NCBI RefSeq assembly: GCF_001017655.1 | Contig: NZ_CP010904.1 | Span: 1,950,001 to 1,982,000, forward strand | Length of the DNA stretch: 32,000 nucleotides | DNA from: Kiritimatiella glycovorans | Lineage (GTDB): Bacteria; Verrucomicrobiota; Kiritimatiellia; Kiritimatiellales; Kiritimatiellaceae | Direction of reading: 5' to 3' | Shown: in pieces, positions 1 through 32,000 of the stretch | Numbering within the stretch: position 1 is the first letter of the stretch | Layout of the letters: each line of letters opens with the position of its first letter | Notes under the pieces: model-generated | Databases searched by the model: none | The model's input: only the letters and a program-made list of their open reading frames with translations | What the model was told of the DNA's origin: nothing | Program-made: the position numbers and the translations under genes

Positions 1-230
1 AGTTCGGCGGGGTCCCGATCCAGCACGACTCCTCCGCGCGGACCGCGGTTGCTGCGAAGGATGCCGACCCGCACAAGCCGCTGGTGCACCTTTGCGAGAT
101 GGTGCACCGAAACACCGAACGTGTCCGCGATCTCCTGCGTGCGCACGGGCCCCTGACCCCGCCGCGCGAGATAGAGCACGCTGTGCAGCGCCAGCGAGAC
201 CGCCTCCGAAACCTTTATGATACCGCTCAT
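1..230 (-). CDS. Rrf2 family transcriptional regulator (IscR/NsrR-like), N-terminal part; the C-terminus lies outside the window
   Basis: Reverse complement from ATG (complement of 228-230) reads MSGIIKVSEAVSLALHSVLYLARRGQGPVRTQEIADTFGVSVHHLAKVHQRLVRVGILRSNRGPRGGVVLDRDPAE. This is a typical Rrf2 winged-HTH N-terminus. The frame is open to the window edge, so it is absent from the ORF track. Confidence 0.8.
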   Translation of the reverse strand, partial: MSGIIKVSEAVSLALHSVLYLARRGQGPVRTQEIADTFGVSVHHLAKVHQRLVRVGILRSNRGPRGGVVLDRDPAE

Positions 231-252
231 GGTATTTTGGTACCGCAATACT

Positions 253-283
253 GAATTCTACGCAAGTAGAATTCCGTTTTTTT
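253..283. promoter_or_regulatory. Perfect 9-bp inverted repeat GAATTCTAC-gcaa-GTAGAATTC followed by T7 on the + strand; candidate Rrf2 operator and/or plus-strand intrinsic terminator
   Basis: Read directly: gaattctac (253-261), gcaa, gtagaattc (266-274), cg, ttttttt (277-283). It lies about 25 nt upstream of the Rrf2 start on the minus strand. Rrf2 regulators typically bind inverted repeats in their own promoters. Confidence 0.35.
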
Positions 284-322
284 AGGTTACCCGCAGGATC
301 GAAGCTCCGAAGGAGCGTAGAC

Positions 323-399
<77 letters not shown>

Positions 400-539
400 G
401 TTAAGTGGTTAGTTGTTGGTTATTAGTTTTTTATACAAAAAGGCATTTCGGCGCTGTTTTCGGCTTATGCCCCTGAGTTGTAACCCCATAATTTCTGTTC
501 ATGACGACATAAAAGCGTGATGCAGATCGGCTCGATCGA

Positions 540-764
540 GTGGGCGAATGCCTCTACCGCTCGCAAAAATCCGGCGTATATTACGCGATCATTAAGCGGG
601 GTGGCAAACAAATCAGACGCTCGCGGCAGAGCCTGCCCCCCCTCAGTCGTCGGGTGGACTCTCATCCCCTGGCGGCCCTGCTGCGGCACGTGCGCGCAGA
701 TCATCGTTACCGCAGTTTGTGTTGGGTCAGGGGTCTGACCTCCGCAGTACTCGTGACGAGATAG
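540..764 (+). pseudogene. Possible remnant of a tyrosine-integrase N-terminus next to the tRNA
   Basis: The 74-aa ORF begins ..ECLYRSQKSGVYYAIIKRGGKQIRRS.., which resembles the conserved N-terminal arm motif (LYR..SGVYYARxxxxGKQxxRSL) of many phage-type integrases. The similarity then decays, and no catalytic domain follows. Confidence 0.25.
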
Positions 765-972
765 ATGGGGTGTATGGTCATTGCTTTCACAGGCTTAGAG
801 GGTTAGTGTCGATACCGAAGCGGGCGGTTTTATAATGTCAGGGGGCTGATCCTCGCGATCCGTACGACCGCGGTTCGCGTCGGGATCTGTCGGCATCGTC
901 TGCGGCTGCAAAACCGGCATGGGACATGGATCACGAAGGACCGCACAGCGACCCGAAACGGAGACGTACACG

Positions 973-3900
973 ATGCACGACCATGATACGTACCGAGAAG
1001 GGACGCTGTTCGCCGTGCTTGCAGTTGCGGGGGTCGCGGCGGCGCTGCTCCATGTCCACATTCCCCATACGGACGTTCTGATCGACGGGCGCTGGGCCTT
1101 CGGCTTCATCGGTTTTGCGCTGTTGCGCCGATGGCGGGCGGCGCTGGCGCTGGCGGCCTTGCTTTCCTATCCGTATGGAACCCCGGACATTCCGGTCTGG
1201 GTCGGTTTCGGCGGCAATATGCTCTATGCGGTTCCGGCACTGCTGACGATCCGGGCGCTGGCGGCCTGGATGCTGCGGCGCTGGGGGGCGGGGTGGCGGT
1301 TCGGACTGGGTTGGGTGGTCCTGGTGCTGTTCTGCTATCAGGTGTTTACGACACCCGCGGTCTGGGGGGTGGTCGCCATGGTCGAGGATCGTCCGGTTCC
1401 AGCGGGCATCCTCGATGGCTGGCGCACACAGCCGTTCTTGATCGAGTCGTTACTGGTGGCCCTTTTTTCGGCCGCGACCATGGTGGCGACGCTGGCGCTG
1501 GGACGACTGAACGCCGAACGACGGCGACTTGAAGACCTCACCAGGAGTTTGAGCGCCAGTGAACAAACCACACATGCTCTGCTGAACGCCACGGCCGATG
1601 CCGCGTTTCTTATCGACGACTCGGGGACGATTAAGGCTGCCAACGAGGAGATGGCCCGACGTCTCGGGCAGGACAGGCAGTCTATGATCGGAACGAACAT
1701 CTACAGCCTGCTGCCGCCGGAGACCGCCGCCCGCCGGAGGGAATGGGTCGAACGCGTCGTGCGCAGCGGACGTCCCCTGACGGAAGAGGATGAGCGCGCG
1801 GGGCGCGTGATGCACCACAGCCTGTACCCCGTGCTCGATGATGCCGGGGATGTGACGGCCGTAGCGGTTTTCGCACGCGACATCACCGAGCGCAGGCAGG
1901 CTGAAGCTGCGCTGCGCGCGAGCGAAGCACGGTTTCGAAGCTATGTCGAGCACTCCCCCTACGGCGTGTTCGTTGCTGACGGCCGGGGCCGATACGTCGA
2001 TGTGAATCCGGCCTCGGAACGCATCACCGGCTACTCCGCCGAGCAGCTGACCACGATGAGCATTCCCGACCTCATCCCGCCCGAAAGCCGGGAAACGGCC
2101 GCGGCCCATTTTCGGCGCCTGACCGAAACCGGCGAGGCCAACACCGAAGTGGCCTTTGTGCGCGCCGACGGCAGCACCGGCCGCTGGACCGTGGCCGCGA
2201 CCCGAATCGGCCCGGATCGTTTCCTGGGCTTTGTCGAGGACATCACCGAGCGCAGAGAACGTGAAGAGCGCATCGCGCTGCTGGGAGGTATGCTGGACGA
2301 CGCGCCGGCCGCCATCACCATCCACGACACCGACGGCCATTTCCTCTTCTCCAACCGCCAGAATTGGCTCATGCACGGCTACGAAAGTGAAGACGAGTTC
2401 CTCGGCATCAATCTCCACCAGCTCGACGTGCCGGAGAGCGAGGCGCGGCTGGCCGAACGAATCCGGCACATCGCCGAGCGCGGCGAAGCCCGATTCGAGG
2501 TCGAACACTATCGCAGGGACGGCTCGACCTTCCCGCTCGGAGTCCTTGCCAAACGCATCGAATGGGAGGGCCGGCCGGCCATCCTGAGCATCGCCGCCGA
2601 TATCAGTGAGCGAAGGGAAGCACATGCGGCCCTGCAGGAAAGCGAGGCGCGCTTTCAGAAGATTCTCTCTCTCGTGCCGGACCTGATTACCGTGCAAGAC
2701 GCGGACATGAACATCCTATACAGCAACTGGAACGGGTTCGGCTGTATTCCGAAAGAACAGCGGGCTCTGAACACGAAATGCTACAGGACCTATCGCGGAT
2801 ACGAGCGGGTGTGCCCCGACTGTGAGGCGCTTGCCGCCTTGAAAAGCGGCGAGATGATTCATCGGGAAGTGCAGTTGCCCGATGGCCGTTGGTATGAACT
2901 GAGAATCATGCCTGCGCTGAAAGAAAGCGGTGACGCGGAAGCGTTTGTAGAGTGGGTGAGAGATATCACCGAGCGCAAGACCGTTGAAGCACAGCTTCGC
3001 CAGGCGCAGAAGATGGAGGCCGTCGGGCGGCTGGCGGGGGGCGTGGCCCATGACTATAACAATATCGTCATGGGCATCCTCAACTACGCACAGCTCTGCC
3101 GCGACGGCATCGTGGCCGACCACCCGATCCGCCCGTGGCTGGACGAAATCACCAGGGAAGCCCAGCGCTCCGCGAACCTGACGCGGCAGCTCCTCGCCTT
3201 TGCCCGCAAGCAGACCGTTGCCCCGCAAGCCGTCGACCTGAACGACGCGGTGGGGAACATGCTCAAAATGCTGCGCCGCCTCATCGGCGAGGACATCGAT
3301 CTGGCATGGAAACCGGGGGCGGGCCTGTGGGCGGTGCATATCGACCCGGGGCAGGTCGACCAGATCCTGGCGAATCTCTGCGCTAACGCGCGCGACGCCA
3401 TTAAAGGTGCCGGCAAAGTGACGATCGAAACCGGGAACGTCGCCATCGATGCCGATTACTGTGCGGAACACGAGGGCTTCAAACCGGGCGACTTCACGAC
3501 GCTTTCAGTCAGCGACGACGGGTGCGGCATGGATCGAGACACCCTCGATCATATCTTCGAGCCCTTCTTTACCACGAAGGGCATCGGAGAAGGAACCGGG
3601 CTGGGACTGGCGACCGTCTACGGCATCGCCAGGCAGAACGACGGGTTTGTCAACGTCTACAGCGAGCCCGGACAGGGCACGACCTTCCGCATCTATCTGC
3701 CACGCTTCGAGGGCGGGGAGCACAAACATGCGGAGCGCGAAAAGGCGGCGGAGTCACTCGGGGGCAAAGAGATCATCCTGCTGGTGGAAGACGAGAAGTC
3801 CATCCGCCTGACCATGCGCCTGTTCCTGGAGAAGCTCGGCTATACGGTGCTTGCGGCCGAAGATCCGAAGAAGGCCGCTGAGCTTGTGCGAGAACTCGCC

Positions 3901-4134
3901 GGCTCCCCCGATCTGTTGATCACCGATGTCGTCATGCCGGAAATGAGCGGGCGGGAACTGGCGGAAAGCCTGACCGGCGACCATCCCGATATGCGTGTAC
4001 TCTACATGTCCGGCTACACGGCGAACGTCATCGCACACCGGGGTGTACTCGAAGACGGTGTCGACTTCCTGTCCAAGCCGATTACCCACGATCAACTTGC
4101 AGACAAGGTCCGTGAGATATTGGATCGCGTGTGA
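973..4134 (+). CDS. Hybrid sensor histidine kinase/response regulator: multi-TM N-terminal domain, 4 PAS domains, HisKA, HATPase_c, C-terminal receiver
   Basis: ORF 919..4134. ATG at 973 is preferred because GGAGA lies 9 nt upstream, whereas 919 has no SD. Four PAS units each end in a DITERR/DISERR motif. H-box GGVAHDYNN, G-boxes (DDGCGMD, GTGLGL) and receiver (LLVEDE...DLLITDVVMPEMSG) are present. Confidence 0.9.
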   Translation: MHDHDTYREGTLFAVLAVAGVAAALLHVHIPHTDVLIDGRWAFGFIGFALLRRWRAALALAALLSYPYGTPDIPVWVGFGGNMLYAVPALLTIRALAAWMLRRWGAGWRFGLGWVVLVLFCYQVFTTPAVWGVVAMVEDRPVPAGILDGWRTQPFLIESLLVALFSAATMVATLALGRLNAERRRLEDLTRSLSASEQTTHALLNATADAAFLIDDSGTIKAANEEMARRLGQDRQSMIGTNIYSLLPPETAARRREWVERVVRSGRPLTEEDERAGRVMHHSLYPVLDDAGDVTAVAVFARDITERRQAEAALRASEARFRSYVEHSPYGVFVADGRGRYVDVNPASERITGYSAEQLTTMSIPDLIPPESRETAAAHFRRLTETGEANTEVAFVRADGSTGRWTVAATRIGPDRFLGFVEDITERREREERIALLGGMLDDAPAAITIHDTDGHFLFSNRQNWLMHGYESEDEFLGINLHQLDVPESEARLAERIRHIAERGEARFEVEHYRRDGSTFPLGVLAKRIEWEGRPAILSIAADISERREAHAALQESEARFQKILSLVPDLITVQDADMNILYSNWNGFGCIPKEQRALNTKCYRTYRGYERVCPDCEALAALKSGEMIHREVQLPDGRWYELRIMPALKESGDAEAFVEWVRDITERKTVEAQLRQAQKMEAVGRLAGGVAHDYNNIVMGILNYAQLCRDGIVADHPIRPWLDEITREAQRSANLTRQLLAFARKQTVAPQAVDLNDAVGNMLKMLRRLIGEDIDLAWKPGAGLWAVHIDPGQVDQILANLCANARDAIKGAGKVTIETGNVAIDADYCAEHEGFKPGDFTTLSVSDDGCGMDRDTLDHIFEPFFTTKGIGEGTGLGLATVYGIARQNDGFVNVYSEPGQGTTFRIYLPRFEGGEHKHAEREKAAESLGGKEIILLVEDEKSIRLTMRLFLEKLGYTVLAAEDPKKAAELVRELAGSPDLLITDVVMPEMSGRELAESLTGDHPDMRVLYMSGYTANVIAHRGVLEDGVDFLSKPITHDQLADKVREILDRV

Positions 4135-4212
4135 TATACGTGACGAGGTATGCCGTGAAGGGTACCGGTCGAGCCACTGAGATTCCAGCGGTTCCGAACT
4201 GAAAGGAGAATA

Positions 4213-4767
4213 ATGAGAACATCATCATCAAGGAAAATGTCGCCCGGGAAAAAATTCTTTTTCTCACGGATATTCCCCCTCGTTTTTGTTGTCATAGGAG
4301 CCGGCACTGCCTTCCTTGGCATACGCGGTCTCATCAGGGCCAAAGCCAGTGTGGACTGGCCTTCCACTCAAGGCAAAGTGGTAGAGTCTTCTGTTGAACG
4401 CCGTCGCAGCAGCGGACGCAAGGGGGGGAGCAGCACGACCTATCATGCGGAAATAATGTATGAATTCACCGTTGAAGACACCCTCTTCAATGGTGACCGT
4501 GTTGCGTACGGAGACTACAGTTCCAGCAGCCCGTCCCGTGCTCGCCGCATAGTAAACCGTTACCCGAAAGGCAAGAGCGTTACCGTGCATTACATGCCCG
4601 GCAATCCAGAAGAATGTCTGCTGGAACCCGGCGTGAAAGGACAATCATGGTTCCTTCCGGGATTCGGAATACTCTTCTTCACTGCCGGCAGTCTGATGGC
4701 GGCATTTCTGCCCGGGACAATAAATAAACAGGAACTCGCAGAACAATCACCTGAACCTGACAATTGA
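4213..4767 (+). CDS. DUF3592 domain membrane protein
   Basis: SD aaaggaga lies upstream of the ATG. There is an N-terminal TM and a C-terminal TM. The central beta domain has the DUF3592 pattern (WPSTQGKVV...YHAEIMYEFTV...GKSVTVHYMPGNPEECLLEPG). Confidence 0.75.
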   Translation: MRTSSSRKMSPGKKFFFSRIFPLVFVVIGAGTAFLGIRGLIRAKASVDWPSTQGKVVESSVERRRSSGRKGGSSTTYHAEIMYEFTVEDTLFNGDRVAYGDYSSSSPSRARRIVNRYPKGKSVTVHYMPGNPEECLLEPGVKGQSWFLPGFGILFFTAGSLMAAFLPGTINKQELAEQSPEPDN

Positions 4768-5022
4768 AAGACGCGCCTTTCAGGGCCTATCTGAGCGGCG
4801 GAGAACAGCCGCCCGTCTGAGCAAGATCTCCGCAGAGACCGAGCCCCTGACGGCATGATAATCGTCGAAATCGCAATCCCGATCTCTGATCGGACGATGA
4901 TCTGGAGGGAATCCGGGATTCCGTGCTCTTTATGGTTGAGACGGGGCGACAGACGGCGCGTTGCCAAAGAGGGCCCGCTCCCGCCTGCCGGCGGGCGGGT
5001 CTGGAGTAGAAAAGGCAGGGAG

Positions 5023-5058
5023 CGATTACGCGTACGAGTACGATTATGATGACGAACA
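5023..5058. repeat. Degenerate hexamer-periodic array (CGNNTA)x6
   Basis: cgatta cgcgta cgagta cgatta tgatga cgaaca. This is the same motif class as the arrays at 7341-7376, 15979-16014 and 22164-22193. Confidence 0.5.
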
Positions 5059-5191
5059 CGGGAACCACGGGTGGAAGGAGCAATCGCGCCCTTAAAGGGA
5101 ATCCCGCCGACCGTTTCAGCCACCAGGGTCCCGGTCGTTCCCTGAAATTGGACGTGGCTGGCTCCACCCCTATCACATAAGGAGGTATCCT

Positions 5192-5653
5192 ATGGAACAA
5201 TGCGCACCCTTATTCTCACTGGTTGCAGTGGCTCTGTCTCTTCTCTCGCTGCTCTGCACAACCGTCATGGCCATGGAGGCACACCGCAGCAGCAACCGCC
5301 GGGCCAATGCGAGTTCCCTGGTCCAAACCTGGCTGGATATGCCTGAGGGAGAGGGCGATCCACTGAAGTTCCACGACATCTCGGCGAAGGATCTCAAGGA
5401 AGCCGATGTAACCCGGTCTGAGCTCTGCTATGCGGTCGCCAGCCTTATGGCCGGCTGGATCGAATACGACGCGGCACCGTTCTGGAAACGCGAGAAGGTG
5501 AAACGAAGTCAATTCGAAGTCGGCAGCTACCGCGGTAATTTCGTCCGCTCAATAGCTATGAAAAAGGCCTGGAAACTGATCTACAAAAAAATACTCGACC
5601 GTAACGACCCCTACACAAAAGCGATCCTCTACATCGTCGGCGACCCCGCCTAA
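5192..5653 (+). CDS. Hypothetical secreted/membrane-anchored protein (153 aa)
   Basis: Strong SD (taaggaggt) lies 5 nt upstream of the ATG. The N-terminal hydrophobic signal-like segment is LFSLVAVALSLLSLLCTTVMA. I recognise no family. Confidence 0.6.
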   Translation: MEQCAPLFSLVAVALSLLSLLCTTVMAMEAHRSSNRRANASSLVQTWLDMPEGEGDPLKFHDISAKDLKEADVTRSELCYAVASLMAGWIEYDAAPFWKREKVKRSQFEVGSYRGNFVRSIAMKKAWKLIYKKILDRNDPYTKAILYIVGDPA

Positions 5654-5791
5654 CCCGGCGTCTGCCGGAACCGCCGGCAAAAAATACGGCGCCCCGCGCT
5701 TGCCCTGAACGGACCGGACGCTAGTATGCGGCTGAACGACCATACGAGAGGTACATCGACCGGCCGGCGCCGGAGGAAGCGAGATACCGTC

Positions 5792-6880
5792 ATGGGTTCG
5801 AACGGTTCCGGGATCGCGGCCCGCGTCGTGGAACCGCACGAGGACGAGGCCTGGGACGCCCTGGTGGCGTCCTCTCCCACCGCCAACCGCTTCCTGCGCA
5901 GCGACTGTCTCCGCATGCTGGAGGAGACCGACTCGCTGGGCATCCGCTTCCGGCGCGTGGGGGTGTTCGACGACGCCGGCGCGCTGCGCGGAGGCTGGGC
6001 TTTGCCGACCATGCAGCGCATGGGCATCCGGGCGTCGACCTACTTCGAATTCTTCTACGCCGGCCCCATGCTCGCCCCCGACCTCGAGACCGGCTCCGTC
6101 CACGTCTGCCGCGAACGACTGGACGTGCTGCACGCGCTGGCGCAGGCCCAGACCCGGGAGCTGCACCTGATCGAGGCCGAGGGGCATCCGCGCTTTGTCG
6201 ACGCGCGCGGGCTCTGGTACGCCGGGTTCGAGCTCCAGACCCTCTACACCCACATCTGGCATTTCGGAAACCCGGACGACGTCTTTATGAAGATGAACCG
6301 GGAGCGCCGAAGGCTGATCCGCCGCGCCGACGAGTCCCTCCGTTTCGGCCTGCTCACATCCGACGACGTGGCGGAGGGGTTCGTACCCCTCTACAAACGG
6401 CTGATGCAGAAGTTCGACTGGCTGCCGGGCGAGCAGTGGAGCCGCGACCTGCAGGACCGCCTGCAGTGGCTCTGGGACCACGACGTGGGCGCGGTCTACG
6501 GCGCGTGGGACGAAAACGGCGCGCTGTGCGGCGCGGTCATCGTCCTGGTGAGCGAGGAGGACCGCACGATCTACCTCTGGCGCTGCGGCTACGACACCTC
6601 CCGCAAAGGCAATACGATCGTCCCGGCCCTCTACTGGCATGCCGCACAGCACTGGCTGCAGCAGTGGGGCGAACCCCTGGCCTGCAACCTCGGCGGATCG
6701 CCGCTGATCAGCCTGGCGCAGTTCAAGGACTATCTCGGCGCCGACGTGGTCCCGCACCTCCGGCTCGTCTACCGCCCCCTCCGTCCCCGCCCGGTCCTGT
6801 GGCGACTCGGTCGCGGGATCAAGGAAACCAGCCGCCGCAGACTGACGCGTACGCGCGTCTCTCTGCTCAATGAAGAGTAA
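5792..6880 (+). CDS. FemAB-like/GNAT (Acetyltransf_6, BioF2/CelD-like) acyltransferase
   Basis: ORF 5726..6880; the internal ATG at 5792 (MGSNGSGIAARVVEPHEDEAWDALV) gives the typical family N-terminus. The C-terminal motif ...CNLGGSPLISLAQFKDYLGA matches the FDFGG...L..FK..FG signature of this family. Confidence 0.75.
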   Translation: MGSNGSGIAARVVEPHEDEAWDALVASSPTANRFLRSDCLRMLEETDSLGIRFRRVGVFDDAGALRGGWALPTMQRMGIRASTYFEFFYAGPMLAPDLETGSVHVCRERLDVLHALAQAQTRELHLIEAEGHPRFVDARGLWYAGFELQTLYTHIWHFGNPDDVFMKMNRERRRLIRRADESLRFGLLTSDDVAEGFVPLYKRLMQKFDWLPGEQWSRDLQDRLQWLWDHDVGAVYGAWDENGALCGAVIVLVSEEDRTIYLWRCGYDTSRKGNTIVPALYWHAAQHWLQQWGEPLACNLGGSPLISLAQFKDYLGADVVPHLRLVYRPLRPRPVLWRLGRGIKETSRRRLTRTRVSLLNEE

Positions 6881-6982
6881 GATTAAGGCCCGACACTCTT
6901 GCACGGCATCGGAATCCTCCACCGCCGCATCGCGCAGCGCCTCCGGCCGGAAGAAGGATCCGGCCGATCTCGAATAAAAAGG

Positions 6983-7495
6983 TTCTTCGCAGATTTTTGT
7001 GGTGGAGCCGTTCGGGGAAGAGGCGGGATGGGGATTCACCACAGCGGTCACAGAGGATGCCGGGGTCGGGATGGGAGACGACAAACGTTCGTAGCAGCGC
7101 CGCAAGGCCCGGAGGGCCAAGGCGCGTGGTATCGTTCGTAGTAGCGCCGCACGCCTGCCCCCCGGCAGGCCAGGCGCGTGAAAGATAACGGCCCTGGCCC
7201 TGCTTCGCAGGCCTGCGGGCCTACTACGAACTTTTTCCGCTGCGCGGACCTGCGGGCCTACTACGAACGTAAGAGAGCGCGCACGATTTCTTTGCCTGTG
7301 CTCTTCTTATTCCTCTTTTGGGATCGCGCCTTCGGCGCTCCGAGTACGCGTACGAGTACGAGTAAGAGTACGAATTATGTTCACCCCTTCATGCTCTTCA
7401 TGTCCTTCATGGTGAATTCCGTTCTCTCTCTCACTCCGATATCCCGCATCCCACCTTTCCCGGGAGCCCTTCCAAAAAAAAATCCAAGAATAACC
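6983..7495. repeat. Mosaic intergenic repeat element, copy A (about 0.5 kb, BIME/MITE-like)
   Basis: Collinear with 15623-16123 at roughly 90% identity by eye, including an identical about 60-nt block attcaccacagcggtcacagaggatgccggggtcgggatgggagacgac. It also shares the hairpin units, UUCG hairpin, hexamer array, CTTCATG nonamers and terminal arm with the TTCCCGGGAG palindrome. It lies between convergent genes, and no credible CDS is present. Confidence 0.8.
7133..7231. repeat. About 95-nt REP-like long hairpin unit (type H2), inserted inside a split H1 unit (7086-7269)
   Basis: Arms cgttcgtagtagcgccgca ... tgcgggcctactacgaac are reverse complements (12 bp perfect, then imperfect). The flanking sequences 7086-7128 and 7237-7269 are the two halves of the H1 unit that is intact at 15713-15805. 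Confidence 0.75.
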
Positions 7496-7512
7496 AATAA
7501 AAAAGGACGCGG

Positions 7513-8997
7513 CTATGCGGCTTTTCTGCGCTTCCAGAGGGTCAGGGCGACAAAGAACGCAGCCAGCAGGAGCAGGGTCAGGGCGATCGGGCGCCCGCCG
7601 AAAAAGGCGTAGCTCCCCTCCCCCAGCACCAGCGCGCGGCGCAGGTTGGTCTCGGCCATGCCTCCCAGAATCAGCGCCAGCAGGAACGGGGCGGCGGGAA
7701 ATCCCGTTTTGCGCATCCCGACGCCCAGGACGCCGAATCCGAGCGCGACCCAGCAATCGACCGGATTGGCGCGCAGGGCGTAGGCCCCCATAAGCGAGAG
7801 CAGCAGGATGCCGGCGTTCAGGAAACGGCGATCGATTTTGAGCGCGCCCATGACCAGCCGCGCGGTCGAGAGGGCGGTCACGAACACGGCCAGGTGGGCG
7901 AAGAGCATGATGGCCAGGATAGAATACGCCAGCGGACCGTGATCCTGGAACAGCAGCGGGCCGGGCTGGATGCCGTGCAGAATAAAGGCCCCGATCAGCA
8001 CGGCGGTCACCGAGTCGCCCGGAATGCCCAGCGAGAGCAGCGGGATCATGGCCCCGGAGGTGGCGGCGGTCTTGCCCGATTCCGCCGCGGCGATCCCCTT
8101 CGGCTCGCCGTCCCCGTAGCGGTCGTCCGGCTTGGACTGCTGATTCGCCGCGCTGTAACAGAGAAAGGCCGCGATATCCGCCCCGGCCCCGGGCGTGCTG
8201 CCCGTAAAGGTCCCGATCAGCGAGGCCTTGAGGTTCATCCATCCGCAGCGCTTCATGTCGCGCCCGTGCGGCAGCTCGAAGAGTTTCATCTTCTTTCCGG
8301 CCGGAAGTTGCGGTGCGCCGCGGTCCGGAGAAAAGACCTCGGCTATCGCAAAAAGCCCGATCAGTACCGGGATGAACGGCATGCCCTCCATCAGGCTGAC
8401 ACTTCCGAACAGGAAGCGCGGGTAGCCGGAGACGGGGTCCATGCCCACCGTCGCGCAGAGCAGTCCCGCCAGGGTGGCGATGGCCCCCTTGAGCAGTGAT
8501 TCGCCCGAGAGCGCGGTGATCAGCGAGAGCCCCAGCACGGCCAGCGCGAAGAACTCGGCCGGTCCGAAACTGAGCGCGAAGCGCGAGATCTGCGGCGTGA
8601 GGAAGATCAGCAGCAGCGTCCCGATCACCCCGCCGATCAGCGCCGACCAGGCGGACAGCGCCAGCGCCCGGCCGGCCTCGCCGCGCTGCATCATGGGATA
8701 GCCGTCCATCAGCGTGGCCGCCGAGGCGGGCGTCCCGGGGGTGCGGAAGAGGATCGCGGGCACGGTCCCGCCGTAGATCGCGCCGCAGTAGATGCCCACC
8801 AGCAGCGCGATGGCCGGCATGATGTCGAGTTCGAACGTGAACGGCACCAGCAGCGCGACCCCCATCGTGGCGGAGAGCCCCGGCACCGCGCCGACCAGCA
8901 TCCCGGAGACGACTCCCGCCAGCAGACAGATCCATACGGCGGGCACGAGCATCAGATCGAGCGAGCCTGTCATGATCTCCATCATCAGCCTATCCAT
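7513..8997 (-). CDS. tctA: Tripartite tricarboxylate transporter (TTT) large permease TctA
   Basis: 494-aa polytopic membrane protein with typical TctA N-terminus (..GVVSGMLVGAVPGLSATMGVALLVPFTF..). The start may be the ATG at 8985, which overlaps the tctB stop as TGATG. Confidence 0.9.
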   Translation of the reverse strand: MDRLMMEIMTGSLDLMLVPAVWICLLAGVVSGMLVGAVPGLSATMGVALLVPFTFELDIMPAIALLVGIYCGAIYGGTVPAILFRTPGTPASAATLMDGYPMMQRGEAGRALALSAWSALIGGVIGTLLLIFLTPQISRFALSFGPAEFFALAVLGLSLITALSGESLLKGAIATLAGLLCATVGMDPVSGYPRFLFGSVSLMEGMPFIPVLIGLFAIAEVFSPDRGAPQLPAGKKMKLFELPHGRDMKRCGWMNLKASLIGTFTGSTPGAGADIAAFLCYSAANQQSKPDDRYGDGEPKGIAAAESGKTAATSGAMIPLLSLGIPGDSVTAVLIGAFILHGIQPGPLLFQDHGPLAYSILAIMLFAHLAVFVTALSTARLVMGALKIDRRFLNAGILLLSLMGAYALRANPVDCWVALGFGVLGVGMRKTGFPAAPFLLALILGGMAETNLRRALVLGEGSYAFFGGRPIALTLLLLAAFFVALTLWKRRKAA

Positions 8998-9440
8998 CCT
9001 TCCGGCAGGGCCACGTTCATCAGGCGTTCGAAGACGGCGTACAGTACAAAGGCGGCGATGAACCCGGCCGCGAGGGCCCGCACGGGGTTACGGTAACCCA
9101 GCACACGCAGCGCGGCCGCGAAGAGCAGCGCAGTCGAACTGATAAACCCCAGCCAGGGCATCAGCACCAGGTACAGCGCCGTCAGTCCGCCCAGCAGCGG
9201 GAGGCGCCGCCCGTCCCCCGCCTCCTCCGCCGCGCCGGACTCCGGCGGATTCCTCAGCGTCCCGATCAGTCCGCCCAGCGCCAGCGCCGCGAGCAGCACG
9301 CCCAGAAAGAGCGGGAAGCTGCCCGGTCCCGAATGGGCGTCCTCCGGACGCGGAAAGGTCAGCGAGAGCCCGACGGTTCCGGCCCCGATGATCAACACGA
9401 CGAGATACGCCATACGTTCAATCGTCGTTCGCCGCTTCAT
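8985..9440 (-). CDS. tctB: TTT small membrane subunit TctB
   Basis: 151-aa protein with 4 TM segments between tctC and tctA. Its start overlaps the tctC stop and its stop overlaps the tctA start, which is the canonical tctCBA arrangement. Confidence 0.8.
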   Translation of the reverse strand: MKRRTTIERMAYLVVLIIGAGTVGLSLTFPRPEDAHSGPGSFPLFLGVLLAALALGGLIGTLRNPPESGAAEEAGDGRRLPLLGGLTALYLVLMPWLGFISSTALLFAAALRVLGYRNPVRALAAGFIAAFVLYAVFERLMNVALPEGWIG

Positions 9441-10429
9441 TCCACCAGCCCCAGTTTACGCATGGTCCGGGCCACCTCTTCGGACTGGCGTTCCGCGAGG
9501 GCCCGGAAGTCCTCGTGACCCGCGACATGCAGATTCATGCCCGACTGCGCGGCGAAGGTCTCGAACGCGTCGGATTCGGCGACCGCGCGAAACGTCCCGG
9601 CGAGCACGGCGCGCCGGTCGGGCGGCACGCCCTCGGGCAGCGCCAGCCCGCGCCAGGTGCCGAACACCAGGTCGTAGCCCTGCTCGCGGCAGGTGGGCGT
9701 GTCCGGGAATCCCTCCAGCCGCCCGTCGCTCATGACCCCCAGCAGCCGGACCTGGCCGGACTCCACGTAAGTCTTCAATTCGGCGGGACTGACGGTGACC
9801 GCATCGATATGCCCGCCGATGAGTGAGGTGATGGCCTGGGAGGCACCGTTGAACGGGACGTGCACCGCCGGCATGTCCGTGCGATCGGCCAGCATCGCGG
9901 CCGCGAGGTGCCACACCGCGCCCGCCCCGGAGTTCCCGATACTCGGCGGCTCGCCCGTCTTCGCCCCGCGCACGAATTCCTCCAGCGTCTGCGCCGGATG
10001 ATCGCTGCGCACCGCCACTGCGGCGGGGTCCATGTTCAGCAGCATCAGCAGATCGAAGTCCTCATGGGTAAACGGCGCGAGCCCCTGCACCGGGAGGGAG
10101 ATCAGCTCGAACGTGGTCATCAGCACCGTGTAGCCGTCCACGGGCGCCACCCGACCGGCGGCGTGACCGATCGCCCCGCCCCCGCCGGTCAGGTTGCTCA
10201 CCAGCACCGGCACGCCGAGCCGCTTCTCCGCCTCGTGCGCCAGCTTGCGCGAGAGCAGGTCCGTGCCGCCGCCGGGCGAAAACGGACAGATCAGGGTCAC
10301 CGGCCGTTGCGGAAAGCTCCCGCCCGCCGCGCGACGCTGCCAGTTCATCCACGCCAGCGCGACGATCGCGATAACGATCACCGCCCAGGCCCACGCATTT
10401 TTGCGATCAAACATCGTTCCCGTGCTCAC
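9437..10429 (-). CDS. tctC: TTT periplasmic substrate-binding protein TctC (Bug family)
   Basis: Signal/anchor segment, then FPQRPVTLICPFSPGGGTDLLSRKLA...VSNLTGGGGAIG...DGYTVLM, the Bug/TctC signature. The start is GTG at 10429; an alternative ATG is at 10414. Confidence 0.9.
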   Translation of the reverse strand: MSTGTMFDRKNAWAWAVIVIAIVALAWMNWQRRAAGGSFPQRPVTLICPFSPGGGTDLLSRKLAHEAEKRLGVPVLVSNLTGGGGAIGHAAGRVAPVDGYTVLMTTFELISLPVQGLAPFTHEDFDLLMLLNMDPAAVAVRSDHPAQTLEEFVRGAKTGEPPSIGNSGAGAVWHLAAAMLADRTDMPAVHVPFNGASQAITSLIGGHIDAVTVSPAELKTYVESGQVRLLGVMSDGRLEGFPDTPTCREQGYDLVFGTWRGLALPEGVPPDRRAVLAGTFRAVAESDAFETFAAQSGMNLHVAGHEDFRALAERQSEEVARTMRKLGLVE

Positions 10430-10506
10430 TCTCTTCAGGTCATTGAGGACACCGCGTTTTTCTATTCACTTTGTATTCTCTTTGTTCACTTTGATCTGTG
10501 GTGAAT

Positions 10507-10545
10507 CTCGATCCCGATTCCGATCCCGACACCGATTTTAATCCA
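10507..10545. repeat. Hexamer-periodic array variant (NNCGAT)x6, with flanking fragments of the mosaic repeat
   Basis: ctcgat cccgat tccgat cccgac accgat tttaat, preceded by ctgtggtgaat (reverse complement of attcaccacag from the mosaic elements). It is followed by cacttcatgtccttc (CTTCATG module). Confidence 0.5.
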
Positions 10546-10647
10546 CATCCGTGCTATCCGTGCCCTCCCCCGGCCCGATCACACTTCATGTCCTTCCCGT
10601 CCTCACGGCGGGCGCCGATCTCGATTCCAGGGGCGCCGTGTTCTTTC

Positions 10648-12810
10648 TCACGGCTCCAGCGCCGCGCGGCCCACGGTGTCCGTCGCCCCGGTGTAGCCGG
10701 GGCCGCCGCCGGCGAGGTAGCCGTCGCTGCGGCCGGAACGGTCCCGGCTGACCCAGAACGCGTAGAGTGAGCCGTCGGTCAGCTCGAATTGGAAGCGGAC
10801 GGGTGTGTCGGCCAGTTCCGAGAGATCGGCGCCGCCCTTCCATCTGACCGCCGCGAGCGTGCTGTCGACGGAGAGCGGTTTGCAGTTCTCGAGGGTGAAC
10901 GGGGGGATCGGCTCGCCGTTCTCGTCGAGCACGGCGGCGCGCAGGCGACCGCCGGGCGCATCGACATTCACGAAGAGGCGTTTGCCGGAAAAGGTGACCG
11001 GGCGGGTGGTCAGTGTGCCGGGATCCGCCCCGGCGTCCATTGAGGCGAACCCGTCGCGGCGCAAAACGGCGAGACCGGTCGCGCTGTTATCGTAAGTACC
11101 CATCCTATTGCCCGGTTTTCCCCGGTAACCGGTGTAGTAGAAAAAGAGCTTGTCGCCCATGATCGTACACACATTCCCCAGCGACTGCACATACCCGCGG
11201 GCCCAGGCATCGTGGCGTTCGGCGGGGATATGGACTCGGCGGTCCGGGCGGTGGAAGTGGAAGCCGTCGCGGCTGTAGGCGAACTGCAGCTCGGTGATCT
11301 TCGGCAGGCCCGCTTTGTGGCAGATCTCGTTCGGCGGCCCCCAGTGGAGCTGGAACTGGCCGAGCATGATGCTCTCGTAGGCCACCGCGTCGAAGTTGTA
11401 GAGCTGGGCGGGACGTCCGGTGAGGTAATCCACCTTTACGCCCCGATCCTCGTCGAGCATGTCGCCGTCGTTCTCGTCGGCGGTCAACCACGGGACTTCC
11501 TCTGCGTCCGTCCGCTGTGCGCCCGCGACGAAGTCGTCGCATTCGTAGTATTTGCGTGCGCGGCCGCGTCCGGGAAATCCGGCGCGGATGCTGTAGACCC
11601 ATTTTTGGCGGAAGGGATTATAGAAGTGGGTGCTGCGATCGCCCGCCGTGCCGGATTCGGTCCGCCGGTCCCAGTGGATGCCGTCCGCCGAGGTCAGACA
11701 GAATCCGGGTTGCGGCTTGCCGGGCGGCTGGATGAAGAGCGTCCATTTCTCCGCCGGTCGCGCAGCGTCCCAGTTGCGAACCACCGTCCAGGAGTCCGGG
11801 GTAATTCCTTCGGGATGAACGAGATTACCCTGCTCGGGCCACACATCATAGTTCGGACGTTCCCAGTGAATCCCGTCGCGGCTGGTCACTAGGGCGATCG
11901 GCCCGAACCACGAGGTCTCGTACCAGAGTTTGAAGTGCCCGGCGTCCGGATCCCACCAGCACCCGCCGCTCTTCGGGACCGCCCCGGCGTTGCCGTGTCC
12001 GGACGGTTTGGAGTGCCCCTCCGGCTCGACCTCGCCCCGCTCGACCGGCGTCTCGGGCTTGAGCACCGGGTTGCCCGCGTATTTCTCGGGCCGGTGGAAG
12101 GTCCGTTCGAGCGAGGTCTCCGCGATCAGGAAGTCGTCGATAAAGAGCTGGCGGCCGACGTCGATCGGGATGACCTCCGGCGGATGGTCGAGGTACGGCA
12201 CCGGCATCGGGCTGGTGTCCGAAGGATCGATATTCCGCGGCGGCCATTCCTCGGGCAGCCGGATGCCGTTGTAGAGCCGTTCGCCGGTATTTGCGCTCCA
12301 GGGTTTCTCTTCGTATTGAATGGCCTCCCCGAGCCCCACCGCCACGACAAACTTGTTGAATACGAATCGCTCCCCCGTGCGGACCTGTTTGCGGTAGGCG
12401 GCCACCCGGTTCCACGCCTCGTCGCCGAACAACTGAAACGAGGCGGAGTCGGGCACCCGCTCGAACCCGGCCGCTTCCAGCGCCTCGGCCTGCGATCCGT
12501 ATTTGGCACCGGGCACCGGCGTCAACACCGTCAGCGACCCCGGATCCAGCACGAGCCAGTCCTCCGGCTGAGCGATGCCGTTGCGCAGGAACGGCAGGCC
12601 GTGCAGGTCCTCCGGCACCTGGTCGGTGAGCGTGTAGCCGCGGTCGGTGAAGAGTTTGACGCCCGGTTCGAAGCGGGCGACCTCGCCCTTCCCGCGGAAT
12701 TGAAGCGAAGCGCCGGAATCGGCGTATGCGGGAGAGGCAAAGATAACTGAGCCGATCAGGATCAGGCAGGCTGCGACTGGAGCTCTCTTAATTTTGGTCA
12801 TTTCTTCCAT
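10648..12810 (-). CDS. Secreted glycoside hydrolase-like protein: signal peptide, novel about 125-aa N-terminal domain, beta-propeller core (GH43/32/68-clan-like), C-terminal beta-sandwich
   Basis: Signal peptide MEEMTKIKRAPVAACLILIGSVIFASPAYA. Repeated blade motifs are SRDGIHWERP, SADGIHWDRR and SRDGFHFHRP. The C-terminal region (RRDGFASMDA...GTLTTRPVTFSGKRLFVNVDA...VLDENGEPIPPF) resembles the GH32-type C-terminal sandwich. I could not assign a family from sequence alone. Confidence 0.75.
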   Translation of the reverse strand: MEEMTKIKRAPVAACLILIGSVIFASPAYADSGASLQFRGKGEVARFEPGVKLFTDRGYTLTDQVPEDLHGLPFLRNGIAQPEDWLVLDPGSLTVLTPVPGAKYGSQAEALEAAGFERVPDSASFQLFGDEAWNRVAAYRKQVRTGERFVFNKFVVAVGLGEAIQYEEKPWSANTGERLYNGIRLPEEWPPRNIDPSDTSPMPVPYLDHPPEVIPIDVGRQLFIDDFLIAETSLERTFHRPEKYAGNPVLKPETPVERGEVEPEGHSKPSGHGNAGAVPKSGGCWWDPDAGHFKLWYETSWFGPIALVTSRDGIHWERPNYDVWPEQGNLVHPEGITPDSWTVVRNWDAARPAEKWTLFIQPPGKPQPGFCLTSADGIHWDRRTESGTAGDRSTHFYNPFRQKWVYSIRAGFPGRGRARKYYECDDFVAGAQRTDAEEVPWLTADENDGDMLDEDRGVKVDYLTGRPAQLYNFDAVAYESIMLGQFQLHWGPPNEICHKAGLPKITELQFAYSRDGFHFHRPDRRVHIPAERHDAWARGYVQSLGNVCTIMGDKLFFYYTGYRGKPGNRMGTYDNSATGLAVLRRDGFASMDAGADPGTLTTRPVTFSGKRLFVNVDAPGGRLRAAVLDENGEPIPPFTLENCKPLSVDSTLAAVRWKGGADLSELADTPVRFQFELTDGSLYAFWVSRDRSGRSDGYLAGGGPGYTGATDTVGRAALEP

Positions 12811-12813
12811 TGA

Positions 12814-13716
12814 TCAACGCGGATCGATGCATCCCGTTCCCTCGAGGTGCTTCAGACTGTGCCTCATATTTTCGACAACCTGCTCCTCCGACGCGGATCC
12901 GGAGTTGAGTTCCATGGCGGCATACACGGGTTCCGCGCGGTCGCCCAAAAGATCGGCGATTTTTTCAAACGACAGCGGATTGCCGTCGAGGACCGGCAGG
13001 GCCTCGCCGTCGCGGGCGGACTTGAGGTGCAGATACGAAATCCGGTCGGCATAGCGCCGGATGAACGCGGCGGCCTCTTCCGGCGAGGCGGGATGATCGC
13101 CGGTGAACAGGTTGCCGGTATCGAGCTGCAGTTCGACCGCGGGATCCAGTTCGTCCAGCAGCCGACGCATCCCGATGACGCCGTCCGCGCTTCCTTCGAG
13201 CACGACGTCGGCATTCTCGATCATCAGCCGGCGTCCCTTCGCCTGCGCCTTTTCCGCGGCCCAGCGCGCAGAAGCCAGCACCTGTTCAAACTCCGCCCGG
13301 CTCCAGCCGGTGTCGCCTTCCCCGAGCAGCGCCAGTACCCGCATCCGGCTGGGCCCCTCGAAGCAGGCGGCGTTGACCAGCGCCCGTTCGAACACCGGTT
13401 TGAAGTCTTCGGCCAGCAGACCGCGCTGCATGGAATACAGGACCTCCAGCCCCCGCTCGCGGGCGTCGGCGGCAATCCGTTCGCAGTCGGCCTTCGACAG
13501 CGTTGCGTCCGGGTCGCGCAACTCGATCCACGACAACTCGAGTTCGCGCGCTATATCCAGCTGCCGGCGGGCGGTCTCGACCGAAACCGACACCGTCGGG
13601 ATGAAGTTCTGGGTCGTATAGCCGATCTTCATTTCGGACTCCGTGGGTGAAAAATTCGAAACACATCCCGCGCCGAACAGGACCGCGAACGCGACGCCCG
13701 TCGCAAACATCCTCAT
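12814..13716 (-). CDS. Sugar phosphate isomerase/epimerase family protein (xylose isomerase-like TIM barrel)
   Basis: Family-like pattern is present (ELSWIELRD..., RRLMIENAD, LQLDTGNLF, ISYLHLKSA). The start is ambiguous. ATG at 13716 overlaps the kdgK stop (ATGA) and adds a signal-like segment. ATG at 13632 has a GGAG SD and gives the usual MKIGY.. N-terminus. Confidence 0.8.
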   Translation of the reverse strand: MRMFATGVAFAVLFGAGCVSNFSPTESEMKIGYTTQNFIPTVSVSVETARRQLDIARELELSWIELRDPDATLSKADCERIAADARERGLEVLYSMQRGLLAEDFKPVFERALVNAACFEGPSRMRVLALLGEGDTGWSRAEFEQVLASARWAAEKAQAKGRRLMIENADVVLEGSADGVIGMRRLLDELDPAVELQLDTGNLFTGDHPASPEEAAAFIRRYADRISYLHLKSARDGEALPVLDGNPLSFEKIADLLGDRAEPVYAAMELNSGSASEEQVVENMRHSLKHLEGTGCIDPR

Positions 13717-14804
13717 CGCACCACCCTCCCCGACCCGCTGCCGCGCATCAGCGCCTCGACCTCCGCGCGACGGCTGTGATTCCAGTCGCCCTTGATCGAG
13801 TGGGCCAGGCAGGAGGCGGCCACGGCAAAGGCGATGGCGTCGGCATGCTCAGTATATTCCCCGCTGTGGAGCGCGAAGATCAGTCCGGCCGCGAAGGAAT
13901 CGCCGCCGCCGACGCGGTCGACGATGTTGCGGATTTCATAGGGGCGGTATTCCCCGTCCCTCATCGGCGCGAACACCGCCTGTTCGCTTTCGGTGTCGTA
14001 GAGCATCGCGCCCCAGTTGTTGTGGCTGGCGGAGATGCTCTCGCGCAGGGTAATCGCGACCTTGCGCACGTTCGGGAACTGCCCGGCGATTTGACCGGCC
14101 ACCTCGGGATACTTGTCGATCGCCAGTTCCCCCGACTCGACGTCCGAGTCCCCGGCGCGAATGCCGAGCACGTCCTCGGCATCACCCTCGTTGCCGATCA
14201 CCACATCCACAAACGGAAGGATGTCGCGCATCGTCCGCCCGGCCAGCTCACGCGGCGACAGGGTTTCGTCCCATTTCCAGAGTTTTTTGCGGAAGTTGAG
14301 ATCGCACGAAACCGTCAGTCCGGCCTCCTTCGCCCCGCGCACGGCGGCGAGCGACGCCTCGGCCGCGCAGCGCGAGAGCGCCGGCGTGATGCCGGAAATG
14401 TGCAGCCAGCCGGCGTCCGCGAAAATCGCGTCCCAGTCATAGGCGTCGGCGGGGGTCCGCGACACCGCCGAGTGTTCGCGGTCGTAGATCACGTTGCTCG
14501 GCCGCTGATTGGCGCCGGTCTCGACGAAGTACAGTCCGAGACGGCCGGAGTCCGTTCGCACGATGTGCCGGGTTTCGACGTCCAGCGCCTTCAGCGAGCG
14601 GACGCAGGCGTCGGCGATCGCGTGGTCCGGCAGGGCGGTGACGTAAGCGGACGATCCGCCCAGCATGGCGATCGACGCTGCCACGTTGGCCTCCGCGCCC
14701 GCAAACGTAAGGTCCAGCCGGCCCGGGCAGCTCTGGCTGAAGCGGTAGAATCCCTCCGGGGCCAACCGCCCCATTATCTCTCCGAATCCGACAACCGGCT
14801 TCAT
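13713..14804 (-). CDS. kdgK: 2-dehydro-3-deoxygluconokinase (PfkB family)
   Basis: From the ATG at 14804 (MKPVVGFGEIMGRLAPEG...), preceded by aaaggaaag. The PfkB C-terminal motif DRVGGGDSFAAGLI is present. The longer ORF to 14948 would overlap eda and add a basic, non-homologous extension. Confidence 0.85.
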   Translation of the reverse strand: MKPVVGFGEIMGRLAPEGFYRFSQSCPGRLDLTFAGAEANVAASIAMLGGSSAYVTALPDHAIADACVRSLKALDVETRHIVRTDSGRLGLYFVETGANQRPSNVIYDREHSAVSRTPADAYDWDAIFADAGWLHISGITPALSRCAAEASLAAVRGAKEAGLTVSCDLNFRKKLWKWDETLSPRELAGRTMRDILPFVDVVIGNEGDAEDVLGIRAGDSDVESGELAIDKYPEVAGQIAGQFPNVRKVAITLRESISASHNNWGAMLYDTESEQAVFAPMRDGEYRPYEIRNIVDRVGGGDSFAAGLIFALHSGEYTEHADAIAFAVAASCLAHSIKGDWNHSRRAEVEALMRGSGSGRVVR

Positions 14805-14889
14805 GCTTCTGCTTTCCTTTCTGTTGTGCGTCATCTTTTGCATCTCCGGCAGGGCGTGTTCTCCGAATGCGGCGCCTTTCCTTTTTCGC

Positions 14890-15519
14890 TCAGGCCACGG
14901 CCGCCGCGGCGGCGGCCCGTTTCCCGATCTCCTCCCAGCGGTGTTCACGGATCAGGTCGCGCGGGGCGATCCACGATCCCCCGACCGCGCAGATCAGGGG
15001 GCTTTCCAGCCAGCCCGGCAGGTTGTCCTGGTTGAGCCCGCCCAGCGGGATGAACTGCAGGTCGAGGTGCTTGTACGGTCCGGCGGCCGATTTGAGATAC
15101 TTGAGTCCGCCGCAGGGTTCGGCCGGAAAGAACTTCAGCGTGCGGCACCCCAGCTCCACGGCCGCCTCAATCTCCGACGGGGTCATGACGCCCGGCGCGA
15201 ACGGGAGTTCCGCCGAGGCCGCTTCTTCCATGACGTCGCGGTTGAGTCCGGGAGCGACGGCAAAGGCCGCCCCCGCATCCCCGACCCGGCGCACCTGCTC
15301 CCGCGTAAGTACCGTACCCGCCCCCACCAGGATCTCAGGAACGCGTTCACGAATCACGGACATCGCCTCGAGCGCGGCCGGCGTGCGCAGCGTCAGCTCC
15401 ATCGCCCCCACCCCGCCCTCGAGCAGCGTCTCCGCCAGAGGGACCGCATCCGTCGCCTCGTCGATCACCAGCACCGCGATAATCCGCTGCCCGGCCAGCA
15501 GCTCCCTGAACCGATCCAT
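14890..15519 (-). CDS. eda: 2-dehydro-3-deoxyphosphogluconate (KDPG) aldolase
   Basis: 209 aa, MDRFRELLAGQRIIAVLVIDEATDAVPLAETLLEGGVGAMELTLRTPAALEAM... and ...TLKFFPAEPCGG..., the standard Eda pattern. SD aagggggg lies upstream. Confidence 0.9.
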   Translation of the reverse strand: MDRFRELLAGQRIIAVLVIDEATDAVPLAETLLEGGVGAMELTLRTPAALEAMSVIRERVPEILVGAGTVLTREQVRRVGDAGAAFAVAPGLNRDVMEEAASAELPFAPGVMTPSEIEAAVELGCRTLKFFPAEPCGGLKYLKSAAGPYKHLDLQFIPLGGLNQDNLPGWLESPLICAVGGSWIAPRDLIREHRWEEIGKRAAAAAAVA

Positions 15520-15595
15520 TTCACCCCCCTTATATACTATTGCATATTATATAACATACGAAAAGATAATATACACTGATAATGAATCGCGGCCG
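15520..15595 (-). promoter_or_regulatory. AT-rich promoter region of the eda-kdgK-isomerase-GH operon
   Basis: One of the few strongly AT-rich tracts in the window (cttatatactattgcatattatataacatacgaaaagataatatacactgataatg), immediately upstream of eda. On the minus strand it contains TATAAT- and TATATT-type hexamers. Confidence 0.45.
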
Positions 15596-15712
15596 ACGGA
15601 TCAAGTTGAAAAGGGGCTATGGGTGGATTTTTATGGAAGGGTTCCCGGGAAGAGAATGGGATTCACCACAGCGGTCACAGAGGATGCCGGGGTCGGGATG
15701 GGAGACGACAAC

Positions 15713-15805
15713 CGTTCGTAGTAGCGCCGCAAGGCCCGGAGGGCCAAGACGCGTGAAGATAACGGCCCTTGTCCGCTGCGCGGACCTGCGGGCCTACTAC
15801 GAGCG
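15713..15805. repeat. About 93-nt REP-like hairpin unit H1
   Basis: cgttcgtagtagcgccgca...tgcgggcctactacgagcg; the terminal 12 nt are near-perfect reverse complements with an imperfect extension. Confidence 0.75.
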
Positions 15806-15812
15806 TGAAGAA

Positions 15813-15907
15813 GTTCGTAGTAGCGCCGCACGCGCCCGAAGGGCCAAGGCGCGTGAAAGATAACGGCCCTGGCCCTGCTTCGCAGGCCTGCGGGCCTACT
15901 ACGAACG
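15813..15907. repeat. About 95-nt REP-like hairpin unit H2 (tandem to H1)
   Basis: gttcgtagtagcgccgcacgcgcccgaagggccaaggcgcgtgaaagataacggccctggccctgcttcgcaggcctgcgggcctactacgaacg; nearly identical to 7133-7231. Confidence 0.75.
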
Positions 15908-16183
15908 TAAGAGAGAACGCACGATCTCTTTGCCTGTGCTCTTCTCATTCATCTTTTGGGATCGCGCCTTCGGCGCTTCGAGTACGCGTACGAGTACGAG
16001 TGCGAGTACGAATGATGTTCACCCCTTCATGCTCTTCATGTCCTTCATGGTGAATCCCATTCTCTCTCCCCCTCCGATCTACCGCATCCCACCTTTCCCG
16101 GGAACCCTTCCATAAAGACCCACGAATGACCGATTTTTTACTAGGGTTTCAGGTCTCGGCCGACCTGCCCTTCCCGGCACCGC

Positions 16184-17911
16184 TCATTCAGCCGCGAACA
16201 GCGGCACGGCCCATTTTCCGAATTCGATCACCTCTCCGGCCGCGCATGTCTTCTGGTACAGCGAGCACAGGTTGGCGGGATAGGACGTGTGCTCGAAGAG
16301 GTTGAATTCGGACAGCGCGACTTTCTCGAAGCCCTGGGCTTCGAGCTTCGCCGACTGGCTTCCGCTCGGATTGCGGTCGGGCAAAGGCGTGGCGAAATAG
16401 ACCACCCCCGCCCGGGAAACGGTCACCGATTTATCGCCGTCGATCGGCACCTGCAGGAAGCGGGCTCCCTTGAGCGCCTCGGGACATTCGGACAGCGCGT
16501 AGCCGCGGTCCGTGAAGAGCTTCGCGCCCGGATCGAACGCGAGTACCTGCACTTCGCCCGCGGCGAACGCGCCGACGGGTGAGCGGCGCAGCGCCGCTCC
16601 GTCGGCGTTGTCGCGCGGCGGGTTTTCGTCCCGCTTCCACTGCGGCGTCGCCTCCCGGGCGCCCTGATGGCGCGGGTTGCGGGCCAGCCCCTTGTCGATC
16701 ACCTGCCGGAAGAGGGCCTTTCCGGAAACCGGCTCGCCGGCCGCGACGTCCTGCTCGGTGAAGGCCGCCATCAGGATTTCTTTCGCGTGGTGGCGCTCGC
16801 GGTCGTAGATCACGTAGATCGTGCCGTCGTCGGCCTGCGTGGCGTCCGGGTAGGAAACATGGGAGCGCTCGTCGATCATCAGGCCGCCGGTCCAGCTCTC
16901 TCCGTCGTCGTCGGACAGGAAGGCCATCAGGCGCTCGCGCCGCCCGGTTTTCTCGCCGGGTTCTCCGTGCTTGACGAGCAGCAGCTTACCGGACTGCAGA
17001 CGGCCGATGTAGAAGCGGGCGACGGTGTGCTCGATGTCGGAGGGCTCCATCGGGGTCCAGGTCTTTCCCTGGTCGCGGGAAAAGCTCTCGCCGATGCCGT
17101 AGTTCATGCGGCTGAGCAGCCACAGCGAACCGTCCTCGCGCTGCACCACCTGGTTCTCGTCGCAGTTACGCCCCTCGGGCATCGGCACATGGCCGCGGAA
17201 CTCGAAGGTCCTGCCCTTGTCGGTGGAAAACAGCGGCCGGAACGGCAGCCGTCCACCGCCCTCGGCACGGGTCAGCGTACCCACCGGCCAGACCCAGGTG
17301 CCGTCGGAGAGCACGGTCGGCTTGTTCATGTGGCCGTAGTCGGTGGCGATAAGCTGCGGCGAATCCCACTCCGGCGACGGGTCGCCGGGGTTATCGGTGG
17401 TGATCGCCCACAGCTGCATGCCGCGGCACTGGTTCTCGAGCACAAAGGTCCGGTAGGAACGGATATCGTCGAAGCGCTTTTTCATATCCGCGGCGTTATC
17501 AGTCGTATAGCGGATCGGCCAGATGCTGAAGGTGAACCACATGCGGTCGTCCGGATCCATCCAGAGCCCGGCATAGGAGGCCCGGAACGGCGGATCGATG
17601 ACCATCTGCGGATCGGACCACGTGCGGCCGCCGTCGCCGCTGGTGGCCAGCATCACGATATTGCTCCAGCCCTCGCCGGTGTCGCCCGAGTCCCACGTCG
17701 CCCACAGGCGTCCGTTGGGGGCGGCGCTGATCCCGAACGAGCAGACGAACATGCGGTTTTCCGCATCGTACTCCGGACCGGGATCGGTGACGACATAGGG
17801 CATATGCGGCCAGCGCGGGGCCTGCTCCGGGTCGCTGTAGTCGGCGGCCGGCAGCGACAGTGCGGACAGCAGGACGGTCAGGGCGGTCAGTTTTTTTATC
17901 GTCTTTTTCAT
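16184..17911 (-). CDS. Secreted BNR/Asp-box (sialidase-superfamily, GH33-like) beta-propeller protein with a C-terminal about 125-aa domain shared with the GH at 10648-12810
   Basis: Start at ATG 17911 (MKKTIKKLTALTVLLSALSLPA signal peptide; SD caggaga). There are four Asp-boxes: SGDGGRTWS, STDKGRTFE, SRDQGKTWT, SDDDGESWT. I did not see a FRIP motif, so true sialidase activity is not established. Confidence 0.85.
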   Translation of the reverse strand: MKKTIKKLTALTVLLSALSLPAADYSDPEQAPRWPHMPYVVTDPGPEYDAENRMFVCSFGISAAPNGRLWATWDSGDTGEGWSNIVMLATSGDGGRTWSDPQMVIDPPFRASYAGLWMDPDDRMWFTFSIWPIRYTTDNAADMKKRFDDIRSYRTFVLENQCRGMQLWAITTDNPGDPSPEWDSPQLIATDYGHMNKPTVLSDGTWVWPVGTLTRAEGGGRLPFRPLFSTDKGRTFEFRGHVPMPEGRNCDENQVVQREDGSLWLLSRMNYGIGESFSRDQGKTWTPMEPSDIEHTVARFYIGRLQSGKLLLVKHGEPGEKTGRRERLMAFLSDDDGESWTGGLMIDERSHVSYPDATQADDGTIYVIYDRERHHAKEILMAAFTEQDVAAGEPVSGKALFRQVIDKGLARNPRHQGAREATPQWKRDENPPRDNADGAALRRSPVGAFAAGEVQVLAFDPGAKLFTDRGYALSECPEALKGARFLQVPIDGDKSVTVSRAGVVYFATPLPDRNPSGSQSAKLEAQGFEKVALSEFNLFEHTSYPANLCSLYQKTCAAGEVIEFGKWAVPLFAAE

Positions 17912-17931
17912 GGCATCTCCTGTTTGCGGGA

Positions 17932-18639
17932 TCACATGATCCCGTACGTATCGAAGGCCTCACGGGCGCCCATTCCGCCCCGGATGGCCTTCAGCACGGT
18001 CTTTTCGCCGCGGGCCTTTTCGATCGCCCGGACGAACACCTCGGTTTCGATCTCGCGGGGAACGACGCAGACACCGTCCATATCCCCGAAGACGATATCG
18101 CCGTCCGCCACGCGCACGCCCTCGATCTCCAGCGGGACGCGGAAATCGAGGACCTTGCCGCGCGGGGCCTGGTCCTGGGCGTAGCGCCCGTAGGAGAAGC
18201 AGGGGAAGTCCTGCGCCAGGATACCGCGCGTATCGCGCGAATAGCCGTTTACGACCGCGCCGGTCGCCCCGCGCTGAATCGCGCACGCGCTCATCAGCTC
18301 GCCCCACAGGGCGTACGACGGCGATGCACCGCTGCAGACATAGACCTCGTTCGGGCGCAGGTCGTCGAGCGCCTCGAGCATCAGGCCGAACGGTCGTCCG
18401 AGCAGCGGGTTGCGCTCCGCGGGTTCCGCGATCGGCGGCACATCCGCCTCCAGCACCGGCATCGCCCTCCCGACGGCCACCATATCCTTCCGCAGCGGTT
18501 TGATCCGCGGCGGCAGGAACTGGTGCAGCAGCCCCATCTTATCCATGATATCGCCTACCACGGCGGTGTACAGCTCCCCGCGCGCGAGCGCGAACAGCTC
18601 CTCGTCATCGTTCCACATCATCGAATCACCCTTCCTCAT
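17932..18639 (-). CDS. RraA family protein (class II 4-hydroxy-2-oxoacid aldolase / oxaloacetate decarboxylase-like)
   Basis: 235 aa with an RraA/HMG-aldolase-like core (..VYVCSGASPSYALWGELMSACAIQRGATGAVVNGYSRD.. and ..GDIVFGDMDGVCVVP..). The start overlaps the transporter stop (ATGA); an alternative ATG at 18621 has a ggaaggg SD. Confidence 0.8.
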   Translation of the reverse strand: MRKGDSMMWNDDEELFALARGELYTAVVGDIMDKMGLLHQFLPPRIKPLRKDMVAVGRAMPVLEADVPPIAEPAERNPLLGRPFGLMLEALDDLRPNEVYVCSGASPSYALWGELMSACAIQRGATGAVVNGYSRDTRGILAQDFPCFSYGRYAQDQAPRGKVLDFRVPLEIEGVRVADGDIVFGDMDGVCVVPREIETEVFVRAIEKARGEKTVLKAIRGGMGAREAFDTYGIM

Positions 18640-19895
18640 GACGCGATCAGTTCCATCAGCGCGACCACGGCGTTTCTCGACATGACCAGCGCGAAGATCA
18701 GGGCGGTCCCCATGCCGGCGTTCAGCCAGAACCCGGCCCTGCGCTCGCCCATGATCGACCGCTTGTTACAGAGCACGATAAAGAGCGCGACCACCAGTGG
18801 GAGGATGAACACCTGCGAGACCTGCGTGGCGATCTGGGCTGCGATCGGATTGGCGCCCAGCACCGGCACGACCAGGCCCAGCACACAGGCCACCGCGGTC
18901 AGGATGCGGAACAGCTTCGACTTGCTGTCGAACACCCCGTTGCGGTAGTCGCTGATCAGCAGCGGGGCGACCATCGCGGCCGGGAATACGGACGAGAGCC
19001 CGGCGCTGAGCGTCCCGACCAGGAACAGCGCCACGGCGTAGCGCCCCGCCACCGGTTCCAGACTCTGCACCATGTCCAGCACATGGTGGATCTCCATGCC
19101 CCGGCGGTGCAGGGCCCCGGCCGCGCAGGCCATCACCGAACCGCTGACCACGAACATCAGCGCCGCGCCGCTGAAGGCATCGATCGACTGGCGGCGGTGA
19201 TCCTCCGCCCCCCACCCCTTGGCCTTGAGCAGCAGCGGGCGGACGACGAAGGTCGGTGCCGCCATGGTCGTGCCCACAAACGCGGCGATCATCAGCGTCG
19301 CGCCGGGCACGTCCGGCACCGTCGGCACAAACCCGCGAACCACCTCGCCGGCCGGCGGGAAGACGATGAACATGGAGACGATAAAGGAGAGTCCCAGGAT
19401 GGTGACGAAGAAGATCAGCACCTTCTCGAAGAAGGAGTAGCCGCCGTGCCAGAGCAGGGCGTACATGGTCGCCATCACGACCGCCGCGATGCCCAGTACG
19501 GGCCAGTAGGCGTTTTCGGGCAGCGAAGGGATGAAGAGCCGCAACGCCTCGTAGACCGCGCTGGAGGAGAGGCCGACCAGGCCGGAGAGACAGCACCACT
19601 GGCCGACGACGACCCCGATCACCACCAGGACGGCCAGGACGTTTCCGGCCGGCATGTGCCGCCGGCAGCCGTGGACCGCCGTATCCCCCGAACACAGCGC
19701 GAAGCGCCCGGAAGCCTCGAGCAGGATCCACGAGAAGAAACAGCTGAGGGCCAGCACCCACAAAAGCTGCATGCCGAACTGACTGCCGGCCTTGCTCATC
19801 GAGGTCACGCTGCCGGTGCCGACGGTATAGCCGATGGCGAACAGCCCCGGCCCGATGCCCGCCAGTGTGCCCAGGATTTTTCGGGTAAGGTTCAT
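18636..19895 (-). CDS. NRAMP-fold (LeuT-fold) transporter lacking the canonical DPGN metal-binding motif
   Basis: 419 aa with about 11 TM segments. The N-terminus GIGPGLFAIGYTVGTGSVTSMSKAGSQFGMQLLWV aligns with the MntH segment GPG....GYIDPGN.......G..FGY.LLW, but has VGTG in place of DPGN. Both its start and its stop overlap neighbouring genes as ATGA. Confidence 0.8.
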   Translation of the reverse strand: MNLTRKILGTLAGIGPGLFAIGYTVGTGSVTSMSKAGSQFGMQLLWVLALSCFFSWILLEASGRFALCSGDTAVHGCRRHMPAGNVLAVLVVIGVVVGQWCCLSGLVGLSSSAVYEALRLFIPSLPENAYWPVLGIAAVVMATMYALLWHGGYSFFEKVLIFFVTILGLSFIVSMFIVFPPAGEVVRGFVPTVPDVPGATLMIAAFVGTTMAAPTFVVRPLLLKAKGWGAEDHRRQSIDAFSGAALMFVVSGSVMACAAGALHRRGMEIHHVLDMVQSLEPVAGRYAVALFLVGTLSAGLSSVFPAAMVAPLLISDYRNGVFDSKSKLFRILTAVACVLGLVVPVLGANPIAAQIATQVSQVFILPLVVALFIVLCNKRSIMGERRAGFWLNAGMGTALIFALVMSRNAVVALMELIAS

Positions 19896-20998
19896 GACCG
19901 GCTCCTCGTTTCAGCTTTAGCGATATCGTACCGTCGCGCTTCGTCGAGCATCACAAAATACGAGTCCGGCGGGATGTAGGCGGTGACCCAGTTTCCCGCT
20001 CCGAGAAAATAGCCGCCGCCGGGATGGCAGGCGTCGAGGACCGTCCGGGTGCGCGCGCGGATGGCCTCTTCGCTGCCGCGCGCGAGCAGATCGACATCGA
20101 TCCCGCCCAGCAGCGTCAGGCGGTCGCCGTAGCGCGCCTTCACCTGCTCCACCGGCACGATGTTGTCCTCGAACGAGTGCTTGGCGTCGATGCCCACGTC
20201 GTCGATATAATCGTCCATCAACTCGTACATGTCTCCGCACGCGTGAAGGAAGAACAGCTTCCCCTTTTCGTGTGCCAGCGCCGCCAGCCGCCGGTGCCAC
20301 GGCAGCAGGTAGCGGCGCAGCGAGCCGGGATCGATCATCAGGCCGGACTTGTACCCCATGTCGTCGGCGATGTAGAGCGCGCCGAACGAATCGAAATCGC
20401 ACAGGCAGGAGGCCACCGACACCACGAACGAACCGACCTTTTCAAACACCGCCCCGACCAGCTCCGGGTTTTCGTAGAGCGCGAAGCAGAGCGACTCGAA
20501 TCCGAACAGATCGCGGACCACCTCCCACAGGTCGAGCACGTGGAACGCGCGCATGTCGTCGGGTCTGATCCCGTCCAGCTTTTCGAGCACGGCGTAATCC
20601 GCGTCCCCCGGATCCGGCCAGGGAAACGACTCGAATTCCTCCCAGGTGGTGATCGCCCCCTTTCCCTCCTGCGACCACTCGCCCTCCAGCTTCGGGGCCG
20701 TCATGCGCGCATTTTCCGGAAAGACCCGGAACAGCTCGTGACCCAGGTGGCGATGGACCGCCAGCCTTCGCTCGAGGTCCTGATCCGGATCGTCCGGCGA
20801 CCCTCCCTCCCACAACCCCAGCCGCCCGGCGATCTCCGCCATGACATGATCGGCGATGCCGTGTTCGAAATAGTGGACGCGGTCGGGCGTACCCTCCCGT
20901 CGTACGGTCCGCATAAAACCGTCCCAGTCCGGGGTCACCGCCGGAAGGCGGACTCCCGTGTTCGCTCCTGTACCCATACTGAAAACCTGTCCCGTCAA
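19892..20998 (-). CDS. Uroporphyrinogen decarboxylase (URO-D) family protein of unknown function
   Basis: 368 aa with URO-D/MtaA-like TIM-barrel features (..YIADDMGYKSGLMI.., ..LFFLHACGDMYELMDDYIDDVGIDAKHSFED..). The start is TTG at 20998 or ATG at 20977. Confidence 0.8.
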   Translation of the reverse strand: MTGQVFSMGTGANTGVRLPAVTPDWDGFMRTVRREGTPDRVHYFEHGIADHVMAEIAGRLGLWEGGSPDDPDQDLERRLAVHRHLGHELFRVFPENARMTAPKLEGEWSQEGKGAITTWEEFESFPWPDPGDADYAVLEKLDGIRPDDMRAFHVLDLWEVVRDLFGFESLCFALYENPELVGAVFEKVGSFVVSVASCLCDFDSFGALYIADDMGYKSGLMIDPGSLRRYLLPWHRRLAALAHEKGKLFFLHACGDMYELMDDYIDDVGIDAKHSFEDNIVPVEQVKARYGDRLTLLGGIDVDLLARGSEEAIRARTRTVLDACHPGGGYFLGAGNWVTAYIPPDSYFVMLDEARRYDIAKAETRSRS

Positions 20999-21113
20999 GA
21001 ACCGCGGCGTGGCCGCATGCGTGTGCTGTGTTCCGGCCTGTATATGGGAATCGGAGCCGCGCAGGAACCTTTTTCCGTTCTCTTGAAGCAGAATGTGCTC
21101 TTCCGTATAGTCC

Positions 21114-21926
21114 GTGGTTCGTTATTGTATATATCGACCCCCGATGAACACGGAGCACTATTTTAAATCGGTCACCCGACTGCGCATCGCGCTGGAGGAG
21201 TTCGCGGCGGGCGAGATCATGCGCAGCGCGGCGTTAAAGAAGAAGGCCGCCGGGGCACTGAGCGCCCTGACGACCGATTTCAGACGCGCCCTGAAGGCGG
21301 AGGATTACGAGGCCTTCAATCGAACGGACTACCGGCTCCACCACACGCTGGTCGAACTCCCCGGCCTTCCGGTGCTGGTGGAGAACTGGGAGGCGGTATG
21401 GGAAGTCCACGCCGGGCTGCACCGCGACCGGCTCCGCGAGTACTGGCCGAATCTGCGGATCCTGGTGGAGGAGCAGGAATACCTGATCGAAGTCCTCTGC
21501 TCGTTTGATCCCGTAGCCATCCAGGACGCCATCCATAATCATCTGGAATCACTCTGGTTCCGTATTTACGAAGGCTATGCCGCTCCGCCGGCCGAACCCG
21601 AGAATCCGCTGCCGCGCGTACGGTCCTATCTCTCCTACCACCTGCACCGTCCGCTGGATCTCCGGGAGATCGCGCGCAACGTGGCCTTTACGAGCCCGGG
21701 ACACCTCTCCCGTCTGATGCGGCAGCAGTGCGGGGCGGGATTCAAGGACTACGTGCGCAATCTCCGCATGGAGAAAGGCGAGGAACTGCTGCGGCGAACC
21801 CGACTGCCCGTCAGGCAGATCGCCCGGAGGACCGGCTACCCCTCCGCCTCCCGCTTCTGCGAGTATTTCAAGCGCACGTACGGGATGACGCCGACGGCCT
21901 ACCGCAGGAAGCACCCCGACGCATGA
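21114..21926 (+). CDS. Transcriptional regulator: FCD-like (FadR C-terminal domain-like) sensor domain fused to a C-terminal AraC/XylS HTH
   Basis: The C-terminus RPLDLREIARNVAFTSPGHLSRLMRQQCGAGFKDYVRNLRMEKGEELLRRTRLPVRQIARRTGYPSASRFCEYFKRTYGMTPTAYRR is a canonical AraC double HTH. The N-terminal about 140 aa shows the FCD pattern (D..LHHTLVEL.G...L...W.....H.......EH..L...L...D...A......HL). The start is GTG at 21114 or ATG at 21144. It is divergent from the URO-D operon. Confidence 0.8.
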   Translation: MVRYCIYRPPMNTEHYFKSVTRLRIALEEFAAGEIMRSAALKKKAAGALSALTTDFRRALKAEDYEAFNRTDYRLHHTLVELPGLPVLVENWEAVWEVHAGLHRDRLREYWPNLRILVEEQEYLIEVLCSFDPVAIQDAIHNHLESLWFRIYEGYAAPPAEPENPLPRVRSYLSYHLHRPLDLREIARNVAFTSPGHLSRLMRQQCGAGFKDYVRNLRMEKGEELLRRTRLPVRQIARRTGYPSASRFCEYFKRTYGMTPTAYRRKHPDA

Positions 21927-22040
21927 CGCCGCCACCGACCCGCCTTTCCCGGCGGTCCCCTTTCCTGACTTCAACATTGCCCGAAGACGCGCTCGAATCC
22001 CCCTGTGAACATTGAAGTGAGTTTTGAATCAGGGTGTCCC

Positions 22041-22280
22041 GGCGGAAAAAAAGGGTTATTCGTGGATTTTTATGGAAGGGTTCCCGGGAAAGGTGGGATG
22101 CGGCAGATCGGAGGGGAGAGAGAACCATGAAGAACATGAAGGTTGGTTGAGGAGGGGGACATATACTCGTACTCGCACTCGTACGCGTACTCGGAGCGCC
22201 GAAGGCGCGATCCCACTCCCCCGATTCAAGGAATTCGAGTACGAGTACCGCTTCGCTGAGTACGAGTACGATATTCCCCC
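22041..22280. repeat. Truncated, inverted copy C of the mosaic repeat (terminal arm, CATGAAG module, inverted hexamer arrays around the UUCG-type hairpin)
   Basis: 22058-22125 matches the reverse complement of 16066-16131 (attcgtgg.tttatggaagggttcccgggaaaggtgggatgcgg.agatcggagg). Hexamers tactcg x5 lie at 22164-22193, hairpin gcgccgaaggcgc at 22196-22208, and the opposing array cgagtacgagtac...gagtacgagtacg at 22235-22272. The copy is flanked by the 9-bp direct repeat gggtgtccc (22032-22040 and 22281-22289). Confidence 0.7.
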
Positions 22281-22311
22281 GGGTGTCCCCATGTTGAACT
22301 CAGGCCCTTTG

Positions 22312-23382
22312 TCAGGCAGGAAGGTCCGACCTGTATGCGGCGATCCACCCGCCGCCGAGGACGCGGTCGCCGTCGTAGAAGACGGCGGCCTGGCCGGGGG
22401 TGAGGGCGAACTGCGGTTCGTCGAAGCGGACCTCGGCTTCCCCGCCTGCGTACTTCACCTGCGCGAACCCGCCGCGGTGGCGGTAGCGCGGCTGAACGCG
22501 GCATCGCAACGTTCCCTCCGCGGGCGGATCGACCAGCCAGTTGAGCGCGCGAACCGTGCACGAGGAATGGAGGAGGTGTGACCGGGGCGCGAGTGTGATC
22601 TCGTTTTTCGCGGGGTCGATATGCGCCACATGGCGGCGTTCACCGGTGGCGACCCCGATGCCGGTGCGCTGACCGAGGGTGTAGAGGTGATATCCACCGT
22701 GTTTTCCGATCACCGCCCCGGTCTCATCGCGGACGAGGCCCTCCCCAGTAAGATCGGGGTGCAGCGAAGCGACCAGCGCGCCCCGCGATACGTGATCGGT
22801 GAAACAGAGGTCCTGGCTCTCGCGGCTGGGCCGGACGGGCAGGCGGCGCCGTCTCGCTTCGGCCTTCACGTCCTCCTTATGCCACGCGCCCAGCGGGAAG
22901 CGGATCTTCGGAAGGCGGGGGCGGTCGATCCGGTGCAGGAAATACGACTGATCCTTGTGCGAATCCGCGCCGCGGAGCAGCCGGACCTCCCCTTTCCGAT
23001 CCTCGAGGCGGGCGTAATGACCCGTGGCCAGCAGCCCGCAGCCGTGTTCCGCGGCGGCGTCCATCAGGAACCCGAACTTCATGGTCTCATTGCAGACGAT
23101 GCAGGGGGAAGGCGTGCGGCCCGAGGCGTACTCGCGGGCGAACGGAAGAATCACGCTCGTGCGGAACCTCTCGCGCGCATCGACCGTGACGTGCCTGATG
23201 CCGAGGTGTTCACAGATCTCCTCCGCCCGGCGGGCGTCGTCCCCGCCCCCGCCGGGCGGATCGACAAACCGCGCCGTCAGGCCCAGTACCTCCCGGCCCT
23301 CGTCGAGCAGCAATGCGGCGGCCACAGCGCTGTCCGTCCCGCCGCTGAGTCCGATCGCGATGGTATGTCGGGGGTTGGACAA
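22312..23382 (-). CDS. mnmA: tRNA 2-thiouridine(34) synthase MnmA
   Basis: 356 aa. It has the PP-loop IAIGLSGGTDSAVAA, then ..TPSPCIVCNETMKFG.. and ..LLATGHYAR.., the canonical MnmA motifs. The start codon is TTG at 23382. Confidence 0.9.
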   Translation of the reverse strand: MSNPRHTIAIGLSGGTDSAVAAALLLDEGREVLGLTARFVDPPGGGGDDARRAEEICEHLGIRHVTVDARERFRTSVILPFAREYASGRTPSPCIVCNETMKFGFLMDAAAEHGCGLLATGHYARLEDRKGEVRLLRGADSHKDQSYFLHRIDRPRLPKIRFPLGAWHKEDVKAEARRRRLPVRPSRESQDLCFTDHVSRGALVASLHPDLTGEGLVRDETGAVIGKHGGYHLYTLGQRTGIGVATGERRHVAHIDPAKNEITLAPRSHLLHSSCTVRALNWLVDPPAEGTLRCRVQPRYRHRGGFAQVKYAGGEAEVRFDEPQFALTPGQAAVFYDGDRVLGGGWIAAYRSDLPA

Positions 23383-23411
23383 TGGGTTCAGGGGTTGGGG
23401 ATGGGTTTTCG

Positions 23412-23501
23412 GGTTGCCGGGTTGTCAGGTTGTCGAGTTGCCGGATCCCGTCGGCGGCCGCCTTCTCTTATTCCGGCTGACTCAGGTCTCAGGCCTCAGG
23501 T
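23412..23501. repeat. Short tandem repeats in the pilB-mnmA spacer: octamer x4 and heptamer x3
   Basis: ggttgccg ggttgtca ggttgtcg agttgccg (23412-23443) and ctcaggt ctcaggc ctcaggt (23481-23501). On the coding (minus) strand this gives a C/A-rich mnmA leader. Confidence 0.6.
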
Positions 23502-23519
23502 TTCAAACTCTCCCGAGGA

Positions 23520-25241
23520 TCAATATCCCTTCTTATGCAGGGGTTTGGTAACGCGCAGCATTTCATCCAGCGAGGTCTCGCCGCGGCGGACGAGTTCCCA
23601 GGCGCTGTTCCAGAGGGTGATCATACCCTGTTCGATCGCGCGCTCCATGATCTCGCCGCTCGAGAGGCGGCGGGAGATCAGCGAGCGCAGATCGTCGGTG
23701 AGCACCATAATCTCGAAGACCGCGCGACGGCCGCGGTAGCCGGTGAAGCGGCAGTACGGGCAGCCGGGTGCCTGACGGCAGTTCGCGTCGTCGATCCCCT
23801 CCAGACCGGATTCCCTCAGATCCTGTTTGACGCCCGCGGGCAGCTCGCACTCCACGGCGCAGCGCGGGCACAGGCTGCGCACGAGGCGCTGGGCGATGAC
23901 CCCCTGCAGTCCTGAAGCCACGAGATAGGGTTCGATACCCATCTCGATCATCCGCGTCACCGCCCCGCCGGTATCGTTGGTGTGCAGGGTACTGAACACG
24001 AGGTGTCCGGTCAGGGCCGCACTGACGGCGATCTCCGCAGTCTCGGTGTCGCGGATTTCGCCGATGAGAACCACATCCGGATCATGGCGGAGGATGGATC
24101 GCAATCCGCTGGCGAAGGTAAATCCTATGCCGCCGTTGACCTGGAGCTGGGAGATCCCCGGGATCCGGTATTCCACGGGGTCCTCGAGCGTGATGATTTT
24201 GCGTTCGTTATTATTGAGATGGTCGAGTGCCGCGTAGAGGCTGGTGGTCTTCCCGCTTCCCGTGGGGCCGGTGAACAGGATCACGCCGTGCGGCTGGGCG
24301 AGCATATCGTCGACCCAGCTCCGCTGTCGTTCCGAAAGCCCCAGTTCGTCCAGGTTGATAAACCGGGACTGGCGGTTGAGGATGCGCAGGTTGACCGTCT
24401 CCCCTTCGGTGGCGGGCAGCACCGAGACGCGGACGTCGATATTCTGATCGTCGAGATCGAAGCTGAACCGTCCGTCCTGGGGCAATCTTTTTTCGGCGAT
24501 ATTGAGCTGCGCCATGACCTTGACGCTGGACATCAGCGCACGGGCGTGTTTGTTCAGCCCCCGCGGCGTGGGCACCGTATAGAGCACGCCGTCGATCCGG
24601 TACCGCAGGCGGAACCCGTCCTCCTCGGGCTCGAGGTGCAGGTCCGTCGCACCGCAGCGGATCGCGTCGTGCAGGATTTCACGCACGAGGGCGGGCATGT
24701 CTCCTTCCGCGTCGCTCCGAGACCTGCGTCCGGATCCTCCCTCCATCCGCAGGTAGGTGGCGATTCCGACCCCGTAGTAGTGCTTGATAAACTCCGAGAG
24801 TTCCTCCGACGTGCAGAAGACCCAGCGCAGCGAGTAGCCGAGCAGCACGCGGAGGTGTTCCTCCTCCGCCGCCGAGCGGACGCGGTCGGTCGCCAGCACC
24901 AGGACGCCGCGTTCCAGCGATACGGGCATGACGCGAAAATTGACGACGGCCTTAGGCGGAACCTGATCGACGATTTCCGGCGGGATCTCGTGGTCCGCGG
25001 ACGCCAGCACCGGGATGCCGGTCAATTCCGAGAGGATCTCGAGCAGTTCGCTCTCGGCGAGGACCCCGTCTCTCAGGATCTGCCGGTCCAGCGGCTGTTT
25101 AAGCCACGCCGCGCGGTCGCGGTATTCCTTAAGGCGCGCCTCACTGATTGTGCCGCGGCGGACGAGCGCTTCCCCCAGCCGCTCCTGGAGGTCGGAGCGG
25201 GCGGAAGGGCCGGCGGATGAGGATGTCGACCGCTTGCTCAT
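23520..25241 (-). CDS. Type IV pilus / type II secretion assembly ATPase (GspE/PilB family)
   Basis: 573 aa. It has an N-terminal T2SSE_N-like domain, Walker A FTGPTGSGKTT, Asp/His boxes (..ITLEDPVEY.., ..ILRHDPDVVLIGEIRD.., ..TGHLVFSTLHTND..) and the tetracysteine motif CPRC...CPYC. Confidence 0.9.
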   Translation of the reverse strand: MSKRSTSSSAGPSARSDLQERLGEALVRRGTISEARLKEYRDRAAWLKQPLDRQILRDGVLAESELLEILSELTGIPVLASADHEIPPEIVDQVPPKAVVNFRVMPVSLERGVLVLATDRVRSAAEEEHLRVLLGYSLRWVFCTSEELSEFIKHYYGVGIATYLRMEGGSGRRSRSDAEGDMPALVREILHDAIRCGATDLHLEPEEDGFRLRYRIDGVLYTVPTPRGLNKHARALMSSVKVMAQLNIAEKRLPQDGRFSFDLDDQNIDVRVSVLPATEGETVNLRILNRQSRFINLDELGLSERQRSWVDDMLAQPHGVILFTGPTGSGKTTSLYAALDHLNNNERKIITLEDPVEYRIPGISQLQVNGGIGFTFASGLRSILRHDPDVVLIGEIRDTETAEIAVSAALTGHLVFSTLHTNDTGGAVTRMIEMGIEPYLVASGLQGVIAQRLVRSLCPRCAVECELPAGVKQDLRESGLEGIDDANCRQAPGCPYCRFTGYRGRRAVFEIMVLTDDLRSLISRRLSSGEIMERAIEQGMITLWNSAWELVRRGETSLDEMLRVTKPLHKKGY

Positions 25242-25246
25242 GACCG

Positions 25247-25882
25247 TCAGGGCTCCGTGAATTTCACGGGATGATCGCGCTGGAGTGTCTTTTTGTGGTC
25301 GCCGGAGACGACCACCAGGCCCGACTTCATAATGTCGCGGACCTCCACCCAGTCAATTTTGGCCCCCTCGCCGTAGAACGCGCTGCCGGAGCCCTGTTTC
25401 TCGATGAGCGCCCGTTCGACGCCGTCGGTACGCTGCAGGTATCCCCGGTAGATCAGGGTCATCGTCTTCTTCGGCGGAGGTGGCGGGGGCTCCTTCTTTT
25501 CCTGTTTCTCTTCCTGTTTCTTTTCCTGCTGCGCCTTTTTGCGTGCTTCGGCGGCTTCGCGCGCCTTGCGTTCCGCCTCGCGCTTTTTACGCAGCGCCTC
25601 CATCCACTGATTGATCTTCTCCGTCAGGTACGCGGACCGGAAGGGGTTTTGCGCCGGGTCGACCTCGATCCGCGCATAGGCGCGCCCTGCCCCGGCGAAA
25701 TCATCCGACGGCCTTTCCGCTTCGGCCTGCAGGTCCGGCCCGGAGACCTCTCCCGCCCGTTCGTAGGCCCTCGATTCGCGCTGTCCCCACCAGATCAGCA
25801 CCGCGCAGAACATGGCGGCGGCGGCGGCGGCGACCCAGCGCACGTCGAGTTTCTGAAGGCGCTGCCAGAAAGCGGCCATCAT
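25247..25882 (-). CDS. PilP/GspC-like pilus alignment protein (TM anchor, K/E-rich coiled linker with a poly-Pro run, C-terminal beta domain)
   Basis: 211 aa. It has an N-terminal TM (WVAAAAAAMFCAVLIWW), a low-complexity linker RKKREAERKAREAAEARKKAQQEKKQEEKQEKKEPPPPPPKK and a C-terminal TLIYRGYLQRTDGVERALIE...GAKIDWVEVRDI...VVV, like the PilP beta domain. The assignment rests on position and pattern. Confidence 0.5.
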   Translation of the reverse strand: MMAAFWQRLQKLDVRWVAAAAAAMFCAVLIWWGQRESRAYERAGEVSGPDLQAEAERPSDDFAGAGRAYARIEVDPAQNPFRSAYLTEKINQWMEALRKKREAERKAREAAEARKKAQQEKKQEEKQEKKEPPPPPPKKTMTLIYRGYLQRTDGVERALIEKQGSGSAFYGEGAKIDWVEVRDIMKSGLVVVSGDHKKTLQRDHPVKFTEP

Positions 25883-26808
25883 TCCGCCTCCTCCGCGGGT
25901 TCGGGCGCTTCGGGTTCCGGCTCCGGTTCGGGCCGGCGGGCACCGACCGCTTCGTTCTTTTCAGGCTCCGTCTCCTCTTCCGGTGTATCGAGTTCCTCCT
26001 CCAGTTCCTCTTCCGTGCGGGTACTCTTGAACCGTTCGGCGCCGCATATCATGCGGAGCTTGAGCACGGGCCCGTTGGTGGTCCCCTGCCGTTCGGCCCA
26101 GAAGCGGCGCAGCGCAAAAAAGTTATTAGTCGAGGAGAGGTCTTCGAGAAGTTTCAGCGTGCCCGGATAGTCGGCCACCGCCTCCACGGAAACGGGGTAC
26201 TCCACGAGGGCCTGTTGGTTGGTATGGCCGATCACGAATTGTCGCGGCTGATCCTGTTCGAGGGCAGTCACCTCCGGAATGGTCGTTTCGAGAAAACGGT
26301 CCATGAGCACGGTGGTGGACGCCAGCTGCCACAGGCGTGTCTCGGTGCTCTCTTCGGCGCCGATATTTTCGCTCATCCCCAGATCGGCCGGAACCGCAAC
26401 CTTCTTTTCAGCGGCACGGGCCGCGATCCGTTCGCGGGCGGCGTACAGCGCCACCTTGTAATCGATCAGTCCCTCTTCGGTCGTCGAGAGAATATCGGCG
26501 AGCGTCACCCCTTTGCCGAAGGTCCGGACGTGGGCCTGAAGCCTCTCCCAGCGCTTCCGCAGGCGCTGGTAGCGGTTGCGTTCCCACGACACGAGGTAGC
26601 GCAGGCTCTCTTCTTCCGGCACCTCGGTATAGGGACTGAGCCTTGATTCCAGTTCCACGATCTGTTCGAGGTGCTGGAGCTTGCGGCTGCGCATGGGCCG
26701 CCAGACCGCCAGCAGCAGGACGGCGATCACGACGAGCGTGACGAGCACGATGGCTACGATCCCGCGTCGTTCCCACACACTTGCGCTGAATGGTCTCCGG
26801 TCCGTCAC
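25879..26808 (-). CDS. PilO/GspM-like pilus alignment protein with an acidic C-terminal tail
   Basis: 309 aa. It has a single N-terminal TM (IVAIVLVTLVVIAVLLLAVW), a coiled-coil region, a globular C-terminal region and an E/P-rich tail. It overlaps both neighbouring genes by 4 nt. Confidence 0.5.
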   Translation of the reverse strand: MTDRRPFSASVWERRGIVAIVLVTLVVIAVLLLAVWRPMRSRKLQHLEQIVELESRLSPYTEVPEEESLRYLVSWERNRYQRLRKRWERLQAHVRTFGKGVTLADILSTTEEGLIDYKVALYAARERIAARAAEKKVAVPADLGMSENIGAEESTETRLWQLASTTVLMDRFLETTIPEVTALEQDQPRQFVIGHTNQQALVEYPVSVEAVADYPGTLKLLEDLSSTNNFFALRRFWAERQGTTNGPVLKLRMICGAERFKSTRTEEELEEELDTPEEETEPEKNEAVGARRPEPEPEPEAPEPAEEAE

Positions 26809-28373
26809 GGCTGCATCATCTCGATTTCAAGGGCGAACAGCGTGGCCTCGGCAAACGACCAGCGCTCTTCGCGTGTTTCGCTCTCTCTGACCTGGTCGTC
26901 GGGGAGCAGGTCCACGTCGGCCACCAGCGGATGACTGCGCAATTTCTCGATCATGCCTCTCACCGTAGAGAGATCGGCCACGGGGGTATAGCCTTCGACC
27001 ACCAGATGGCGGATGCGCGGTCCCATTTCCGTGTTTTCCTGCAGCTCCGCGTCCTGATCCTGCGCCTCGTCATCCTCGTCGACCCCGCGCGCTTTCCGGT
27101 AGGAGCCGAGGTCGGAGACCAGCGTAATCCAGTCGTTCTCGTGCTTGGATCCCGACACGGCCGCCAGCGCGGCCTGCAGTACGCGCCCGTTACGCACTGC
27201 AATTTCGAGCGGTTTCACCCGTCGCTGGAGCCGGCTGTTGAGCTGGCGGTAACGTTTGATTTCCTGTTCGAGCTGGCTGAACTGTTCGAGGCGTTTCTGT
27301 TTGCGGTGCAGGGAGGACTGCAGGCGTTCAACCGTGTTGCCCTCGGAGGTGATCACAATCATGGCGGCGAGTACGGCCAGGAGCCCGGAGAGGATCCAGT
27401 ATTTCATCTGCCACTGGAGATTGATCTTTTCCCTCAGCGGTTCGGGAAGGAAATCCAGATCCAGGGGGGCCTTGCCGATACCCCGCAGGGCCAGGCCCGC
27501 CGCGGCGGCATACCGGGTCGGCTCCTTGAGCCCCGGCGCGCGCCAGGACTTGGGGAACAGCGTGCATTCCAGTTCCGCGCCGTCGGAGATCCGCTGCTGC
27601 CAACGCCGCGGAAATTCGCTCATGCCGCTGATGACAAGGCGGCCGGGATAGAATTTACGGGCCGGGTAGCGGGTGCGGAACGACGTCAGGCAGGCGTGGA
27701 GTTCCGAGTACCATTCCTCGAAAGCCGTCTCGGGCGAACCGTCCTCGCCTCCCTGTTCCAGTTCGGCGTGACCGACCAGGAATCGCCGGCTGAACAGCGG
27801 TTCCCGGCCGTGTCCGAAGATGACCTCCGTATACTGCTCCGAAATCCATGCCGTGGCGAAGGCCTCGTCCCGTCCGGCCAGCAGGAGAGCTGCCGCGTTG
27901 AACGCCGCCGCGGGGCGCGGGGCGAGGCCGACGATCTTCAGGCGCGAGTTGCGCGGCAGTTCCAGCGCGCGGCGGACCGATTCCTCTCTCGTCATTGAGA
28001 ACAGGAGCCGACGTCGGCGGCCGAGTTTTTTGAGCGTCCGGCTGGTGCTCACCGTCCCCTCGCCGCCGACCCCTTCGAAGTGTTCCTCCTGCTCCTCGAC
28101 GATTTCCCGCGTTCCGCGGGGATCATCGGGTTCGACCTGGATCAGGCGGAGCAGAAGCGCGTCGCCGCTCAAGCCCGCCACGCAGGGACGACCGGCCACG
28201 CCTTTGCTCTCGAGGAAGCGGCGCAATACATCGCCTTCCGCCTCTTCGTCCCCGGCGAGACGGAGAAACCCCACCGTCTGCAGCTTAAGAAACGGGCCGC
28301 GGCGCTGGGCGCGCACCACCGCCACCCCCTGCGAGGTGATATCAAGTCCAAGAGCTTCGGTGTACGCGGGCAT
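26805..28373 (-). CDS. PilM-PilN fusion protein (actin-like ATPase fold, then TM and coiled-coil PilN-like region)
   Basis: 522 aa. The N-terminus LGLDITSQGVAVVRAQ resembles PilM GLDIGSxxIK. An internal TM YWILSGLLAVLAAMIVITS is followed by the coiled coil ERLQSSLHRKQKRLEQFSQLEQEIKRYRQLNSRLQ, typical of PilN. Confidence 0.7.
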   Translation of the reverse strand: MPAYTEALGLDITSQGVAVVRAQRRGPFLKLQTVGFLRLAGDEEAEGDVLRRFLESKGVAGRPCVAGLSGDALLLRLIQVEPDDPRGTREIVEEQEEHFEGVGGEGTVSTSRTLKKLGRRRRLLFSMTREESVRRALELPRNSRLKIVGLAPRPAAAFNAAALLLAGRDEAFATAWISEQYTEVIFGHGREPLFSRRFLVGHAELEQGGEDGSPETAFEEWYSELHACLTSFRTRYPARKFYPGRLVISGMSEFPRRWQQRISDGAELECTLFPKSWRAPGLKEPTRYAAAAGLALRGIGKAPLDLDFLPEPLREKINLQWQMKYWILSGLLAVLAAMIVITSEGNTVERLQSSLHRKQKRLEQFSQLEQEIKRYRQLNSRLQRRVKPLEIAVRNGRVLQAALAAVSGSKHENDWITLVSDLGSYRKARGVDEDDEAQDQDAELQENTEMGPRIRHLVVEGYTPVADLSTVRGMIEKLRSHPLVADVDLLPDDQVRESETREERWSFAEATLFALEIEMMQP

Positions 28374-28384
28374 ACTGGACCGGG

Positions 28385-30538
28385 CTAGCCGGATTTCCCT
28401 TCGGCTTTCGGCGCTGGCTTTTTCTCGTCGGCCTTGTCCTTCTCCGGGGCCGACTTTTCGTCGGGCTTCTTCGCGGGAGCGGATTCTTCAGCCGGCGTTT
28501 CCTTCACGACGGCCTGATCTTCCGTCACCGGAGCGGCGGCGGCCCGTGGCTCACGGGGGGCGGCCTGCTCCCCGGCGGCGGGGCGGTTAATCGACGAACG
28601 GCTCAACCGGTTGGCGGGCAGCAATGATTCGCCGCGCTCGGACAGGACGGTCGCCGTAACGAAAATGAGCAGGTTGCGCGTCTGCTCCGAGGTGTGCTCC
28701 TGGCGGAAGGCCTTGCCGATATACGGCAGATCCCCGAGCAGGGGCACCTTGTTTTCGGTGTCTTTTTCGACCACGTCGATGAGACCGCCCATGACGACGG
28801 TCTCTCCGCTTTCGACCACCACGCGGGTCTGGACCTCTTTGCGGGAAAACTTGGGCAGCTTGACCTCGATCTGCTGGACCTGCTGCGCACCGGCGACAAC
28901 GTTCGTGGACTGGTAGCTCTCAAAGCCTTCAAACTGTGCGATCGTGGGCTGGAGCAGCAGATTGATGGTACGGAGGTCGGCGCCGACGCTGGGGACCGCG
29001 ACGAGGGTGATGCCCAGTTCCTCCATCTTCGGCGCGCCCGAGGGCATCAGGGCGGTCACCGTATACTTCCGGTTGTTCGCGTCGACCAGCGCGAATGCCT
29101 GGGCCTTGAATTCATCATAGAACCGGAAGTCCTGGCCATTGCGCAGTTTCGCCGGGGTGTTGTTCAGGGTCGTCACGCGGGGGACCGAGAGCGTGCGGCC
29201 CTTCCCCGAGATGTCGAGGGCATGAAGCACGGCCTGGAACTGGGCGTTGTTCAGAATGCCCTGGTACGTCATATTCAGACCCTGGTCGGCGAGGCTGAAG
29301 CTCTGGTCGGAATCGTTGAACACATCGACCGGCGAGAGTTCGTCCTGTCCCGTGAAGCGGTCAAAGGACACGAGCGGATCGTTCGGCCCGCCCCCCACGA
29401 TGACCTGGTCGGAGTGAAACGTGCTGAAGTCATCGTTCAGAATCCATTCGACGCCCAGCTCGCTCAGGTCCGAGAGCGTGGTCTCGATAAAGCGGGCCTC
29501 GATGAGAATCTGCGGCGGATAGGTATCGAGCGTGCGGATAATCTCTTCGGTTTTTTTCAGGTTGACGGGCGTGTTCTTCACGACCAGCGAATGGGCGTCG
29601 CGGTCCAGCAGCAGCGCGGCTCCCTTGGGCTGCGGTACGAACTGCTTGATTACCTTTTCAACGGAGGTTTCGCCGTCGGGGAGTACGGTGGAGAGCGAGG
29701 AGAGCCCGGCGATTTGATCCTCCTTGCCCTTCTCCGTCCCTTTCCAGTCCGAAGCGTGGAGCAGCAGTCCGCGCTGCAGTTTAAAGATGCGGGTCTGGAA
29801 CATCGGCCCGTCTTTCGGGTTCGGCTTGGTAATCCAGAGAATATTTTTTCCGAAGTAGAACTCCACGCCGAAATTGCGGGCGATATAGTCGAGCACCTCG
29901 GAGAGCGGAGTGTTGCTGACTTCGACGTCCAGTCCTCCCTTCACGGACAGGTTCTGGTCGGCGATGACGTTGAGGTTGCGGTCTTCGGATATCACCCGCA
30001 TGAACTGGTTGAGCGAGGCGTTCTTGAGGTGGATGGTAACCGGCTTGTTCAGCTGTTTCAGGAGGGGATAGTCCTCTTCGAGGTTTTCGACCTCGTCGCG
30101 GTCGACGAAACGACGCATTCCGTAGGTGCCGGGTAGATCCCATCGCTCCCGCGCGTCCTGTGCCAGCGCGCGGGTGGTGGCTTCCTGCTGGGCGTCCAGT
30201 TCCTTTTCGCGCTGCGCCTGCAGGGCCTCGAGCACCTCCGCGCGCAGGGTGCGGAGGCCGGGGGTCTCCGGAGCGGTGTAAGATATATCGACGCACCGCA
30301 TCAGGGCGCGTCGGTAGCGGCCCTGTTCATAGAGCGCTCTGGCCTGCTCCATCATACCCGCCGCTTCCTCGTGGGTGATCTCGGGACGCGATTCGGCCGC
30401 CGAAGCCTCCCGGGAAGCGGAGCCGCCGCCCGTGTGCATACAGCCGGCGGAGAGCGCGGCGGCGAGAACGAGCGTCCATGCGGAAGTGAATATTACAGCC
30501 CTGTGTGTGGATTCAGCCCTTTCGTGAAAGGTGCGCAT
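28385..30538 (-). CDS. Secretin (PilQ/GspD family) outer-membrane channel, probable lipoprotein, TPR-like N-terminal segment, K/P/E/A-rich C-terminal tail
   Basis: ORF 28385..30616. ATG at 30538 is preferred (MRTFHERAESTHRAVIFTSAWTLVLAAALSAGC, with SD aagggaggat 6-8 nt upstream). The secretin core is ...LNNTPAKL...VVVESGETVVMGGLI...KVPLLGDLPYIGKAFR....NLLIFVTATVL. Confidence 0.9.
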   Translation of the reverse strand: MRTFHERAESTHRAVIFTSAWTLVLAAALSAGCMHTGGGSASREASAAESRPEITHEEAAGMMEQARALYEQGRYRRALMRCVDISYTAPETPGLRTLRAEVLEALQAQREKELDAQQEATTRALAQDARERWDLPGTYGMRRFVDRDEVENLEEDYPLLKQLNKPVTIHLKNASLNQFMRVISEDRNLNVIADQNLSVKGGLDVEVSNTPLSEVLDYIARNFGVEFYFGKNILWITKPNPKDGPMFQTRIFKLQRGLLLHASDWKGTEKGKEDQIAGLSSLSTVLPDGETSVEKVIKQFVPQPKGAALLLDRDAHSLVVKNTPVNLKKTEEIIRTLDTYPPQILIEARFIETTLSDLSELGVEWILNDDFSTFHSDQVIVGGGPNDPLVSFDRFTGQDELSPVDVFNDSDQSFSLADQGLNMTYQGILNNAQFQAVLHALDISGKGRTLSVPRVTTLNNTPAKLRNGQDFRFYDEFKAQAFALVDANNRKYTVTALMPSGAPKMEELGITLVAVPSVGADLRTINLLLQPTIAQFEGFESYQSTNVVAGAQQVQQIEVKLPKFSRKEVQTRVVVESGETVVMGGLIDVVEKDTENKVPLLGDLPYIGKAFRQEHTSEQTRNLLIFVTATVLSERGESLLPANRLSRSSINRPAAGEQAAPREPRAAAAPVTEDQAVVKETPAEESAPAKKPDEKSAPEKDKADEKKPAPKAEGKSG

Positions 30539-30625
30539 CAAGGAATCCTCCCTTTTGGATCTGCGGCCCGAGGTGCATATGGGAGACACCATCGCCGATT
30601 TCAGCGATTTTTTCAATACCGGGGT

Positions 30626-30779
30626 CAGCAGTTCTCATTATGGCCGCATTCCGACCGCGGACGGCGTGGCAGCCGTCCCTCCCGAGTCGATATCCGACGC
30701 CTTTTCGGGCATTGGGAGGGTCGGGTTCCACCCCGACCGAACCCGACCGAAAAGGGTGAAGCCATAATGAGAATCGCTG
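30626..30779. mobile_element. 154-bp MITE-like element with 19-bp terminal inverted repeats and a 9-bp target-site duplication
   Basis: Left TIR cagcagttctcattatggc (30626-30644); the right TIR reverse complement is cagcgattctcattatggc (30761-30779), matching 17/19. The direct repeat taccggggt abuts both ends (30617-30625 and 30780-30788). The interior is a set of GC-rich hairpins with no ORF. Confidence 0.65.
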
Positions 30780-30806
30780 TACCGGGGTCGCGATGAACGG
30801 GTGGAC

Positions 30807-30838
30807 GAAAAAAGCCCGGGGCTCACGCACCGGGCTTA
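30807..30838 (-). terminator. Rho-independent terminator after rplQ
   Basis: The minus strand reads AGCCCGG-tgcgtgagcc-CCGGGCT followed by TTTTTT, about 25 nt after the rplQ stop. Confidence 0.7.
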
Positions 30839-30860
30839 AGGGGAGGACGTGAACCGGACT

Positions 30861-31241
30861 TCAGCCGGTCTGACCGACGGATTCGGCGGCCTCCACCCAT
30901 TCGATGAGGGCCATTTCGGATCCGTCGCTCGAGCGGGCTCCGAGCTTGAGGATCCGGGTATACCCGCCGGAGCGATCGGTGAAGCGGGGAGCAAGCTCAT
31001 CGAAGAGCTGTTTAACGGCATCCTCCTGGTGCAGCTCAGACAGCGCGTGGCGGCGGTGCGCCAGCGTGCCCTTTTTGCCCAGCGTCACCATCTTCTCCGC
31101 CACGGGGCGGAGGGCTTTCGCCTTGGTGAGCGTCGTCCGGATCCTGCCGCGCCGGATAAGGTGACACACCTGGTTGGCGAGCAGCTCGTTGCGGTGCGCC
31201 GAGGAGCGCCCCAGTTTTACATTTCTCTTCCGGTGTCTCAT
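30861..31241 (-). CDS. rplQ: 50S ribosomal protein L17
   Basis: 126 aa, MRHRKRNVKLGRSSAHRNELLANQVCHLIRRGRIRTTLTKAKALRPVAEKMVTLGK... is canonical L17. It lies directly downstream of rpoA. Confidence 0.95.
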   Translation of the reverse strand: MRHRKRNVKLGRSSAHRNELLANQVCHLIRRGRIRTTLTKAKALRPVAEKMVTLGKKGTLAHRRHALSELHQEDAVKQLFDELAPRFTDRSGGYTRILKLGARSSDGSEMALIEWVEAAESVGQTG

Positions 31242-31259
31242 GATCGCGGTCCCCTGTCC

Positions 31260-32000
31260 TTATTCTCCGGCATCCTCGCTTTTATGCTGCAGCAGCTCGG
31301 GATCGAACGACATTCCGAGCGAGAGGCCCATTTCGGCGAGCTTGGCCTTGATCTCGTTGAGGGATTTTTTGCCGAAGTTGCGGTACTTCAGCATCTCCGA
31401 TTCCGTCTTGGTCGCGAGTTCGCCGACCGTGGTGATATTGGCGTTGTTGAGGCAGTTCGCCGCGCGCACGCTCAATTCGATCTCGTTGACGCTGATGTTC
31501 AGTTTGCGCCGCAGTTCCTCGCGCTCCTGATCGACCTGCTTCTCGCTTTCCTCGAACTCGATGAAGTCCTTATCGTAGCTTACGAAGACGTCGAGGTGGT
31601 GGCGCAGGATGGCCGACGCCATGGTCAGCGCCTCATCGGGCGTCACGCGTCCGTCCGTCCAGATCTCCAGCACGAGCTTGTCGTAGTCGGTCCGGCGTCC
31701 GACACGGGTATTTTCGTCCATGTACTTGACCCGGCGCACCGGCGAAAAGAGGGCGTCCATCGGGATCAGGCCGATTTCCTGCTCCTCTTTCTTATTCCAT
31801 TCCGCGGCGCAGTACCCGCGGCCGACGCGGACTTCGAGCTCCGCCTGGAAGTGCCCGTCTTCCGCCAGCGTGGCGATCGTGAAATCGGGGTTGAGCACTT
31901 CGCTCATCCCGTCGGTCTGGATATCGCCTGCCGTCACCGGCCCCGGACCTTTCTTATCGATCCGCAGACGGCGCGTTTCGCGGGTGTAGACTTTAAGCAG
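31260..32000 (-). CDS. rpoA: DNA-directed RNA polymerase alpha subunit (C-terminal about 245 aa; the N-terminus lies outside the window)
   Basis: The frame is open to the window edge (..RRLRIDKKGPGPVTAGDIQ..). The alpha-CTD motif is ELSVRAANCLNNANITTVGELATKTESEMLKYRNFGKKSLNEIKAKL. Confidence 0.95.
   Translation of the reverse strand: MLKVYTRETRRLRIDKKGPGPVTAGDIQTDGMSEVLNPDFTIATLAEDGHFQAELEVRVGRGYCAAEWNKKEEQEIGLIPMDALFSPVRRVKYMDENTRVGRRTDYDKLVLEIWTDGRVTPDEALTMASAILRHHLDVFVSYDKDFIEFEESEKQVDQEREELRRKLNISVNEIELSVRAANCLNNANITTVGELATKTESEMLKYRNFGKKSLNEIKAKLAEMGLSLGMSFDPELLQHKSEDAGE

What the first reader, a model, noticed from the sequence alone, without database searches (positions are those of the whole stretch)
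15598..16156. About 0.5-kb mosaic (BIME-like) intergenic repeat with long terminal inverted repeats; at least three copies in 32 kb
Copy B (15623-16123) and copy A (about 6983-7495) are collinear at roughly 90% identity over about 500 bp. A truncated inverted copy C lies at 22041-22280, and scrambled fragments lie at about 5020-5100 and 10495-10600. Each full copy is bounded by inverted arms containing the 10-bp palindrome TTCCCGGGAA. In B, the reverse complement of 15623-15667 equals 16049-16123 except for a 31-nt indel. Between the arms the module order is fixed. It runs: a 60-nt conserved block, two about 95-nt hairpin units, a pyrimidine-rich tract, a GCGCC-UUCG-GGCGC hairpin, a hexamer array (CGAGTA-like x6), (CTTCATGNN)x3, and a TCTCTC tract. 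No credible protein is encoded; six-frame ORFs across it give low-complexity strings such as RTRTRTR and HEGHEEHEG. This density of a large structured non-coding element is unusual. It could be a non-autonomous mobile element, a family of 3'UTR or stand-alone structured RNAs, or a protein-binding scaffold. I do not recognise it as a described RNA or repeat family.
Basis: seen in the sequence. Interest (0 to 1): 0.75.

Follow-up and report, generated by a model that had tools for sequence, protein, structure and literature searches.

The report
Composite palindromic repeat carrying REP hairpins
Three copies of a roughly 0.5-kb non-coding repeat lie at operon ends in this Kiritimatiella glycovorans stretch; it is a new family of a familiar kind of bacterial "junk" repeat (REP/BIME or MITE type), not a new kind of genetic element.

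Summary
The window is Kiritimatiella glycovorans chromosome. It carries two full copies (A 6973-7503, B 15598-16156) and one short inverted copy (C 22041-22280) of a non-coding, strongly palindromic element. One 34-nt relic lies at 5023-5056.

The two "~95-nt hairpin units" are recognisable. Each is a head-to-head pair of GTAG-tagged REP hairpins (GTTCGTAGTAG-stem-loop ... stem-loop-CTACTACGAAC). GTAG-tagged REPs are a described superfamily, also known from Verrucomicrobia and Planctomycetes. The two dimers are tandem in B but nested in A, so module order is not fixed.

Around them sit 65-95-nt inverted arms, a 60-nt block, a GCGCC-UUC-GGCGC hairpin, and hexamer and nonamer arrays.

There is no Rfam hit, no protein family hit, and no homologue in plasmids, phages, 185,579 species genomes, JGI metagenomes or ~100 kb of relatives. 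The source genome itself was not searchable, so genome-wide copy number, empty sites and a partner transposase remain untested.

Best reading (about 0.55): a lineage-specific BIME/MITE-like selfish DNA repeat, tolerated at operon 3' ends and possibly homogenised by gene conversion. It is a new member of a known kind, of moderate-to-low interest.

The parts
15598..16156 (+). Copy B, full element (reference copy). Lies between the sialidase stop (16184) and the KDPG-aldolase start (15519), both on the - strand.
   Evidence: RNA fold z -9.2 (+) and -8.6 (-); gene
15604..15668 (+). B left inverted arm: outer part 15604-15651 (contains TTCCCGGGAA at 15642-15651) plus inner part 15651-15668 (AGAGAATGGGATTCACCA)
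   Evidence: I5; 18-nt 100% inverted match
15658..15713 (+). Conserved ~56-60-nt block GGGATTCACCACAGCGG...GACGACAACC (94-97% identical between A and B)
   Evidence: D5
15712..15808 (+). REP dimer u1. The GTAG-tagged hairpin (GTTCGTAGTAG-GCGCC..GGCGC) and its inverted partner (GGCCC..GGGCC-CTACTACGAGC) are separated by the spacer AAGATAAC.
   Evidence: CM 106 bits
15811..15909 (+). REP dimer u2, in tandem with u1
   Evidence: CM 123 bits
15909..15956 (+). Pyrimidine-rich tract (90% A vs B)
15964..15976 (+). GCGCC-TTC-GGCGC hairpin (5 bp stem, triloop); invariant in A, B and C
15979..16012 (+). Hexamer array (CGAGTA-like, about 6 units)
   Evidence: D3
16023..16049 (+). Nonamer array (YCCTTCATG-like x3). 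On the - strand it reads as an SD-preceded micro-ORF, 16060->16019, MGFTMKDMKSMKG*.
   Evidence: read directly from the sequence
16048..16142 (+). B right inverted arm: inner part 16048-16065, right-arm-specific insert 16066-16094, outer part 16095-16142 (TTCCCGGGAA at 16095-16104)
   Evidence: I1 and I5
6973..7503 (+). Copy A, between convergent genes (GNAT-like, stop 6880; TctA, stop 7513). It is bounded by the perfect 8-nt direct repeat AATAAAAA (6973-6980 and 7496-7503), which abuts the tips GGTTCTTC... and ...GAATAACC. The left arm is degenerate.
7085..7271 (+). A's REP region. The u1 5' hairpin (7087-7128), then GTAT, then complete u2 (7133-7231), then TTTTT, then the u1 3' hairpin (7237-7270). 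This is a dimer nested inside a dimer.
   Evidence: (fold -113 kcal/mol, z -6.8)
22041..22280 (-). Copy C, short and inverted, between convergent AraC-type (stop 21926) and MnmA (stop 22312). It has no REP dimers, no 60-nt block and no second arm. It is flanked by GGGTGTCCC (22032-22040 and 22281-22289).
22046..22116 (+). C's single arm (right-arm type, 92% complementary to B 16069-16139)
   Evidence: I1 and I4; D14
22164..22272 (+). C's hexamer array plus GCGCC hairpin (22164-22215), followed by an inverted second hexamer array (22232-22272). Together they form a long hairpin.
   Evidence: I2, I3 and I11
5023..5056 (+). Solo, degenerate hexamer-array relic in the 4768-5191 spacer
   Evidence: D3 (82-85%, E 2e-5 to 2e-4)

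Best explanation
This is a lineage-specific, non-coding, composite extragenic repeat of the REP/BIME-MITE kind.

Anatomy:
- A shell with long imperfect terminal inverted repeats. The consensus tip is about GGTTATTCGTGGATTTTTATGGAAGGGTTCCCGGGAA.
- Inside the shell are a 60-nt block, one or two head-to-head dimers of GTAG-tagged REP hairpins, a small GC hairpin, and short hexamer and nonamer arrays.

How it most likely works:
- It behaves as DNA-level selfish or dispersed repeat DNA.
- Whole composites were copied to new intergenic sites by a transposase supplied in trans (inferred).
- The REP dimers may additionally move or rearrange on their own, which would explain tandem in B versus nested in A (inferred).
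- Copies persist only at operon 3' ends, where they do no harm.
- Their interiors stay similar through gene conversion, while their edges decay (inferred).
- Any effect on transcription termination or mRNA stability would be a by-product (inferred).

Shown: the anatomy, the repetition, the REP-type hairpins, the non-coding nature and the position at gene ends.
For: Repetition and form:
- Three dispersed copies occur in both orientations. They share blocks of 92-97% identity but differ by rearrangements.
- Long inverted arms are present, with the arm core found 4 times against 0.04 expected.

REP assignment:
- Eight REP cores sit in four inverted pairs, against 0.23 expected.
- Each half-unit is its own hairpin. 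The two stem types, GCGCC/GGCGC and GGCCC/GGGCC, differ by two adjacent double-compensatory swaps. The inner hairpins keep pairing with different sequences (GGCCC-GGA-GGGCC, GCCC-GAA-GGGC, GCCTGCC-CCCC-GGCAGGC).
- This matches published features of GTAG REPs: an unpaired terminal GTAG, head-to-head heterodimers, conserved spacers, and location between convergent or co-directional genes close to 3' ends. Precedents exist for REP dimers embedded in larger palindromes and for GTAG REPs in Opitutus and Rhodopirellula (PMC3733652).

Position and mobility:
- All three copies sit 9-31 nt from a stop codon, two between convergent genes and one between co-directional genes.
- Direct repeats of 8, 8 and 9 nt flank A, B and C. 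About 5% of random sites show a flanking repeat of 8 nt or more. A's AATAAAAA abuts both tips.

DNA level rather than RNA or protein:
- Both strands fold equally well.
- Arms do not co-evolve within a copy.
- No Rfam family matches and no Pfam family matches ORFs across the copies.

Host context:
- The genome carries 75 transposase genes (PMC5148204).
- The family is absent from every other collection searched, as expected for a species-specific repeat in an isolated lineage. The best RpoA relative is only 82% identical.
Against: - Only three copies are known, all within 15.3 kb.
- The termini are the least conserved part (left arm 64%, right arm 82%, interior 90-97%). This is the opposite of active MITEs.
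- The flanking direct repeats lie at different offsets from the tips. B's CGGCCGAC is part of a palindrome (TCGGCCGA) that also recurs in A's left flank, so it may not be a target-site duplication.
- No solo REP hairpin occurs in any other spacer of the 32 kb. This is unlike the high-copy REP families described in the literature.
- No transposase or RAYT gene lies in the window.
Confidence: 0.55

Rival explanations
1. It is a family of functional structured RNAs. These would be operon-end (3'-UTR) elements or stand-alone sRNAs, with the conserved interior under selection as RNA. They might protect mRNA 3' ends, terminate transcription in both directions, or titrate a protein through the repeated GGA/AAGGA-rich purine strand.
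For: - Predicted folding is very strong (z -5.6 to -9.2).
- Hairpins are kept through compensatory changes.
- The interior is better conserved than the edges.
- Copies sit 9-31 nt downstream of stop codons, where no canonical terminator is predicted. One terminator is present after rplQ.
- An A-run and a T-run flank B's long stem, as in bidirectional terminators.
- Published work argues that many REPs are transcribed and act as RNA (PMC3733652).
Against: - Folding is symmetric between strands, so it carries no G-U strand signature.
- Arm pairing is not maintained in A, and arms do not co-vary within copies.
- C lacks most modules, and its fold is not significant on one strand (z -0.65).
- Orientation relative to transcription is informative only for B.
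- No promoter-like or terminator-like consensus lies inside or at the edges.
- No Rfam match.
- With three near-identical copies, covariation power is minimal.
Confidence: 0.15
2. It is a purely local feature. The three copies arose by local duplication or recombination around two sugar-acid/sialic-acid catabolic cassettes (TctCBA...Eda between A and B; sialidase...AraC between B and C). On this view they are not a dispersed family and are perhaps relics of how these cassettes were assembled or acquired.
For: - All copies lie within 15.3 kb and exactly bracket two operon-sized gene blocks.
- Exact-pattern scans found no other copy anywhere.
- No solo modules occur elsewhere in the window except one hexamer relic.
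Against: - The scans could not see the source genome, so the absence is uninformative.
- The copies differ by module-level rearrangements and by very unequal divergence (64% to 97%). This is better explained by exchange with further family members.
- One copy is inverted.
- REP-type hairpins are, wherever described, multi-copy genome-wide (PMC2817692, PMC3733652).
- GC content shows no island signature.
Confidence: 0.15
3. It is a domesticated protein-binding scaffold or chromosome-structuring site. This would resemble the BIME, IHF and gyrase sites of E. coli, with the hexamer and nonamer arrays and the palindromic TTCCCGGGAA core acting as binding sites.
For: - Short tandem arrays (6-nt x6, 9-nt x3) and a 10-bp palindrome are the most invariant parts across A, B and C.
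- Arm conservation is at the sequence level rather than the pairing level.
- BIMEs bind several proteins (PMC2817692 abstract).
Against: - No binding protein is known or testable here.
- The arrays are present on one side only.
- Three copies cannot distinguish constraint from recent common ancestry or gene conversion.
Confidence: 0.1

Closest known systems
GTAG-tagged REPs and their head-to-head (HH) dimers / REPINs (Di Nocera et al. 2013, PMC3733652; Nunvar et al. 2010, PMC2817692)
   Same: - Each half of the ~97-nt units is an imperfect GC-rich stem-loop with a terminal GTAG (GTTCGTAGTAG...).
- The halves are paired with GTAG ends outside (HH), as heterodimers with alternative complementary stem residues and a conserved short spacer.
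- They are extragenic, close to 3' ends, and lie between convergent or co-directional genes.
- GTAG REPs are known in PVC bacteria (Opitutus terrae, Rhodopirellula baltica).
   Different: - Only 8 hairpins were seen, all inside the two large composites, with none solo in 32 kb.
- Abundance (>100 per genome) and an associated RAYT gene could not be tested.
- The stem is short (5 bp), followed by an internal loop and a second 4-7-bp stem.
BIMEs of Enterobacteria, and REP dimers embedded in longer palindromes (Anabaena GTAG-15, Halothiobacillus CGTC-1; PMC3733652 section 7)
   Same: It is a mosaic of REPs in inverted orientation interleaved with other conserved motifs. The REP dimers sit inside a larger palindromic sequence that is not found without them.
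   Different: - The shell here is about ten times larger (0.5 kb, with 65-95-nt arms).
- It contains extra tandem arrays.
- A REP-free variant (copy C) exists.
- In copy A the REPs run -> -> <- <- (nested) rather than alternating.
- There is no sequence similarity to any described BIME.
Bacterial MITEs (Correia/NEMIS, RUP, ERIC, Nezha and others; reviewed in PMC3184786)
   Same: It is non-coding, with terminal inverted repeats. It is dispersed in intergenic DNA in both orientations, with truncated and variant copies, strong predicted secondary structure, and candidate 8-9-nt flanking direct repeats.
   Different: - It is larger than most MITEs (70-300 bp).
- The termini are the least conserved part.
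- Target-site duplications are inconsistent.
- No parent IS has been identified.
Pneumococcal BOX elements (boxA-boxB(n)-boxC; cited from my own knowledge: Martin et al. 1992, Croucher et al. 2011)
   Same: It has a modular build. Terminal modules are complementary to each other, and a variable number or arrangement of internal hairpin-forming modules lies between them. BOX elements are likewise intergenic.
   Different: It is unrelated in sequence and host phylum. The internal modules here are GTAG REP dimers. Size and arrays differ.

Membership tests
GTAG-tagged REP superfamily | Small imperfect palindrome (stem-loop) with an unpaired GTAG (or variant) at one end | tested here: met
   All 8 half-units read (T/C)TCGTAG(T/C)AG followed by a self-complementary GC-rich stem-loop. 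The 8th (A-u1 3' half) is truncated and lacks its 3' stem strand. The definition comes from PMC3733652.
GTAG-tagged REP superfamily | Frequent pairing into inverted dimers (HH or TT), often heterodimers with alternative complementary stem residues | tested here: met
   There are four HH pairs. Left-half stems are GCGCC/GGCGC and right-half stems are GGCCC/GGGCC, two compensatory swaps apart.
GTAG-tagged REP superfamily | High copy number, spread through the genome | not testable with these tools
   The source genome is held out. Within the window there are 8 hairpins, only inside copies A and B.
GTAG-tagged REP superfamily | A RAYT (Y1 transposase) gene flanked by the same REPs | not testable with these tools
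   No transposase gene lies in the window.
BIME | Regularly spaced REPs in alternating orientation, separated by conserved non-REP motifs | tested here: inconclusive
   B has -> <- -> <- with the conserved spacer (A)AAGATAAC. A has -> -> <- <- (nested).
MITE | Short non-coding element with terminal inverted repeats | tested here: met
   Arms: I5 and the inner 18-nt IR. There are no Pfam hits, and indels separate the copies. At 0.53-0.56 kb it is at the top of the MITE size range.
MITE | Target-site duplications of constant length directly abutting the inverted-repeat tips | tested here: inconclusive
   A has a perfect 8-nt AATAAAAA abutting both tips. In B and C the 8- and 9-nt flank repeats are offset 4-23 nt from the tips, and B's repeat is palindromic and partly shared with A's flank.
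MITE | A parent IS or transposase recognising the same termini; termini conserved among copies | tested here: inconclusive
   Terminus conservation is not met: the termini are the most divergent part (64-82% against 90-97% for the interior). The parent IS is not testable (genome inaccessible). There is no match in plasmids or phages.
Any Rfam RNA family | Covariance-model score at or above the gathering threshold | tested here: not met
   Only tRNA-Arg passes in the window. The best sub-threshold hits on B have E 0.8-8.
Integron attC / gene-cassette recombination site | R''-L''...L'-R' (RYYYAAC...GTTRRRY) sites at cassette 3' ends, with a nearby integron integrase | tested here: not met
   No GTTRRRY-type ends are present (the sequence reads GTTCGTA). 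No integrase lies in the window. At ~0.5 kb the element far exceeds attC size (57-141 bp, cited from my own knowledge).

The most novel reading that the evidence does not exclude
The composite may be more than decaying selfish DNA. It could be a domesticated operon-boundary module of Kiritimatiella, acting as RNA or as cruciform DNA. On this reading its interior (REP dimers, GC hairpin and hexamer/nonamer arrays) is held at 90-97% identity by selection while the arms drift. It would act as a bidirectional terminator or insulator, or as a protein-titrating element, at the ends of catabolic operons. Its REP dimers would still be active enough to insert into one another (the nested copy A), which implies a functioning RAYT-type system in Kiritimatiellota.
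Probability: 0.12. Interest if true: 0.55.

Novelty: new member of a known kind. Interest (0 to 1): 0.3.

Why it matters
If the family proves genome-wide, it would be the first repeat family described for the phylum Kiritimatiellota. It would also be a large example of REP dimers packaged inside a bigger palindromic shell. The nested-versus-tandem pair gives a direct view of how such mosaics are rebuilt.

In practice it matters for annotation, because spurious ORFs of 105-185 aa cross the copies. It also matters for assembly and rearrangement analysis, because B and C are inverted 71-nt/52-nt homologies bracketing a 5.9-kb sialidase cluster. Finally, it bears on the interpretation of operon-end transcription in this organism. 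It does not open a new class of biology.

Tried and rejected
1. Known RNA family: Rfam gathering scan of the window and a permissive scan of B found nothing.
2. Protein-coding: ORFs 15631-15948(-), 7178-7612(+) and 22024-22581(+) have no Pfam hit, and the copies differ by indels. The SD-preceded micro-ORF made by the nonamers varies in length (13, 9 and 7 aa) and is judged incidental.
3. More copies or homologues:
   - The exact 22-mer and 18-mer arm patterns in 185,579 species genomes gave 0 hits and 28 single chance hits with no other module.
   - JGI metagenomes gave 23 chance hits.
   - IMG/VR gave 1 chance hit inside a phage gene.
   - Plasmids gave one 32-nt chance hit and phages gave none.
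4. Fetching the rest of the source genome: look-ups of window proteins, and of the K. glycovorans sialidase (P0001) and RpoA (P0121), all returned 'not on record'. The genome is held out.
5. Empty-site test in relatives: the closest available relatives (sialidase 80% and 65% identical, RpoA at most 82%) show no synteny at any of the three sites. They also have no copy by blastn, nhmmer or covariance model over ~100 kb.
6. Target-site duplication as proof of transposition: suggestive but inconsistent (and sequence reading). An inversion between B and C does not reconcile the flanks.
7. Strand asymmetry of folding as a test for RNA function: none found.
8. Integron attC and composite-transposon readings: no integrase or transposase is present, and the tips face the wrong way.
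9. Literature: the K. glycovorans genome paper mentions 75 transposases and 12 islands but not these repeats, and no supplement text is held. The supplement of the HUH-endonuclease survey does not list the organism.
10. ISL3-like tips (GG(C/T)TCTTCG, 8-bp AT-rich duplication): this is only a resemblance recalled from memory and was not tested.
Full report
**Source and context.** The window is chromosomal DNA of Kiritimatiella glycovorans. The sialidase-family gene at 16184-17935(-) and the partial rpoA at 31260-32000(-) are 100% identical to NCBI proteins of that organism, on a 2,949,723-bp contig. The region encodes ordinary housekeeping and catabolic genes:
- tRNA-Arg and a PAS histidine kinase;
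- TctCBA, a TIM-barrel enzyme, a PfkB kinase and KDPG aldolase;
- the sialidase, an RraA-like aldolase, Nramp, a URO-D-like protein and an AraC-type regulator;
- MnmA, a type II/IV secretion ATPase, a secretin, and rplQ-rpoA.

GC content is even at about 0.55-0.70.

- Repeat finding, alignment, blastn and nhmmer all recover two full copies and one short inverted copy.
- A versus B shares a 240-nt block at 92% and a 98-nt block at 97%.
- B versus C shares a 71-nt arm (92% complementary) and a 52-nt core (94-96%).
- The arm core WTGGAAGGGYTCCCGGGAA occurs four times against 0.04 expected from shuffles.
- B's ends form a two-part inverted repeat. 15604-15651 pairs with 16095-16142, and 15651-15668 pairs with 16048-16065. 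The right arm carries an extra ~29-31 nt.
- B and A fold far better than shuffled controls on both strands (z -9.2 and -8.6 for B; -6.6 and -5.6 for A).

Several details of the finding need correcting.
- Identity is strongly module-dependent: left arm 64%, interior modules 90-97%, right arm 82%.
- A's arms lack the exact TTCCCGGGAA palindrome.
- The small hairpin is GCGCC-UUC-GGCGC.
- The 10.5-kb 'fragment' is not significant, whereas the hexamer relic at 5023-5056 is.
- C is a variant with an inverted duplication of its hexamer array.
- The module order is not fixed.

**What the hairpin units are.** Each ~97-nt unit begins GTTCGTAGTAG and ends CTACTACGAAC.
- The core TTCGTAGTAGSSCCGCA occurs eight times, as four inverted pairs, only inside A and B. 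Shuffles give 0.23.
- Each half is a hairpin in its own right. Left halves use the stem GCGCC/GGCGC and right halves use GGCCC/GGGCC, so two adjacent base pairs are swapped on both sides.
- The inner hairpins keep pairing although their sequences differ: GGCCC-GGA-GGGCC, GCCC-GAA-GGGC and GCCTGCC-CCCC-GGCAGGC on the 5' side, and GTCCGC-TGC-GCGGAC versus GGCC(C)TGC-TTC-GCAGGCC on the 3' side, including a T-A to C-G exchange.
- A conserved spacer, (A)AAGATAAC, separates the halves.

This matches the published anatomy of GTAG-tagged REPs arranged as head-to-head heterodimers. Those are stem-loops with a terminal GTAG, with alternative complementary stem residues and conserved spacers. They lie between convergent or co-directional genes close to 3' ends. 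They have been reported from eight phyla, including Opitutus terrae (Verrucomicrobia) and Rhodopirellula baltica (PMC3733652). The same paper describes REP dimers embedded inside longer palindromic sequences in Anabaena and Halothiobacillus. That is the closest precedent for the overall design seen here.

**Tandem versus nested.** In B the two dimers are tandem (15712-15808 and 15811-15909). In A, dimer u2 (7133-7231) sits inside dimer u1. The 5' hairpin of u1 (7087-7128) and its 3' hairpin (7237-7270) flank u2. Seventeen nucleotides of u1 (its spacer plus GGCCCTTGT) are replaced by GTAT-u2-TTTTT. The 187-nt region folds as a hairpin within a hairpin (-113 kcal/mol, z -6.8). The u2 copies of A and B differ mainly in one inner hairpin. 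Either the dimers inserted independently or the region was rebuilt by template switching or recombination. I cannot tell which.

**The rest of the element.** Around the REP part lie several further modules:
- the arms, with consensus tip about GGTTATTCGTGGATTTTTATGGAAGGGTTCCCGGGAA;
- a 56-60-nt block;
- a pyrimidine-rich tract;
- the GC hairpin;
- about six CGAGTA-like hexamers;
- three YCCTTCATG nonamers.

On the opposite strand the nonamers read as a Shine-Dalgarno-preceded micro-ORF: MGFTMKDMKSMKG in B, MKDMKSMKG in A and MKNMKVG in C. Its length is not conserved and I treat it as incidental. Longer ORFs across the copies have no Pfam match. No Rfam family matches.

**DNA or RNA?**
- Both strands fold about equally well.
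- Arms within one copy are no more similar than arms of different copies: A-left/A-right 65%, B-left/B-right 78%, B-right/C 90%. The long stem is therefore not maintained by compensatory change. What is conserved is sequence.
- No sigma-70-like promoter or intrinsic-terminator consensus lies in or next to the copies. A canonical terminator does follow rplQ.

These points favour a DNA-level repeat, but with three copies they are weak.

**Mobility.**
- All three copies have flanking direct repeats of 8, 8 and 9 nt. About 5% of random sites in this window show a repeat of 8 nt or more.
- In A, AATAAAAA directly abuts both inverted-repeat tips (GGTTCTTC... and ...GAATAACC). This looks like a classical 8-bp target duplication.
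- In B and C the repeats (CGGCCGAC, GGGTGTCCC) are offset from the tips.
- CGGCCGA is part of a palindrome that also recurs in A's left flank, so it may belong to the element or to its target.
- The termini are the least conserved part, unlike active MITEs.

A simple explanation is that these copies are no longer mobile and that gene conversion homogenises the interiors but seldom reaches the edges. That is an inference.

**Distribution.** I could not count copies genome-wide. Look-ups of K. glycovorans proteins return nothing, and none of the collection scans returned a K. glycovorans record.
- Scans of 185,579 species genomes, JGI metagenomes, IMG/VR, plasmids and phages gave only chance seed matches with no second module.
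- The nearest organisms in the protein database are only 80-82% identical in RpoA.
- Their loci are not syntenic at any of the three sites. They carry no copy by blastn, nhmmer or a covariance model of the REP dimer.
- The family therefore appears restricted to this isolated lineage, which is usual for such repeats.
- The very unequal divergence between modules argues that further family members exist or existed as exchange partners.
- The genome paper reports 75 transposase genes but does not mention these repeats (PMC5148204).

**Position.** A lies between convergent genes, with its bounding repeat 9 nt from the TctA stop. C also lies between convergent genes, 22-31 nt from the MnmA stop. 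B lies 19-27 nt after the sialidase stop and about 75 nt upstream of the aldolase start, leaving an AT-rich promoter-like spacer intact. This is the distribution described for REPs and MITEs. It is what purifying selection against harmful insertions would produce, so it does not by itself show function.

**Verdict.** The finding is a real, previously undescribed repeat family. Its kind is known: a BIME/MITE-like composite built around GTAG-tagged REP dimers. I put about 0.55 on the selfish-DNA reading, 0.15 on a functional RNA, 0.15 on a purely local relic and 0.1 on a protein-binding scaffold. The single decisive step is a scan of the complete K. glycovorans chromosome for further copies and for a RAYT or IS partner.

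Noticed in passing
L025:5141-5668 and L025:6641-6787 (ENA ERZ10759711 NODE_6610, a relative with an 80%-identical sialidase): The last 65 nt of the sialidase gene are duplicated 463 nt downstream (89% identical). About 150 nt of the intervening ~400 nt recur at 6641-6787 (92%). This looks like an unrelated insertion element that duplicated or carried the gene's 3' end. A further 300-nt repeat (55-354 and 6865-7164, 96%) lies next to paralogous genes.
   Followed up: partly
window 10648-12810 (-) and 16184-17935 (-): The 720-aa protein with no Pfam family shares a 126-aa domain (39% identity) with the C-terminal end of the sialidase-family protein. This is an unannotated shared domain in two neighbouring catabolic clusters.
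   Followed up: no
window 16019-16060 (-), 7381-7410 (-), 22127-22150 (+): A micro-ORF preceded by a GGAGG-rich tract is created by the (CATGAAGNN)3 nonamers: MGFTMKDMKSMKG, MKDMKSMKG and MKNMKVG. Length and start are not conserved, so it is probably incidental.
   Followed up: partly
window 4880-5110: The 424-nt spacer upstream of 5192-5653 holds the hexamer relic (5023-5056). It also holds a palindrome GGAATCCGGGATTCC (4908-4922) followed by CTCTTTATGG, which is reminiscent of the arm motifs. It may be an old, scrambled copy. Apart from the hexamer array, it is not statistically supported.
   Followed up: partly
window 16069-16139 vs 22046-22116, and 15957-16008 vs 22164-22215: B and C provide 71-nt (92%) and 52-nt (94%) inverted homologies that bracket the 5.9-kb sialidase/RraA/Nramp/URO-D/AraC block. 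This is a potential substrate for inversion of that block.
   Followed up: no
window 30803-30830 (-): A canonical intrinsic terminator (GC hairpin plus T-run) follows rplQ. None is predicted at the three operon ends occupied by the repeat.
   Followed up: partly
window 30619-30644 and 30761-30786: A 26-nt inverted repeat (81%) with a 116-nt spacer lies in the secretin-rplQ intergenic region. Its nature is unknown.
   Followed up: no
window 1879-3000: Direct repeats with a 360-nt period (GACATCACCGAGCGCA...) lie inside the 1071-aa histidine kinase. They correspond to its tandem PAS domains. They are ordinary.
   Followed up: yes

What the first reader, a model, noticed from the sequence alone, without database searches (positions are those of the whole stretch)
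16184..20998. Translationally coupled URO-D-like / NRAMP-like / RraA-aldolase-like / BNR-sialidase-like operon: candidate undescribed glycan or sugar-acid catabolic module
Four minus-strand genes are packed with ATGA stop/start overlaps at 19892-19895 and 18636-18639, and the RraA stop (17932) lies about 20 nt from the BNR-gene start (17911). The combination is odd. It comprises a secreted Asp-box beta-propeller (exo-glycosidase-like) with an extra putative binding domain, an RraA-family protein, an NRAMP-fold transporter without its metal site, and a URO-D-superfamily TIM barrel. RraA-family members include class II 4-hydroxy-2-oxoacid aldolases. URO-D-superfamily members include decarboxylases and corrinoid methyltransferases. 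A divergent dedicated regulator (21114-21926) sits upstream. One reading is release of an acidic sugar (ulosonic, nonulosonic or uronic type) outside the cell, uptake by the NRAMP-like carrier, modification by the URO-D-like enzyme, and aldol cleavage by the RraA-like enzyme. That would parallel the canonical kdgK/eda route encoded next door but be distinct from it. I know of no described pathway with this gene set.
Basis: inference. Interest (0 to 1): 0.7.

Follow-up and report, generated by a model that had tools for sequence, protein, structure and literature searches.

The report
Conserved sugar-acid breakdown gene module
Kiritimatiella glycovorans carries a four-gene operon that recurs in several bacterial phyla and most likely frees, imports and splits an unidentified acidic sugar, using a transporter and an enzyme from families normally linked to metal uptake and haem synthesis.

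Summary
Four minus-strand genes at 16184-20977 encode a URO-D-like protein, an Nramp-like carrier, an RraA-like protein and a secreted sialidase-fold protein. They are tightly packed, with a divergent FCD/AraC regulator. The window is Kiritimatiella glycovorans (AKJ64919-64923). One detail needs correcting: the deposited RraA start is ATG 18621, so that junction is a 14-nt gap, not an ATGA overlap.

None of the four is a housekeeping HemE, MntH or RraA. The carrier has lost the Nramp metal ligands (D→G, N→S, M→A). The URO-D-like family keeps an invariant H-x-C…C pattern that I read as a zinc site. The RraA-like protein keeps the R-D pair of HMG/CHA aldolase.

The gene set recurs in at least four distinct other arrangements, including a Bacteroidota-type contig. 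In one arrangement the RraA slot holds an unrelated class II pyruvate aldolase (HpcH/HpaI). Across 80 genomes the carrier sits among sugar-acid catabolic and glycan-degrading genes.

Best reading: a release, import and aldol-cleavage module for an acidic sugar. The substrate and the URO-D step remain unknown. I found no description of it in the literature.

The parts
19892..20977 (-). URO-D-superfamily TIM-barrel enzyme (AKJ64922.1, 361 aa). The maximal ORF runs to TTG 20998. Its family has an invariant H-x-C...C pattern that I interpret as a zinc site.
   Evidence: Pfam URO-D 1.2e-16. NCBIfam MtaA/CmuA hits lie far below cut-off. Invariant H224, C226 and C296 in a 34-sequence alignment. Model pLDDT 85; best folds are MtaA 4ay7 and HemE at TM about 0.7 and 14-20% identity. 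Start.
18636..19895 (-). Nramp-fold carrier lacking the metal-binding residues (AKJ64921, by consecutive numbering; 419 aa). Proposed importer of the sugar acid.
   Evidence: PF01566 1.3e-60. 100% match to the K. glycovorans protein. Clade motifs GYT[IV]GTGSV and AFVGTTMA replace DPGN and MPH. It is the only transporter in the operon.
17932..18621 (-). Long-form RraA-like protein (AKJ64920.1, 229 aa). The maximal ORF runs to 18639. Proposed class II pyruvate aldolase.
   Evidence: PF03737 8.5e-32. RraA equivalog scores 36 bits against a cut-off of 136. PDB hits 5ir2, 3k4i and HMG/CHA aldolase 3noj, with the R-D pair aligned. Its slot holds HpcH/HpaI in L171.
16184..17911 (-). Secreted sialidase-fold six-bladed propeller plus a C-terminal domain of about 125 aa (L21SP4_01677, P0241, 575 aa).
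   Evidence: BNR_2 4.2e-26. Model pLDDT 90.9; top Foldseek hits are GH33 sialidases. Invariant E252, R268, R325 and Y354. A signal-peptide-like N-terminus is visible in the sequence. C-terminal domain homology.
21144..21926 (+). Divergent regulator with an FCD sensor domain fused to an AraC-type helix-turn-helix (AKJ64923.1, 260 aa).
   Evidence: FCD 1.2e-10 plus HTH_18 1e-22. Start. A promoter-like site lies at 21083-21111.
20978..21143 (.). Divergent intergenic control region between the operon and its regulator.
   Evidence: Sequence. Sigma-70-like match on the + strand at 21083-21111. No Rfam family matched.
10648..15519 (-). Associated downstream operon: eda (14890-15519), kdgK (13713 to about 14804), a xylose-isomerase-like TIM barrel (12814-13716) and an exported 720-aa propeller protein (L21SP4_01673, 10648-12810). 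Homologues of each recur beside the carrier or the URO-D-like gene elsewhere.
   Evidence: families. (recurrence). (720-aa protein: shared domain, weak GH130 profile hit, NCBI name 'glycosyl hydrolase family 32').

Best explanation
This is a conserved catabolic module for an acidic sugar released from a complex, probably sulfated and rhamnose- or fucose-containing, glycan.

The proposed sequence of steps is as follows:
1. The secreted sialidase-fold enzyme removes a terminal carboxylate-bearing sugar outside the cytoplasm. The neighbouring 720-aa propeller protein, which carries the same accessory domain, probably helps.
2. The Nramp-fold carrier has lost its metal ligands and imports that sugar acid.
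3. The URO-D-like enzyme, which I interpret as zinc-dependent, converts it into a 4-hydroxy-2-oxo acid, or removes a blocking group from it.
4. The RraA-like protein, acting as a metal-dependent class II pyruvate aldolase, splits it into pyruvate and an aldehyde.
5. The adjacent KdgK/Eda genes handle a 2-keto-3-deoxy-hexonate branch.
6. An FCD-domain regulator senses the acid.

Shown here: the gene families, the loss of the metal site, conservation of the gene set, and aldolase replacement by a non-homologous enzyme. Inferred: the class of substrate, the direction of transport, the order of steps and the chemistry of the URO-D step.
For: Conservation. URO-D-like, Nramp-like, aldolase and BNR_2 genes are adjacent in at least four distinct other arrangements (some contigs are near-duplicates):
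- L006/L170: BNR-RraA-UROD-Nramp.
- L084/L085: RraA-Nramp-UROD-Nramp, flanked by three 720-aa-type genes.
- L087/L088: Nramp-RraA-BNR-UROD on a contig with SusC/SusD genes.
- L171: UROD-BNR-Nramp-HpcH_HpaI, with a divergent AraC regulator.
- L172: UROD-Nramp only.

Aldolase slot. In L171 it holds an unrelated class II pyruvate aldolase. The R-D pair of HMG/CHA aldolase 3noj is kept.

Carrier.
- Metal ligands are replaced, and the replacement motifs are invariant across 31 sequences from several phyla.
- In 80 species-representative genomes, the genes within 7 kb include MR_MLE dehydratase (14 loci), BNR_2 (12), a C-C-cleaving enzyme (14), SDR (11), GH29 (9), sulfatase (8), HpcH (7) and KdgK (5).
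- It is the only transporter in the operon.

Acidic ligand.
- FCD sensor domains occur here and in the GntR/FCD regulators of L006 and L007.
- The sialidase Glu, Arg2, Arg3 and Tyr positions are invariant in the BNR family.
- The BNR model matches GH33 folds.

Link to the KDG route. eda/kdgK lie next to module genes in L001, L010, L031, L072 and L086.

Shared polymer. The accessory domain shared by the BNR and 720-aa proteins points to one polymer.
Against: - No substrate is identified and no experiment exists.
- The first arginine of the sialidase triad (the RIP motif) is Gly or Cys at the canonical position, and the acid/base residue is Glu rather than Asp. The enzyme may therefore not act on an ulosonic acid.
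- I could not inspect model coordinates.
- The closest long-context BNR orthologue (65% identity, L173) lies among three GH78 rhamnosidases and sulfatases, without the other module genes.
- In the genome scan only 1 of 80 carrier loci had URO-D and 3 had RraA, so the full set is a minority arrangement.
- URO-D-like homologues at 40-55% identity are mostly found in unrelated surroundings.
- An HxC...C motif with MtaA-like fold would normally imply a corrinoid partner, and none is seen nearby.
- NRMT relatives with altered sites still carry a metal (Mg2+), so a metal substrate is not formally excluded.
Confidence: 0.5

Rival explanations
1. The module handles a 6-deoxyhexose-derived or hexuronate-derived aldonic or aldaric acid (of the L-rhamnonate, L-fuconate or glucarate type) rather than a glycosidically released ulosonic acid. 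The carrier would play the part of RhmT or GudP. The URO-D-like enzyme would take the place of the MR_MLE dehydratase that makes the 2-keto-3-deoxy acid. The RraA or HpcH aldolase would play the part of RhmA or GarL. The BNR enzyme would only trim the same rhamnose- or fucose-rich sulfated glycan.
For: MR_MLE, carrier and HpcH or FAA-hydrolase or SDR arrangements in Bacteroidota loci mirror E. coli rhmRDTA and gud/gar (my own knowledge of those operons). URO-D and MR_MLE next to the carrier are mutually exclusive: 8 loci against 15, with none holding both. A PQQ-type or GSDH sugar dehydrogenase lies next to the carrier in 9 loci and in L172. The BNR orthologue in L173 sits among GH78 rhamnosidases. 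GH78 and GH106 dominate the K. glycovorans genome (PMC5148204).
Against: K. glycovorans is an obligate anaerobe (PMC5148204), and I identified no sugar dehydrogenase or lactonase among the window's annotated ORFs that could make an aldonate. No dehydratase activity is known for the URO-D fold. The tight pairing of URO-D-like and BNR_2 genes (L087, L089, L091, L171) is not explained.
Confidence: 0.25
2. The URO-D-like protein is a zinc-dependent methyl- or alkyl-transferase of the MtaA type that removes an O-methyl or similar group from the imported sugar under anoxic conditions, before aldol cleavage.
For: The best NCBIfam and fold matches include MtaA/CmuA methyltransferases. H-x-C...C is invariant, with 70-residue spacing; that this matches the MtaA zinc ligands rests on my own knowledge. 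UniProt names the protein 'putative methyltransferase'. The host is an obligate anaerobe (PMC5148204), so an oxygen-dependent demethylase would not serve it (inference).
Against: Scores are far below the family cut-offs (48 bits against 235). A profile of the family finds no solved structure by sequence. No corrinoid-binding protein or activase is seen in the gene tables of the loci that carry the module. Corrinoid-dependent cleavage of aliphatic methyl ethers is not established.
Confidence: 0.15
3. The genes are neighbours without a common pathway. The Nramp-like protein supplies a divalent metal, RraA regulates RNase E, URO-D makes haem, and the BNR protein is a mucin-type neuraminidase, as the genome paper suggested.
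For: NCBI's Nramp_1 model is passed (82 bits against a cut-off of 50). The genome paper lists L21SP4_01677 as a neuraminidase.
Against: The metal ligands are lost. The MntH, RraA and CHA-aldolase equivalogs are far below cut-off, and no HemE model is hit. The gene set is conserved across phyla in changing order. The genes are translationally coupled.
Confidence: 0.05

Closest known systems
Sialic-acid (nan) utilisation clusters: NanH sialidase, NanT/SiaT-type transporter, NanA lyase, NanR (an FCD regulator). This includes the 2,7-anhydro-Neu5Ac variant with a GFO-family oxidoreductase. (Own knowledge.)
   Same: The logic is the same: an exported sialidase-fold exo-enzyme, one dedicated importer, a pyruvate-releasing aldolase, an extra conversion enzyme before cleavage, and an FCD-type sensor.
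   Different: The aldolase is class II (RraA-like or HpcH-like), not the class I NanA. The carrier is Nramp-fold rather than MFS, SSS, TRAP or ABC. The conversion enzyme has a URO-D fold. No NanK or NanE is present. The first arginine of the sialidase triad is not at its canonical place.
E. coli rhmRDTA (L-rhamnonate) and gud/gar (glucarate/galactarate) operons. (Own knowledge.)
   Same: They combine a sugar-acid importer, an enzyme that makes a 2-keto-3-deoxy acid, and a class II HpcH-family aldolase. The carrier clade is found with MR_MLE and HpcH genes in many Bacteroidota loci.
   Different: The window has no MR_MLE dehydratase, and a URO-D-like gene stands in its place. The transporter family is different. 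A secreted glycosidase is part of the operon.
HMG/CHA aldolase (PDB 3noj), the enzymatically characterised RraA-like class II pyruvate aldolase of protocatechuate 4,5-cleavage.
   Same: Long-form RraA fold. The R-D pair and flanking G-[DE]-L and G-D...D-x-D-G stretches are aligned.
   Different: It scores only 62 bits against the 179-bit cut-off for the equivalog. The setting is glycan catabolism, not aromatic catabolism. The best PDB relative is 5ir2, deposited as 'Cellulase'.
NRMT / 'Nramp outgroup' (EleNRMT 7qia; NrmT, PMC4072509).
   Same: It is the closest solved relative (E 2.6e-16), with an Nramp fold and an altered metal site.
   Different: NRMT still carries a metal (Mg2+). This clade has different, invariant replacement motifs and sits in carbohydrate-catabolic loci rather than magnesium-riboswitch or MgtE settings.
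MtaA/CmuA methylcobamide methyltransferases and HemE (URO-D superfamily).
   Same: Same TIM-barrel fold (TM about 0.7). The H-x-C...C pattern resembles the MtaA zinc ligands.
   Different: Identity is 14-20% and scores are far below cut-offs. No corrinoid partner and no haem-pathway setting are present.

Membership tests
HemE (uroporphyrinogen decarboxylase) | Full-length match to a curated HemE model. | tested here: not met
   Pfam URO-D matches only residues 166-357. No HemE NCBIfam model is hit. The best PDB HemE hit is 1e-5 over 150 residues.
HemE (uroporphyrinogen decarboxylase) | Haem-biosynthesis gene neighbourhood. | tested here: not met
   No haem-biosynthesis genes were seen next to it in the window or in the related loci.
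MtaA/CmuA zinc methyltransferases | Score above the family cut-off. | tested here: not met
   TIGR01463 scores 48.7 bits against a cut-off of 235.4.
MtaA/CmuA zinc methyltransferases | His-x-Cys...Cys zinc ligands. | tested here: met
   H224, C226 and C296 are invariant in 34 sequences. Equivalence to the MtaA ligands rests on my own knowledge and was not shown by a residue-level alignment (one search gave no hit).
MtaA/CmuA zinc methyltransferases | Corrinoid protein partner encoded nearby. | tested here: not met
   No B12-binding domain appears in the gene tables of L084, L087, L170 and L171 or in the window genes that were scanned.
MntH / Nramp divalent-metal transporter | DPGN (TM1) and A-x-x-M-P-H (TM6) metal-binding motifs. 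| tested here: not met
   They are replaced by G-T-G-S and T-T-M-A-A-P, which are invariant in the clade.
MntH / Nramp divalent-metal transporter | Curated model cut-off. | tested here: inconclusive
   MntH NF001923 scores 90.6 bits against 430 (fails). The generic Nramp_1 model NF037982 scores 82.3 against 50 (passes).
RraA (RNase E regulator) | Short protein of about 160 aa that matches the RraA equivalog. | tested here: not met
   The protein is 229 aa. NF006875 scores 36.3 bits against a cut-off of 136.
HMG/CHA-type class II pyruvate aldolase | Catalytic Arg-Asp pair and long-form fold. | tested here: met
   GYSRDTRG aligns with VRDTQT of 3noj. The equivalog cut-off is not reached (61.7 bits against 179), so it is not the same enzyme.
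HMG/CHA-type class II pyruvate aldolase | Pyruvate-forming aldol cleavage activity. | not testable with these tools
   Supported only by the HpcH/HpaI replacement in L171.
GH33 exo-sialidase | Six-bladed propeller fold with Asp-boxes. | tested here: met
   The top 50 Foldseek hits are almost all GH33 sialidases, with E down to 1.4e-14. BNR and BNR_2 are hit in Pfam.
GH33 exo-sialidase | Arg triad, Tyr/Glu nucleophile pair and Asp acid/base. | tested here: inconclusive
   By motif alignment to 7lbu and 6mnj, E252, R268, R325 and Y354 are conserved. The RIP arginine is C57 here (Gly in the family consensus), and the acid/base residue is E80.
Canonical nan cluster | NanA class I lyase, NanK and NanE. 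| tested here: not met
   No DHDPS-family, ROK or NanE domain was found among the cluster genes.

The most novel reading that the evidence does not exclude
A whole clade of the Nramp family has been converted from metal transport to the import of a sugar acid. It works with a zinc-type URO-D-fold enzyme that carries out a so far unknown step, such as hydration, ring opening, demethylation or dehydration. That step prepares an algal or cyanobacterial ulosonic-type sugar for cleavage by RraA-like or HpcH-like aldolases. Together these would define a new, phylum-spanning route of anaerobic glycan catabolism.
Probability: 0.35. Interest if true: 0.75.

Novelty: new variant of a known kind. Interest (0 to 1): 0.62.

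Why it matters
Three large families would be given wrong or empty names in thousands of genomes of marine and sediment glycan degraders: 'Nramp family divalent metal transporter', 'uroporphyrinogen decarboxylase family protein' and 'RraA family protein'.

If the carrier moves a sugar acid, it is the first organic-substrate member of the Nramp family and a natural example of how a metal site is rebuilt. The URO-D-like enzyme would add a new reaction type to carbohydrate catabolism. The module would also point to a still unidentified acidic sugar in sulfated microbial-mat or algal polymers that anaerobic Kiritimatiellota, Planctomycetota and Bacteroidota harvest.

Tried and rejected
- **Literature:** nine searches found no description of this gene set. 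The only relevant hits were the genome paper, which calls L21SP4_01677 a neuraminidase, and the NrmT paper.
- **URO-D-anchored metagenome scan:** it returned mostly homologues at 40-55% identity with varied neighbours. It did not measure how strongly the close orthologues are linked to the module.
- **URO-D profile against PDB sequences:** nothing found.
- **720-aa protein and TIM-barrel protein against PDB sequences:** nothing found. A 10-sequence profile of the 720-aa family gave only weak GH130 hits at E 0.002.
- **My own greedy ORF caller:** it picked wrong-strand ORFs in high-GC loci (L006, L007 and the window). I relied on tblastn and on the called genes from the look-up of encoding contigs instead.
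- **AFDB fold library:** unavailable.
- **Rfam:** no regulatory RNA in the cluster.
- **Terminator and promoter scans:** not above the shuffled background.
- **Rejected reading:** true HemE, MntH or RraA housekeeping roles.

Full report
**Source and anatomy**

The window comes from Kiritimatiella glycovorans L21-Fru-AB. The Nramp-like and BNR proteins match its proteins at 100% on a 2.95-Mb contig. Exact look-up gives AKJ64915-64923 for the cluster.

The following genes lie on the minus strand:
- A URO-D-like gene at 19892-20977. Its start is ATG 20977 according to AKJ64922.1; the maximal ORF begins at TTG 20998.
- An Nramp-like gene at 18636-19895.
- An RraA-like gene at 17932-18621, by the deposited start.
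- A BNR/sialidase-like gene at 16184-17911.

The junctions are as follows:
- URO-D and Nramp overlap as ATGA.
- RraA and BNR are separated by 20 nt containing AGGAG.
- At the Nramp/RraA junction an ATGA exists. The deposited start 18 nt downstream has the better Shine-Dalgarno-like sequence and fits the 227-230-aa homologues. Either way the genes are tightly coupled.

A regulator that fuses an FCD sensor domain to an AraC helix-turn-helix is transcribed divergently from 21144.

Downstream on the same strand, after a 660-nt repeat-rich spacer, lie four more genes:
- eda.
- kdgK.
- A xylose-isomerase-like TIM barrel.
- An exported 720-aa protein. ORF coordinates show a 4-nt overlap between kdgK and the TIM-barrel gene, and a 3-nt gap between that gene and the 720-aa gene.

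A tctCBA carboxylate transporter follows.

**What the four proteins are not**

- *URO-D-like protein.* It matches Pfam URO-D only over its C-terminal half. It hits MtaA/CmuA models at 48 bits against cut-offs of 235 or more, and no HemE model.
- *Carrier.* It fails the MntH model (91 bits against 430), although it passes NCBI's generic Nramp_1 model.
- *RraA-like protein.* It scores 36 bits against 136 for RraA and 62 against 179 for CHA aldolase.

**The carrier**

Alignment with solved Nramps shows that the metal ligands are replaced. Asp and Asn of DPGN become Gly26 and Ser29, and Met of the TM6 motif becomes Ala212. The replacement motifs GYT[IV]GTGSV and AFVGTTMA are invariant in 31 relatives that share 59-78% identity. 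These relatives come from Kiritimatiellales, Verrucomicrobiota, Planctomycetota, Latescibacterota and Bacteroidota. The closest solved structure is the Mg2+ transporter EleNRMT, at only E 2.6e-16.

A pattern scan of species-representative genomes found at least 570 relatives, and I analysed 80 loci. Within 7 kb of the carrier gene the counts were as follows:

| Neighbour | Loci (of 80) |
|---|---|
| MR_MLE sugar-acid dehydratase | 14 |
| RraA, HpcH/HpaI, Eda or FAA hydrolase | 14 |
| BNR_2 protein | 12 |
| SDR | 11 |
| GH29 fucosidase | 9 |
| PQQ-type sugar dehydrogenase with a cytochrome c domain | 9 |
| Sulfatase | 8 |
| GFO-family oxidoreductase | 7 |
| Zn-ADH oxidoreductase | 7 |
| TIM-barrel gene also present in the window | 6 |
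| KdgK | 5 |

This is the setting of a substrate importer in sugar-acid catabolism, not of metal homeostasis. The literature knows an 'Nramp outgroup' and the NrmT magnesium transporters, but assigns no organic substrate (PMC4072509).

**Conservation of the gene set**

The module recurs with changing gene order:
- L006 and L170 (Kiritimatiellales-type MAGs): GntR/FCD regulator, double BNR_2, RraA, URO-D, Nramp.
- L084/L085: two 720-aa-type genes, RraA, Nramp, URO-D, Nramp, another 720-aa-type gene, a beta-helix protein, BNR_2.
- L087/L088, on a contig with SusC/SusD genes and hence Bacteroidota-type: Nramp, RraA, BNR_2, URO-D.
- L171, a contig seen in at least 20 samples: a divergent AraC regulator, then URO-D, BNR_2, Nramp, HpcH_HpaI.
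- L172: URO-D, Nramp.

Partial sets link the module to the KDG route:
- Ruficoccus has eda, kdgK, BNR and Nramp.
- A TARA contig has eda, kdgK and URO-D.
- L089 has BNR, Zn-ADH, the TIM barrel and URO-D.

This suggests further shared contigs. For 8568, 7099, 9595 and 54877 the look-ups confirmed it.

The full four-gene set is nevertheless a minority arrangement. In the genome scan only 1 of 80 carrier loci had URO-D, and 3 had RraA.

**The aldolase**

The RraA-like protein is of the long form. Its best PDB relatives are 5ir2 (deposited as 'Cellulase'), 3k4i and HMG/CHA aldolase 3noj. The Arg-Asp pair and neighbouring motifs are aligned.

The strongest functional clue is L171. There the same slot is filled by an HpcH/HpaI protein, an unrelated class II, metal-dependent pyruvate aldolase. 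HpcH genes also lie beside the carrier in 7 genome loci.

**The glycosidase**

The AlphaFold model (pLDDT 90.9) matches GH33 sialidases almost exclusively, at 12-21% identity.

I aligned motifs to 7lbu and 6mnj and used my own knowledge of the Micromonospora sialidase residues (R68, D92, E260, R276, R342, Y370). On that basis the family-invariant residues E252, R268, R325 and Y354 correspond to the Glu, the second and third arginines, and the nucleophilic Tyr. The acid/base position holds Glu80. The RIP arginine is Cys57 here and Gly in the family consensus, with an invariant Arg53 four residues upstream. I could not inspect coordinates to see whether Arg53 substitutes.

The protein has a signal-peptide-like N-terminus, by inspection of the sequence.

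Residues 452-575 form a separate domain that is 39% identical (E 4e-16) to residues 40-162 of the 720-aa protein. The rest of that protein has propeller-like SxDGxxW repeats (by inspection of the sequence). NCBI names it GH32 family, and it gives weak GH130 profile hits. Two exported enzymes sharing one accessory domain suggests they act on one polymer.

The closest BNR orthologue with long context (65% identity, L173) lies among three GH78 rhamnosidases and four sulfatases. GH78 and GH106 dominate the K. glycovorans genome (PMC5148204). The polymer is therefore probably sulfated and rich in rhamnose or fucose.

**The URO-D-like enzyme**

The model (pLDDT 85) matches MtaA (4ay7) and HemE structures at TM about 0.7. 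In 34 homologues, His224-x-Cys226 and Cys296 are invariant, counting from the ATG at 20914 that begins alignment A2 (add 21 for AKJ64922.1). Many Arg, Asp and His residues are also invariant. The pattern resembles the zinc ligands of MtaA (my own knowledge). No corrinoid protein is encoded nearby.

Close orthologues (55% identity or above) travel with the module. More distant ones (40-55%) have varied neighbours, among which sulfatase, GFO and BNR_2 genes recur.

Next to the carrier, URO-D and MR_MLE are mutually exclusive: 8 loci against 15, with none holding both. This suggests either equivalent roles in making the aldolase substrate or two substrate-specific versions of the module.

**Interpretation**

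The best-supported model is a release, import, conversion and aldol-cleavage route for an acidic sugar, with an FCD-type acid sensor and a link to KdgK/Eda. It works like a nan cluster, or like the rhm and gar sugar-acid operons, but it is built from different protein families.

The substrate is not identified. Two readings remain open:
- An ulosonic acid released by the sialidase-fold enzyme.
- An aldonic or aldaric acid derived from 6-deoxyhexoses or uronates.

The URO-D step is the main unknown.

**Verdict**

The module is conserved across phyla and I found no description of it. I rate it a new variant of a known kind of system (a sugar-acid utilisation locus), with interest of about 0.6.

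Noticed in passing
window 15957-16139 and 22046-22215 (also 15609-15651; weaker at 7457-7476): Inverted copies of a repeat element of about 180 nt bracket the four-gene operon plus its regulator (71 nt at 92% and 52 nt at 94% complementarity). The element contains a GTACGA/GTACGC hexamer run and the core TATGGAAGGGTTCCCGGGAA. The core occurs four times in the window (three exact copies and one with two mismatches) against 0 expected. It looks like a REP- or MITE-like element.
   Followed up: partly
window 15700-15910: A tandem duplication of about 100 nt with internal hairpins lies in the spacer between the BNR gene and eda (repeat families D6-D8 and inverted pairs I5, I6, I9).
   Followed up: no
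window 21144-21926: The regulator joins an N-terminal FCD sensor domain to a C-terminal AraC helix-turn-helix. FCD normally follows a GntR helix-turn-helix, as it does in the L006 and L007 regulators of the same module.
   Followed up: partly
window 10648-12810 (L21SP4_01673): An exported 720-aa protein with no Pfam domain, named GH32 family by NCBI, gives weak GH130 profile hits. Its N-terminal domain matches the C-terminus of the BNR protein. Its homologues flank the carrier in L060, L064, L076 and L084 (three copies in L084).
   Followed up: partly
window 7513-10429: A tctC and tctA (with a probable tctB) tripartite tricarboxylate transporter lies just downstream of the cluster on the same strand. 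The longest ORF at 7307-8935 is the wrong frame; TctA is 7513-8997.
   Followed up: partly
loci L019-L021, L025, L044, L050, L052, L062, L063 (Cyclobacteriaceae): A PQQ-type glucose/sorbosone dehydrogenase fused to a cytochrome c domain lies directly next to the carrier gene, on the opposite strand in most of these loci. This hints at periplasmic sugar oxidation feeding the carrier.
   Followed up: no
all loci that hold the carrier: URO-D-like and MR_MLE genes within 7 kb of the carrier are mutually exclusive (8 loci against 15, none with both).
   Followed up: partly
PDB 5ir2: The best solved relative of the RraA-like protein (E 2e-26) is deposited as 'Cellulase'. That name looks inconsistent with an RraA-like fold.
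   Followed up: no
L006 1356-4067: A single 903-aa protein fuses a GH29 alpha-L-fucosidase to a BNR_2 propeller, just upstream of the module in a Kiritimatiellales-type MAG.
   Followed up: no
window 326-399 and 919-4134: A tRNA gene lies on the minus strand, and a 1071-aa multi-PAS hybrid histidine kinase follows. A PAS histidine kinase also lies next to the carrier in Ruficoccus (L001).
   Followed up: no

Follow-up and report, generated by a model that had tools for sequence, protein, structure and literature searches.

Two secreted glycosidase-type proteins encoded in the 32,000-nucleotide stretch of Kiritimatiella glycovorans DNA herewith analysed (referred to as the window) have in common a real homologous, independently folding domain of about 115 residues, hereafter the module. 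It represents a domain family missing from the libraries searched, Pfam, NCBIfam and PDB, its novelty being judged against these three. One of the hosts, P0001 (16184-17935, minus strand), is a BNR_2 protein with a sialidase-like six-bladed propeller, and the other, P0002 (10648-12810, minus strand), is predicted to carry a five-bladed propeller. As to its role, we lean towards the interpretation that the module is a non-catalytic carbohydrate-binding module (CBM) of an undescribed family, through which both enzymes would be kept on one and the same glycan, possibly an acidic one.

Identification of the module

The sequence-only reading of the window had proposed that a domain of about 125 residues is shared between the C-terminus of P0001 and the N-terminus of P0002. 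Formal pairwise alignment of the full proteins by BLASTP with compositional adjustment bore this out: residues 460-583 of P0001 aligned with residues 40-162 of P0002, with 49 identities in 126 columns (39%; 68.2 bits, E=4e-16), and no further significant segment was found between the two whole proteins, the remaining ones giving E>=0.96. The proposed boundaries also hold, as 16187-16570 corresponds to P0001 residues 456-583 and 12315-12710 to P0002 residues from about 34 to 165. Copy 1 (16187..16570, minus strand) makes up the C-terminal 128 residues of P0001 and is covered by a profile match at 16196-16555 (E=2.5e-52). Copy 2 (12334..12687, minus strand; P0002 residues 42-159 approximately, by local hmmsearch; profile E=2.8e-36) lies directly past the signal peptide, about 6 residues ahead of the catalytic core. 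By the profile search, the whole genome of Kiritimatiella glycovorans (G000) carries four copies with E-values from 2.5e-52 to 5.4e-32, and the two outside the window (2514753-2515100 and 1558802-1559134) are both located at the N-terminus of P0002 paralogues.

The virtually negligible alternative that this similarity is a chance or compositional effect of high G+C coding sequence is refuted by the composition-adjusted BLASTP value between the window copies (E=4e-16), by the profile E-values, which range from 1e-32 to 1e-52 over the four copies in the genome, and by hundreds of homologues in other phyla, together with a confident AlphaFold2 model. The core motifs read from the two sequences beforehand (LFTDRGY, GSQ..LEA.GFE.V, F.LF and GE...F.K) were all found, and most of their residues proved to be conserved throughout the family. 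Using 291 non-redundant copies, and with the numbering of module residues starting at GEVQVLAF..., the conserved positions include the aromatic and charged residues F15, D17, R18, Y20, F76, K101 (92%), E107, K113 and W114. From this conservation pattern we infer that F15, D17, R18, Y20, K101, E107 and W114 may form a binding site.

Distribution and domain architecture

A profile search against 1.84 billion representative proteins identified the module in 485 clusters at 50% identity, 286 of them at E<=1e-10, which belong mostly to Planctomycetota, Verrucomicrobiota, Lentisphaerota and Kiritimatiellia. A genome-collection scan with a narrower BNR-type alignment, which is biased towards BNR hosts, gave a distribution largely within these groups; the scan with a single window sequence gave no confirmed match. 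Within the window's own phylum, the module was detected in only 6 of 151 sampled genomes. The module is found mainly with BNR_2 propellers and with the P0002 core, BNR_2 being present in 43 of 61 mid-sized and in all 19 giant module proteins, and the rarer partners include GDSL and SASA esterases, sulfatases, F5/8-C (a known CBM type), SLH and dockerin.

The prediction that the module shuffles between termini and between catalytic partners was verified, as it occurs in N-terminal, C-terminal, internal and tandem positions as well as alone. Of the BNR hosts, 96 carry it on the C-terminal side, 34 on the N-terminal side, 8 on both sides and 3 internally, and most of them end with the module and its conserved terminal motif GKWAVPxFF. 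All 114 hosts with the P0002 core have it at the N-terminus. Arrays contain up to 10 copies per protein, with giant proteins of 2000-3700 aa, and stand-alone copies (P0123, P0134, P0155 and P0210) are proteins of 164-173 aa with signal-peptide-like N-termini. The closest relatives of the P0002 core (121 proteins, 57-74% identical) carry one copy in 102 cases, two copies in 2 and none in 17, indicating that the module is optional.

Tree analysis showed that the copies group by partner family, with only 4 switches between BNR and core hosts on 194 leaves, and thus the shuffling is old and not local. We also rejected that the two window copies stem from a recent duplication in this genome, because they are only 39% identical, as compared with 50-75% identity between the P0001 copy and BNR-type copies elsewhere, and because of the same clustering by partner family.

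Predicted fold

The excised module (122 residues) was modelled by AlphaFold2 as a mostly beta structure at high confidence (pLDDT 92.9, pTM 0.87), which, together with the stand-alone copies, indicates that the module folds by itself. In the model of full-length P0002, the stretch of copy 2 likewise shows pLDDT 91-95.

The module could not be placed in a known family by the sequence-only reading, and this agrees with the library searches: neither window copy gave a match at E<=10 in Pfam (0 matches), NCBIfam gave no match over the module, the PDB profile search with the module returned noise only (E=0.32), and no recent CBM family resembling it was found in the literature. By fold as well, no named CBM appeared among the similar structures. 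After Foldseek search with the module model, the sole PDB entries above TM 0.6 were parts of the chains of 6hpd, a GH2 beta-glucuronidase (probability 1.00, TMq 0.67), and 6hzf, a GH138 enzyme (BP0997, rhamnogalacturonan II; probability 0.99, TMq 0.64), with about 130-140 aligned columns at an identity of only 13%. These parts of the two enzymes have a fold like that of the module, but without a sequence relationship by profile search. Among viral structures there was one weak match only, to a cyanophage tail-fibre-like protein (TM 0.59). In contrast, the CBM35/CBM6 entries 2w47, 2w1w, 4qb1 and 2cdo gave TMq of 0.13-0.26 in PDB, and no solved CBM superposed on the module at TM >0.5, the match to CBM32, CBM35, CBM6 or the like staying below 0.3 in every case.

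Genes surrounding the two host proteins

Directly downstream of P0002, on the same minus strand, lies a tripartite carboxylate transporter, TctCBA (7513..10429), consisting of TctC (9437-10429; Pfam E=3.8e-40), TctA (7513-8997; Pfam E=1.4e-141) and a TctB-sized ORF taken from the ORF list (8985-9440), which is a candidate TctB by position and size. Upstream of P0002, also on the same strand (12814..15519), are the genes for a xylose-isomerase-like TIM barrel (12814-13716; Pfam E=2.2e-12), a PfkB sugar kinase of KDG type (13713-14948; Pfam E=1.2e-28) and a KDPG/KHG aldolase (14890-15519; Pfam E=1.9e-64). Pfam assignments upstream of P0001 on the minus strand are an RraA-like aldolase (17932-18639), an Nramp-family transporter (18636-19895) and a URO-D-like protein (19892-20998), followed by a divergent AraC/FCD regulator on the plus strand (21114-21926). 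Since P0001 and P0002 are clustered with the carboxylate transporter and the KDG/KDPG-type genes, they probably have a common glycan substrate, which may be acidic. The enzymes of 6hpd and 6hzf presumably both act on uronic-acid-containing glycans, as we take from the entry titles and the GH138 activity, and this would fit the carboxylate-uptake and KDG/KDPG genes of the locus. At the loci of the P0002 paralogues, genes for a SASA esterase, a GH127-like protein and a pectate-lyase-like protein were found. The G+C content of the window is about 64%.

Possible role in carbohydrate binding

The CBM interpretation is suggested by the homology, the self-folding, the optional and mobile nature of the module and its carbohydrate-active partners, by the finding that the sole similar folds belong to glycan-processing or glycan-recognising proteins, and by the locus context together with the conserved aromatic and charged residues. 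The module is a contiguous stretch with a discrete fold within carbohydrate-active enzymes, which is the structural part of the generic CAZy description of a CBM, as judged from the model, the stand-alone and tandem copies and the host domains. Like the CBMs of CAZymes, such as CBM32/F5_F8_type_C and CBM40 on sialidases, it is discrete, mostly beta, optional, variable in position and often tandem, and linkers attach it to secreted domains of glycoside-hydrolase, esterase and sulfatase type, but it differs from them in matching neither any Pfam CBM model nor any PDB chain. Fused behind a signal peptide to either type of propeller, the module would tether the enzyme to its polysaccharide substrate and thereby raise the local substrate concentration, and larger relatives, with their 2-10 copies in tandem, would gain avidity. 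In Kiritimatiella glycovorans, one BNR_2 (sialidase-like) enzyme and three GH32/43/130-like paralogues would be equipped in this way.

The same architecture could mean that the module is an ancillary structural domain, which packs on the propeller, where it would shape or cover the active site or add to the stability of the enzyme without being an independent tether, in the manner of the additional beta-sandwich domains found in enzymes of GH32, GH43 and GH2. A very short and constant junction joins the module to the P0002 core, measuring only about 6-12 residues in over 100 relatives, and together with the high pTM of the full-length P0002 model (0.88) it might point to a structural partner fixed to the propeller and not to a free tether; the best fold matches, 6hpd and 6hzf, are domains inside multi-domain glycosidases, and the copies co-evolve with the partner family. 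We nevertheless consider this unlikely, because 17 of the 121 close core relatives do without the module, about 50 low-complexity residues part it from the P0001 propeller, and it is found on either side of BNR_2, in arrays, alone and joined to such unrelated folds as sulfatases and GDSL or SASA esterases. The conserved charged residues D17, R18, K101, E107 and K113 and the secreted stand-alone copies might also be expected if the module itself had a minor catalytic or regulatory activity (for example as esterase, lyase or sensor) or were an inhibitory pro-domain, but this is highly improbable for a mostly beta domain of about 115 residues that resembles no enzyme in sequence or fold, and arrays of up to 10 copies are unusual for an enzyme.

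The sequence-only reading had left the choice between carbohydrate binding and cell-surface anchoring, of which the anchoring part turned out to be the less likely, as the module of large multi-domain proteins sits beside dedicated anchors (SLH, dockerin) and known CBMs (F5/8-C). A function in protein-protein or cell-envelope attachment, such as surface anchoring or complex assembly in the manner of cohesin-dockerin or an adhesin repeat, would agree with the tandem arrays in adhesin-like giant proteins, with a distribution largely bounded by phyla of unusual envelopes (Planctomycetota, Verrucomicrobiota, Lentisphaerota and Kiritimatiellia), and with the GKWAVPxFF ending at the extreme C-terminus of most BNR hosts. 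It is quite unlikely, however, given that dedicated anchors (SLH, dockerin) accompany the module in the same proteins, that its N-terminal, internal and tandem placement is unlike a sorting signal, that its presence in 6 of 151 genomes of its own phylum is a poor fit to a general envelope feature, and that its partners are almost all carbohydrate-active. The module itself is no member of the SLH or dockerin families, as it has no Pfam match and these occur as separate domains. A C-terminal sorting or secretion domain of the T9SS-CTD type was rejected on the basis of the N-terminal position in all 114 core hosts and 34 BNR hosts and of the internal and array copies.

A further extension of the CBM interpretation, which we put forward only tentatively, is that the module founds a CBM family for a specific acidic (uronic- or ulosonic-acid-bearing) polysaccharide, and marks two large uncharacterised hydrolase families, the PVC-type BNR_2 enzymes and the core family with its >5700 members, as belonging to one undescribed degradation pathway. 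Planctomycetota, Verrucomicrobiota, Lentisphaerota and Kiritimatiellia are known as degraders of complex marine and soil polysaccharides. The substrate of an unknown glycosidase is usually found by way of its accessory binding modules, since these can be screened on glycan arrays in isolated form. The ligand of the module, once identified, would indicate what the two enzyme families, both abundant and uncharacterised, act upon, and likewise the esterases and sulfatases that occur with them; a CBM family of unusual fold would probably be gained as well. A module without sugar binding would still be a well-defined domain family absent from the annotation libraries searched.

The host proteins P0001 and P0002

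Both hosts were described from the sequence as secreted and glycosidase-like, in good agreement with their signal-peptide-like N-termini, the BNR_2 domain of P0001 and the predicted GH32/43/130-like fold of P0002. In P0002 (720 aa), the signal peptide and the module are followed by a five-bladed propeller and, at the C-terminal end, a beta-sandwich (together residues from about 165 to 720), as modelled by AlphaFold2 at full length with pLDDT 89.3. More than 5756 homologues were found at E<=1e-10. No significant Pfam family was detected for P0002, including the models of GH32, GH43 and GH130; the sole NCBIfam match was to a GH130 model, with E=0.062 and 12.7 bits against a cut-off of 450; and the sequence search of PDB gave nothing with P0002 alone and noise only with a 51-sequence profile. 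After Foldseek search, in contrast, the P0002 model matched GH32 fructofuranosidases, GH130 mannoside phosphorylases and GH43 xylosidases (E about 1e-7, probability 1.00, TMt up to 0.67), and P0002 is thus predicted to have their five-bladed propeller fold without sequence membership. The P0002 core is a separate, uncharacterised large family without a Pfam model and with a predicted GH32/43/130-like fold. The core is fused with BNR_2 in P0269 and P0304 and with SASA in P0230 and P0256, and in several further genomes (L009, L015 and L069) the core and BNR_2 genes lie side by side; the fusion and adjacency of core and BNR_2 fit a shared substrate. Some relatives of P0002 are named 'glycosyl hydrolase family 32' by some sources.

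P0001 residues from about 45 to 400 matched the BNR_2 domain at a Pfam E-value of 4.4e-26 and gave weak matches to GH33 exo-alpha-sialidases in PDB, the best being 7lbu (E=3.3e-9). In comparison with GH33 sialidase/KDNase, DENQVV of P0001 aligns with DENKVV and SYPDA with GYTTA, in partial alignments only, in which a DEN motif and one containing Y fall at the proper positions; the resemblance is sialidase-like by sequence, with PDB E-values of 3e-9 at best and with the propeller covered in part. A literature search on sialidases of Kiritimatiella gave no relevant result. Between the propeller and copy 1 lies a putative linker of about 50 residues (approximately 405-455; 16571..16723, minus strand), which is low in complexity and rich in Arg, Pro, Asp and Asn, as deduced from the end of the BNR_2 and PDB alignments at about residue 406 and the beginning of the module at about 460. 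P0001 is 583 aa long when read from GTG, but 575 aa in the database gene call, which starts with ATG at 17911, likely the true start, and its N-terminus, MKKTIKKLTALTVLLSALSLPA, is signal-peptide-like.

A module shared by two secreted proteins

The two proteins concerned are both encoded on the minus strand: P0001, a secreted BNR_2 propeller protein, by an ORF at 16184-17935 (583 aa from GTG, or 575 aa from ATG at 17911 in the database gene call), and P0002, a secreted protein made of an N-terminal module and a core, by an ORF at 10648-12810 (720 aa). After BLASTP comparison of the full proteins, P0001 residues 460-583 were aligned with P0002 residues 40-162 (49/126 identities, 39%; 68.2 bits; E=4e-16), and no second significant segment was found between the two, all others giving E>=0.96. 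Copy 1 of the module is located at 16187-16570 on the minus strand (P0001 residues 456-583), and the coordinates proposed for the second protein in the sequence-only reading correspond to P0002 residues about 34-165. Since the single BLASTP segment and the coordinates agree, the similarity claimed in that reading is right in place, extent and significance, and the probability that it arose by chance is negligible. In Pfam-A, P0001 matches BNR_2 (E=4.4e-26), and nothing meaningful was found for P0002.

The excised module copies gave zero Pfam matches even at E<=10, in line with the sequence-only reading, which could not place the module in a Pfam family. No NCBIfam match lay over the module, and the profile of A1, an alignment of 19 module sequences, yielded only noise against PDB sequences (E=0.32). 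The module is missing from Pfam (2025 copy), NCBIfam (2026) and PDB (2026), and its novelty is judged against these libraries. The AlphaFold2 modelling and Foldseek search suggested along with the sequence-only reading gave a confident model from A1 (pLDDT 92.9, pTM 0.87) and, among PDB entries, no named CBM reaching TMq 0.3. The model consists mainly of beta strands, and its one helix, a short one, lies at the LEAQGF motif. The predicted fold is uncommon. TMq exceeded 0.6 for only two PDB entries, 6hpd, a GH2 beta-glucuronidase (E=4e-4, TMq 0.67), and 6hzf, the GH138 enzyme BP0997 (probability 0.99, TMq 0.64), a modelled likeness that is only a lead. In the viral library the single match (TMq 0.59) was to a cyanophage protein whose annotation gives a tail-fibre-type chaperone domain.

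Distribution, partners and history of the module

Exhaustive hmmsearch of 1.84 billion representative proteins with A1 identified 485 clusters at E<=1e-3; of these, 286 reach E<=1e-10 and 56 reach E<=1e-30. When species-representative genomes were scanned with the sub-alignment of BNR-type copies, those carried on BNR_2 hosts, 80 loci were detected, nearly all labelled as Planctomycetota, Verrucomicrobiota, Lentisphaerota or Kiritimatiellales (Pontiella, Tichowtungia), together with a few MAGs otherwise labelled; within the phylum of K. glycovorans the distribution is patchy (6/151 sampled high-quality genomes). The best-kept positions among 291 copies non-redundant at 70% (numbering from GEVQVLAF) are G11, F15, D17 (or N), R18, Y20, P26, L29, G31, G51, T57, G75, F76, K101 (92%), G106, E107 (or D) and W114; aromatic and charged residues are well represented among them, as a putative sugar-binding site would require, a pattern that is no more than suggestive.

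Each of the 150 best representatives carries 1-10 modules, the ten copies being in P0071 (2684 aa), and the module also stands alone, in proteins of 164-173 aa whose N-termini look like signal peptides (P0123, P0134, P0155, P0210). According to the Pfam tallies, BNR_2 is present in 43/61 mid-sized and 19/19 giant hosts, and rarer host domains include F5/8-C, GDSL and SASA esterases, sulfatase, SLH, dockerin and Ig-like domains. As had been noticed from the two proteins, the module sits at different termini of different propellers: among BNR hosts, 96 have it C-terminally, 34 N-terminally, 8 on both sides and 3 internally, and all 114 hosts that contain the P0002-type core have it at the N-terminus.

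Search of the 2.95-Mb genome of K. glycovorans detected four copies (profile E-values 2.5e-52 to 5.4e-32), two being those of P0001 and P0002 and the others, at 2514753-2515100 and 1558802-1559134, forming the N-termini of P0002 paralogues. In a FastTree tree of 212 non-redundant copies, built on few columns and with support values that are local only, the copies sort by partner; on 194 leaves 4 BNR/core switches suffice, vs about 40-54 with shuffled labels, and copies on other hosts are dispersed among the BNR-type copies. Module exchange between the partner families is old. The copy of P0001 shares 50-75% identity with BNR-type copies from elsewhere but only 39% with that of P0002, so each copy in the window arrived together with its host gene.

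Possible role of the module

The module is of a familiar type, the accessory module of CAZymes. We lean, by a modest preference, to a new non-catalytic carbohydrate-binding module that would tether the two kinds of enzyme to a single glycan, possibly an acidic one, through putative sugar binding, and its tandem arrays would then provide avidity. The short junction between module and core in P0002-type proteins is in favour of a fixed structural partner of the propeller, which we regard as rather unlikely. An attachment domain for proteins or the cell envelope is slightly less probable still, its patchy distribution and its co-occurrence with SLH and dockerin both speaking against such a role, and a small enzymatic or regulatory domain appears improbable.

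The P0002 core family

The core of P0002 (residues 165-720; 10648-12315, minus strand) represents a very large family for which Pfam has no model. At E<=1e-10 it is matched by more than 5756 proteins, the best 120 being 57-74% identical; in none of the relatives among these matches is a Pfam family precomputed over the core, and the family profile found no match in PDB sequences. Paralogues of the core lie at 2513092-2514752 and about 1559135-1561000 of the same genome. The AlphaFold2 model of P0002 (pLDDT 89.3, pTM 0.88) resembles the five-bladed propellers with C-terminal beta-sandwich of GH32, GH130 and GH43, the core carries many invariant acidic residues, and some sources name its relatives 'GH32'; it may form an undescribed glycoside hydrolase or phosphorylase family. 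One N-terminal module is present in 102 of the 121 closest relatives and two modules in 2, while 17 have none, which shows the module to be an optional addition to an enzyme that is otherwise conserved.

Natural fusions join the core with BNR_2 (P0269, P0304), and in several other genomes (loci L009, L015, L069) a core gene adjoins a BNR-plus-module gene, together indicating a functional link between the two catalytic families. The core is also fused with the sialate-O-acetylesterase-like SASA domain (P0230, P0256), and in K. glycovorans itself a SASA gene adjoins the P0002 paralogue at locus L085 10434-12215. These arrangements suggest a three-enzyme pathway of core, BNR_2 and SASA proteins on one glycan.

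Gene neighbourhood

P0002 lies in a minus-strand run, from 15519 down to 7513, of KDPG aldolase, PfkB kinase, xylose-isomerase-like TIM barrel, P0002, TctC, a TctB-sized ORF and TctA. P0001 ends a second minus-strand run, from 20998 down to 16184, following a URO-D-like gene, an Nramp-family transporter and an RraA-like aldolase, and a divergent AraC/FCD regulator is encoded at 21114-21926 on the plus strand. A carboxylate transporter encoded alongside KDG/KDPG-type enzymes hints that an acidic sugar is released. The P0002 paralogue loci include a SASA esterase, a GH127-like enzyme, a pectate-lyase-like protein and FAD oxidoreductases. The GH127-like protein at L085 (5432-7825) carries at its C-terminus Pfam DUF7402 (133 aa, E=1.8e-42), which is likewise an uncharacterised accessory domain from a locus of this kind and has no sequence relation to the module.

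Two long minus-strand ORFs overlap at 7307-8935 and 7513-8997. The real gene is the 494-aa frame at 7513-8997 (TctA, E=1.4e-141); the 542-aa frame at 7307-8935 has no Pfam match and is probably an artefact of high G+C, and many more long antisense or off-frame ORFs of similar look are found in the window. A minus-strand cluster at 23520-30616 encodes a T2SS/T4P-type ATPase (T2SSE, E=1e-125), a secretin of 743 aa and three ORFs (211, 309 and 522 aa) for which Pfam gives no match. The secreted enzymes may be exported through the products of this cluster, or the cluster may encode a pilus system. A hybrid histidine kinase of 1071 aa, with HisKA, HATPase_c, one receiver and several PAS domains, is encoded at 919-4134 on the plus strand, upstream of the sugar-acid cluster.

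Follow-up and report, generated by a model that had tools for sequence, protein, structure and literature searches.

A candidate sugar-acid importer of Kiritimatiella glycovorans from an aspartate-less branch of the Nramp family

Nramp (SLC11) proteins are the textbook family of metal-ion carriers. Within PF01566, the Pfam family to which they belong, several groups depart from the canonical metal-binding motifs, DPGN on transmembrane helix TM1 and MPH on TM6. NRMT proteins, among them the Mg2+ transporter EleNRMT (PDB 7qia), are defined by the motif pair DxxG-TxxA/T (PMC8806188). YcsG/MntG of B. subtilis and MumT of A. baumannii lack the TM1 aspartate and are encoded in catabolic operons; they have been reported as Mn importers from genetics (PMC10448178, PMC5050338), YcsG having earlier been annotated as a 5-oxoproline importer (PMC10448178), and both have been proposed to supply a metal cofactor to an enzyme of their operon, urea carboxylase in the case of MumT and 5-oxoprolinase in that of MntG/YcsG. 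Nramp-related clades with neither DPGN nor MPH are also already in the literature, as Cellier's 'orphan outgroup' of PF01566 (PMC10606218) and as the 'G-motif' groups, which a Gaudet lab preprint terms 'entirely uncharacterized' (PMC12873925).

We analysed a stretch of 32,000 nucleotides from the genome of Kiritimatiella glycovorans (the window; contig NZ_CP010904.1, positions 1,950,001 to 1,982,000), in which a PF01566 protein of an Asp-less 'xGTG' clade is encoded among catabolic genes (Table 1). Judged from its sequence and surroundings, this transporter probably imports a sugar acid of the 2-keto-3-deoxy or 4-deoxy-5-keto type and not a metal cation; we regard this as the most likely function because the metal ligands are absent and because the gene stands in the only locus for KDG breakdown in the genome. 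Relatives of Nramp without the ligands were known before, and the genomic context of the clade is the new part.

Table 1. Genes and residues of the transporter locus, in window coordinates
Feature	Position	Strand	Evidence
Nramp-fold transporter gene, 419 aa, Asp-less 'xGTG' clade	18636..19895	minus	ORF, Pfam, AlphaFold2, Foldseek
TM1 unwound-region motif G26-T27-G28-S29, replacing D-P-G-N (NRMT: D-A-G-G)	19809..19820	minus	Ungapped HMMER, MAFFT
Gly105 on TM3, site of Dra E134 / Ele E133	19581..19583	minus	HMMER alignment
TM6 motif G208-T-T-M-A-A-P214, replacing G-A-T-V-M-P-H (NRMT: G-T-T-I-A-P-W)	19254..19274	minus	HMMER alignment, AF2 break
Arg219 on TM6b, site of canonical proton-pathway His (Dra H237)	19239..19241	minus	HMMER alignment
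Divergent regulator, N-terminal FCD ligand domain and C-terminal AraC-type HTH	21114..21926	plus	PF07729, PF12833, PF00165
URO-D-like gene, 368 aa	19892..20998	minus	PF01208 61.1 bits; weak MtaA/CmuA-type matches
RraA-like (class II pyruvate aldolase family) gene	17932..18639	minus	PF03737 110.9 bits; HMG/CHA-aldolase-type matches
Secreted BNR/Asp-box sialidase-like beta-propeller	16184..17935	minus	PF13088 92.3 bits; distant exo-alpha-sialidase matches, E 3e-9
eda (KDPG/KHG aldolase)	14890..15519	minus	TIGR01182 228 bits, cut-off 156
PfkB-family KDG-kinase-like gene, 411 aa	13713..14948	minus	PF00294; NF041633 kinase part 447 bits
Xylose-isomerase-like TIM-barrel gene	12814..13716	minus	PF01261
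720-aa protein	10648..12810	minus	Recurrent near orthologues: 50-61% matches in L006, L013, L058

The open reading frame translates as MNLTRKILGTLAGIGPGLFAIGYTVGTGSVTSMSKAGSQFGMQLLWV..., identical to the sequence quoted in the first-pass annotation, which had called the product an NRAMP-fold transporter. We share that view with confidence. The PF01566 profile scores 205.8 bits (cut-off 29.8), with no other Pfam family at E <= 0.01; the AlphaFold2 model has a pLDDT of 90.1 and a pTM of 0.89, and Foldseek relates it to DraNramp, BfraNramp and EleNRMT at TM-scores of 0.77-0.82 (0.77-0.79 for DraNramp alone). Both PF01566 membership and the LeuT fold of 11 transmembrane helices are common to the transporter and canonical SLC11. 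The curated NCBIfam models for MntH and Nramp fall short of their cut-offs (NF001923, 90.6 against 430; TIGR01197, 38.7 against 272.5) and the sole Nramp model passed is the broad NF037982 (82.3 against 50), which is probably the reason for the public name 'Nramp family divalent metal transporter'. Among APC-superfamily proteins, ApcT, AdiC and LAT1 have the same LeuT fold, at Foldseek TM-scores of about 0.6 and 12-15% identity. The Foldseek matches also include an integrative model of YcsG-FabL (9a52).

All the residues with which Nramp and NRMT proteins bind the cation are absent from the transporter (D56 is replaced by G26, N59 by S29, M230 by A212 and E134 by G105). The earlier claim that DPGN is replaced and both metal ligands are lost is upheld by the alignments, HMMER and MAFFT alike placing neither Asp nor Asn at the TM1 site, nor is the Met of TM6 at its place. 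The TM1 motif had been read as VGTG at 19812-19823, which is one residue out of register: HMMER, which aligns the region to EleNRMT and DraNramp without a gap, gives GTGS, as does MAFFT; the motif is encoded by GGC ACC GGC AGC at the end of the segment GYTVGTGS (19809-19832). On TM6 no MPH-type motif had been seen and VGTTMAAPTF had been offered as the best candidate; the alignment agrees, setting G226-A-T-V-M230-P-H232 of DraNramp on G208-T-T-M-A212-A-P214 within that segment, with Ala changed to Thr, Met to Ala and His to Pro. The helix breaks of the AlphaFold2 model, at residues 22-26 in TM1 and 211-212 in TM6, coincide with the positions aligned to the Nramp motifs. The acidic residues of TM3, which the first-pass annotation had omitted, are missing too (D131 aligns with C102 and E124 with V95, in addition to E134), and of the proton-pathway charges on TM3 and TM9 only the TM9 arginine (R330) is retained. 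The correspondence of Arg219 to the pathway histidine was counted by hand from the HMMER alignment.

This replacement is real and not noise, being conserved across the clade. G26 and G28 are each present in 141 of 141 sequences, T209 in 140, S29 and Gly105 in 137 apiece and A212 in 128; TM1 reads GY[T][IV]GTGS in 116 of 119 close homologues, and of 24 clade representatives 22 have Arg at position 219. Homologues of the xGTG type are widespread and number in the thousands at E <= 1e-5, all of them automatically named divalent metal transporters. In the PF01566 tree they form a separate clade with 100% SH-aLRT support, to which neither canonical Nramps nor NRMT nor the YcsG/MntG/MumT group belongs, and the loci of this clade carry catabolic genes in several phyla. 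The NRMT sequences branch together with canonical Nramps and YcsG-like ones, apart from the xGTG clade. By its sequence features the clade fits the orphan outgroup (PMC10606218) and is probably one of the G-motif groups (PMC12873925): the proteins described there, like the transporter, lie in PF01566 outside SLC11, have Gly at the Asp site and a glycine-rich TM3 (G98, G105 and G108 in the transporter), and lack DPGN, MPH and the proton-pathway acids of TM3 and TM9. The text of the two papers gives no function or genomic context, whereas here the clade is tied to loci for sugar acids and acidic glycans.

EleNRMT is the best sequence match in the PDB and has the highest query-normalised TM-score (0.82), at about 20% identity. 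The TM6 half-site T..A is identical (T209..A212) and the TM10 Gln is kept (Q358), whereas TM1 reads GxxS, without the Asp of DxxG, and Glu133 of TM3 is Gly. Retention of the T..A pair and the Gln (PMC8806188) lends some weight to a rival explanation, which we consider unlikely, that the transporter still imports Mn2+ or Mg2+ as a cofactor for co-encoded metalloenzymes, with backbone carbonyls, Thr/Ser hydroxyls and water binding the ion. Yet the Asp, which is Gly in the entire clade, has been called universally conserved in SLC11, and the substitution D55A strongly compromises transport by EleNRMT (PMC8806188); the TM3 Glu that binds Mn in BfraNramp (PMC12873925) corresponds to Gly105; and the conserved Arg219 in place of the pathway His is likewise at odds with a cation substrate.

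The YcsG type provides the metal-import account with its other precedent, for it too is Asp-less, despite which Mn phenotypes are known from the genetics of MntG and MumT (PMC10448178, PMC5050338). These proteins are 23-27% identical to the transporter but differ from it in TM1 (GPGT versus GTGS), in a canonical-like TM6b (VPYNLFL versus AAPTFVVR, so that the group's GTT[IV]VPYNLFL stands against GTTMAAPTF) and in clade and neighbours (pxpABC or urea-carboxylase genes). We recognised the YcsG-type group (IGPG / GTTIVPY) by pxpABC synteny, no named YcsG being among the homologues listed in the search; LamB_YcsF, CT_C_D and CT_A_B are annotated in none of the orthologue loci that have Pfam gene tables, the remaining loci being covered by the sugar-pathway panel. 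A YcsG-type protein matches EleNRMT at E 2e-36 versus 2.6e-16 for the transporter, and in the tree the YcsG group lies nearer to canonical Nramps than to the xGTG clade, so that the Mn precedent transfers poorly to the latter.

The home locus was described at first pass as a carbohydrate or acid catabolic operon, and its gene arrangement agrees. The transporter gene is translationally coupled to the URO-D-like gene, whose stop overlaps its start (ATGA), and to the RraA-like gene, whose start overlaps its stop (ATGA); the BNR sialidase-like gene comes next, and at a distance of 3.1 kb downstream of the transporter gene, without a change of strand, stand eda and the kdgK-like kinase gene. The PF01081 match of eda is the only one in the genome (completeness 99.97%), at contig positions 1964920-1965498 (window 14920-15498). 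A longer plus-strand ORF at the same place (14867-15721) was considered as the gene and overruled by this minus-strand match. The kinase scores 183 bits with the KDG/KDGal kinase model and shares 43-45% identity with its counterpart in the alginate loci of Saprospiraceae. The BNR gene likely starts at the ATG at 17911, preceded by AGGAG, and the N-terminus of its product is MKKTIKKLTALTVLLSALSLPA. The 720-aa protein has no family match in Pfam or NCBIfam, and a scan for consensus promoters and terminators gave counts no higher than in shuffles. Many neighbours, here and in related loci, are metalloenzymes (enolase superfamily, UxuA, TIM-barrel isomerases, RraA-type aldolases), as the supply of a metal cofactor would lead one to expect. 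Against metal import, however, the regulators near the transporters are of sugar or acid types (FCD+AraC, LacI, AraC), the Rfam scan of the window found no Mn, Mg or other riboswitch, its only hit being a tRNA, and the genome encodes MgtE and a ZnuA-type metal ABC binding protein. Cellular Mg2+ is moreover millimolar, so that a Mg2+ importer for each operon seems needless.

Orthologues (50-77% identity) occur in some five or six distinct arrangements. In Ruficoccus the order is eda-pfkB-BNR_2-transporter beside a LacI gene; in Imperialibacter MR_MLE precedes the transporter with a gap of 8 nt; a further arrangement, MR_MLE-AP_endonuc_2-transporter-SDR, forms a core beside which Cytophagales loci carry UxuA and TRAP genes; Saprospiraceae alginate loci read SusCD-PL7-transporter-PL17-KdgF-MFS-SDR-KdgK-Eda; and Phycisphaerae have transporter-BNR_2, with BNR_2, sulfatase and GH29 genes in other orthologue loci. 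Homologues of the xylose-isomerase-like gene (36-38%) adjoin the transporter in 10 loci, directly upstream in those of the Cytophagales, an RraA-like gene adjoins it in two of the orthologue loci compared (L005 and L008), and URO-D genes recur nearby. In the wider clade we find GH88-transporter, and PL17/TBDR with a PMI-like cupin adjoining the transporter. Contexts of the sugar-acid type are thereby repeated in several phyla. Among 35 dereplicated orthologue clusters BNR_2 is a neighbour in 9, and in 6 an eda gene is no more than 10 kb away, on the transporter's strand every time, compared with about 0.15-0.25 expected (Poisson p < 1e-6, for loci that are phylogenetically non-independent). 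A core gene of the KDG pathway is found within 10 kb in only 11 of the 35, and about 7 have no gene of the panel at all.

Heterogeneity on this scale means that no single substrate is pinned down, and it bears on a second alternative, that the transporter carries some other solute of glycan breakdown, such as a neutral or anhydro-sugar or an amino-sugar acid, or exports a toxic intermediate. Diverse contexts (two amidohydrolases, a PLP enzyme and RidA in Cyclobacterium; elsewhere GH29 fucosidases, GH20, a PMI-like cupin, and Gfo/Idh/MocA with ADH) would suit such a role, as would the unexplained URO-D-like enzyme of the home operon. We nevertheless think it improbable, since the binding motifs are strictly conserved across all these contexts, which argues for one chemical class, and the products of eda, kdgK, MR_MLE, UxuA, KdgF, PL7/PL17, GH88 and the RraA-type aldolase gene make or consume acidic sugars of the 2-keto-3-deoxy type. 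Several orthologous loci encode a second likely sugar-acid carrier, MFS with alginate genes, TRAP in Cytophagales, or SSF. An argument from the transporter being the sole one of its locus was dropped on this account, and the presence of sugar-type carriers is a further point for metal import. The non-metal substrate proposed at first pass is partly supported by the lost ligands and the catabolic locus, and qualified both by these other carriers and by the Mn genetics of the Asp-less YcsG/MntG and MumT, themselves in catabolic operons.

We take the transporter to be an inner-membrane secondary carrier of LeuT fold; import of a sugar acid, the reading we favour, would make it a functional analogue of KdgT. 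KdgT (PF03812) is the enterobacterial permease for KDG, DKI and DKII; kdgK and eda are co-located in both cases, but the fold is another and there is no homology, so that the likeness is one of inferred function. No PF03812 match occurs anywhere in the K. glycovorans genome. Candidate substrates would be KDG, DEH/DKI-like compounds, or a ulosonic acid freed by the neighbouring BNR sialidase-like enzyme. In APC-superfamily proteins a G[ST]G motif lies in the glycine-rich unwound part of TM1, where backbone amides bind the substrate carboxylate, and the resemblance of GTGS to it is a lead: by analogy, backbone amides and Ser/Thr hydroxyls of G-T-G-S on TM1 and G-T-T on TM6 may hold the carboxylate and hydroxyls of the substrate. 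With Arg219 standing where a pathway His would be, and with four acidic residues lost, the pathway may have become friendly to anions instead of cations. Inside the cell the RraA-like aldolase would split the imported product; alternatively, KdgK would phosphorylate it and Eda would then split it.

It is also conceivable, if very unlikely in our estimation, that the cargo is a chelate of a metal with a sugar acid (Mg2+ or Ca2+ with a uronate or KDG, for instance), much as CitM and CitH carry metal-citrate. Such a cargo would go well with anionic polysaccharides that are loaded with cations, as alginate is, and with an association specific to polyanionic glycans (alginate, sulfated fucans, GH88 substrates), and it could reconcile the Mn phenotypes of YcsG and MumT with their organic-acid operons; descent from, or sisterhood to, metal carriers and an NRMT-like enlarged T..A/G site (PMC8806188) would also accord with it. 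The proposal is nonetheless purely speculative and without precedent in PF01566, no protein ligand is left to touch the metal, and plain sugar-acid import accounts for the same data more simply.

If the clade carries sugar acids, a mass mis-annotation would be corrected, and the clade would illustrate how the substrate site of a LeuT fold can change between cations and organic anions. An inner-membrane transport step would also be filled in the breakdown of glycans (alginate, pectin, or GAG-like and sulfated ones) that Bacteroidota, Verrucomicrobiota, Kiritimatiellota and Planctomycetota carry out in the sea and the gut. A broader and more doubtful reading, which we offer tentatively, is that all Asp-less ('G-motif') PF01566 proteins are organic-carboxylate carriers: xGTG proteins would be the missing inner-membrane importer of 2-keto-3-deoxy and 4-deoxy-5-keto sugar acids (KDG, DEH, DKI, ulosonic acids) in loci for acidic polysaccharides among PVC bacteria, Bacteroidota and some Proteobacteria, acids resembling 5-oxoproline would be the cargo of the YcsG type, and Nramp metal transport would have arisen from a carboxylate carrier by gain of the TM1 Asp and the TM3 Glu. 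The name 'Nramp family divalent metal transporter' would then be wrong for thousands of database entries. We found no published sugar-acid role for Nramp-like proteins in the literature searched. The figure legend of an Alteromonas alginate cluster names an 'Nramp, metal-ion transporter'.

The transporter is encoded by an open reading frame that opens with MNLTRKILGTLAGIGPGLFAIGYTVGTGSVTSMSKAGSQFGMQLLWV, the protein start quoted in the first-pass annotation, and is covered end to end by the Pfam Nramp family PF01566 (205.8 bits). The curated NCBIfam models score far below their cut-offs (MntH, 90.6 vs 430; nramp, 38.7 vs 272.5), and among Nramp-type models only the broad NF037982 passes, which is probably why public homologues bear the name 'Nramp family divalent metal transporter'. 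An AlphaFold2 model (input 86 sequences; mean pLDDT 90.1, pTM 0.89) has helix breaks at residues 22-26 (TM1) and 211-212 (TM6), and its top Foldseek matches are the canonical Nramp structures DraNramp and BfraNramp and the Mg2+ transporter EleNRMT (TM 0.77-0.82, identity 19-21%), with APC carriers such as ApcT ranking below them (TM ~0.6). The domain match, the model and this ranking confirm the Nramp fold proposed in that annotation. Also among the Foldseek matches was 9a52_A, a B. subtilis YcsG-FabL complex built by integrative modelling.

EleNRMT (7qia) matches the transporter at E 2.6e-16, and HMMER alignments to it and to DraNramp are gapless from the common GPG to the TM1 motif. Counted from GPG, G26-T27-G28-S29 (codons 19809-19820, GGC ACC GGC AGC) lies opposite D55-A-G-G58 of EleNRMT and D56-P-G-N59 of DraNramp, a register that MAFFT reproduces. 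The earlier observation that DPGN is replaced therefore stands, there being no Asp or Asn at the site, but its exact reading, VGTG, is one residue off, the motif being GTGS. In TM6, A227, M230 and H232 of DraNramp correspond to T209, A212 and P214; in TM3, E124, D131 and E134 correspond to V95, C102 and G105; H237 of TM6b is R219, and the TM10 Gln (Q358) and TM9 Arg (R330) are kept. Published motif classes are DxxN-AxxM for Nramp, DxxN-AxxT for NRAT and DxxG-TxxA/T for NRMT, the TM1 Asp being described as 'universally conserved in all SLC11 proteins' and D55A strongly compromising EleNRMT transport (PMC8806188); the window protein, in contrast to Nramp and NRMT, reads GxxS-TxxA. The replacement is not accidental but fixed across the xGTG clade, an Asp-less branch of PF01566 named for this motif: G26 and G28 are each present in 141/141 aligned members, T209 in 140, S29, G105 and Q358 in 137 each, and R219 in 22 of the 24 clade representatives (50% identity set). 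GY[T][IV]GTGS forms TM1 in 116/119 close homologues.

Relatives numbered 1915 among 1.84 billion representative proteins. The phylogeny suggested in the first-pass annotation, here a 71-row maximum-likelihood tree, separates the xGTG sequences, at a branch with SH-aLRT 100, from groups with an xGPG motif, among which EleNRMT, DraNramp and BfraNramp are nested. An xGPG member from Hirschia baltica (IGPG / GTTIVPY) lies within an Nramp-LamB_YcsF-CT_C_D-CT_A_B operon, matching the pxpABC layout around B. subtilis ycsG. The YcsG-type protein matches EleNRMT at E 2e-36, so the window protein is the more remote. This placement matches published accounts, in which PF01566 contains 'orphan and NRMT' outgroups, with helix-3 glycines invariant in the orphan group (Cellier, PMC10606218), and in which Nramp-related groups, 'G-motif 3' among them, are 'entirely uncharacterized' except NRMT and MntG, a hypothesised Mn importer of G-motif 3 (PMC12873925, a 2026 preprint). 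The existence of DPGN-less Nramp relatives, this clade with its lost motif included, is thus already on record; a search lacking most subscription journals found no literature tying the clade to sugar acids.

Metal import has real precedents in such company. MumT shares under 25% identity with known NRAMPs and lies within a urea-carboxylase operon, and its deletion lowers cellular Mn and makes cells Mn-tolerant (PMC5050338); over-expression of YcsG/MntG raises cellular Mn, and a mntH mntA ycsG triple mutant was not obtainable (PMC10448178). The YcsG-type group is likewise Asp-less, but it retains a canonical-like TM6b and is nearer to Nramp and NRMT than to the window clade, and ycsG is controlled by MntR whereas the window clade adjoins sugar or acid regulators; we consider a metal importer unlikely. 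The genome's metal supply genes include MgtE and a ZnuA-type metal-binding protein.

Features around the transporter (window positions)
Feature	Position	Strand	Remarks
tRNA gene	326-399	-	only Rfam match in window
TctC-type (tripartite tricarboxylate transporter, TTT) binding protein	9437-10429	-	cluster end; orphan
720-aa protein	10648-12810	-	after TIM-barrel gene; no Pfam or NCBIfam match
Xylose-isomerase-like TIM-barrel gene		-	after PfkB gene
KDG-kinase-like PfkB gene	13713-14948	-	follows eda
eda	14890-15519	-	sole PF01081 match in genome (2.95 Mb, 99.97% complete)
Secreted BNR/Asp-box sialidase-like protein	16184-17935	-	after RraA-like gene
RraA-like aldolase-family gene	17932-18639	-	after transporter
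Transporter	18636-19895	-	419 aa
URO-D-like gene	19892-20998	-	first of minus-strand run, then transporter
Regulator	21114-21926	+	N-terminal FCD ligand domain, C-terminal AraC-type HTH; upstream, divergent from transporter operon

ATGA stop/start overlaps join the URO-D-like, transporter and RraA-like genes; AGGAG and an ATG occur 20 nt past the RraA stop, and a 665-nt gap separates the BNR gene from four further minus-strand genes. A plus-strand ORF (14867-15721), longer than the eda it overlaps, was rejected as spurious, ORF length alone mis-calling this gene in the GC-rich DNA. FCD domains usually stand behind a GntR winged helix and take carboxylic acids as ligands. The URO-D-like gene, weakly similar to MtaA/CmuA methyltransferases, turns up repeatedly near orthologues (loci L005 8942-9952, L077 522-1694, L075 13730-14842) and might encode a decarboxylase or O-demethylase of a modified sugar; on a Latescibacterota contig its counterpart lies beside an S-methyltransferase-family gene. 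The 720-aa protein recurs with 50-61% conservation close to the transporter in loci from Verrucomicrobia and Kiritimatiellales (L058 7837-9852, L006 737-2833, L013 15915-17957), and L077 has a 723-aa unannotated gene directly before the transporter. Rfam detected no riboswitch in the window. No TctA or TctB is recognisable beside the TctC-type gene; a TTT system has been linked to alginate utilisation in Vibrio (2026, PMC13390454).

Sixty-four genome loci and 11 looked-up contigs were surveyed, the listed orthologues being 50-77% identical. Ruficoccus has LacI and, set apart from it, eda-pfkB-BNR_2-transporter; Kiritimatiellales and Verrucomicrobia MAGs combine BNR_2, RraA-like, URO-D-like, kdgK and eda genes, and Phycisphaerae have transporter-BNR_2. 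An enolase-superfamily dehydratase lies 8 nt upstream in Imperialibacter; Cytophagales show MR_MLE-TIM barrel-transporter followed by UxuA, SDR and TRAP genes, and Flexithrix MR_MLE, three sulfatases and an FAA-hydrolase-family gene, with a 364-aa unannotated gene before the transporter (L073 6803-7897). Saprospiraceae carry complete alginate loci (SusC/D, PL7, transporter, PL17-type lyase, KdgF cupin, MFS, two SDRs, KdgK, Eda). A 364-aa PMI-type-I-like cupin shares an operon with a more distant xGTG-clade transporter in Gayadomonas and Maribacter (L079 6907-8001, L080 9266-10360; genes overlapping or 3 nt apart), adjoined by a PL17 lyase and TonB receptor in Gayadomonas only. In 'Bacteroides sp.' MAGs a LUD-domain gene, sulfatase and BNR_2 accompany the transporter, as do GH29 fucosidases; in Cyclobacterium two amidohydrolases, a PLP enzyme and RidA lie to one side of it and SusC/D to the other. 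More distant xGTG members also follow the unsaturated glucuronyl hydrolase gene GH88, within a GH28/GH2/GH20 locus. After collapse at 85% identity to 35 clusters, eda lies within 10 kb in six, always on the transporter's strand, against an expectation of ~0.15-0.25 for any single-copy gene (Poisson p < 1e-6); the six represent perhaps three independent arrangements. A core KDG-pathway or alginate gene is found in 11/35, and about seven have no match to the limited gene panel. Since contexts are heterogeneous, a different substrate, or export, is retained as a rather improbable reading.

What the neighbours have in common is the chemistry of 2-keto-3-deoxy or 4-deoxy-5-keto acidic sugars. KdgK and Eda act on KDG (2-keto-3-deoxy sugar acid), which UxuA and MR_MLE dehydratases produce; alginate gives DEH and GH88 gives DKI, while ulosonic acids are freed by sialidase-like enzymes and are open to cleavage by pyruvate aldolases. 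In the carrier, four acidic residues and the soft Met are gone, the inner pathway has acquired a conserved Arg, and the unwound site is rich in Gly/Ser/Thr. Taken with the neighbours' chemistry, these changes lead us to favour a sugar-acid importer, which we consider fairly probable. The analysis establishes the fold, the missing ligands and how well that loss is conserved, the coupled genes and the recurring surroundings; substrate class, binding mode and transport direction are inferred. G[ST]G segments of LeuT-fold carriers hold substrate carboxylates via backbone amides, and the unwound site here would bind the sugar-acid carboxylate likewise. Import of a metal chelate, a hybrid of the sugar-acid and metal readings, appears very unlikely. 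As a sugar-acid importer the protein would be a functional analogue of the KDG permease KdgT, which is absent from the genome. MFS, TRAP or SSF genes share some loci, so the transporter is not always the sole candidate carrier.

No canonical DPGN Nramp occurs in this genome. A second Nramp-related gene, of 598 aa, lies outside the window on the same contig (G000:C1:242190-243986; locus L003 1324-3120, plus strand); it too is Asp-less, with TM1 GPGWLQSAITIGGGSLSNS, and has a long insert and weak, split PF01566 matches.

Follow-up and report, generated by a model that had tools for sequence, protein, structure and literature searches.

Probable ISL3-derived MITEs among the mosaic intergenic repeats of Kiritimatiella glycovorans

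We analyzed a window of 32,000 nt, corresponding to bases 1950001-1982000 of the genome of Kiritimatiella glycovorans L21-Fru-AB, which is a single contig of 2,949,723 bp with 63.3% G+C. Gene positions were taken from a codon-usage gene caller (2222 genes), in which stops are exact and starts approximate. Three mosaic repeats, copies A, B and C, neighbor genes whose identities were confirmed with Pfam: TctA (stop at 7513), a BNR-repeat protein (stop at 16184) and an AraC-type regulator (stop at 21926), respectively. Copies A and C sit in convergent gene pairs, copy A between an acetyltransferase-family gene (5726-6880) and tctA, and copy B occupies the spacer from the stop of the BNR gene to the start of a KDPG-aldolase gene (15519, - strand). 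A covariance-model scan of the window with Rfam, at the gathering score, found nothing in the repeats, the sole match being a tRNA gene:

326-399, - strand: tRNA gene

The original prediction, made from the window alone, described a single 'long arm' in each of the three copies. These arms are present, at 22054 (+), 16131 (-) and 7495 (-), but two arms of opposite direction had been overlooked, one at 6981 (+), the left end of copy A, and one at 15615 (+), the left end of copy B. Inverted arms thus delimit copies A and B. The two copies measure 515 nt (6981-7495) and 517 nt (15615-16131) and belong to a family of approximately 0.5 kb. Both are small and non-coding, in that the gene caller places no gene inside them. 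The features of the two copies are as follows, where T1 and T2 are arm types and T2 is the predicted long arm.

6973-6980, no strand: left 8-bp target-site duplication of copy A, AATAAAAA, adjoining the left terminal repeat and equal to 7496-7503
6981-7031, + strand: left arm of copy A, type T1 (nhmmer, 50.9 bits)
6981-7002, + strand: ISL3-type 22-nt terminal repeat GGTTCTTCGCAGATTTTTGTGG of that arm, 0 mismatches to the pattern
7087-7269, no strand: REP-like long hairpin units (GTTCGTAGTAG...CTACTACGAAC) nested in copy A (repeat families D2, D4 and D7; inverted pairs I10 and I17)
7319-7443, no strand: GAGTAC-hexamer hairpin core and CATGAAG 9-mer module of copy A, forming the inverted pair I2 with 22164-22215 (96% complementary)
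7444-7495, - strand: right arm of copy A, type T2, with the terminal inverted repeat at 7474-7495
7496-7503, no strand: right 8-bp target-site duplication of copy A, AATAAAAA, 8/8 identical to 6973-6980
15615-15665, + strand: left arm of copy B, degenerate T2, with the terminal repeat at 15615-15636 (3 mismatches), facing the start of the KDPG-aldolase gene
15714-15908, no strand: two tandem REP-like hairpin units in copy B (D2, D7 and D9; spacing 99-102; from the alignment)
16085-16131, - strand: right arm of copy B, T2, with the terminal repeat at 16110-16131

Alignment of seven end-bounded copies of the 0.5-kb family reveals common ends, between which inner modules are gained or lost as whole blocks. 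The inner mosaic is composed of GTAG-tagged REP-like hairpins, GAGTAC-hexamer hairpins and CATGAAG 9-mers. The GAGTAC core and the CATGAAG module of copy A occur 102 and 43 times in the genome, respectively; a module scan gave 64-102 copies of the inner modules, and the two hairpin half-sites are present in 131 and 84 copies (control for half-sites, 0). The inner modules outnumber the ends and must therefore spread in another way too. A block of approximately 42 nt, GGATTCACCACAGCGGTCACAGAGGATGCCGGGGTCGGGATG, accompanies the left arms of copies A and B (7032-7073 and 15658-15700) and is missing from five others of the 0.5-kb family. The short direct repeat CGGGATGG stands on either side of the block, an arrangement suggestive of recombination at a micro-repeat as the cause of its gain or loss. 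Elsewhere in the window, at 5010-5060, a piece of the GAGTAC-hexamer module, CGATTACGCGTACGAGTACGATTATGATGACGAA, stands alone upstream of a gene with its start at 5228. De novo repeat detection also yielded long hexamer microsatellites, (GAGTCA)n, for example at genome positions 504000-505000, and consensus sequences of further dispersed families: GAGACCTGAAACCTGAG, IS66- and IS256-like elements and an element of 150 nt with TTCTCATTATGGC at its ends.

The arm begins with a 22-nt terminal inverted repeat, GGTTMTTCGYRGATTTTTRTGG, of the type found in the ISL3 family of insertion sequences. The genome contains 103 matches to this 22-mer with at most four mismatches, and the reversed genome, used as control, contains none. 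A genome search with nhmmer retrieved 55 arms of three or more subtypes; the outer 22 nt are the part common to these subtypes, and at least seven different subterminal sequences come after them. ISL3 ends that start with GGCTCTTCG, together with 8-nt duplications and a derived MITE, have been described (PMC11448079), and the ISMac21-related MITE of Methanosarcina acetivorans is another ISL3-related MITE (PMC3852290). The arms have the terminal repeats expected of an ISL3-derived MITE, with starts of the form GGCTCTT/GGTTCTT.

Seven ISL3 transposase genes (PF01610) reside in the K. glycovorans genome, and the resident transposase has a length of 412 aa. A resident ISL3 element with four copies has the ends GGTTCTTTCTCGAATTTTGTGG and GGTTCTTTCGCTAAAATTGTGG; the former is identical to the 22-mer of the repeats at 18 of the 22 positions, and the other end at 13. 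An intact ISL3 element with exactly the ends of the arm is absent from this genome. Within the order, the 22-mer with at most two mismatches is present in 42 of the 81 sampled genomes, the controls giving no match, and two inverted copies of it frequently lie 240-290 nt from each other. Near-exact ends that adjoin ISL3 transposase genes were seen only in one relative of the same order (genome G008), where GGTTCTACGTAGATTTTTATGG directly follows the 3' end of the transposase genes, which are decayed, at two loci. Exact-pattern scans of public genomes other than that of K. glycovorans gave no match to the arm.

A/T runs had been predicted at the outer boundaries of all three copies; they are there, and the trend extends over the genome, with a mean of 5.47 A/T bases in the outer 8-mers of the ends compared to 3.44 of 8 in the intergenic background (p = 1.6e-28). 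This preference for A/T-rich targets is common to the ends and to most resident ISL3 copies, all seven of which are flanked by perfect 8-bp duplications that are mostly A/T-rich. The six direct repeats that had been proposed to flank copies A, B and C are all present in the sequence. That of copy A is a real duplication, in the form of the 8-mer AATAAAAA directly adjoining both ends, but those of B and C are not duplications. Among 14 simple inverted end pairs of the K. glycovorans genome, perfect 8-bp duplications flank three (GGAAACAT, CCCTTTGT and, in copy A, AATAAAAA), one more pair matches at 7 of 8 positions and one has a 10-bp direct repeat. Four pairs with at least 7/8 identity were reached in only 1 of 2000 shuffles of the partners. 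Only about a third of the paired ends retain a recognizable duplication, and many ends are solitary. Several short end pairs in the relatives likewise have perfect, A/T-rich 8-bp duplications (TTTTTATC, ATAAATGA and TTTGTTTC). The 8-bp duplications expected of an ISL3-derived MITE are thus found at copy A, at other pairs in the genome and in relatives, and not at copy B, the flanks of which (TGAAAAGG and GATTTTTT) match at 0 of 8 positions. The repeat cggccgac, which had been put forward for copy B, lies 17 and 25 nt outside the ends rather than next to them, and an 8-mer common to two 45-nt flanks arises by chance in 4.8% of trials.

Copy C is built differently. It spans 21964-22304 as a 341-nt composite, in which an ISL3-type arm is embedded between modules that end in termini of a second type:

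21958-21963, no strand: CCCTTT adjoining the left end of copy C, equal to CCCTTT at 22305-22310 at the right end
21964-22053, + strand: left module of copy C, starting with the second-type terminus CCTGACTTCAACATTG and ending with GGGTGTCCCGGCGGAAAAAAAG; conserved, 12-13 copies
22054-22113, + strand: ISL3-type T2 arm embedded in copy C, with the terminal repeat at 22054-22075; the same junction is present in 9 copies
22164-22304, - strand: GAGTAC hairpin module of copy C, ending with the second-type terminus CCTGAGTTCAACATGG (22289-22304, - strand)

The repeat gggtgtccc was rejected as a duplication of copy C because both its copies are internal to conserved multi-copy modules (...GAATCAGGGTGTCCCGGCGGAAAAAA, 13 copies; ...ATTCCCCCGGGTGTCCCCATGTKGAACTCAGG, approximately 30 copies). 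An 'empty' junction form of the copy C modules does not occur in the genome, and we found no close relative able to show an empty site. The ends of the second type have the consensus CCTGAsTTCMACATkG (also written CCTGAsTTCAACATkG and CCTGAGTTCMACATGG), with 64 matches at no more than two mismatches compared to two in the control; 37 exact ends are present in K. glycovorans, whereas 80 relatives from its order have none. An exact-pattern scan of public genomes, from which K. glycovorans itself was excluded, gave no match either. Five full copies of the C type resemble one another closely, and a further two have the left part in common with them; all seven lie between convergent genes.

Other elements of the copy C type have long direct repeats of unique sequence adjoining their ends, with lengths of 29, ~53, 82, ~100, 34 and 23 bp (five to six other copies). 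The elements concerned are located at the following genome positions:

895759-896148: C-type element flanked by a long direct repeat
658220-658816: C-type element flanked by a long direct repeat
994597-995139: C-type element flanked by a long direct repeat
1224822-1225383: C-type element flanked by a long direct repeat
400167-400594: C-type element flanked by a long direct repeat
2806605-2807006: C-type element flanked by a long direct repeat

Such long flanking repeats are found at 7 of 64 second-type ends; the corresponding numbers are 1 of 99 for ISL3-type ends and 1 of 400 for random sites between genes. Several of them take in the last codons and the stop of the neighboring gene, so that the element could land on gene ends or within tight convergent pairs while the genes stay unbroken. 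Copy C itself has no long direct repeat, only the CCCTTT that occurs twice; this pair is possibly a short duplication, weak on its own. Copy C very probably belongs to a second, lineage-specific element type. We speculate, tentatively, that insertions of this type duplicate long, variable stretches of unique target sequence. The mechanism could be wide staggered cutting as in the IS1634 family, for which we know of no mechanistic model, or one that has not yet been described. A pair of second-type ends enclosing a transposase was not found in the genome (relaxed pairs at 0.7-4 kb were noise, with 500 matches and 442 in the control). Elements with DDE_Tnp_1 transposases were considered as partners and rejected, as the ends of the three multi-copy groups that we checked are unrelated.

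According to the original prediction, the long arm follows stop codons in a fixed orientation. This fails genome-wide. With four left ends of resident ISL3 copies dropped and five intragenic ends set aside, 53 ends have a stop as their outer neighbor and 41 have a start (stops would be expected at a share of 0.476; p = 0.10). The 18 copies of the T2 long arm are distributed over convergent (10), divergent (2) and co-directional (6) spacers, and only two of the six co-directional copies follow the rule; eleven modules were compared for strand bias in co-directional spacers, and it is absent from every one (p > 0.14 in each case). The left arm of copy B, which faces a gene start, breaks the rule within the window itself. 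The genes around copies A and C are convergent and put a stop on the outer side whatever the orientation, and the rule is therefore automatic in two of the three cases from which it was drawn. Proximity to stop codons, in turn, is borne out by the distances over the whole genome: the repeats hug stops, with a median gap of 21 nt compared to 75 nt to starts (p = 4e-16). There are 401 repeat islands covering 105.5 kb, and repeats are present in 46% of convergent, 30-31% of co-directional and 29% of divergent spacers.

The proximity to stops, the enrichment in convergent spacers and the abundance of hairpins would agree with a selected, strand-specific function at RNA 3' ends, be it as terminator, RNA stabilizer or 3'UTR-derived small RNA. 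We nevertheless consider such a function very improbable. The modules have no strand bias in co-directional spacers, almost three in ten divergent spacers contain repeats as well, the Rfam scan matched no family, and a hairpin followed by a T-run is absent in and beside copies A, B and C (0 sites in 6800-7600, 15450-16250 and 21850-22400). The position bias is as expected from purifying selection against promoter disruption. Orientation-specific insertion into the U-tracts of terminators, which had been offered as the other reading, agrees with the A/T-rich targets and with a few terminator-like flanks, such as that of the end at genome position 1261866, which is preceded by GGCGAAAACGCC and a run of eight T. 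It is scarcely credible, however, given that A-run flanks are as frequent as T-run flanks, that orientation relative to the strand of the T-run is largely random across copies, that stops and starts are both common as outer neighbors, and that none of the three window sites is terminator-like. Moreover, the arms point inward at both ends of the elements, which contradicts orientation-specific insertion and a strand-specific 3'-end function alike.

The prediction had also drawn an analogy with the REP/BIME elements of enterobacteria, which is apt for the inner GTAG hairpins but not for the arm. Spread of the repeats as REP/BIME-type elements by a RAYT (Y1/HUH) transposase would be in line with the inner hairpins, in which GTAG stands beside a G+C-rich palindrome and which form head-to-head pairs and tandem arrays with the half-site numbers given above. 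The genome also has RAYT-like Y1 genes, two of them identical and a third only a fragment:

Genome 2429853-2430656: RAYT-like Y1 gene (267 aa), with its own flanking REP GATGTAGCGGGGGTCAGACCCGCAGAAG (7 copies)
Genome 2856029-2856832: identical RAYT-like Y1 gene (267 aa), with the same flanking REP

One of the Y1 genes directly adjoins a CRISPR array, the repeat of which, GTTCTCCCCACACGCGTGGGGATGATCC, is present in 40 copies genome-wide. However, the REP that flanks the Y1 genes (GTAGCGGGGGTCAGACCCGC, 7 copies) is a different one, and neither the inner hairpins nor the arm are found there; neither of the two Y1 genes is flanked by the modules described here, as would be expected of RAYT-mobilized elements. 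Short GTAG-tagged imperfect palindromes are present in the inner hairpin units and not in the arm. The arm is not palindromic, and its ISL3-type sequence and 8-bp duplications are features that RAYT-moved REPs lack. We therefore regard mobilization by RAYT as an improbable account of these repeats.

In our reading, the repeats belong to an ordinary class of elements and do not act as a 3'-end signal oriented by genes. The long arm very probably constitutes the terminal inverted repeat and subterminal sequence of non-autonomous, ISL3-derived MITEs. In the model that we propose, an ISL3-type DDE transposase, supplied in trans, would bind the 22-nt ends GGTTMTTCGYRGATTTTTRTGG, and the element would be inserted at A/T-rich 8-bp targets, the eight bases being duplicated. 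Since A/T-rich targets are mostly intergenic in a genome of 63% G+C, A/T runs would be left at the outer boundaries. The elements pile into one another between genes, with inner modules coming and going as whole blocks, and copy C, a composite of the second element type, carries half an ISL3-type element inside and has multiplied as a unit. The apparent orientation rule is then a matter of geometry, with arms that point inward at both ends and survival of the elements mainly downstream of genes. The ends, the duplications, the composition of the targets, the distribution and the link to ISL3 transposase genes were observed directly, whereas the identity of the mobilizing transposase and the present mobility of any copy are inferred.

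The species description reports many transposases and genome plasticity (PMC5148204), which nested MITEs help to account for. The type species of the phylum Kiritimatiellota has no complete genome other than this one, in which the dispersed repeats, at approximately 105 kb, make up 3.6% of the sequence and more than a quarter of the intergenic DNA. Recognizing them as nested MITEs keeps them from being annotated as genes, regulatory RNAs or terminators, and the 22-nt end provides a simple marker, with related elements found across the order. What merits the attention of specialists is the second element type and its long target duplications.

Several known systems resemble these repeats. The BIME/REP elements and REPINs of enterobacteria and pseudomonads consist of GTAG-tagged palindromes and are associated with RAYT. 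The K. glycovorans repeats are similarly mosaic, intergenic and hairpin-rich, with GTAG inner units, inverted pairs and tandem arrays, but the arm is a transposon end with target duplications, and the RAYT-like genes stand beside a different REP. BOX elements of Streptococcus pneumoniae are composed of boxA, boxB in n copies and boxC. They share the modular design, with fixed modules at the ends and a variable number of units in the middle, whereas the ends in K. glycovorans are inverted repeats of a known insertion-sequence family and are accompanied by 8-bp duplications. For the C-type copies the nearest precedent is the IS1634 family, in which IS1549 and IS1634 generate direct repeats that are long and vary in size, from 8 to 514 bp (PMC2266710). 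The long, variable direct repeats flanking C-type copies are alike, but in K. glycovorans no transposase with CCTGAG-type ends was found, and copy C has only its 6-bp repeat; the C type is a candidate member of this family only. Compared to ISL3-family MITEs, of which the Microcystis aeruginosa element has a length of 187 nt and GGCTCTTCG ends (PMC11448079), the K. glycovorans elements are longer (~0.5 kb), modules of other repeats form a mosaic inside them, a single 22-nt end is combined with several types of subterminal arm, and the genome is without an exact autonomous partner. In common with these MITEs they have GG(C/T)TCTTCG starts and 8-bp duplications, are non-coding and shorter than 600 bp, and carry ends that match those of ISL3 transposase-bearing elements (PMC11448079, PMC3852290).

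Follow-up and report, generated by a model that had tools for sequence, protein, structure and literature searches.

A 154-bp MITE upstream of the secretin operon of Kiritimatiella glycovorans belongs to a dispersed family of 64 copies

The rplQ-secretin locus

The window analysed here is a stretch of 32,000 nucleotides, C1:1950001-1982000, of one 2,949,723-bp contig with 63.3% G+C (also labelled G000:C1); positions carrying the prefix C1 refer to the contig and all others to the window. The genome of K. glycovorans L21-Fru-AB is described as 2.95 Mb in size, with 63.3% G+C and 75 transposase genes (PMC5148204). At the locus of interest, rpoA and rplQ, both on the minus strand, end at an intrinsic terminator, beyond which lie a 154-bp element between two 9-bp direct repeats and a block of five intact ORFs that begins with a secretin gene and ends with a gene for a T2SSE/PilB-type ATPase (Table 1). 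The secretin has a lipobox-like LSAGC at its N-terminus. The three ORFs between secretin and ATPase (25247-28373, minus strand; 522, 309 and 211 aa) matched no Pfam family at E <= 0.001. The initial annotation had read this block as a secretin-pilMN-pilO-pilP-pilB operon; Pfam identifies the secretin and the PilB-type ATPase, while the labels PilMN, PilO and PilP are without profile support. Its placement of the element between the rplQ terminator and the secretin start is borne out.

Table 1. Coordinates of the features at the locus and of related sites elsewhere on the contig.
Feature	Position	Strand	Basis or remark
T2SSE/PilB-type ATPase	23520..25241	-	Pfam E 1.3e-125
Secretin gene, 717 aa	28385..30538	-	PF00263, E 3.3e-32; GGGAGGA before ATG at 30538
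Weak candidate core promoter, TTGAAA (30616-30611), 17 nt, GATGGT (30593-30588)	30588..30616	-	Direct reading; putative
Left copy of the 9-bp target-site duplication TACCGGGGT (taccggggt)	30617..30625		Direct reading; duplication perfect
154-bp MITE	30626..30779	+	Rare long variant of the 144-bp family, 64 genome copies
Left terminal inverted repeat CAGCAGTTCTCATTATGGC (cagcagttctcattatggc)	30626..30644	+	Direct reading, 19 bp
GC-rich REP-like hairpin GGACGGC-GTGGCA-GCCGTCC	30659..30678		Fold; reverse complement nearly equals the genome's tandem-array unit
Second REP-like hairpin, perfect 10-bp stem in the 154-bp variant, GGTCGGGTTC / GAACCCGACC	30719..30748		Fold
10-bp tandem duplication CCCGACCGAA CCCGACCGAA	30732..30751	+	Alignment of all 64 copies; separates the 154-bp variant from the 144-bp consensus
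Right terminal inverted repeat GCCATAATGAGAATCGCTG (gccataatgagaatcgctg; reverse complement CAGCGATTCTCATTATGGC)	30761..30779	+	Direct reading
Right copy of the target-site duplication TACCGGGGT	30780..30788		Direct reading
Intrinsic terminator of rpoA-rplQ, hairpin and T-run	30807..30838	-	Stem 30824-30812, then TTTTTCGTCCA; 19 nt upstream of the insertion site
rplQ (ribosomal protein L17)	30861..31241	-	PF01196, E 9.7e-36
Filled host-repeat sites	C1:116226, 775014, 1273516, 1516131, 1788061, 2352770, 2756518		Duplicated GCTCGACCG
Empty host-repeat sites	C1:2842159, 2915602		Single GCTCGACCG
REP-like arrays (outside the window)	C1:451833-452042, 483011-483215, 1111151-1112060
REP-like arrays (outside the window)	C1:1114653-1115357, 1124204-1124473, 2211926-2212332

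The element is 88 bp away from the secretin ATG, on its upstream side. The terminator T-run and the ATG were originally separated by a spacer of 105 nt, in which the insertion target was 19 nt distant from the T-run and 78 nt distant from the ATG. On the minus strand the duplication reads ACCCCGGTA and is directly followed by TTGAAA, which together with GATGGT matches 8 of 12 consensus positions; this pair scores under the promoter-scan threshold and is the sole sigma-70-like arrangement in the spacer. Since this TTGAAA, the one -35-like hexamer present, immediately follows the insertion point, the core promoter may have been left intact. A scan of 30300-31000 found no consensus promoter in, across or next to the element, and a terminator scan found neither a terminator-like site inside it nor a T-run past its stem. 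The strict alternative put forward in the initial annotation, an element that carries the promoter of the operon or else interrupts it, is hence unsupported. An inverted repeat, ATCGC-N8-GCGAT (30591-30608), with a weak terminator-like score on the plus strand, is found in the putative promoter spacer and could be an operator.

The closest genomes available for comparison belong to the same order but to other families, with rplQ/rpoA identities of 65-71%. Searches for an empty secretin locus gave no paralogous site within the genome and 0 matches in a metagenome scan with the left flank.

A 64-copy MITE family and its 154-bp sub-lineage

The two terminal inverted repeats (TIRs) of 30626-30779 are complementary at 17 of 19 positions and directly adjoin the exact 9-bp repeats, just as the initial annotation had described them, and each end holds an outward-reading CATAAT 7 nt from the tip. 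BLASTN with the 154 bp against the whole genome, which had been suggested as a check for further copies, recovered 64 copies at unrelated loci and in both orientations: 61 of 144 bp, two of 154 bp and one truncated. The flanking 9-bp duplication is perfect in 49 of the 64, has one mismatch in eight and two mismatches in two; its sequence varies from copy to copy, with A enriched at position 7 (20/44, p = 3e-5). The 29 copies that are identical to the 144-bp consensus point to a recent burst. No fewer than two thirds of the copies fall outside long frames of high GC3; the stop-to-stop ORFs over-call in this respect, running upstream of true starts.

In one case the MITE is nested in another repeated element, which has carried it to seven places, and two copies of the host element have no MITE (Table 1). 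The filled and empty sites form pairs in which GCTCGACCG is doubled in the former and single in the latter, showing directly that insertion duplicates 9 bp.

The segment 30626-30779 is a real MITE, that is, a non-autonomous DNA transposon with no gene inside. It falls well within the size of such elements (less than about 500 bp with no coding frame of its own), at 154 bp against a 144-bp consensus and with no Pfam-bearing ORF; the 19-bp ends are preserved across all full copies; the target-site duplications are of fixed length and differ in sequence between copies; the 64 copies are dispersed in both orientations; and the ends are held in common with autonomous insertion sequences (IS) of other genomes, none of them in K. 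glycovorans. The reading of the element as a MITE, already made in the initial annotation, is supported by the dispersed copies with the same ends, their individual 9-bp duplications and the autonomous IS elsewhere, and the transposition and family membership of the 154-bp element are demonstrated in this analysis.

The 154-bp copy differs from the 144-bp consensus by A76C, C87T and G102T and by the tandem duplication of CCCGACCGAA, and its identity to the 144-bp copies is 90-93% across 154 alignment columns, the 10-bp gap counted in. C76 and T87 are the markers of a sub-family of 14 copies. Its nearest 144-bp relative, at C1:2190680, has C76, T87 and T102 in common with it; since this relative carries T102 and is still 144 bp long, the substitutions likely came first and the 10-bp duplication second. 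The sole other 154-bp copy (C1:1238665-1238818) is 100% identical, is flanked by CCCGGGAGC, and has a thioredoxin-like gene on one side and on the other an RNase T-family gene, which follows 19 bp downstream. An identical twin with a different duplication means that the 154-bp variant itself transposed after it arose. The 154-bp sub-lineage is young and has moved at least once since its origin.

Predicted fold and REP-like hairpins

ViennaRNA folds the plus strand of the element at -82.5 kcal/mol (z = -7.15 against 200 shuffles), and the minus strand also folds (z = -6.26). The three hairpins and the closing TIR helix that had been drawn on paper were reproduced on the plus strand, where the TIR helix encloses GGACGGC/GCCGTCC, CCCTCCC/GGGAGGG and a third hairpin. 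Five Rfam matches were obtained in 30300-31000, all far under their gathering scores and none inside the element. A position-specific leader RNA was rejected as an explanation, given the 64 unrelated loci, the lack of an Rfam family and the missing rplQ-secretin order in 11 same-order relatives, whose rplQ has no secretin gene within about 1.5 kb downstream.

Elsewhere on the contig, a REP-like unit, GGACGG(C/G)-GTGGAA/TTCCAC-(G/C)CCGTCC or GGTCGGGGTGGAACCCGACC, often with CTCC after it, is repeated in tandem arrays with periods of 41, 43, 48, 78 and 140 bp (Table 1), and short exact matches to it are also present in same-order relatives. Both hairpins within the MITE are near-copies of this array unit. 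The interior of the MITE is unusual in using the host's own REP-like hairpins.

Insertion sequences with the same ends in other genomes

The initial annotation recognised no IS family that matched the ends. Such a family was found: the same 19-bp ends bound IS of 1.44-1.65 kb whose transposase bears the name ISNCY. These autonomous elements have the ends CAGCA(A/G)TTCTCATTATGGC, duplications of 9-10 bp and a transposase of roughly 430 aa. One of them, at L109:6436-7888, measures 1453 bp, bears these ends and contains an ORF of 434 aa. Eight copies of a 1437-bp IS (L220-L227) are present in one long-read assembly, with the ends CAGCAATTCTCATTTTGGC and CAGCAGTTCTCATTATGGC, the right end CAGCAGTTCTCATTATGGC being identical to the left end of the MITE, and seven of the eight are surrounded by duplications of 9-10 bp; the protein encoded by L220 has 431 aa. 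Plasmid pNPUN02 of Nostoc punctiforme carries a 1641-bp element annotated as 'ISNCY family transposase', with the ends CAGCAATTCTCATCATGAG and CAGCAATTCTCATTATGAG and a duplication of 9-10 bp; CAGCAATTCTCATTATGAG agrees with the MITE end in 16 of 19 bases, and the transposase shares 45% identity with P0044, the partner transposase. Homologous transposases flanked by such ends were also found in several other Kiritimatiellia genomes.

The 19-bp ends occur with at most two mismatches in 62 of 401 sampled genomes of the phylum, with dozens of matches in some genomes of the same class, while a reversed control pattern gave 0 or 1 match per genome. In same-class genomes there are end pairs 77-144 bp apart with 9-bp duplications, which are other MITEs. 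The exact 19-mer CAGCAATTCTCATTATGGC is present in MAGs and genomes of many phyla (L100-L179, among the matches listed). Its hosts among the matches listed include Kiritimatiellia, Victivallales, Verrucomicrobiota, Methylococcaceae, Pseudomonadales, Acetobacteraceae, Anaerolineae, Cyanobacteria, Omnitrophota, Desantisbacteria and Planctomycetota, as well as members of Lentisphaerae, Gammaproteobacteria, Alphaproteobacteria and Chloroflexi, and it is mostly found, again among the matches listed, in short MITE-like pairs 50-300 bp apart. None of the DDE_Tnp_1 genes of the MITE-rich relatives has these ends, and a metagenome scan with the subterminal sequence of the MITE gave 0 matches. An ORF beside a solo end (L067) was rejected as a host gene rather than a transposase.

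One further Kiritimatiellia genome (G152) contains a 143-bp MITE (L231, G152:C263:3310-3452; L056, G152:C138) that is about 70% identical over its full length, in reverse orientation. It keeps both hairpins, with at least one compensatory change (GGACGGC/GCCGTCC to GGACGAC/GTCGTCC), and the same genome encodes a full-length homologue of the partner transposase.

A transposase with a predicted Tn5-like fold

The partner transposase belongs to a family with at least 7,923 matching clusters, typically on contigs of 1.4-1.9 kb, and its homologues are named 'ISNCY family transposase' by NCBI. Its sequence is marginally DDE_Tnp_1/IS4-like and is not placed in the IS4 family by the curated cut-offs: its score is 18.7 bits against PF01609 (DDE_Tnp_1, cut-off 23) and 24.5 bits against NF033591, the NCBIfam IS4 model (cut-off 152). 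A sequence-profile search of the PDB with the transposase gave no match to Tn5, and sequence-only PDB searches came back empty. An AlphaFold model (26 homologues; mean pLDDT 85.4) points to the fold of Tn5 transposase, for which an RNase H-like DDE core with an inserted beta domain is characteristic: its best five PDB fold matches are all Tn5 transposase (1MUH, 4DM0, 1MM8, 3ECP and 1MUS; E 6e-11 to 6e-10, probability 1.00), with a TM of about 0.5 over about 410 columns.

Tn5 has 19-bp end sequences and makes 9-bp target duplications, and its target consensus, GNTYWRANC, agrees with an A at position 7 of the duplication. The 19-bp ends and 9-bp duplications of the present family are in this respect Tn5/IS50-like. 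The predicted fold, the length of the ends and the length of the duplication support calling the putative partner 'Tn5-like', and the enriched A at position 7 is a weaker fourth point for the same designation. Unlike Tn5, to whose transposase it is only 14-15% identical, the partner has a conserved pair of cysteines (C136 and C139) in the catalytic region, and unlike Tn5 and IS4 its family bears the NCBI label ISNCY, i.e. not classified. The family may also be linked to ISMae2 of the ISfinder table. The nearly invariant end CAGCA(A/G)TTCTCATTATGGC is now tied to a very large, poorly classified family of transposases with a predicted Tn5-like fold.

Absence of a cognate transposase from K. glycovorans

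A search for an autonomous parent IS with the same TIRs, also suggested in the initial annotation, succeeded in part: IS with the same ends and duplication length exist in other genomes, and none exists in this one. Apart from the MITE copies themselves, five sites match the 19-bp ends when as many as four mismatches are allowed, a number at chance level, and none is beside a transposase. PF14706, the Tn5 N-terminal DNA-binding domain, has no match in the genome; tblastn of the partner transposase against the genome gave a best E of 0.8; and a class-wide protein search for it had 0 matches in this genome. The four resident groups of DDE_Tnp_1 IS were rejected as parents, their ends being unrelated; one of the four is a DUF4372+DDE_Tnp_1 gene, whose own ends are a 41-bp repeat of different sequence.

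The latter gene (L029:1086-2408, minus strand, equivalent to C1 around 1370233-1371555) is a single-copy IS4-type transposase gene with 41-bp TIRs. A 144-bp MITE and its 9-bp duplication, together 153 bp (51 codons), interrupt it without shifting the frame, and the ORF stays open at 440 aa.

The K. glycovorans genome is without a cognate transposase. The presence of 64 copies and no such transposase suggests that the family was spread by a transposase that either has since been lost or was brought in on DNA outside the assembly.

Discussion

We consider it very highly probable that the element is a selfish MITE, moved in trans, whose insertion ahead of the secretin gene probably spared the core promoter. 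It is proposed that a DDE transposase supplied in trans would bind both 19-bp ends and excise the element, which would then insert with a 9-bp staggered cut to give the TACCGGGGT duplication. This copy went into the narrow gap that separates the rplQ terminator from the secretin gene, immediately before the sole -35-like hexamer, and probably displaced just the DNA upstream of the core promoter, leaving the core intact. A spot just past a good terminator and just before a core promoter is plausibly a tolerated one, of the sort typical of MITEs, and selfish DNA in a tolerated intergenic site is the most likely description of what is seen; the effect on the secretin operon is probably small. What counts against this explanation is the coexistence of 29 identical copies with a genome that has no cognate transposase, and a recent burst without such an enzyme is one unusual aspect of the family. 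Also on the opposing side are the searches of relatives, paralogues and metagenomes for an empty secretin locus, which yielded none, and the sub-threshold DDE_Tnp_1 and IS4-model scores of the transposase.

Co-option of the MITE as a regulator of the secretin operon, by an outward promoter element or by a leader hairpin serving as an attenuator, an RNase III site or a stabiliser, is unlikely. The element touches the -35-like TTGAAA and is 88 bp away from the ATG, both of its strands have a strong fold, its 154-bp twin likewise occupies a promoter region, that of an RNase T-family gene 19 bp downstream, and regulatory effects of Correia and ERIC MITEs are documented in the accounts given in PMC3184786 and PMC10969869; but the scan detected no two-hexamer promoter-like site within or spanning the element, its stem is not followed by a T-run, the strong terminator just upstream leaves little read-through to be expected into it, and the 64 copies occupy unrelated loci in both orientations, as unselected insertions would. 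The insertion could alternatively have damaged the operon by splitting its promoter or cutting it off from an activator site, so that secretin and ATPase would be silent or weak. We regard this as quite unlikely, with all five ORFs of the block intact, the -35-like and -10-like hexamers both downstream of the insertion and the 19 nt upstream of the target holding no recognisable site, even though any upstream activator site or UP element would be displaced by 163 bp and the weak -10-like hexamer means that the promoter may depend on an activator.

A different origin altogether, as a REP/REPIN-like palindrome spread by a RAYT-type (HUH) transposase or as a structured RNA gene or leader, is extremely improbable. 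The element folds strongly and forms an imperfect palindrome over its entire length, and its two GC-rich interior hairpins resemble the REP-like unit of the tandem arrays, short matches to which exist in relatives. REP/REPIN elements, however, make no target-site duplications, and here 57 of 64 copies have one with at most one mismatch, while the filled and empty pairs rule out that the flanking repeats are a mere preferred target motif; moreover, the ends are those of a DDE insertion sequence, and there is no Rfam match and no constancy of locus or orientation among the copies.

Beside the reading as a selfish MITE in a tolerated site, a more speculative one, to which we give little credence, takes the family as an orphan burst without a cognate transposase, sustained by cross-mobilisation or transient delivery and possibly having a functional REP-like interior. 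If it were true, an unrelated resident transposase would cross-mobilise the MITE, or an ISNCY/Tn5-like transposase would have been delivered repeatedly and transiently on lost or foreign DNA, and the REP-like interior would let the MITE persist or act, for example as a transcriptional insulator near terminators and promoters such as those of the rplQ/secretin junction.

For the preferred reading, that of a selfish MITE upstream of a core promoter probably left intact, the consequences are practical. The 64 unannotated elements of 144 or 154 bp in the sole Kiritimatiella type-strain genome can now be labelled, and the family accounts for a number of 'structured RNA-like' intergenic palindromes in K. 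glycovorans. Mapping of the secretin-operon promoter must reckon with the 163 bp inserted immediately before the putative -35 hexamer. A literature search returned no paper connecting Kiritimatiella with MITEs.

Comparison with known elements

By the description available in PMC3184786, the closest named analogue appears to be Nezha, a MITE of Anabaena and Nostoc with ISNpu3 of Nostoc punctiforme as its proposed partner (Zhou, Tran and Xu 2008, as cited there); the likeness to ISNpu3 would rest on the host organism, N. punctiforme. Nezha is there given as about 130-170 bp long, with its partner IS outside the MITE-bearing genomes and only in another organism (PMC3184786). On that description the K. 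glycovorans MITE is like Nezha in its similar size, in its TIRs and flanking direct repeats, in its very stable predicted fold and in having a partner IS that is absent from the host genome and present elsewhere. It is unlike Nezha in its host phylum, Kiritimatiellota (PVC group) rather than cyanobacteria, and, as far as Nezha can be compared by description, in its unrelated interior with two host REP-like hairpins.

Similar to Correia/NEMIS, RUP, ERIC, Chunjie and the MaeMITEs, the present family consists of short non-coding elements in many, mostly intergenic copies with TIRs and target-site duplications, and it is derived from or dependent on IS, whereas its sequence is unrelated to theirs. 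With REP/REPIN elements it has in common GC-rich interior hairpins in inverted orientation, and similar hairpins are scattered and arrayed in the genome; it differs from them in its 19-bp DDE-type ends and in its 9-bp duplications, which REP/REPIN elements do not have. The K. glycovorans MITE is ordinary selfish DNA, and it leaves the understanding of how MITEs work unchanged.
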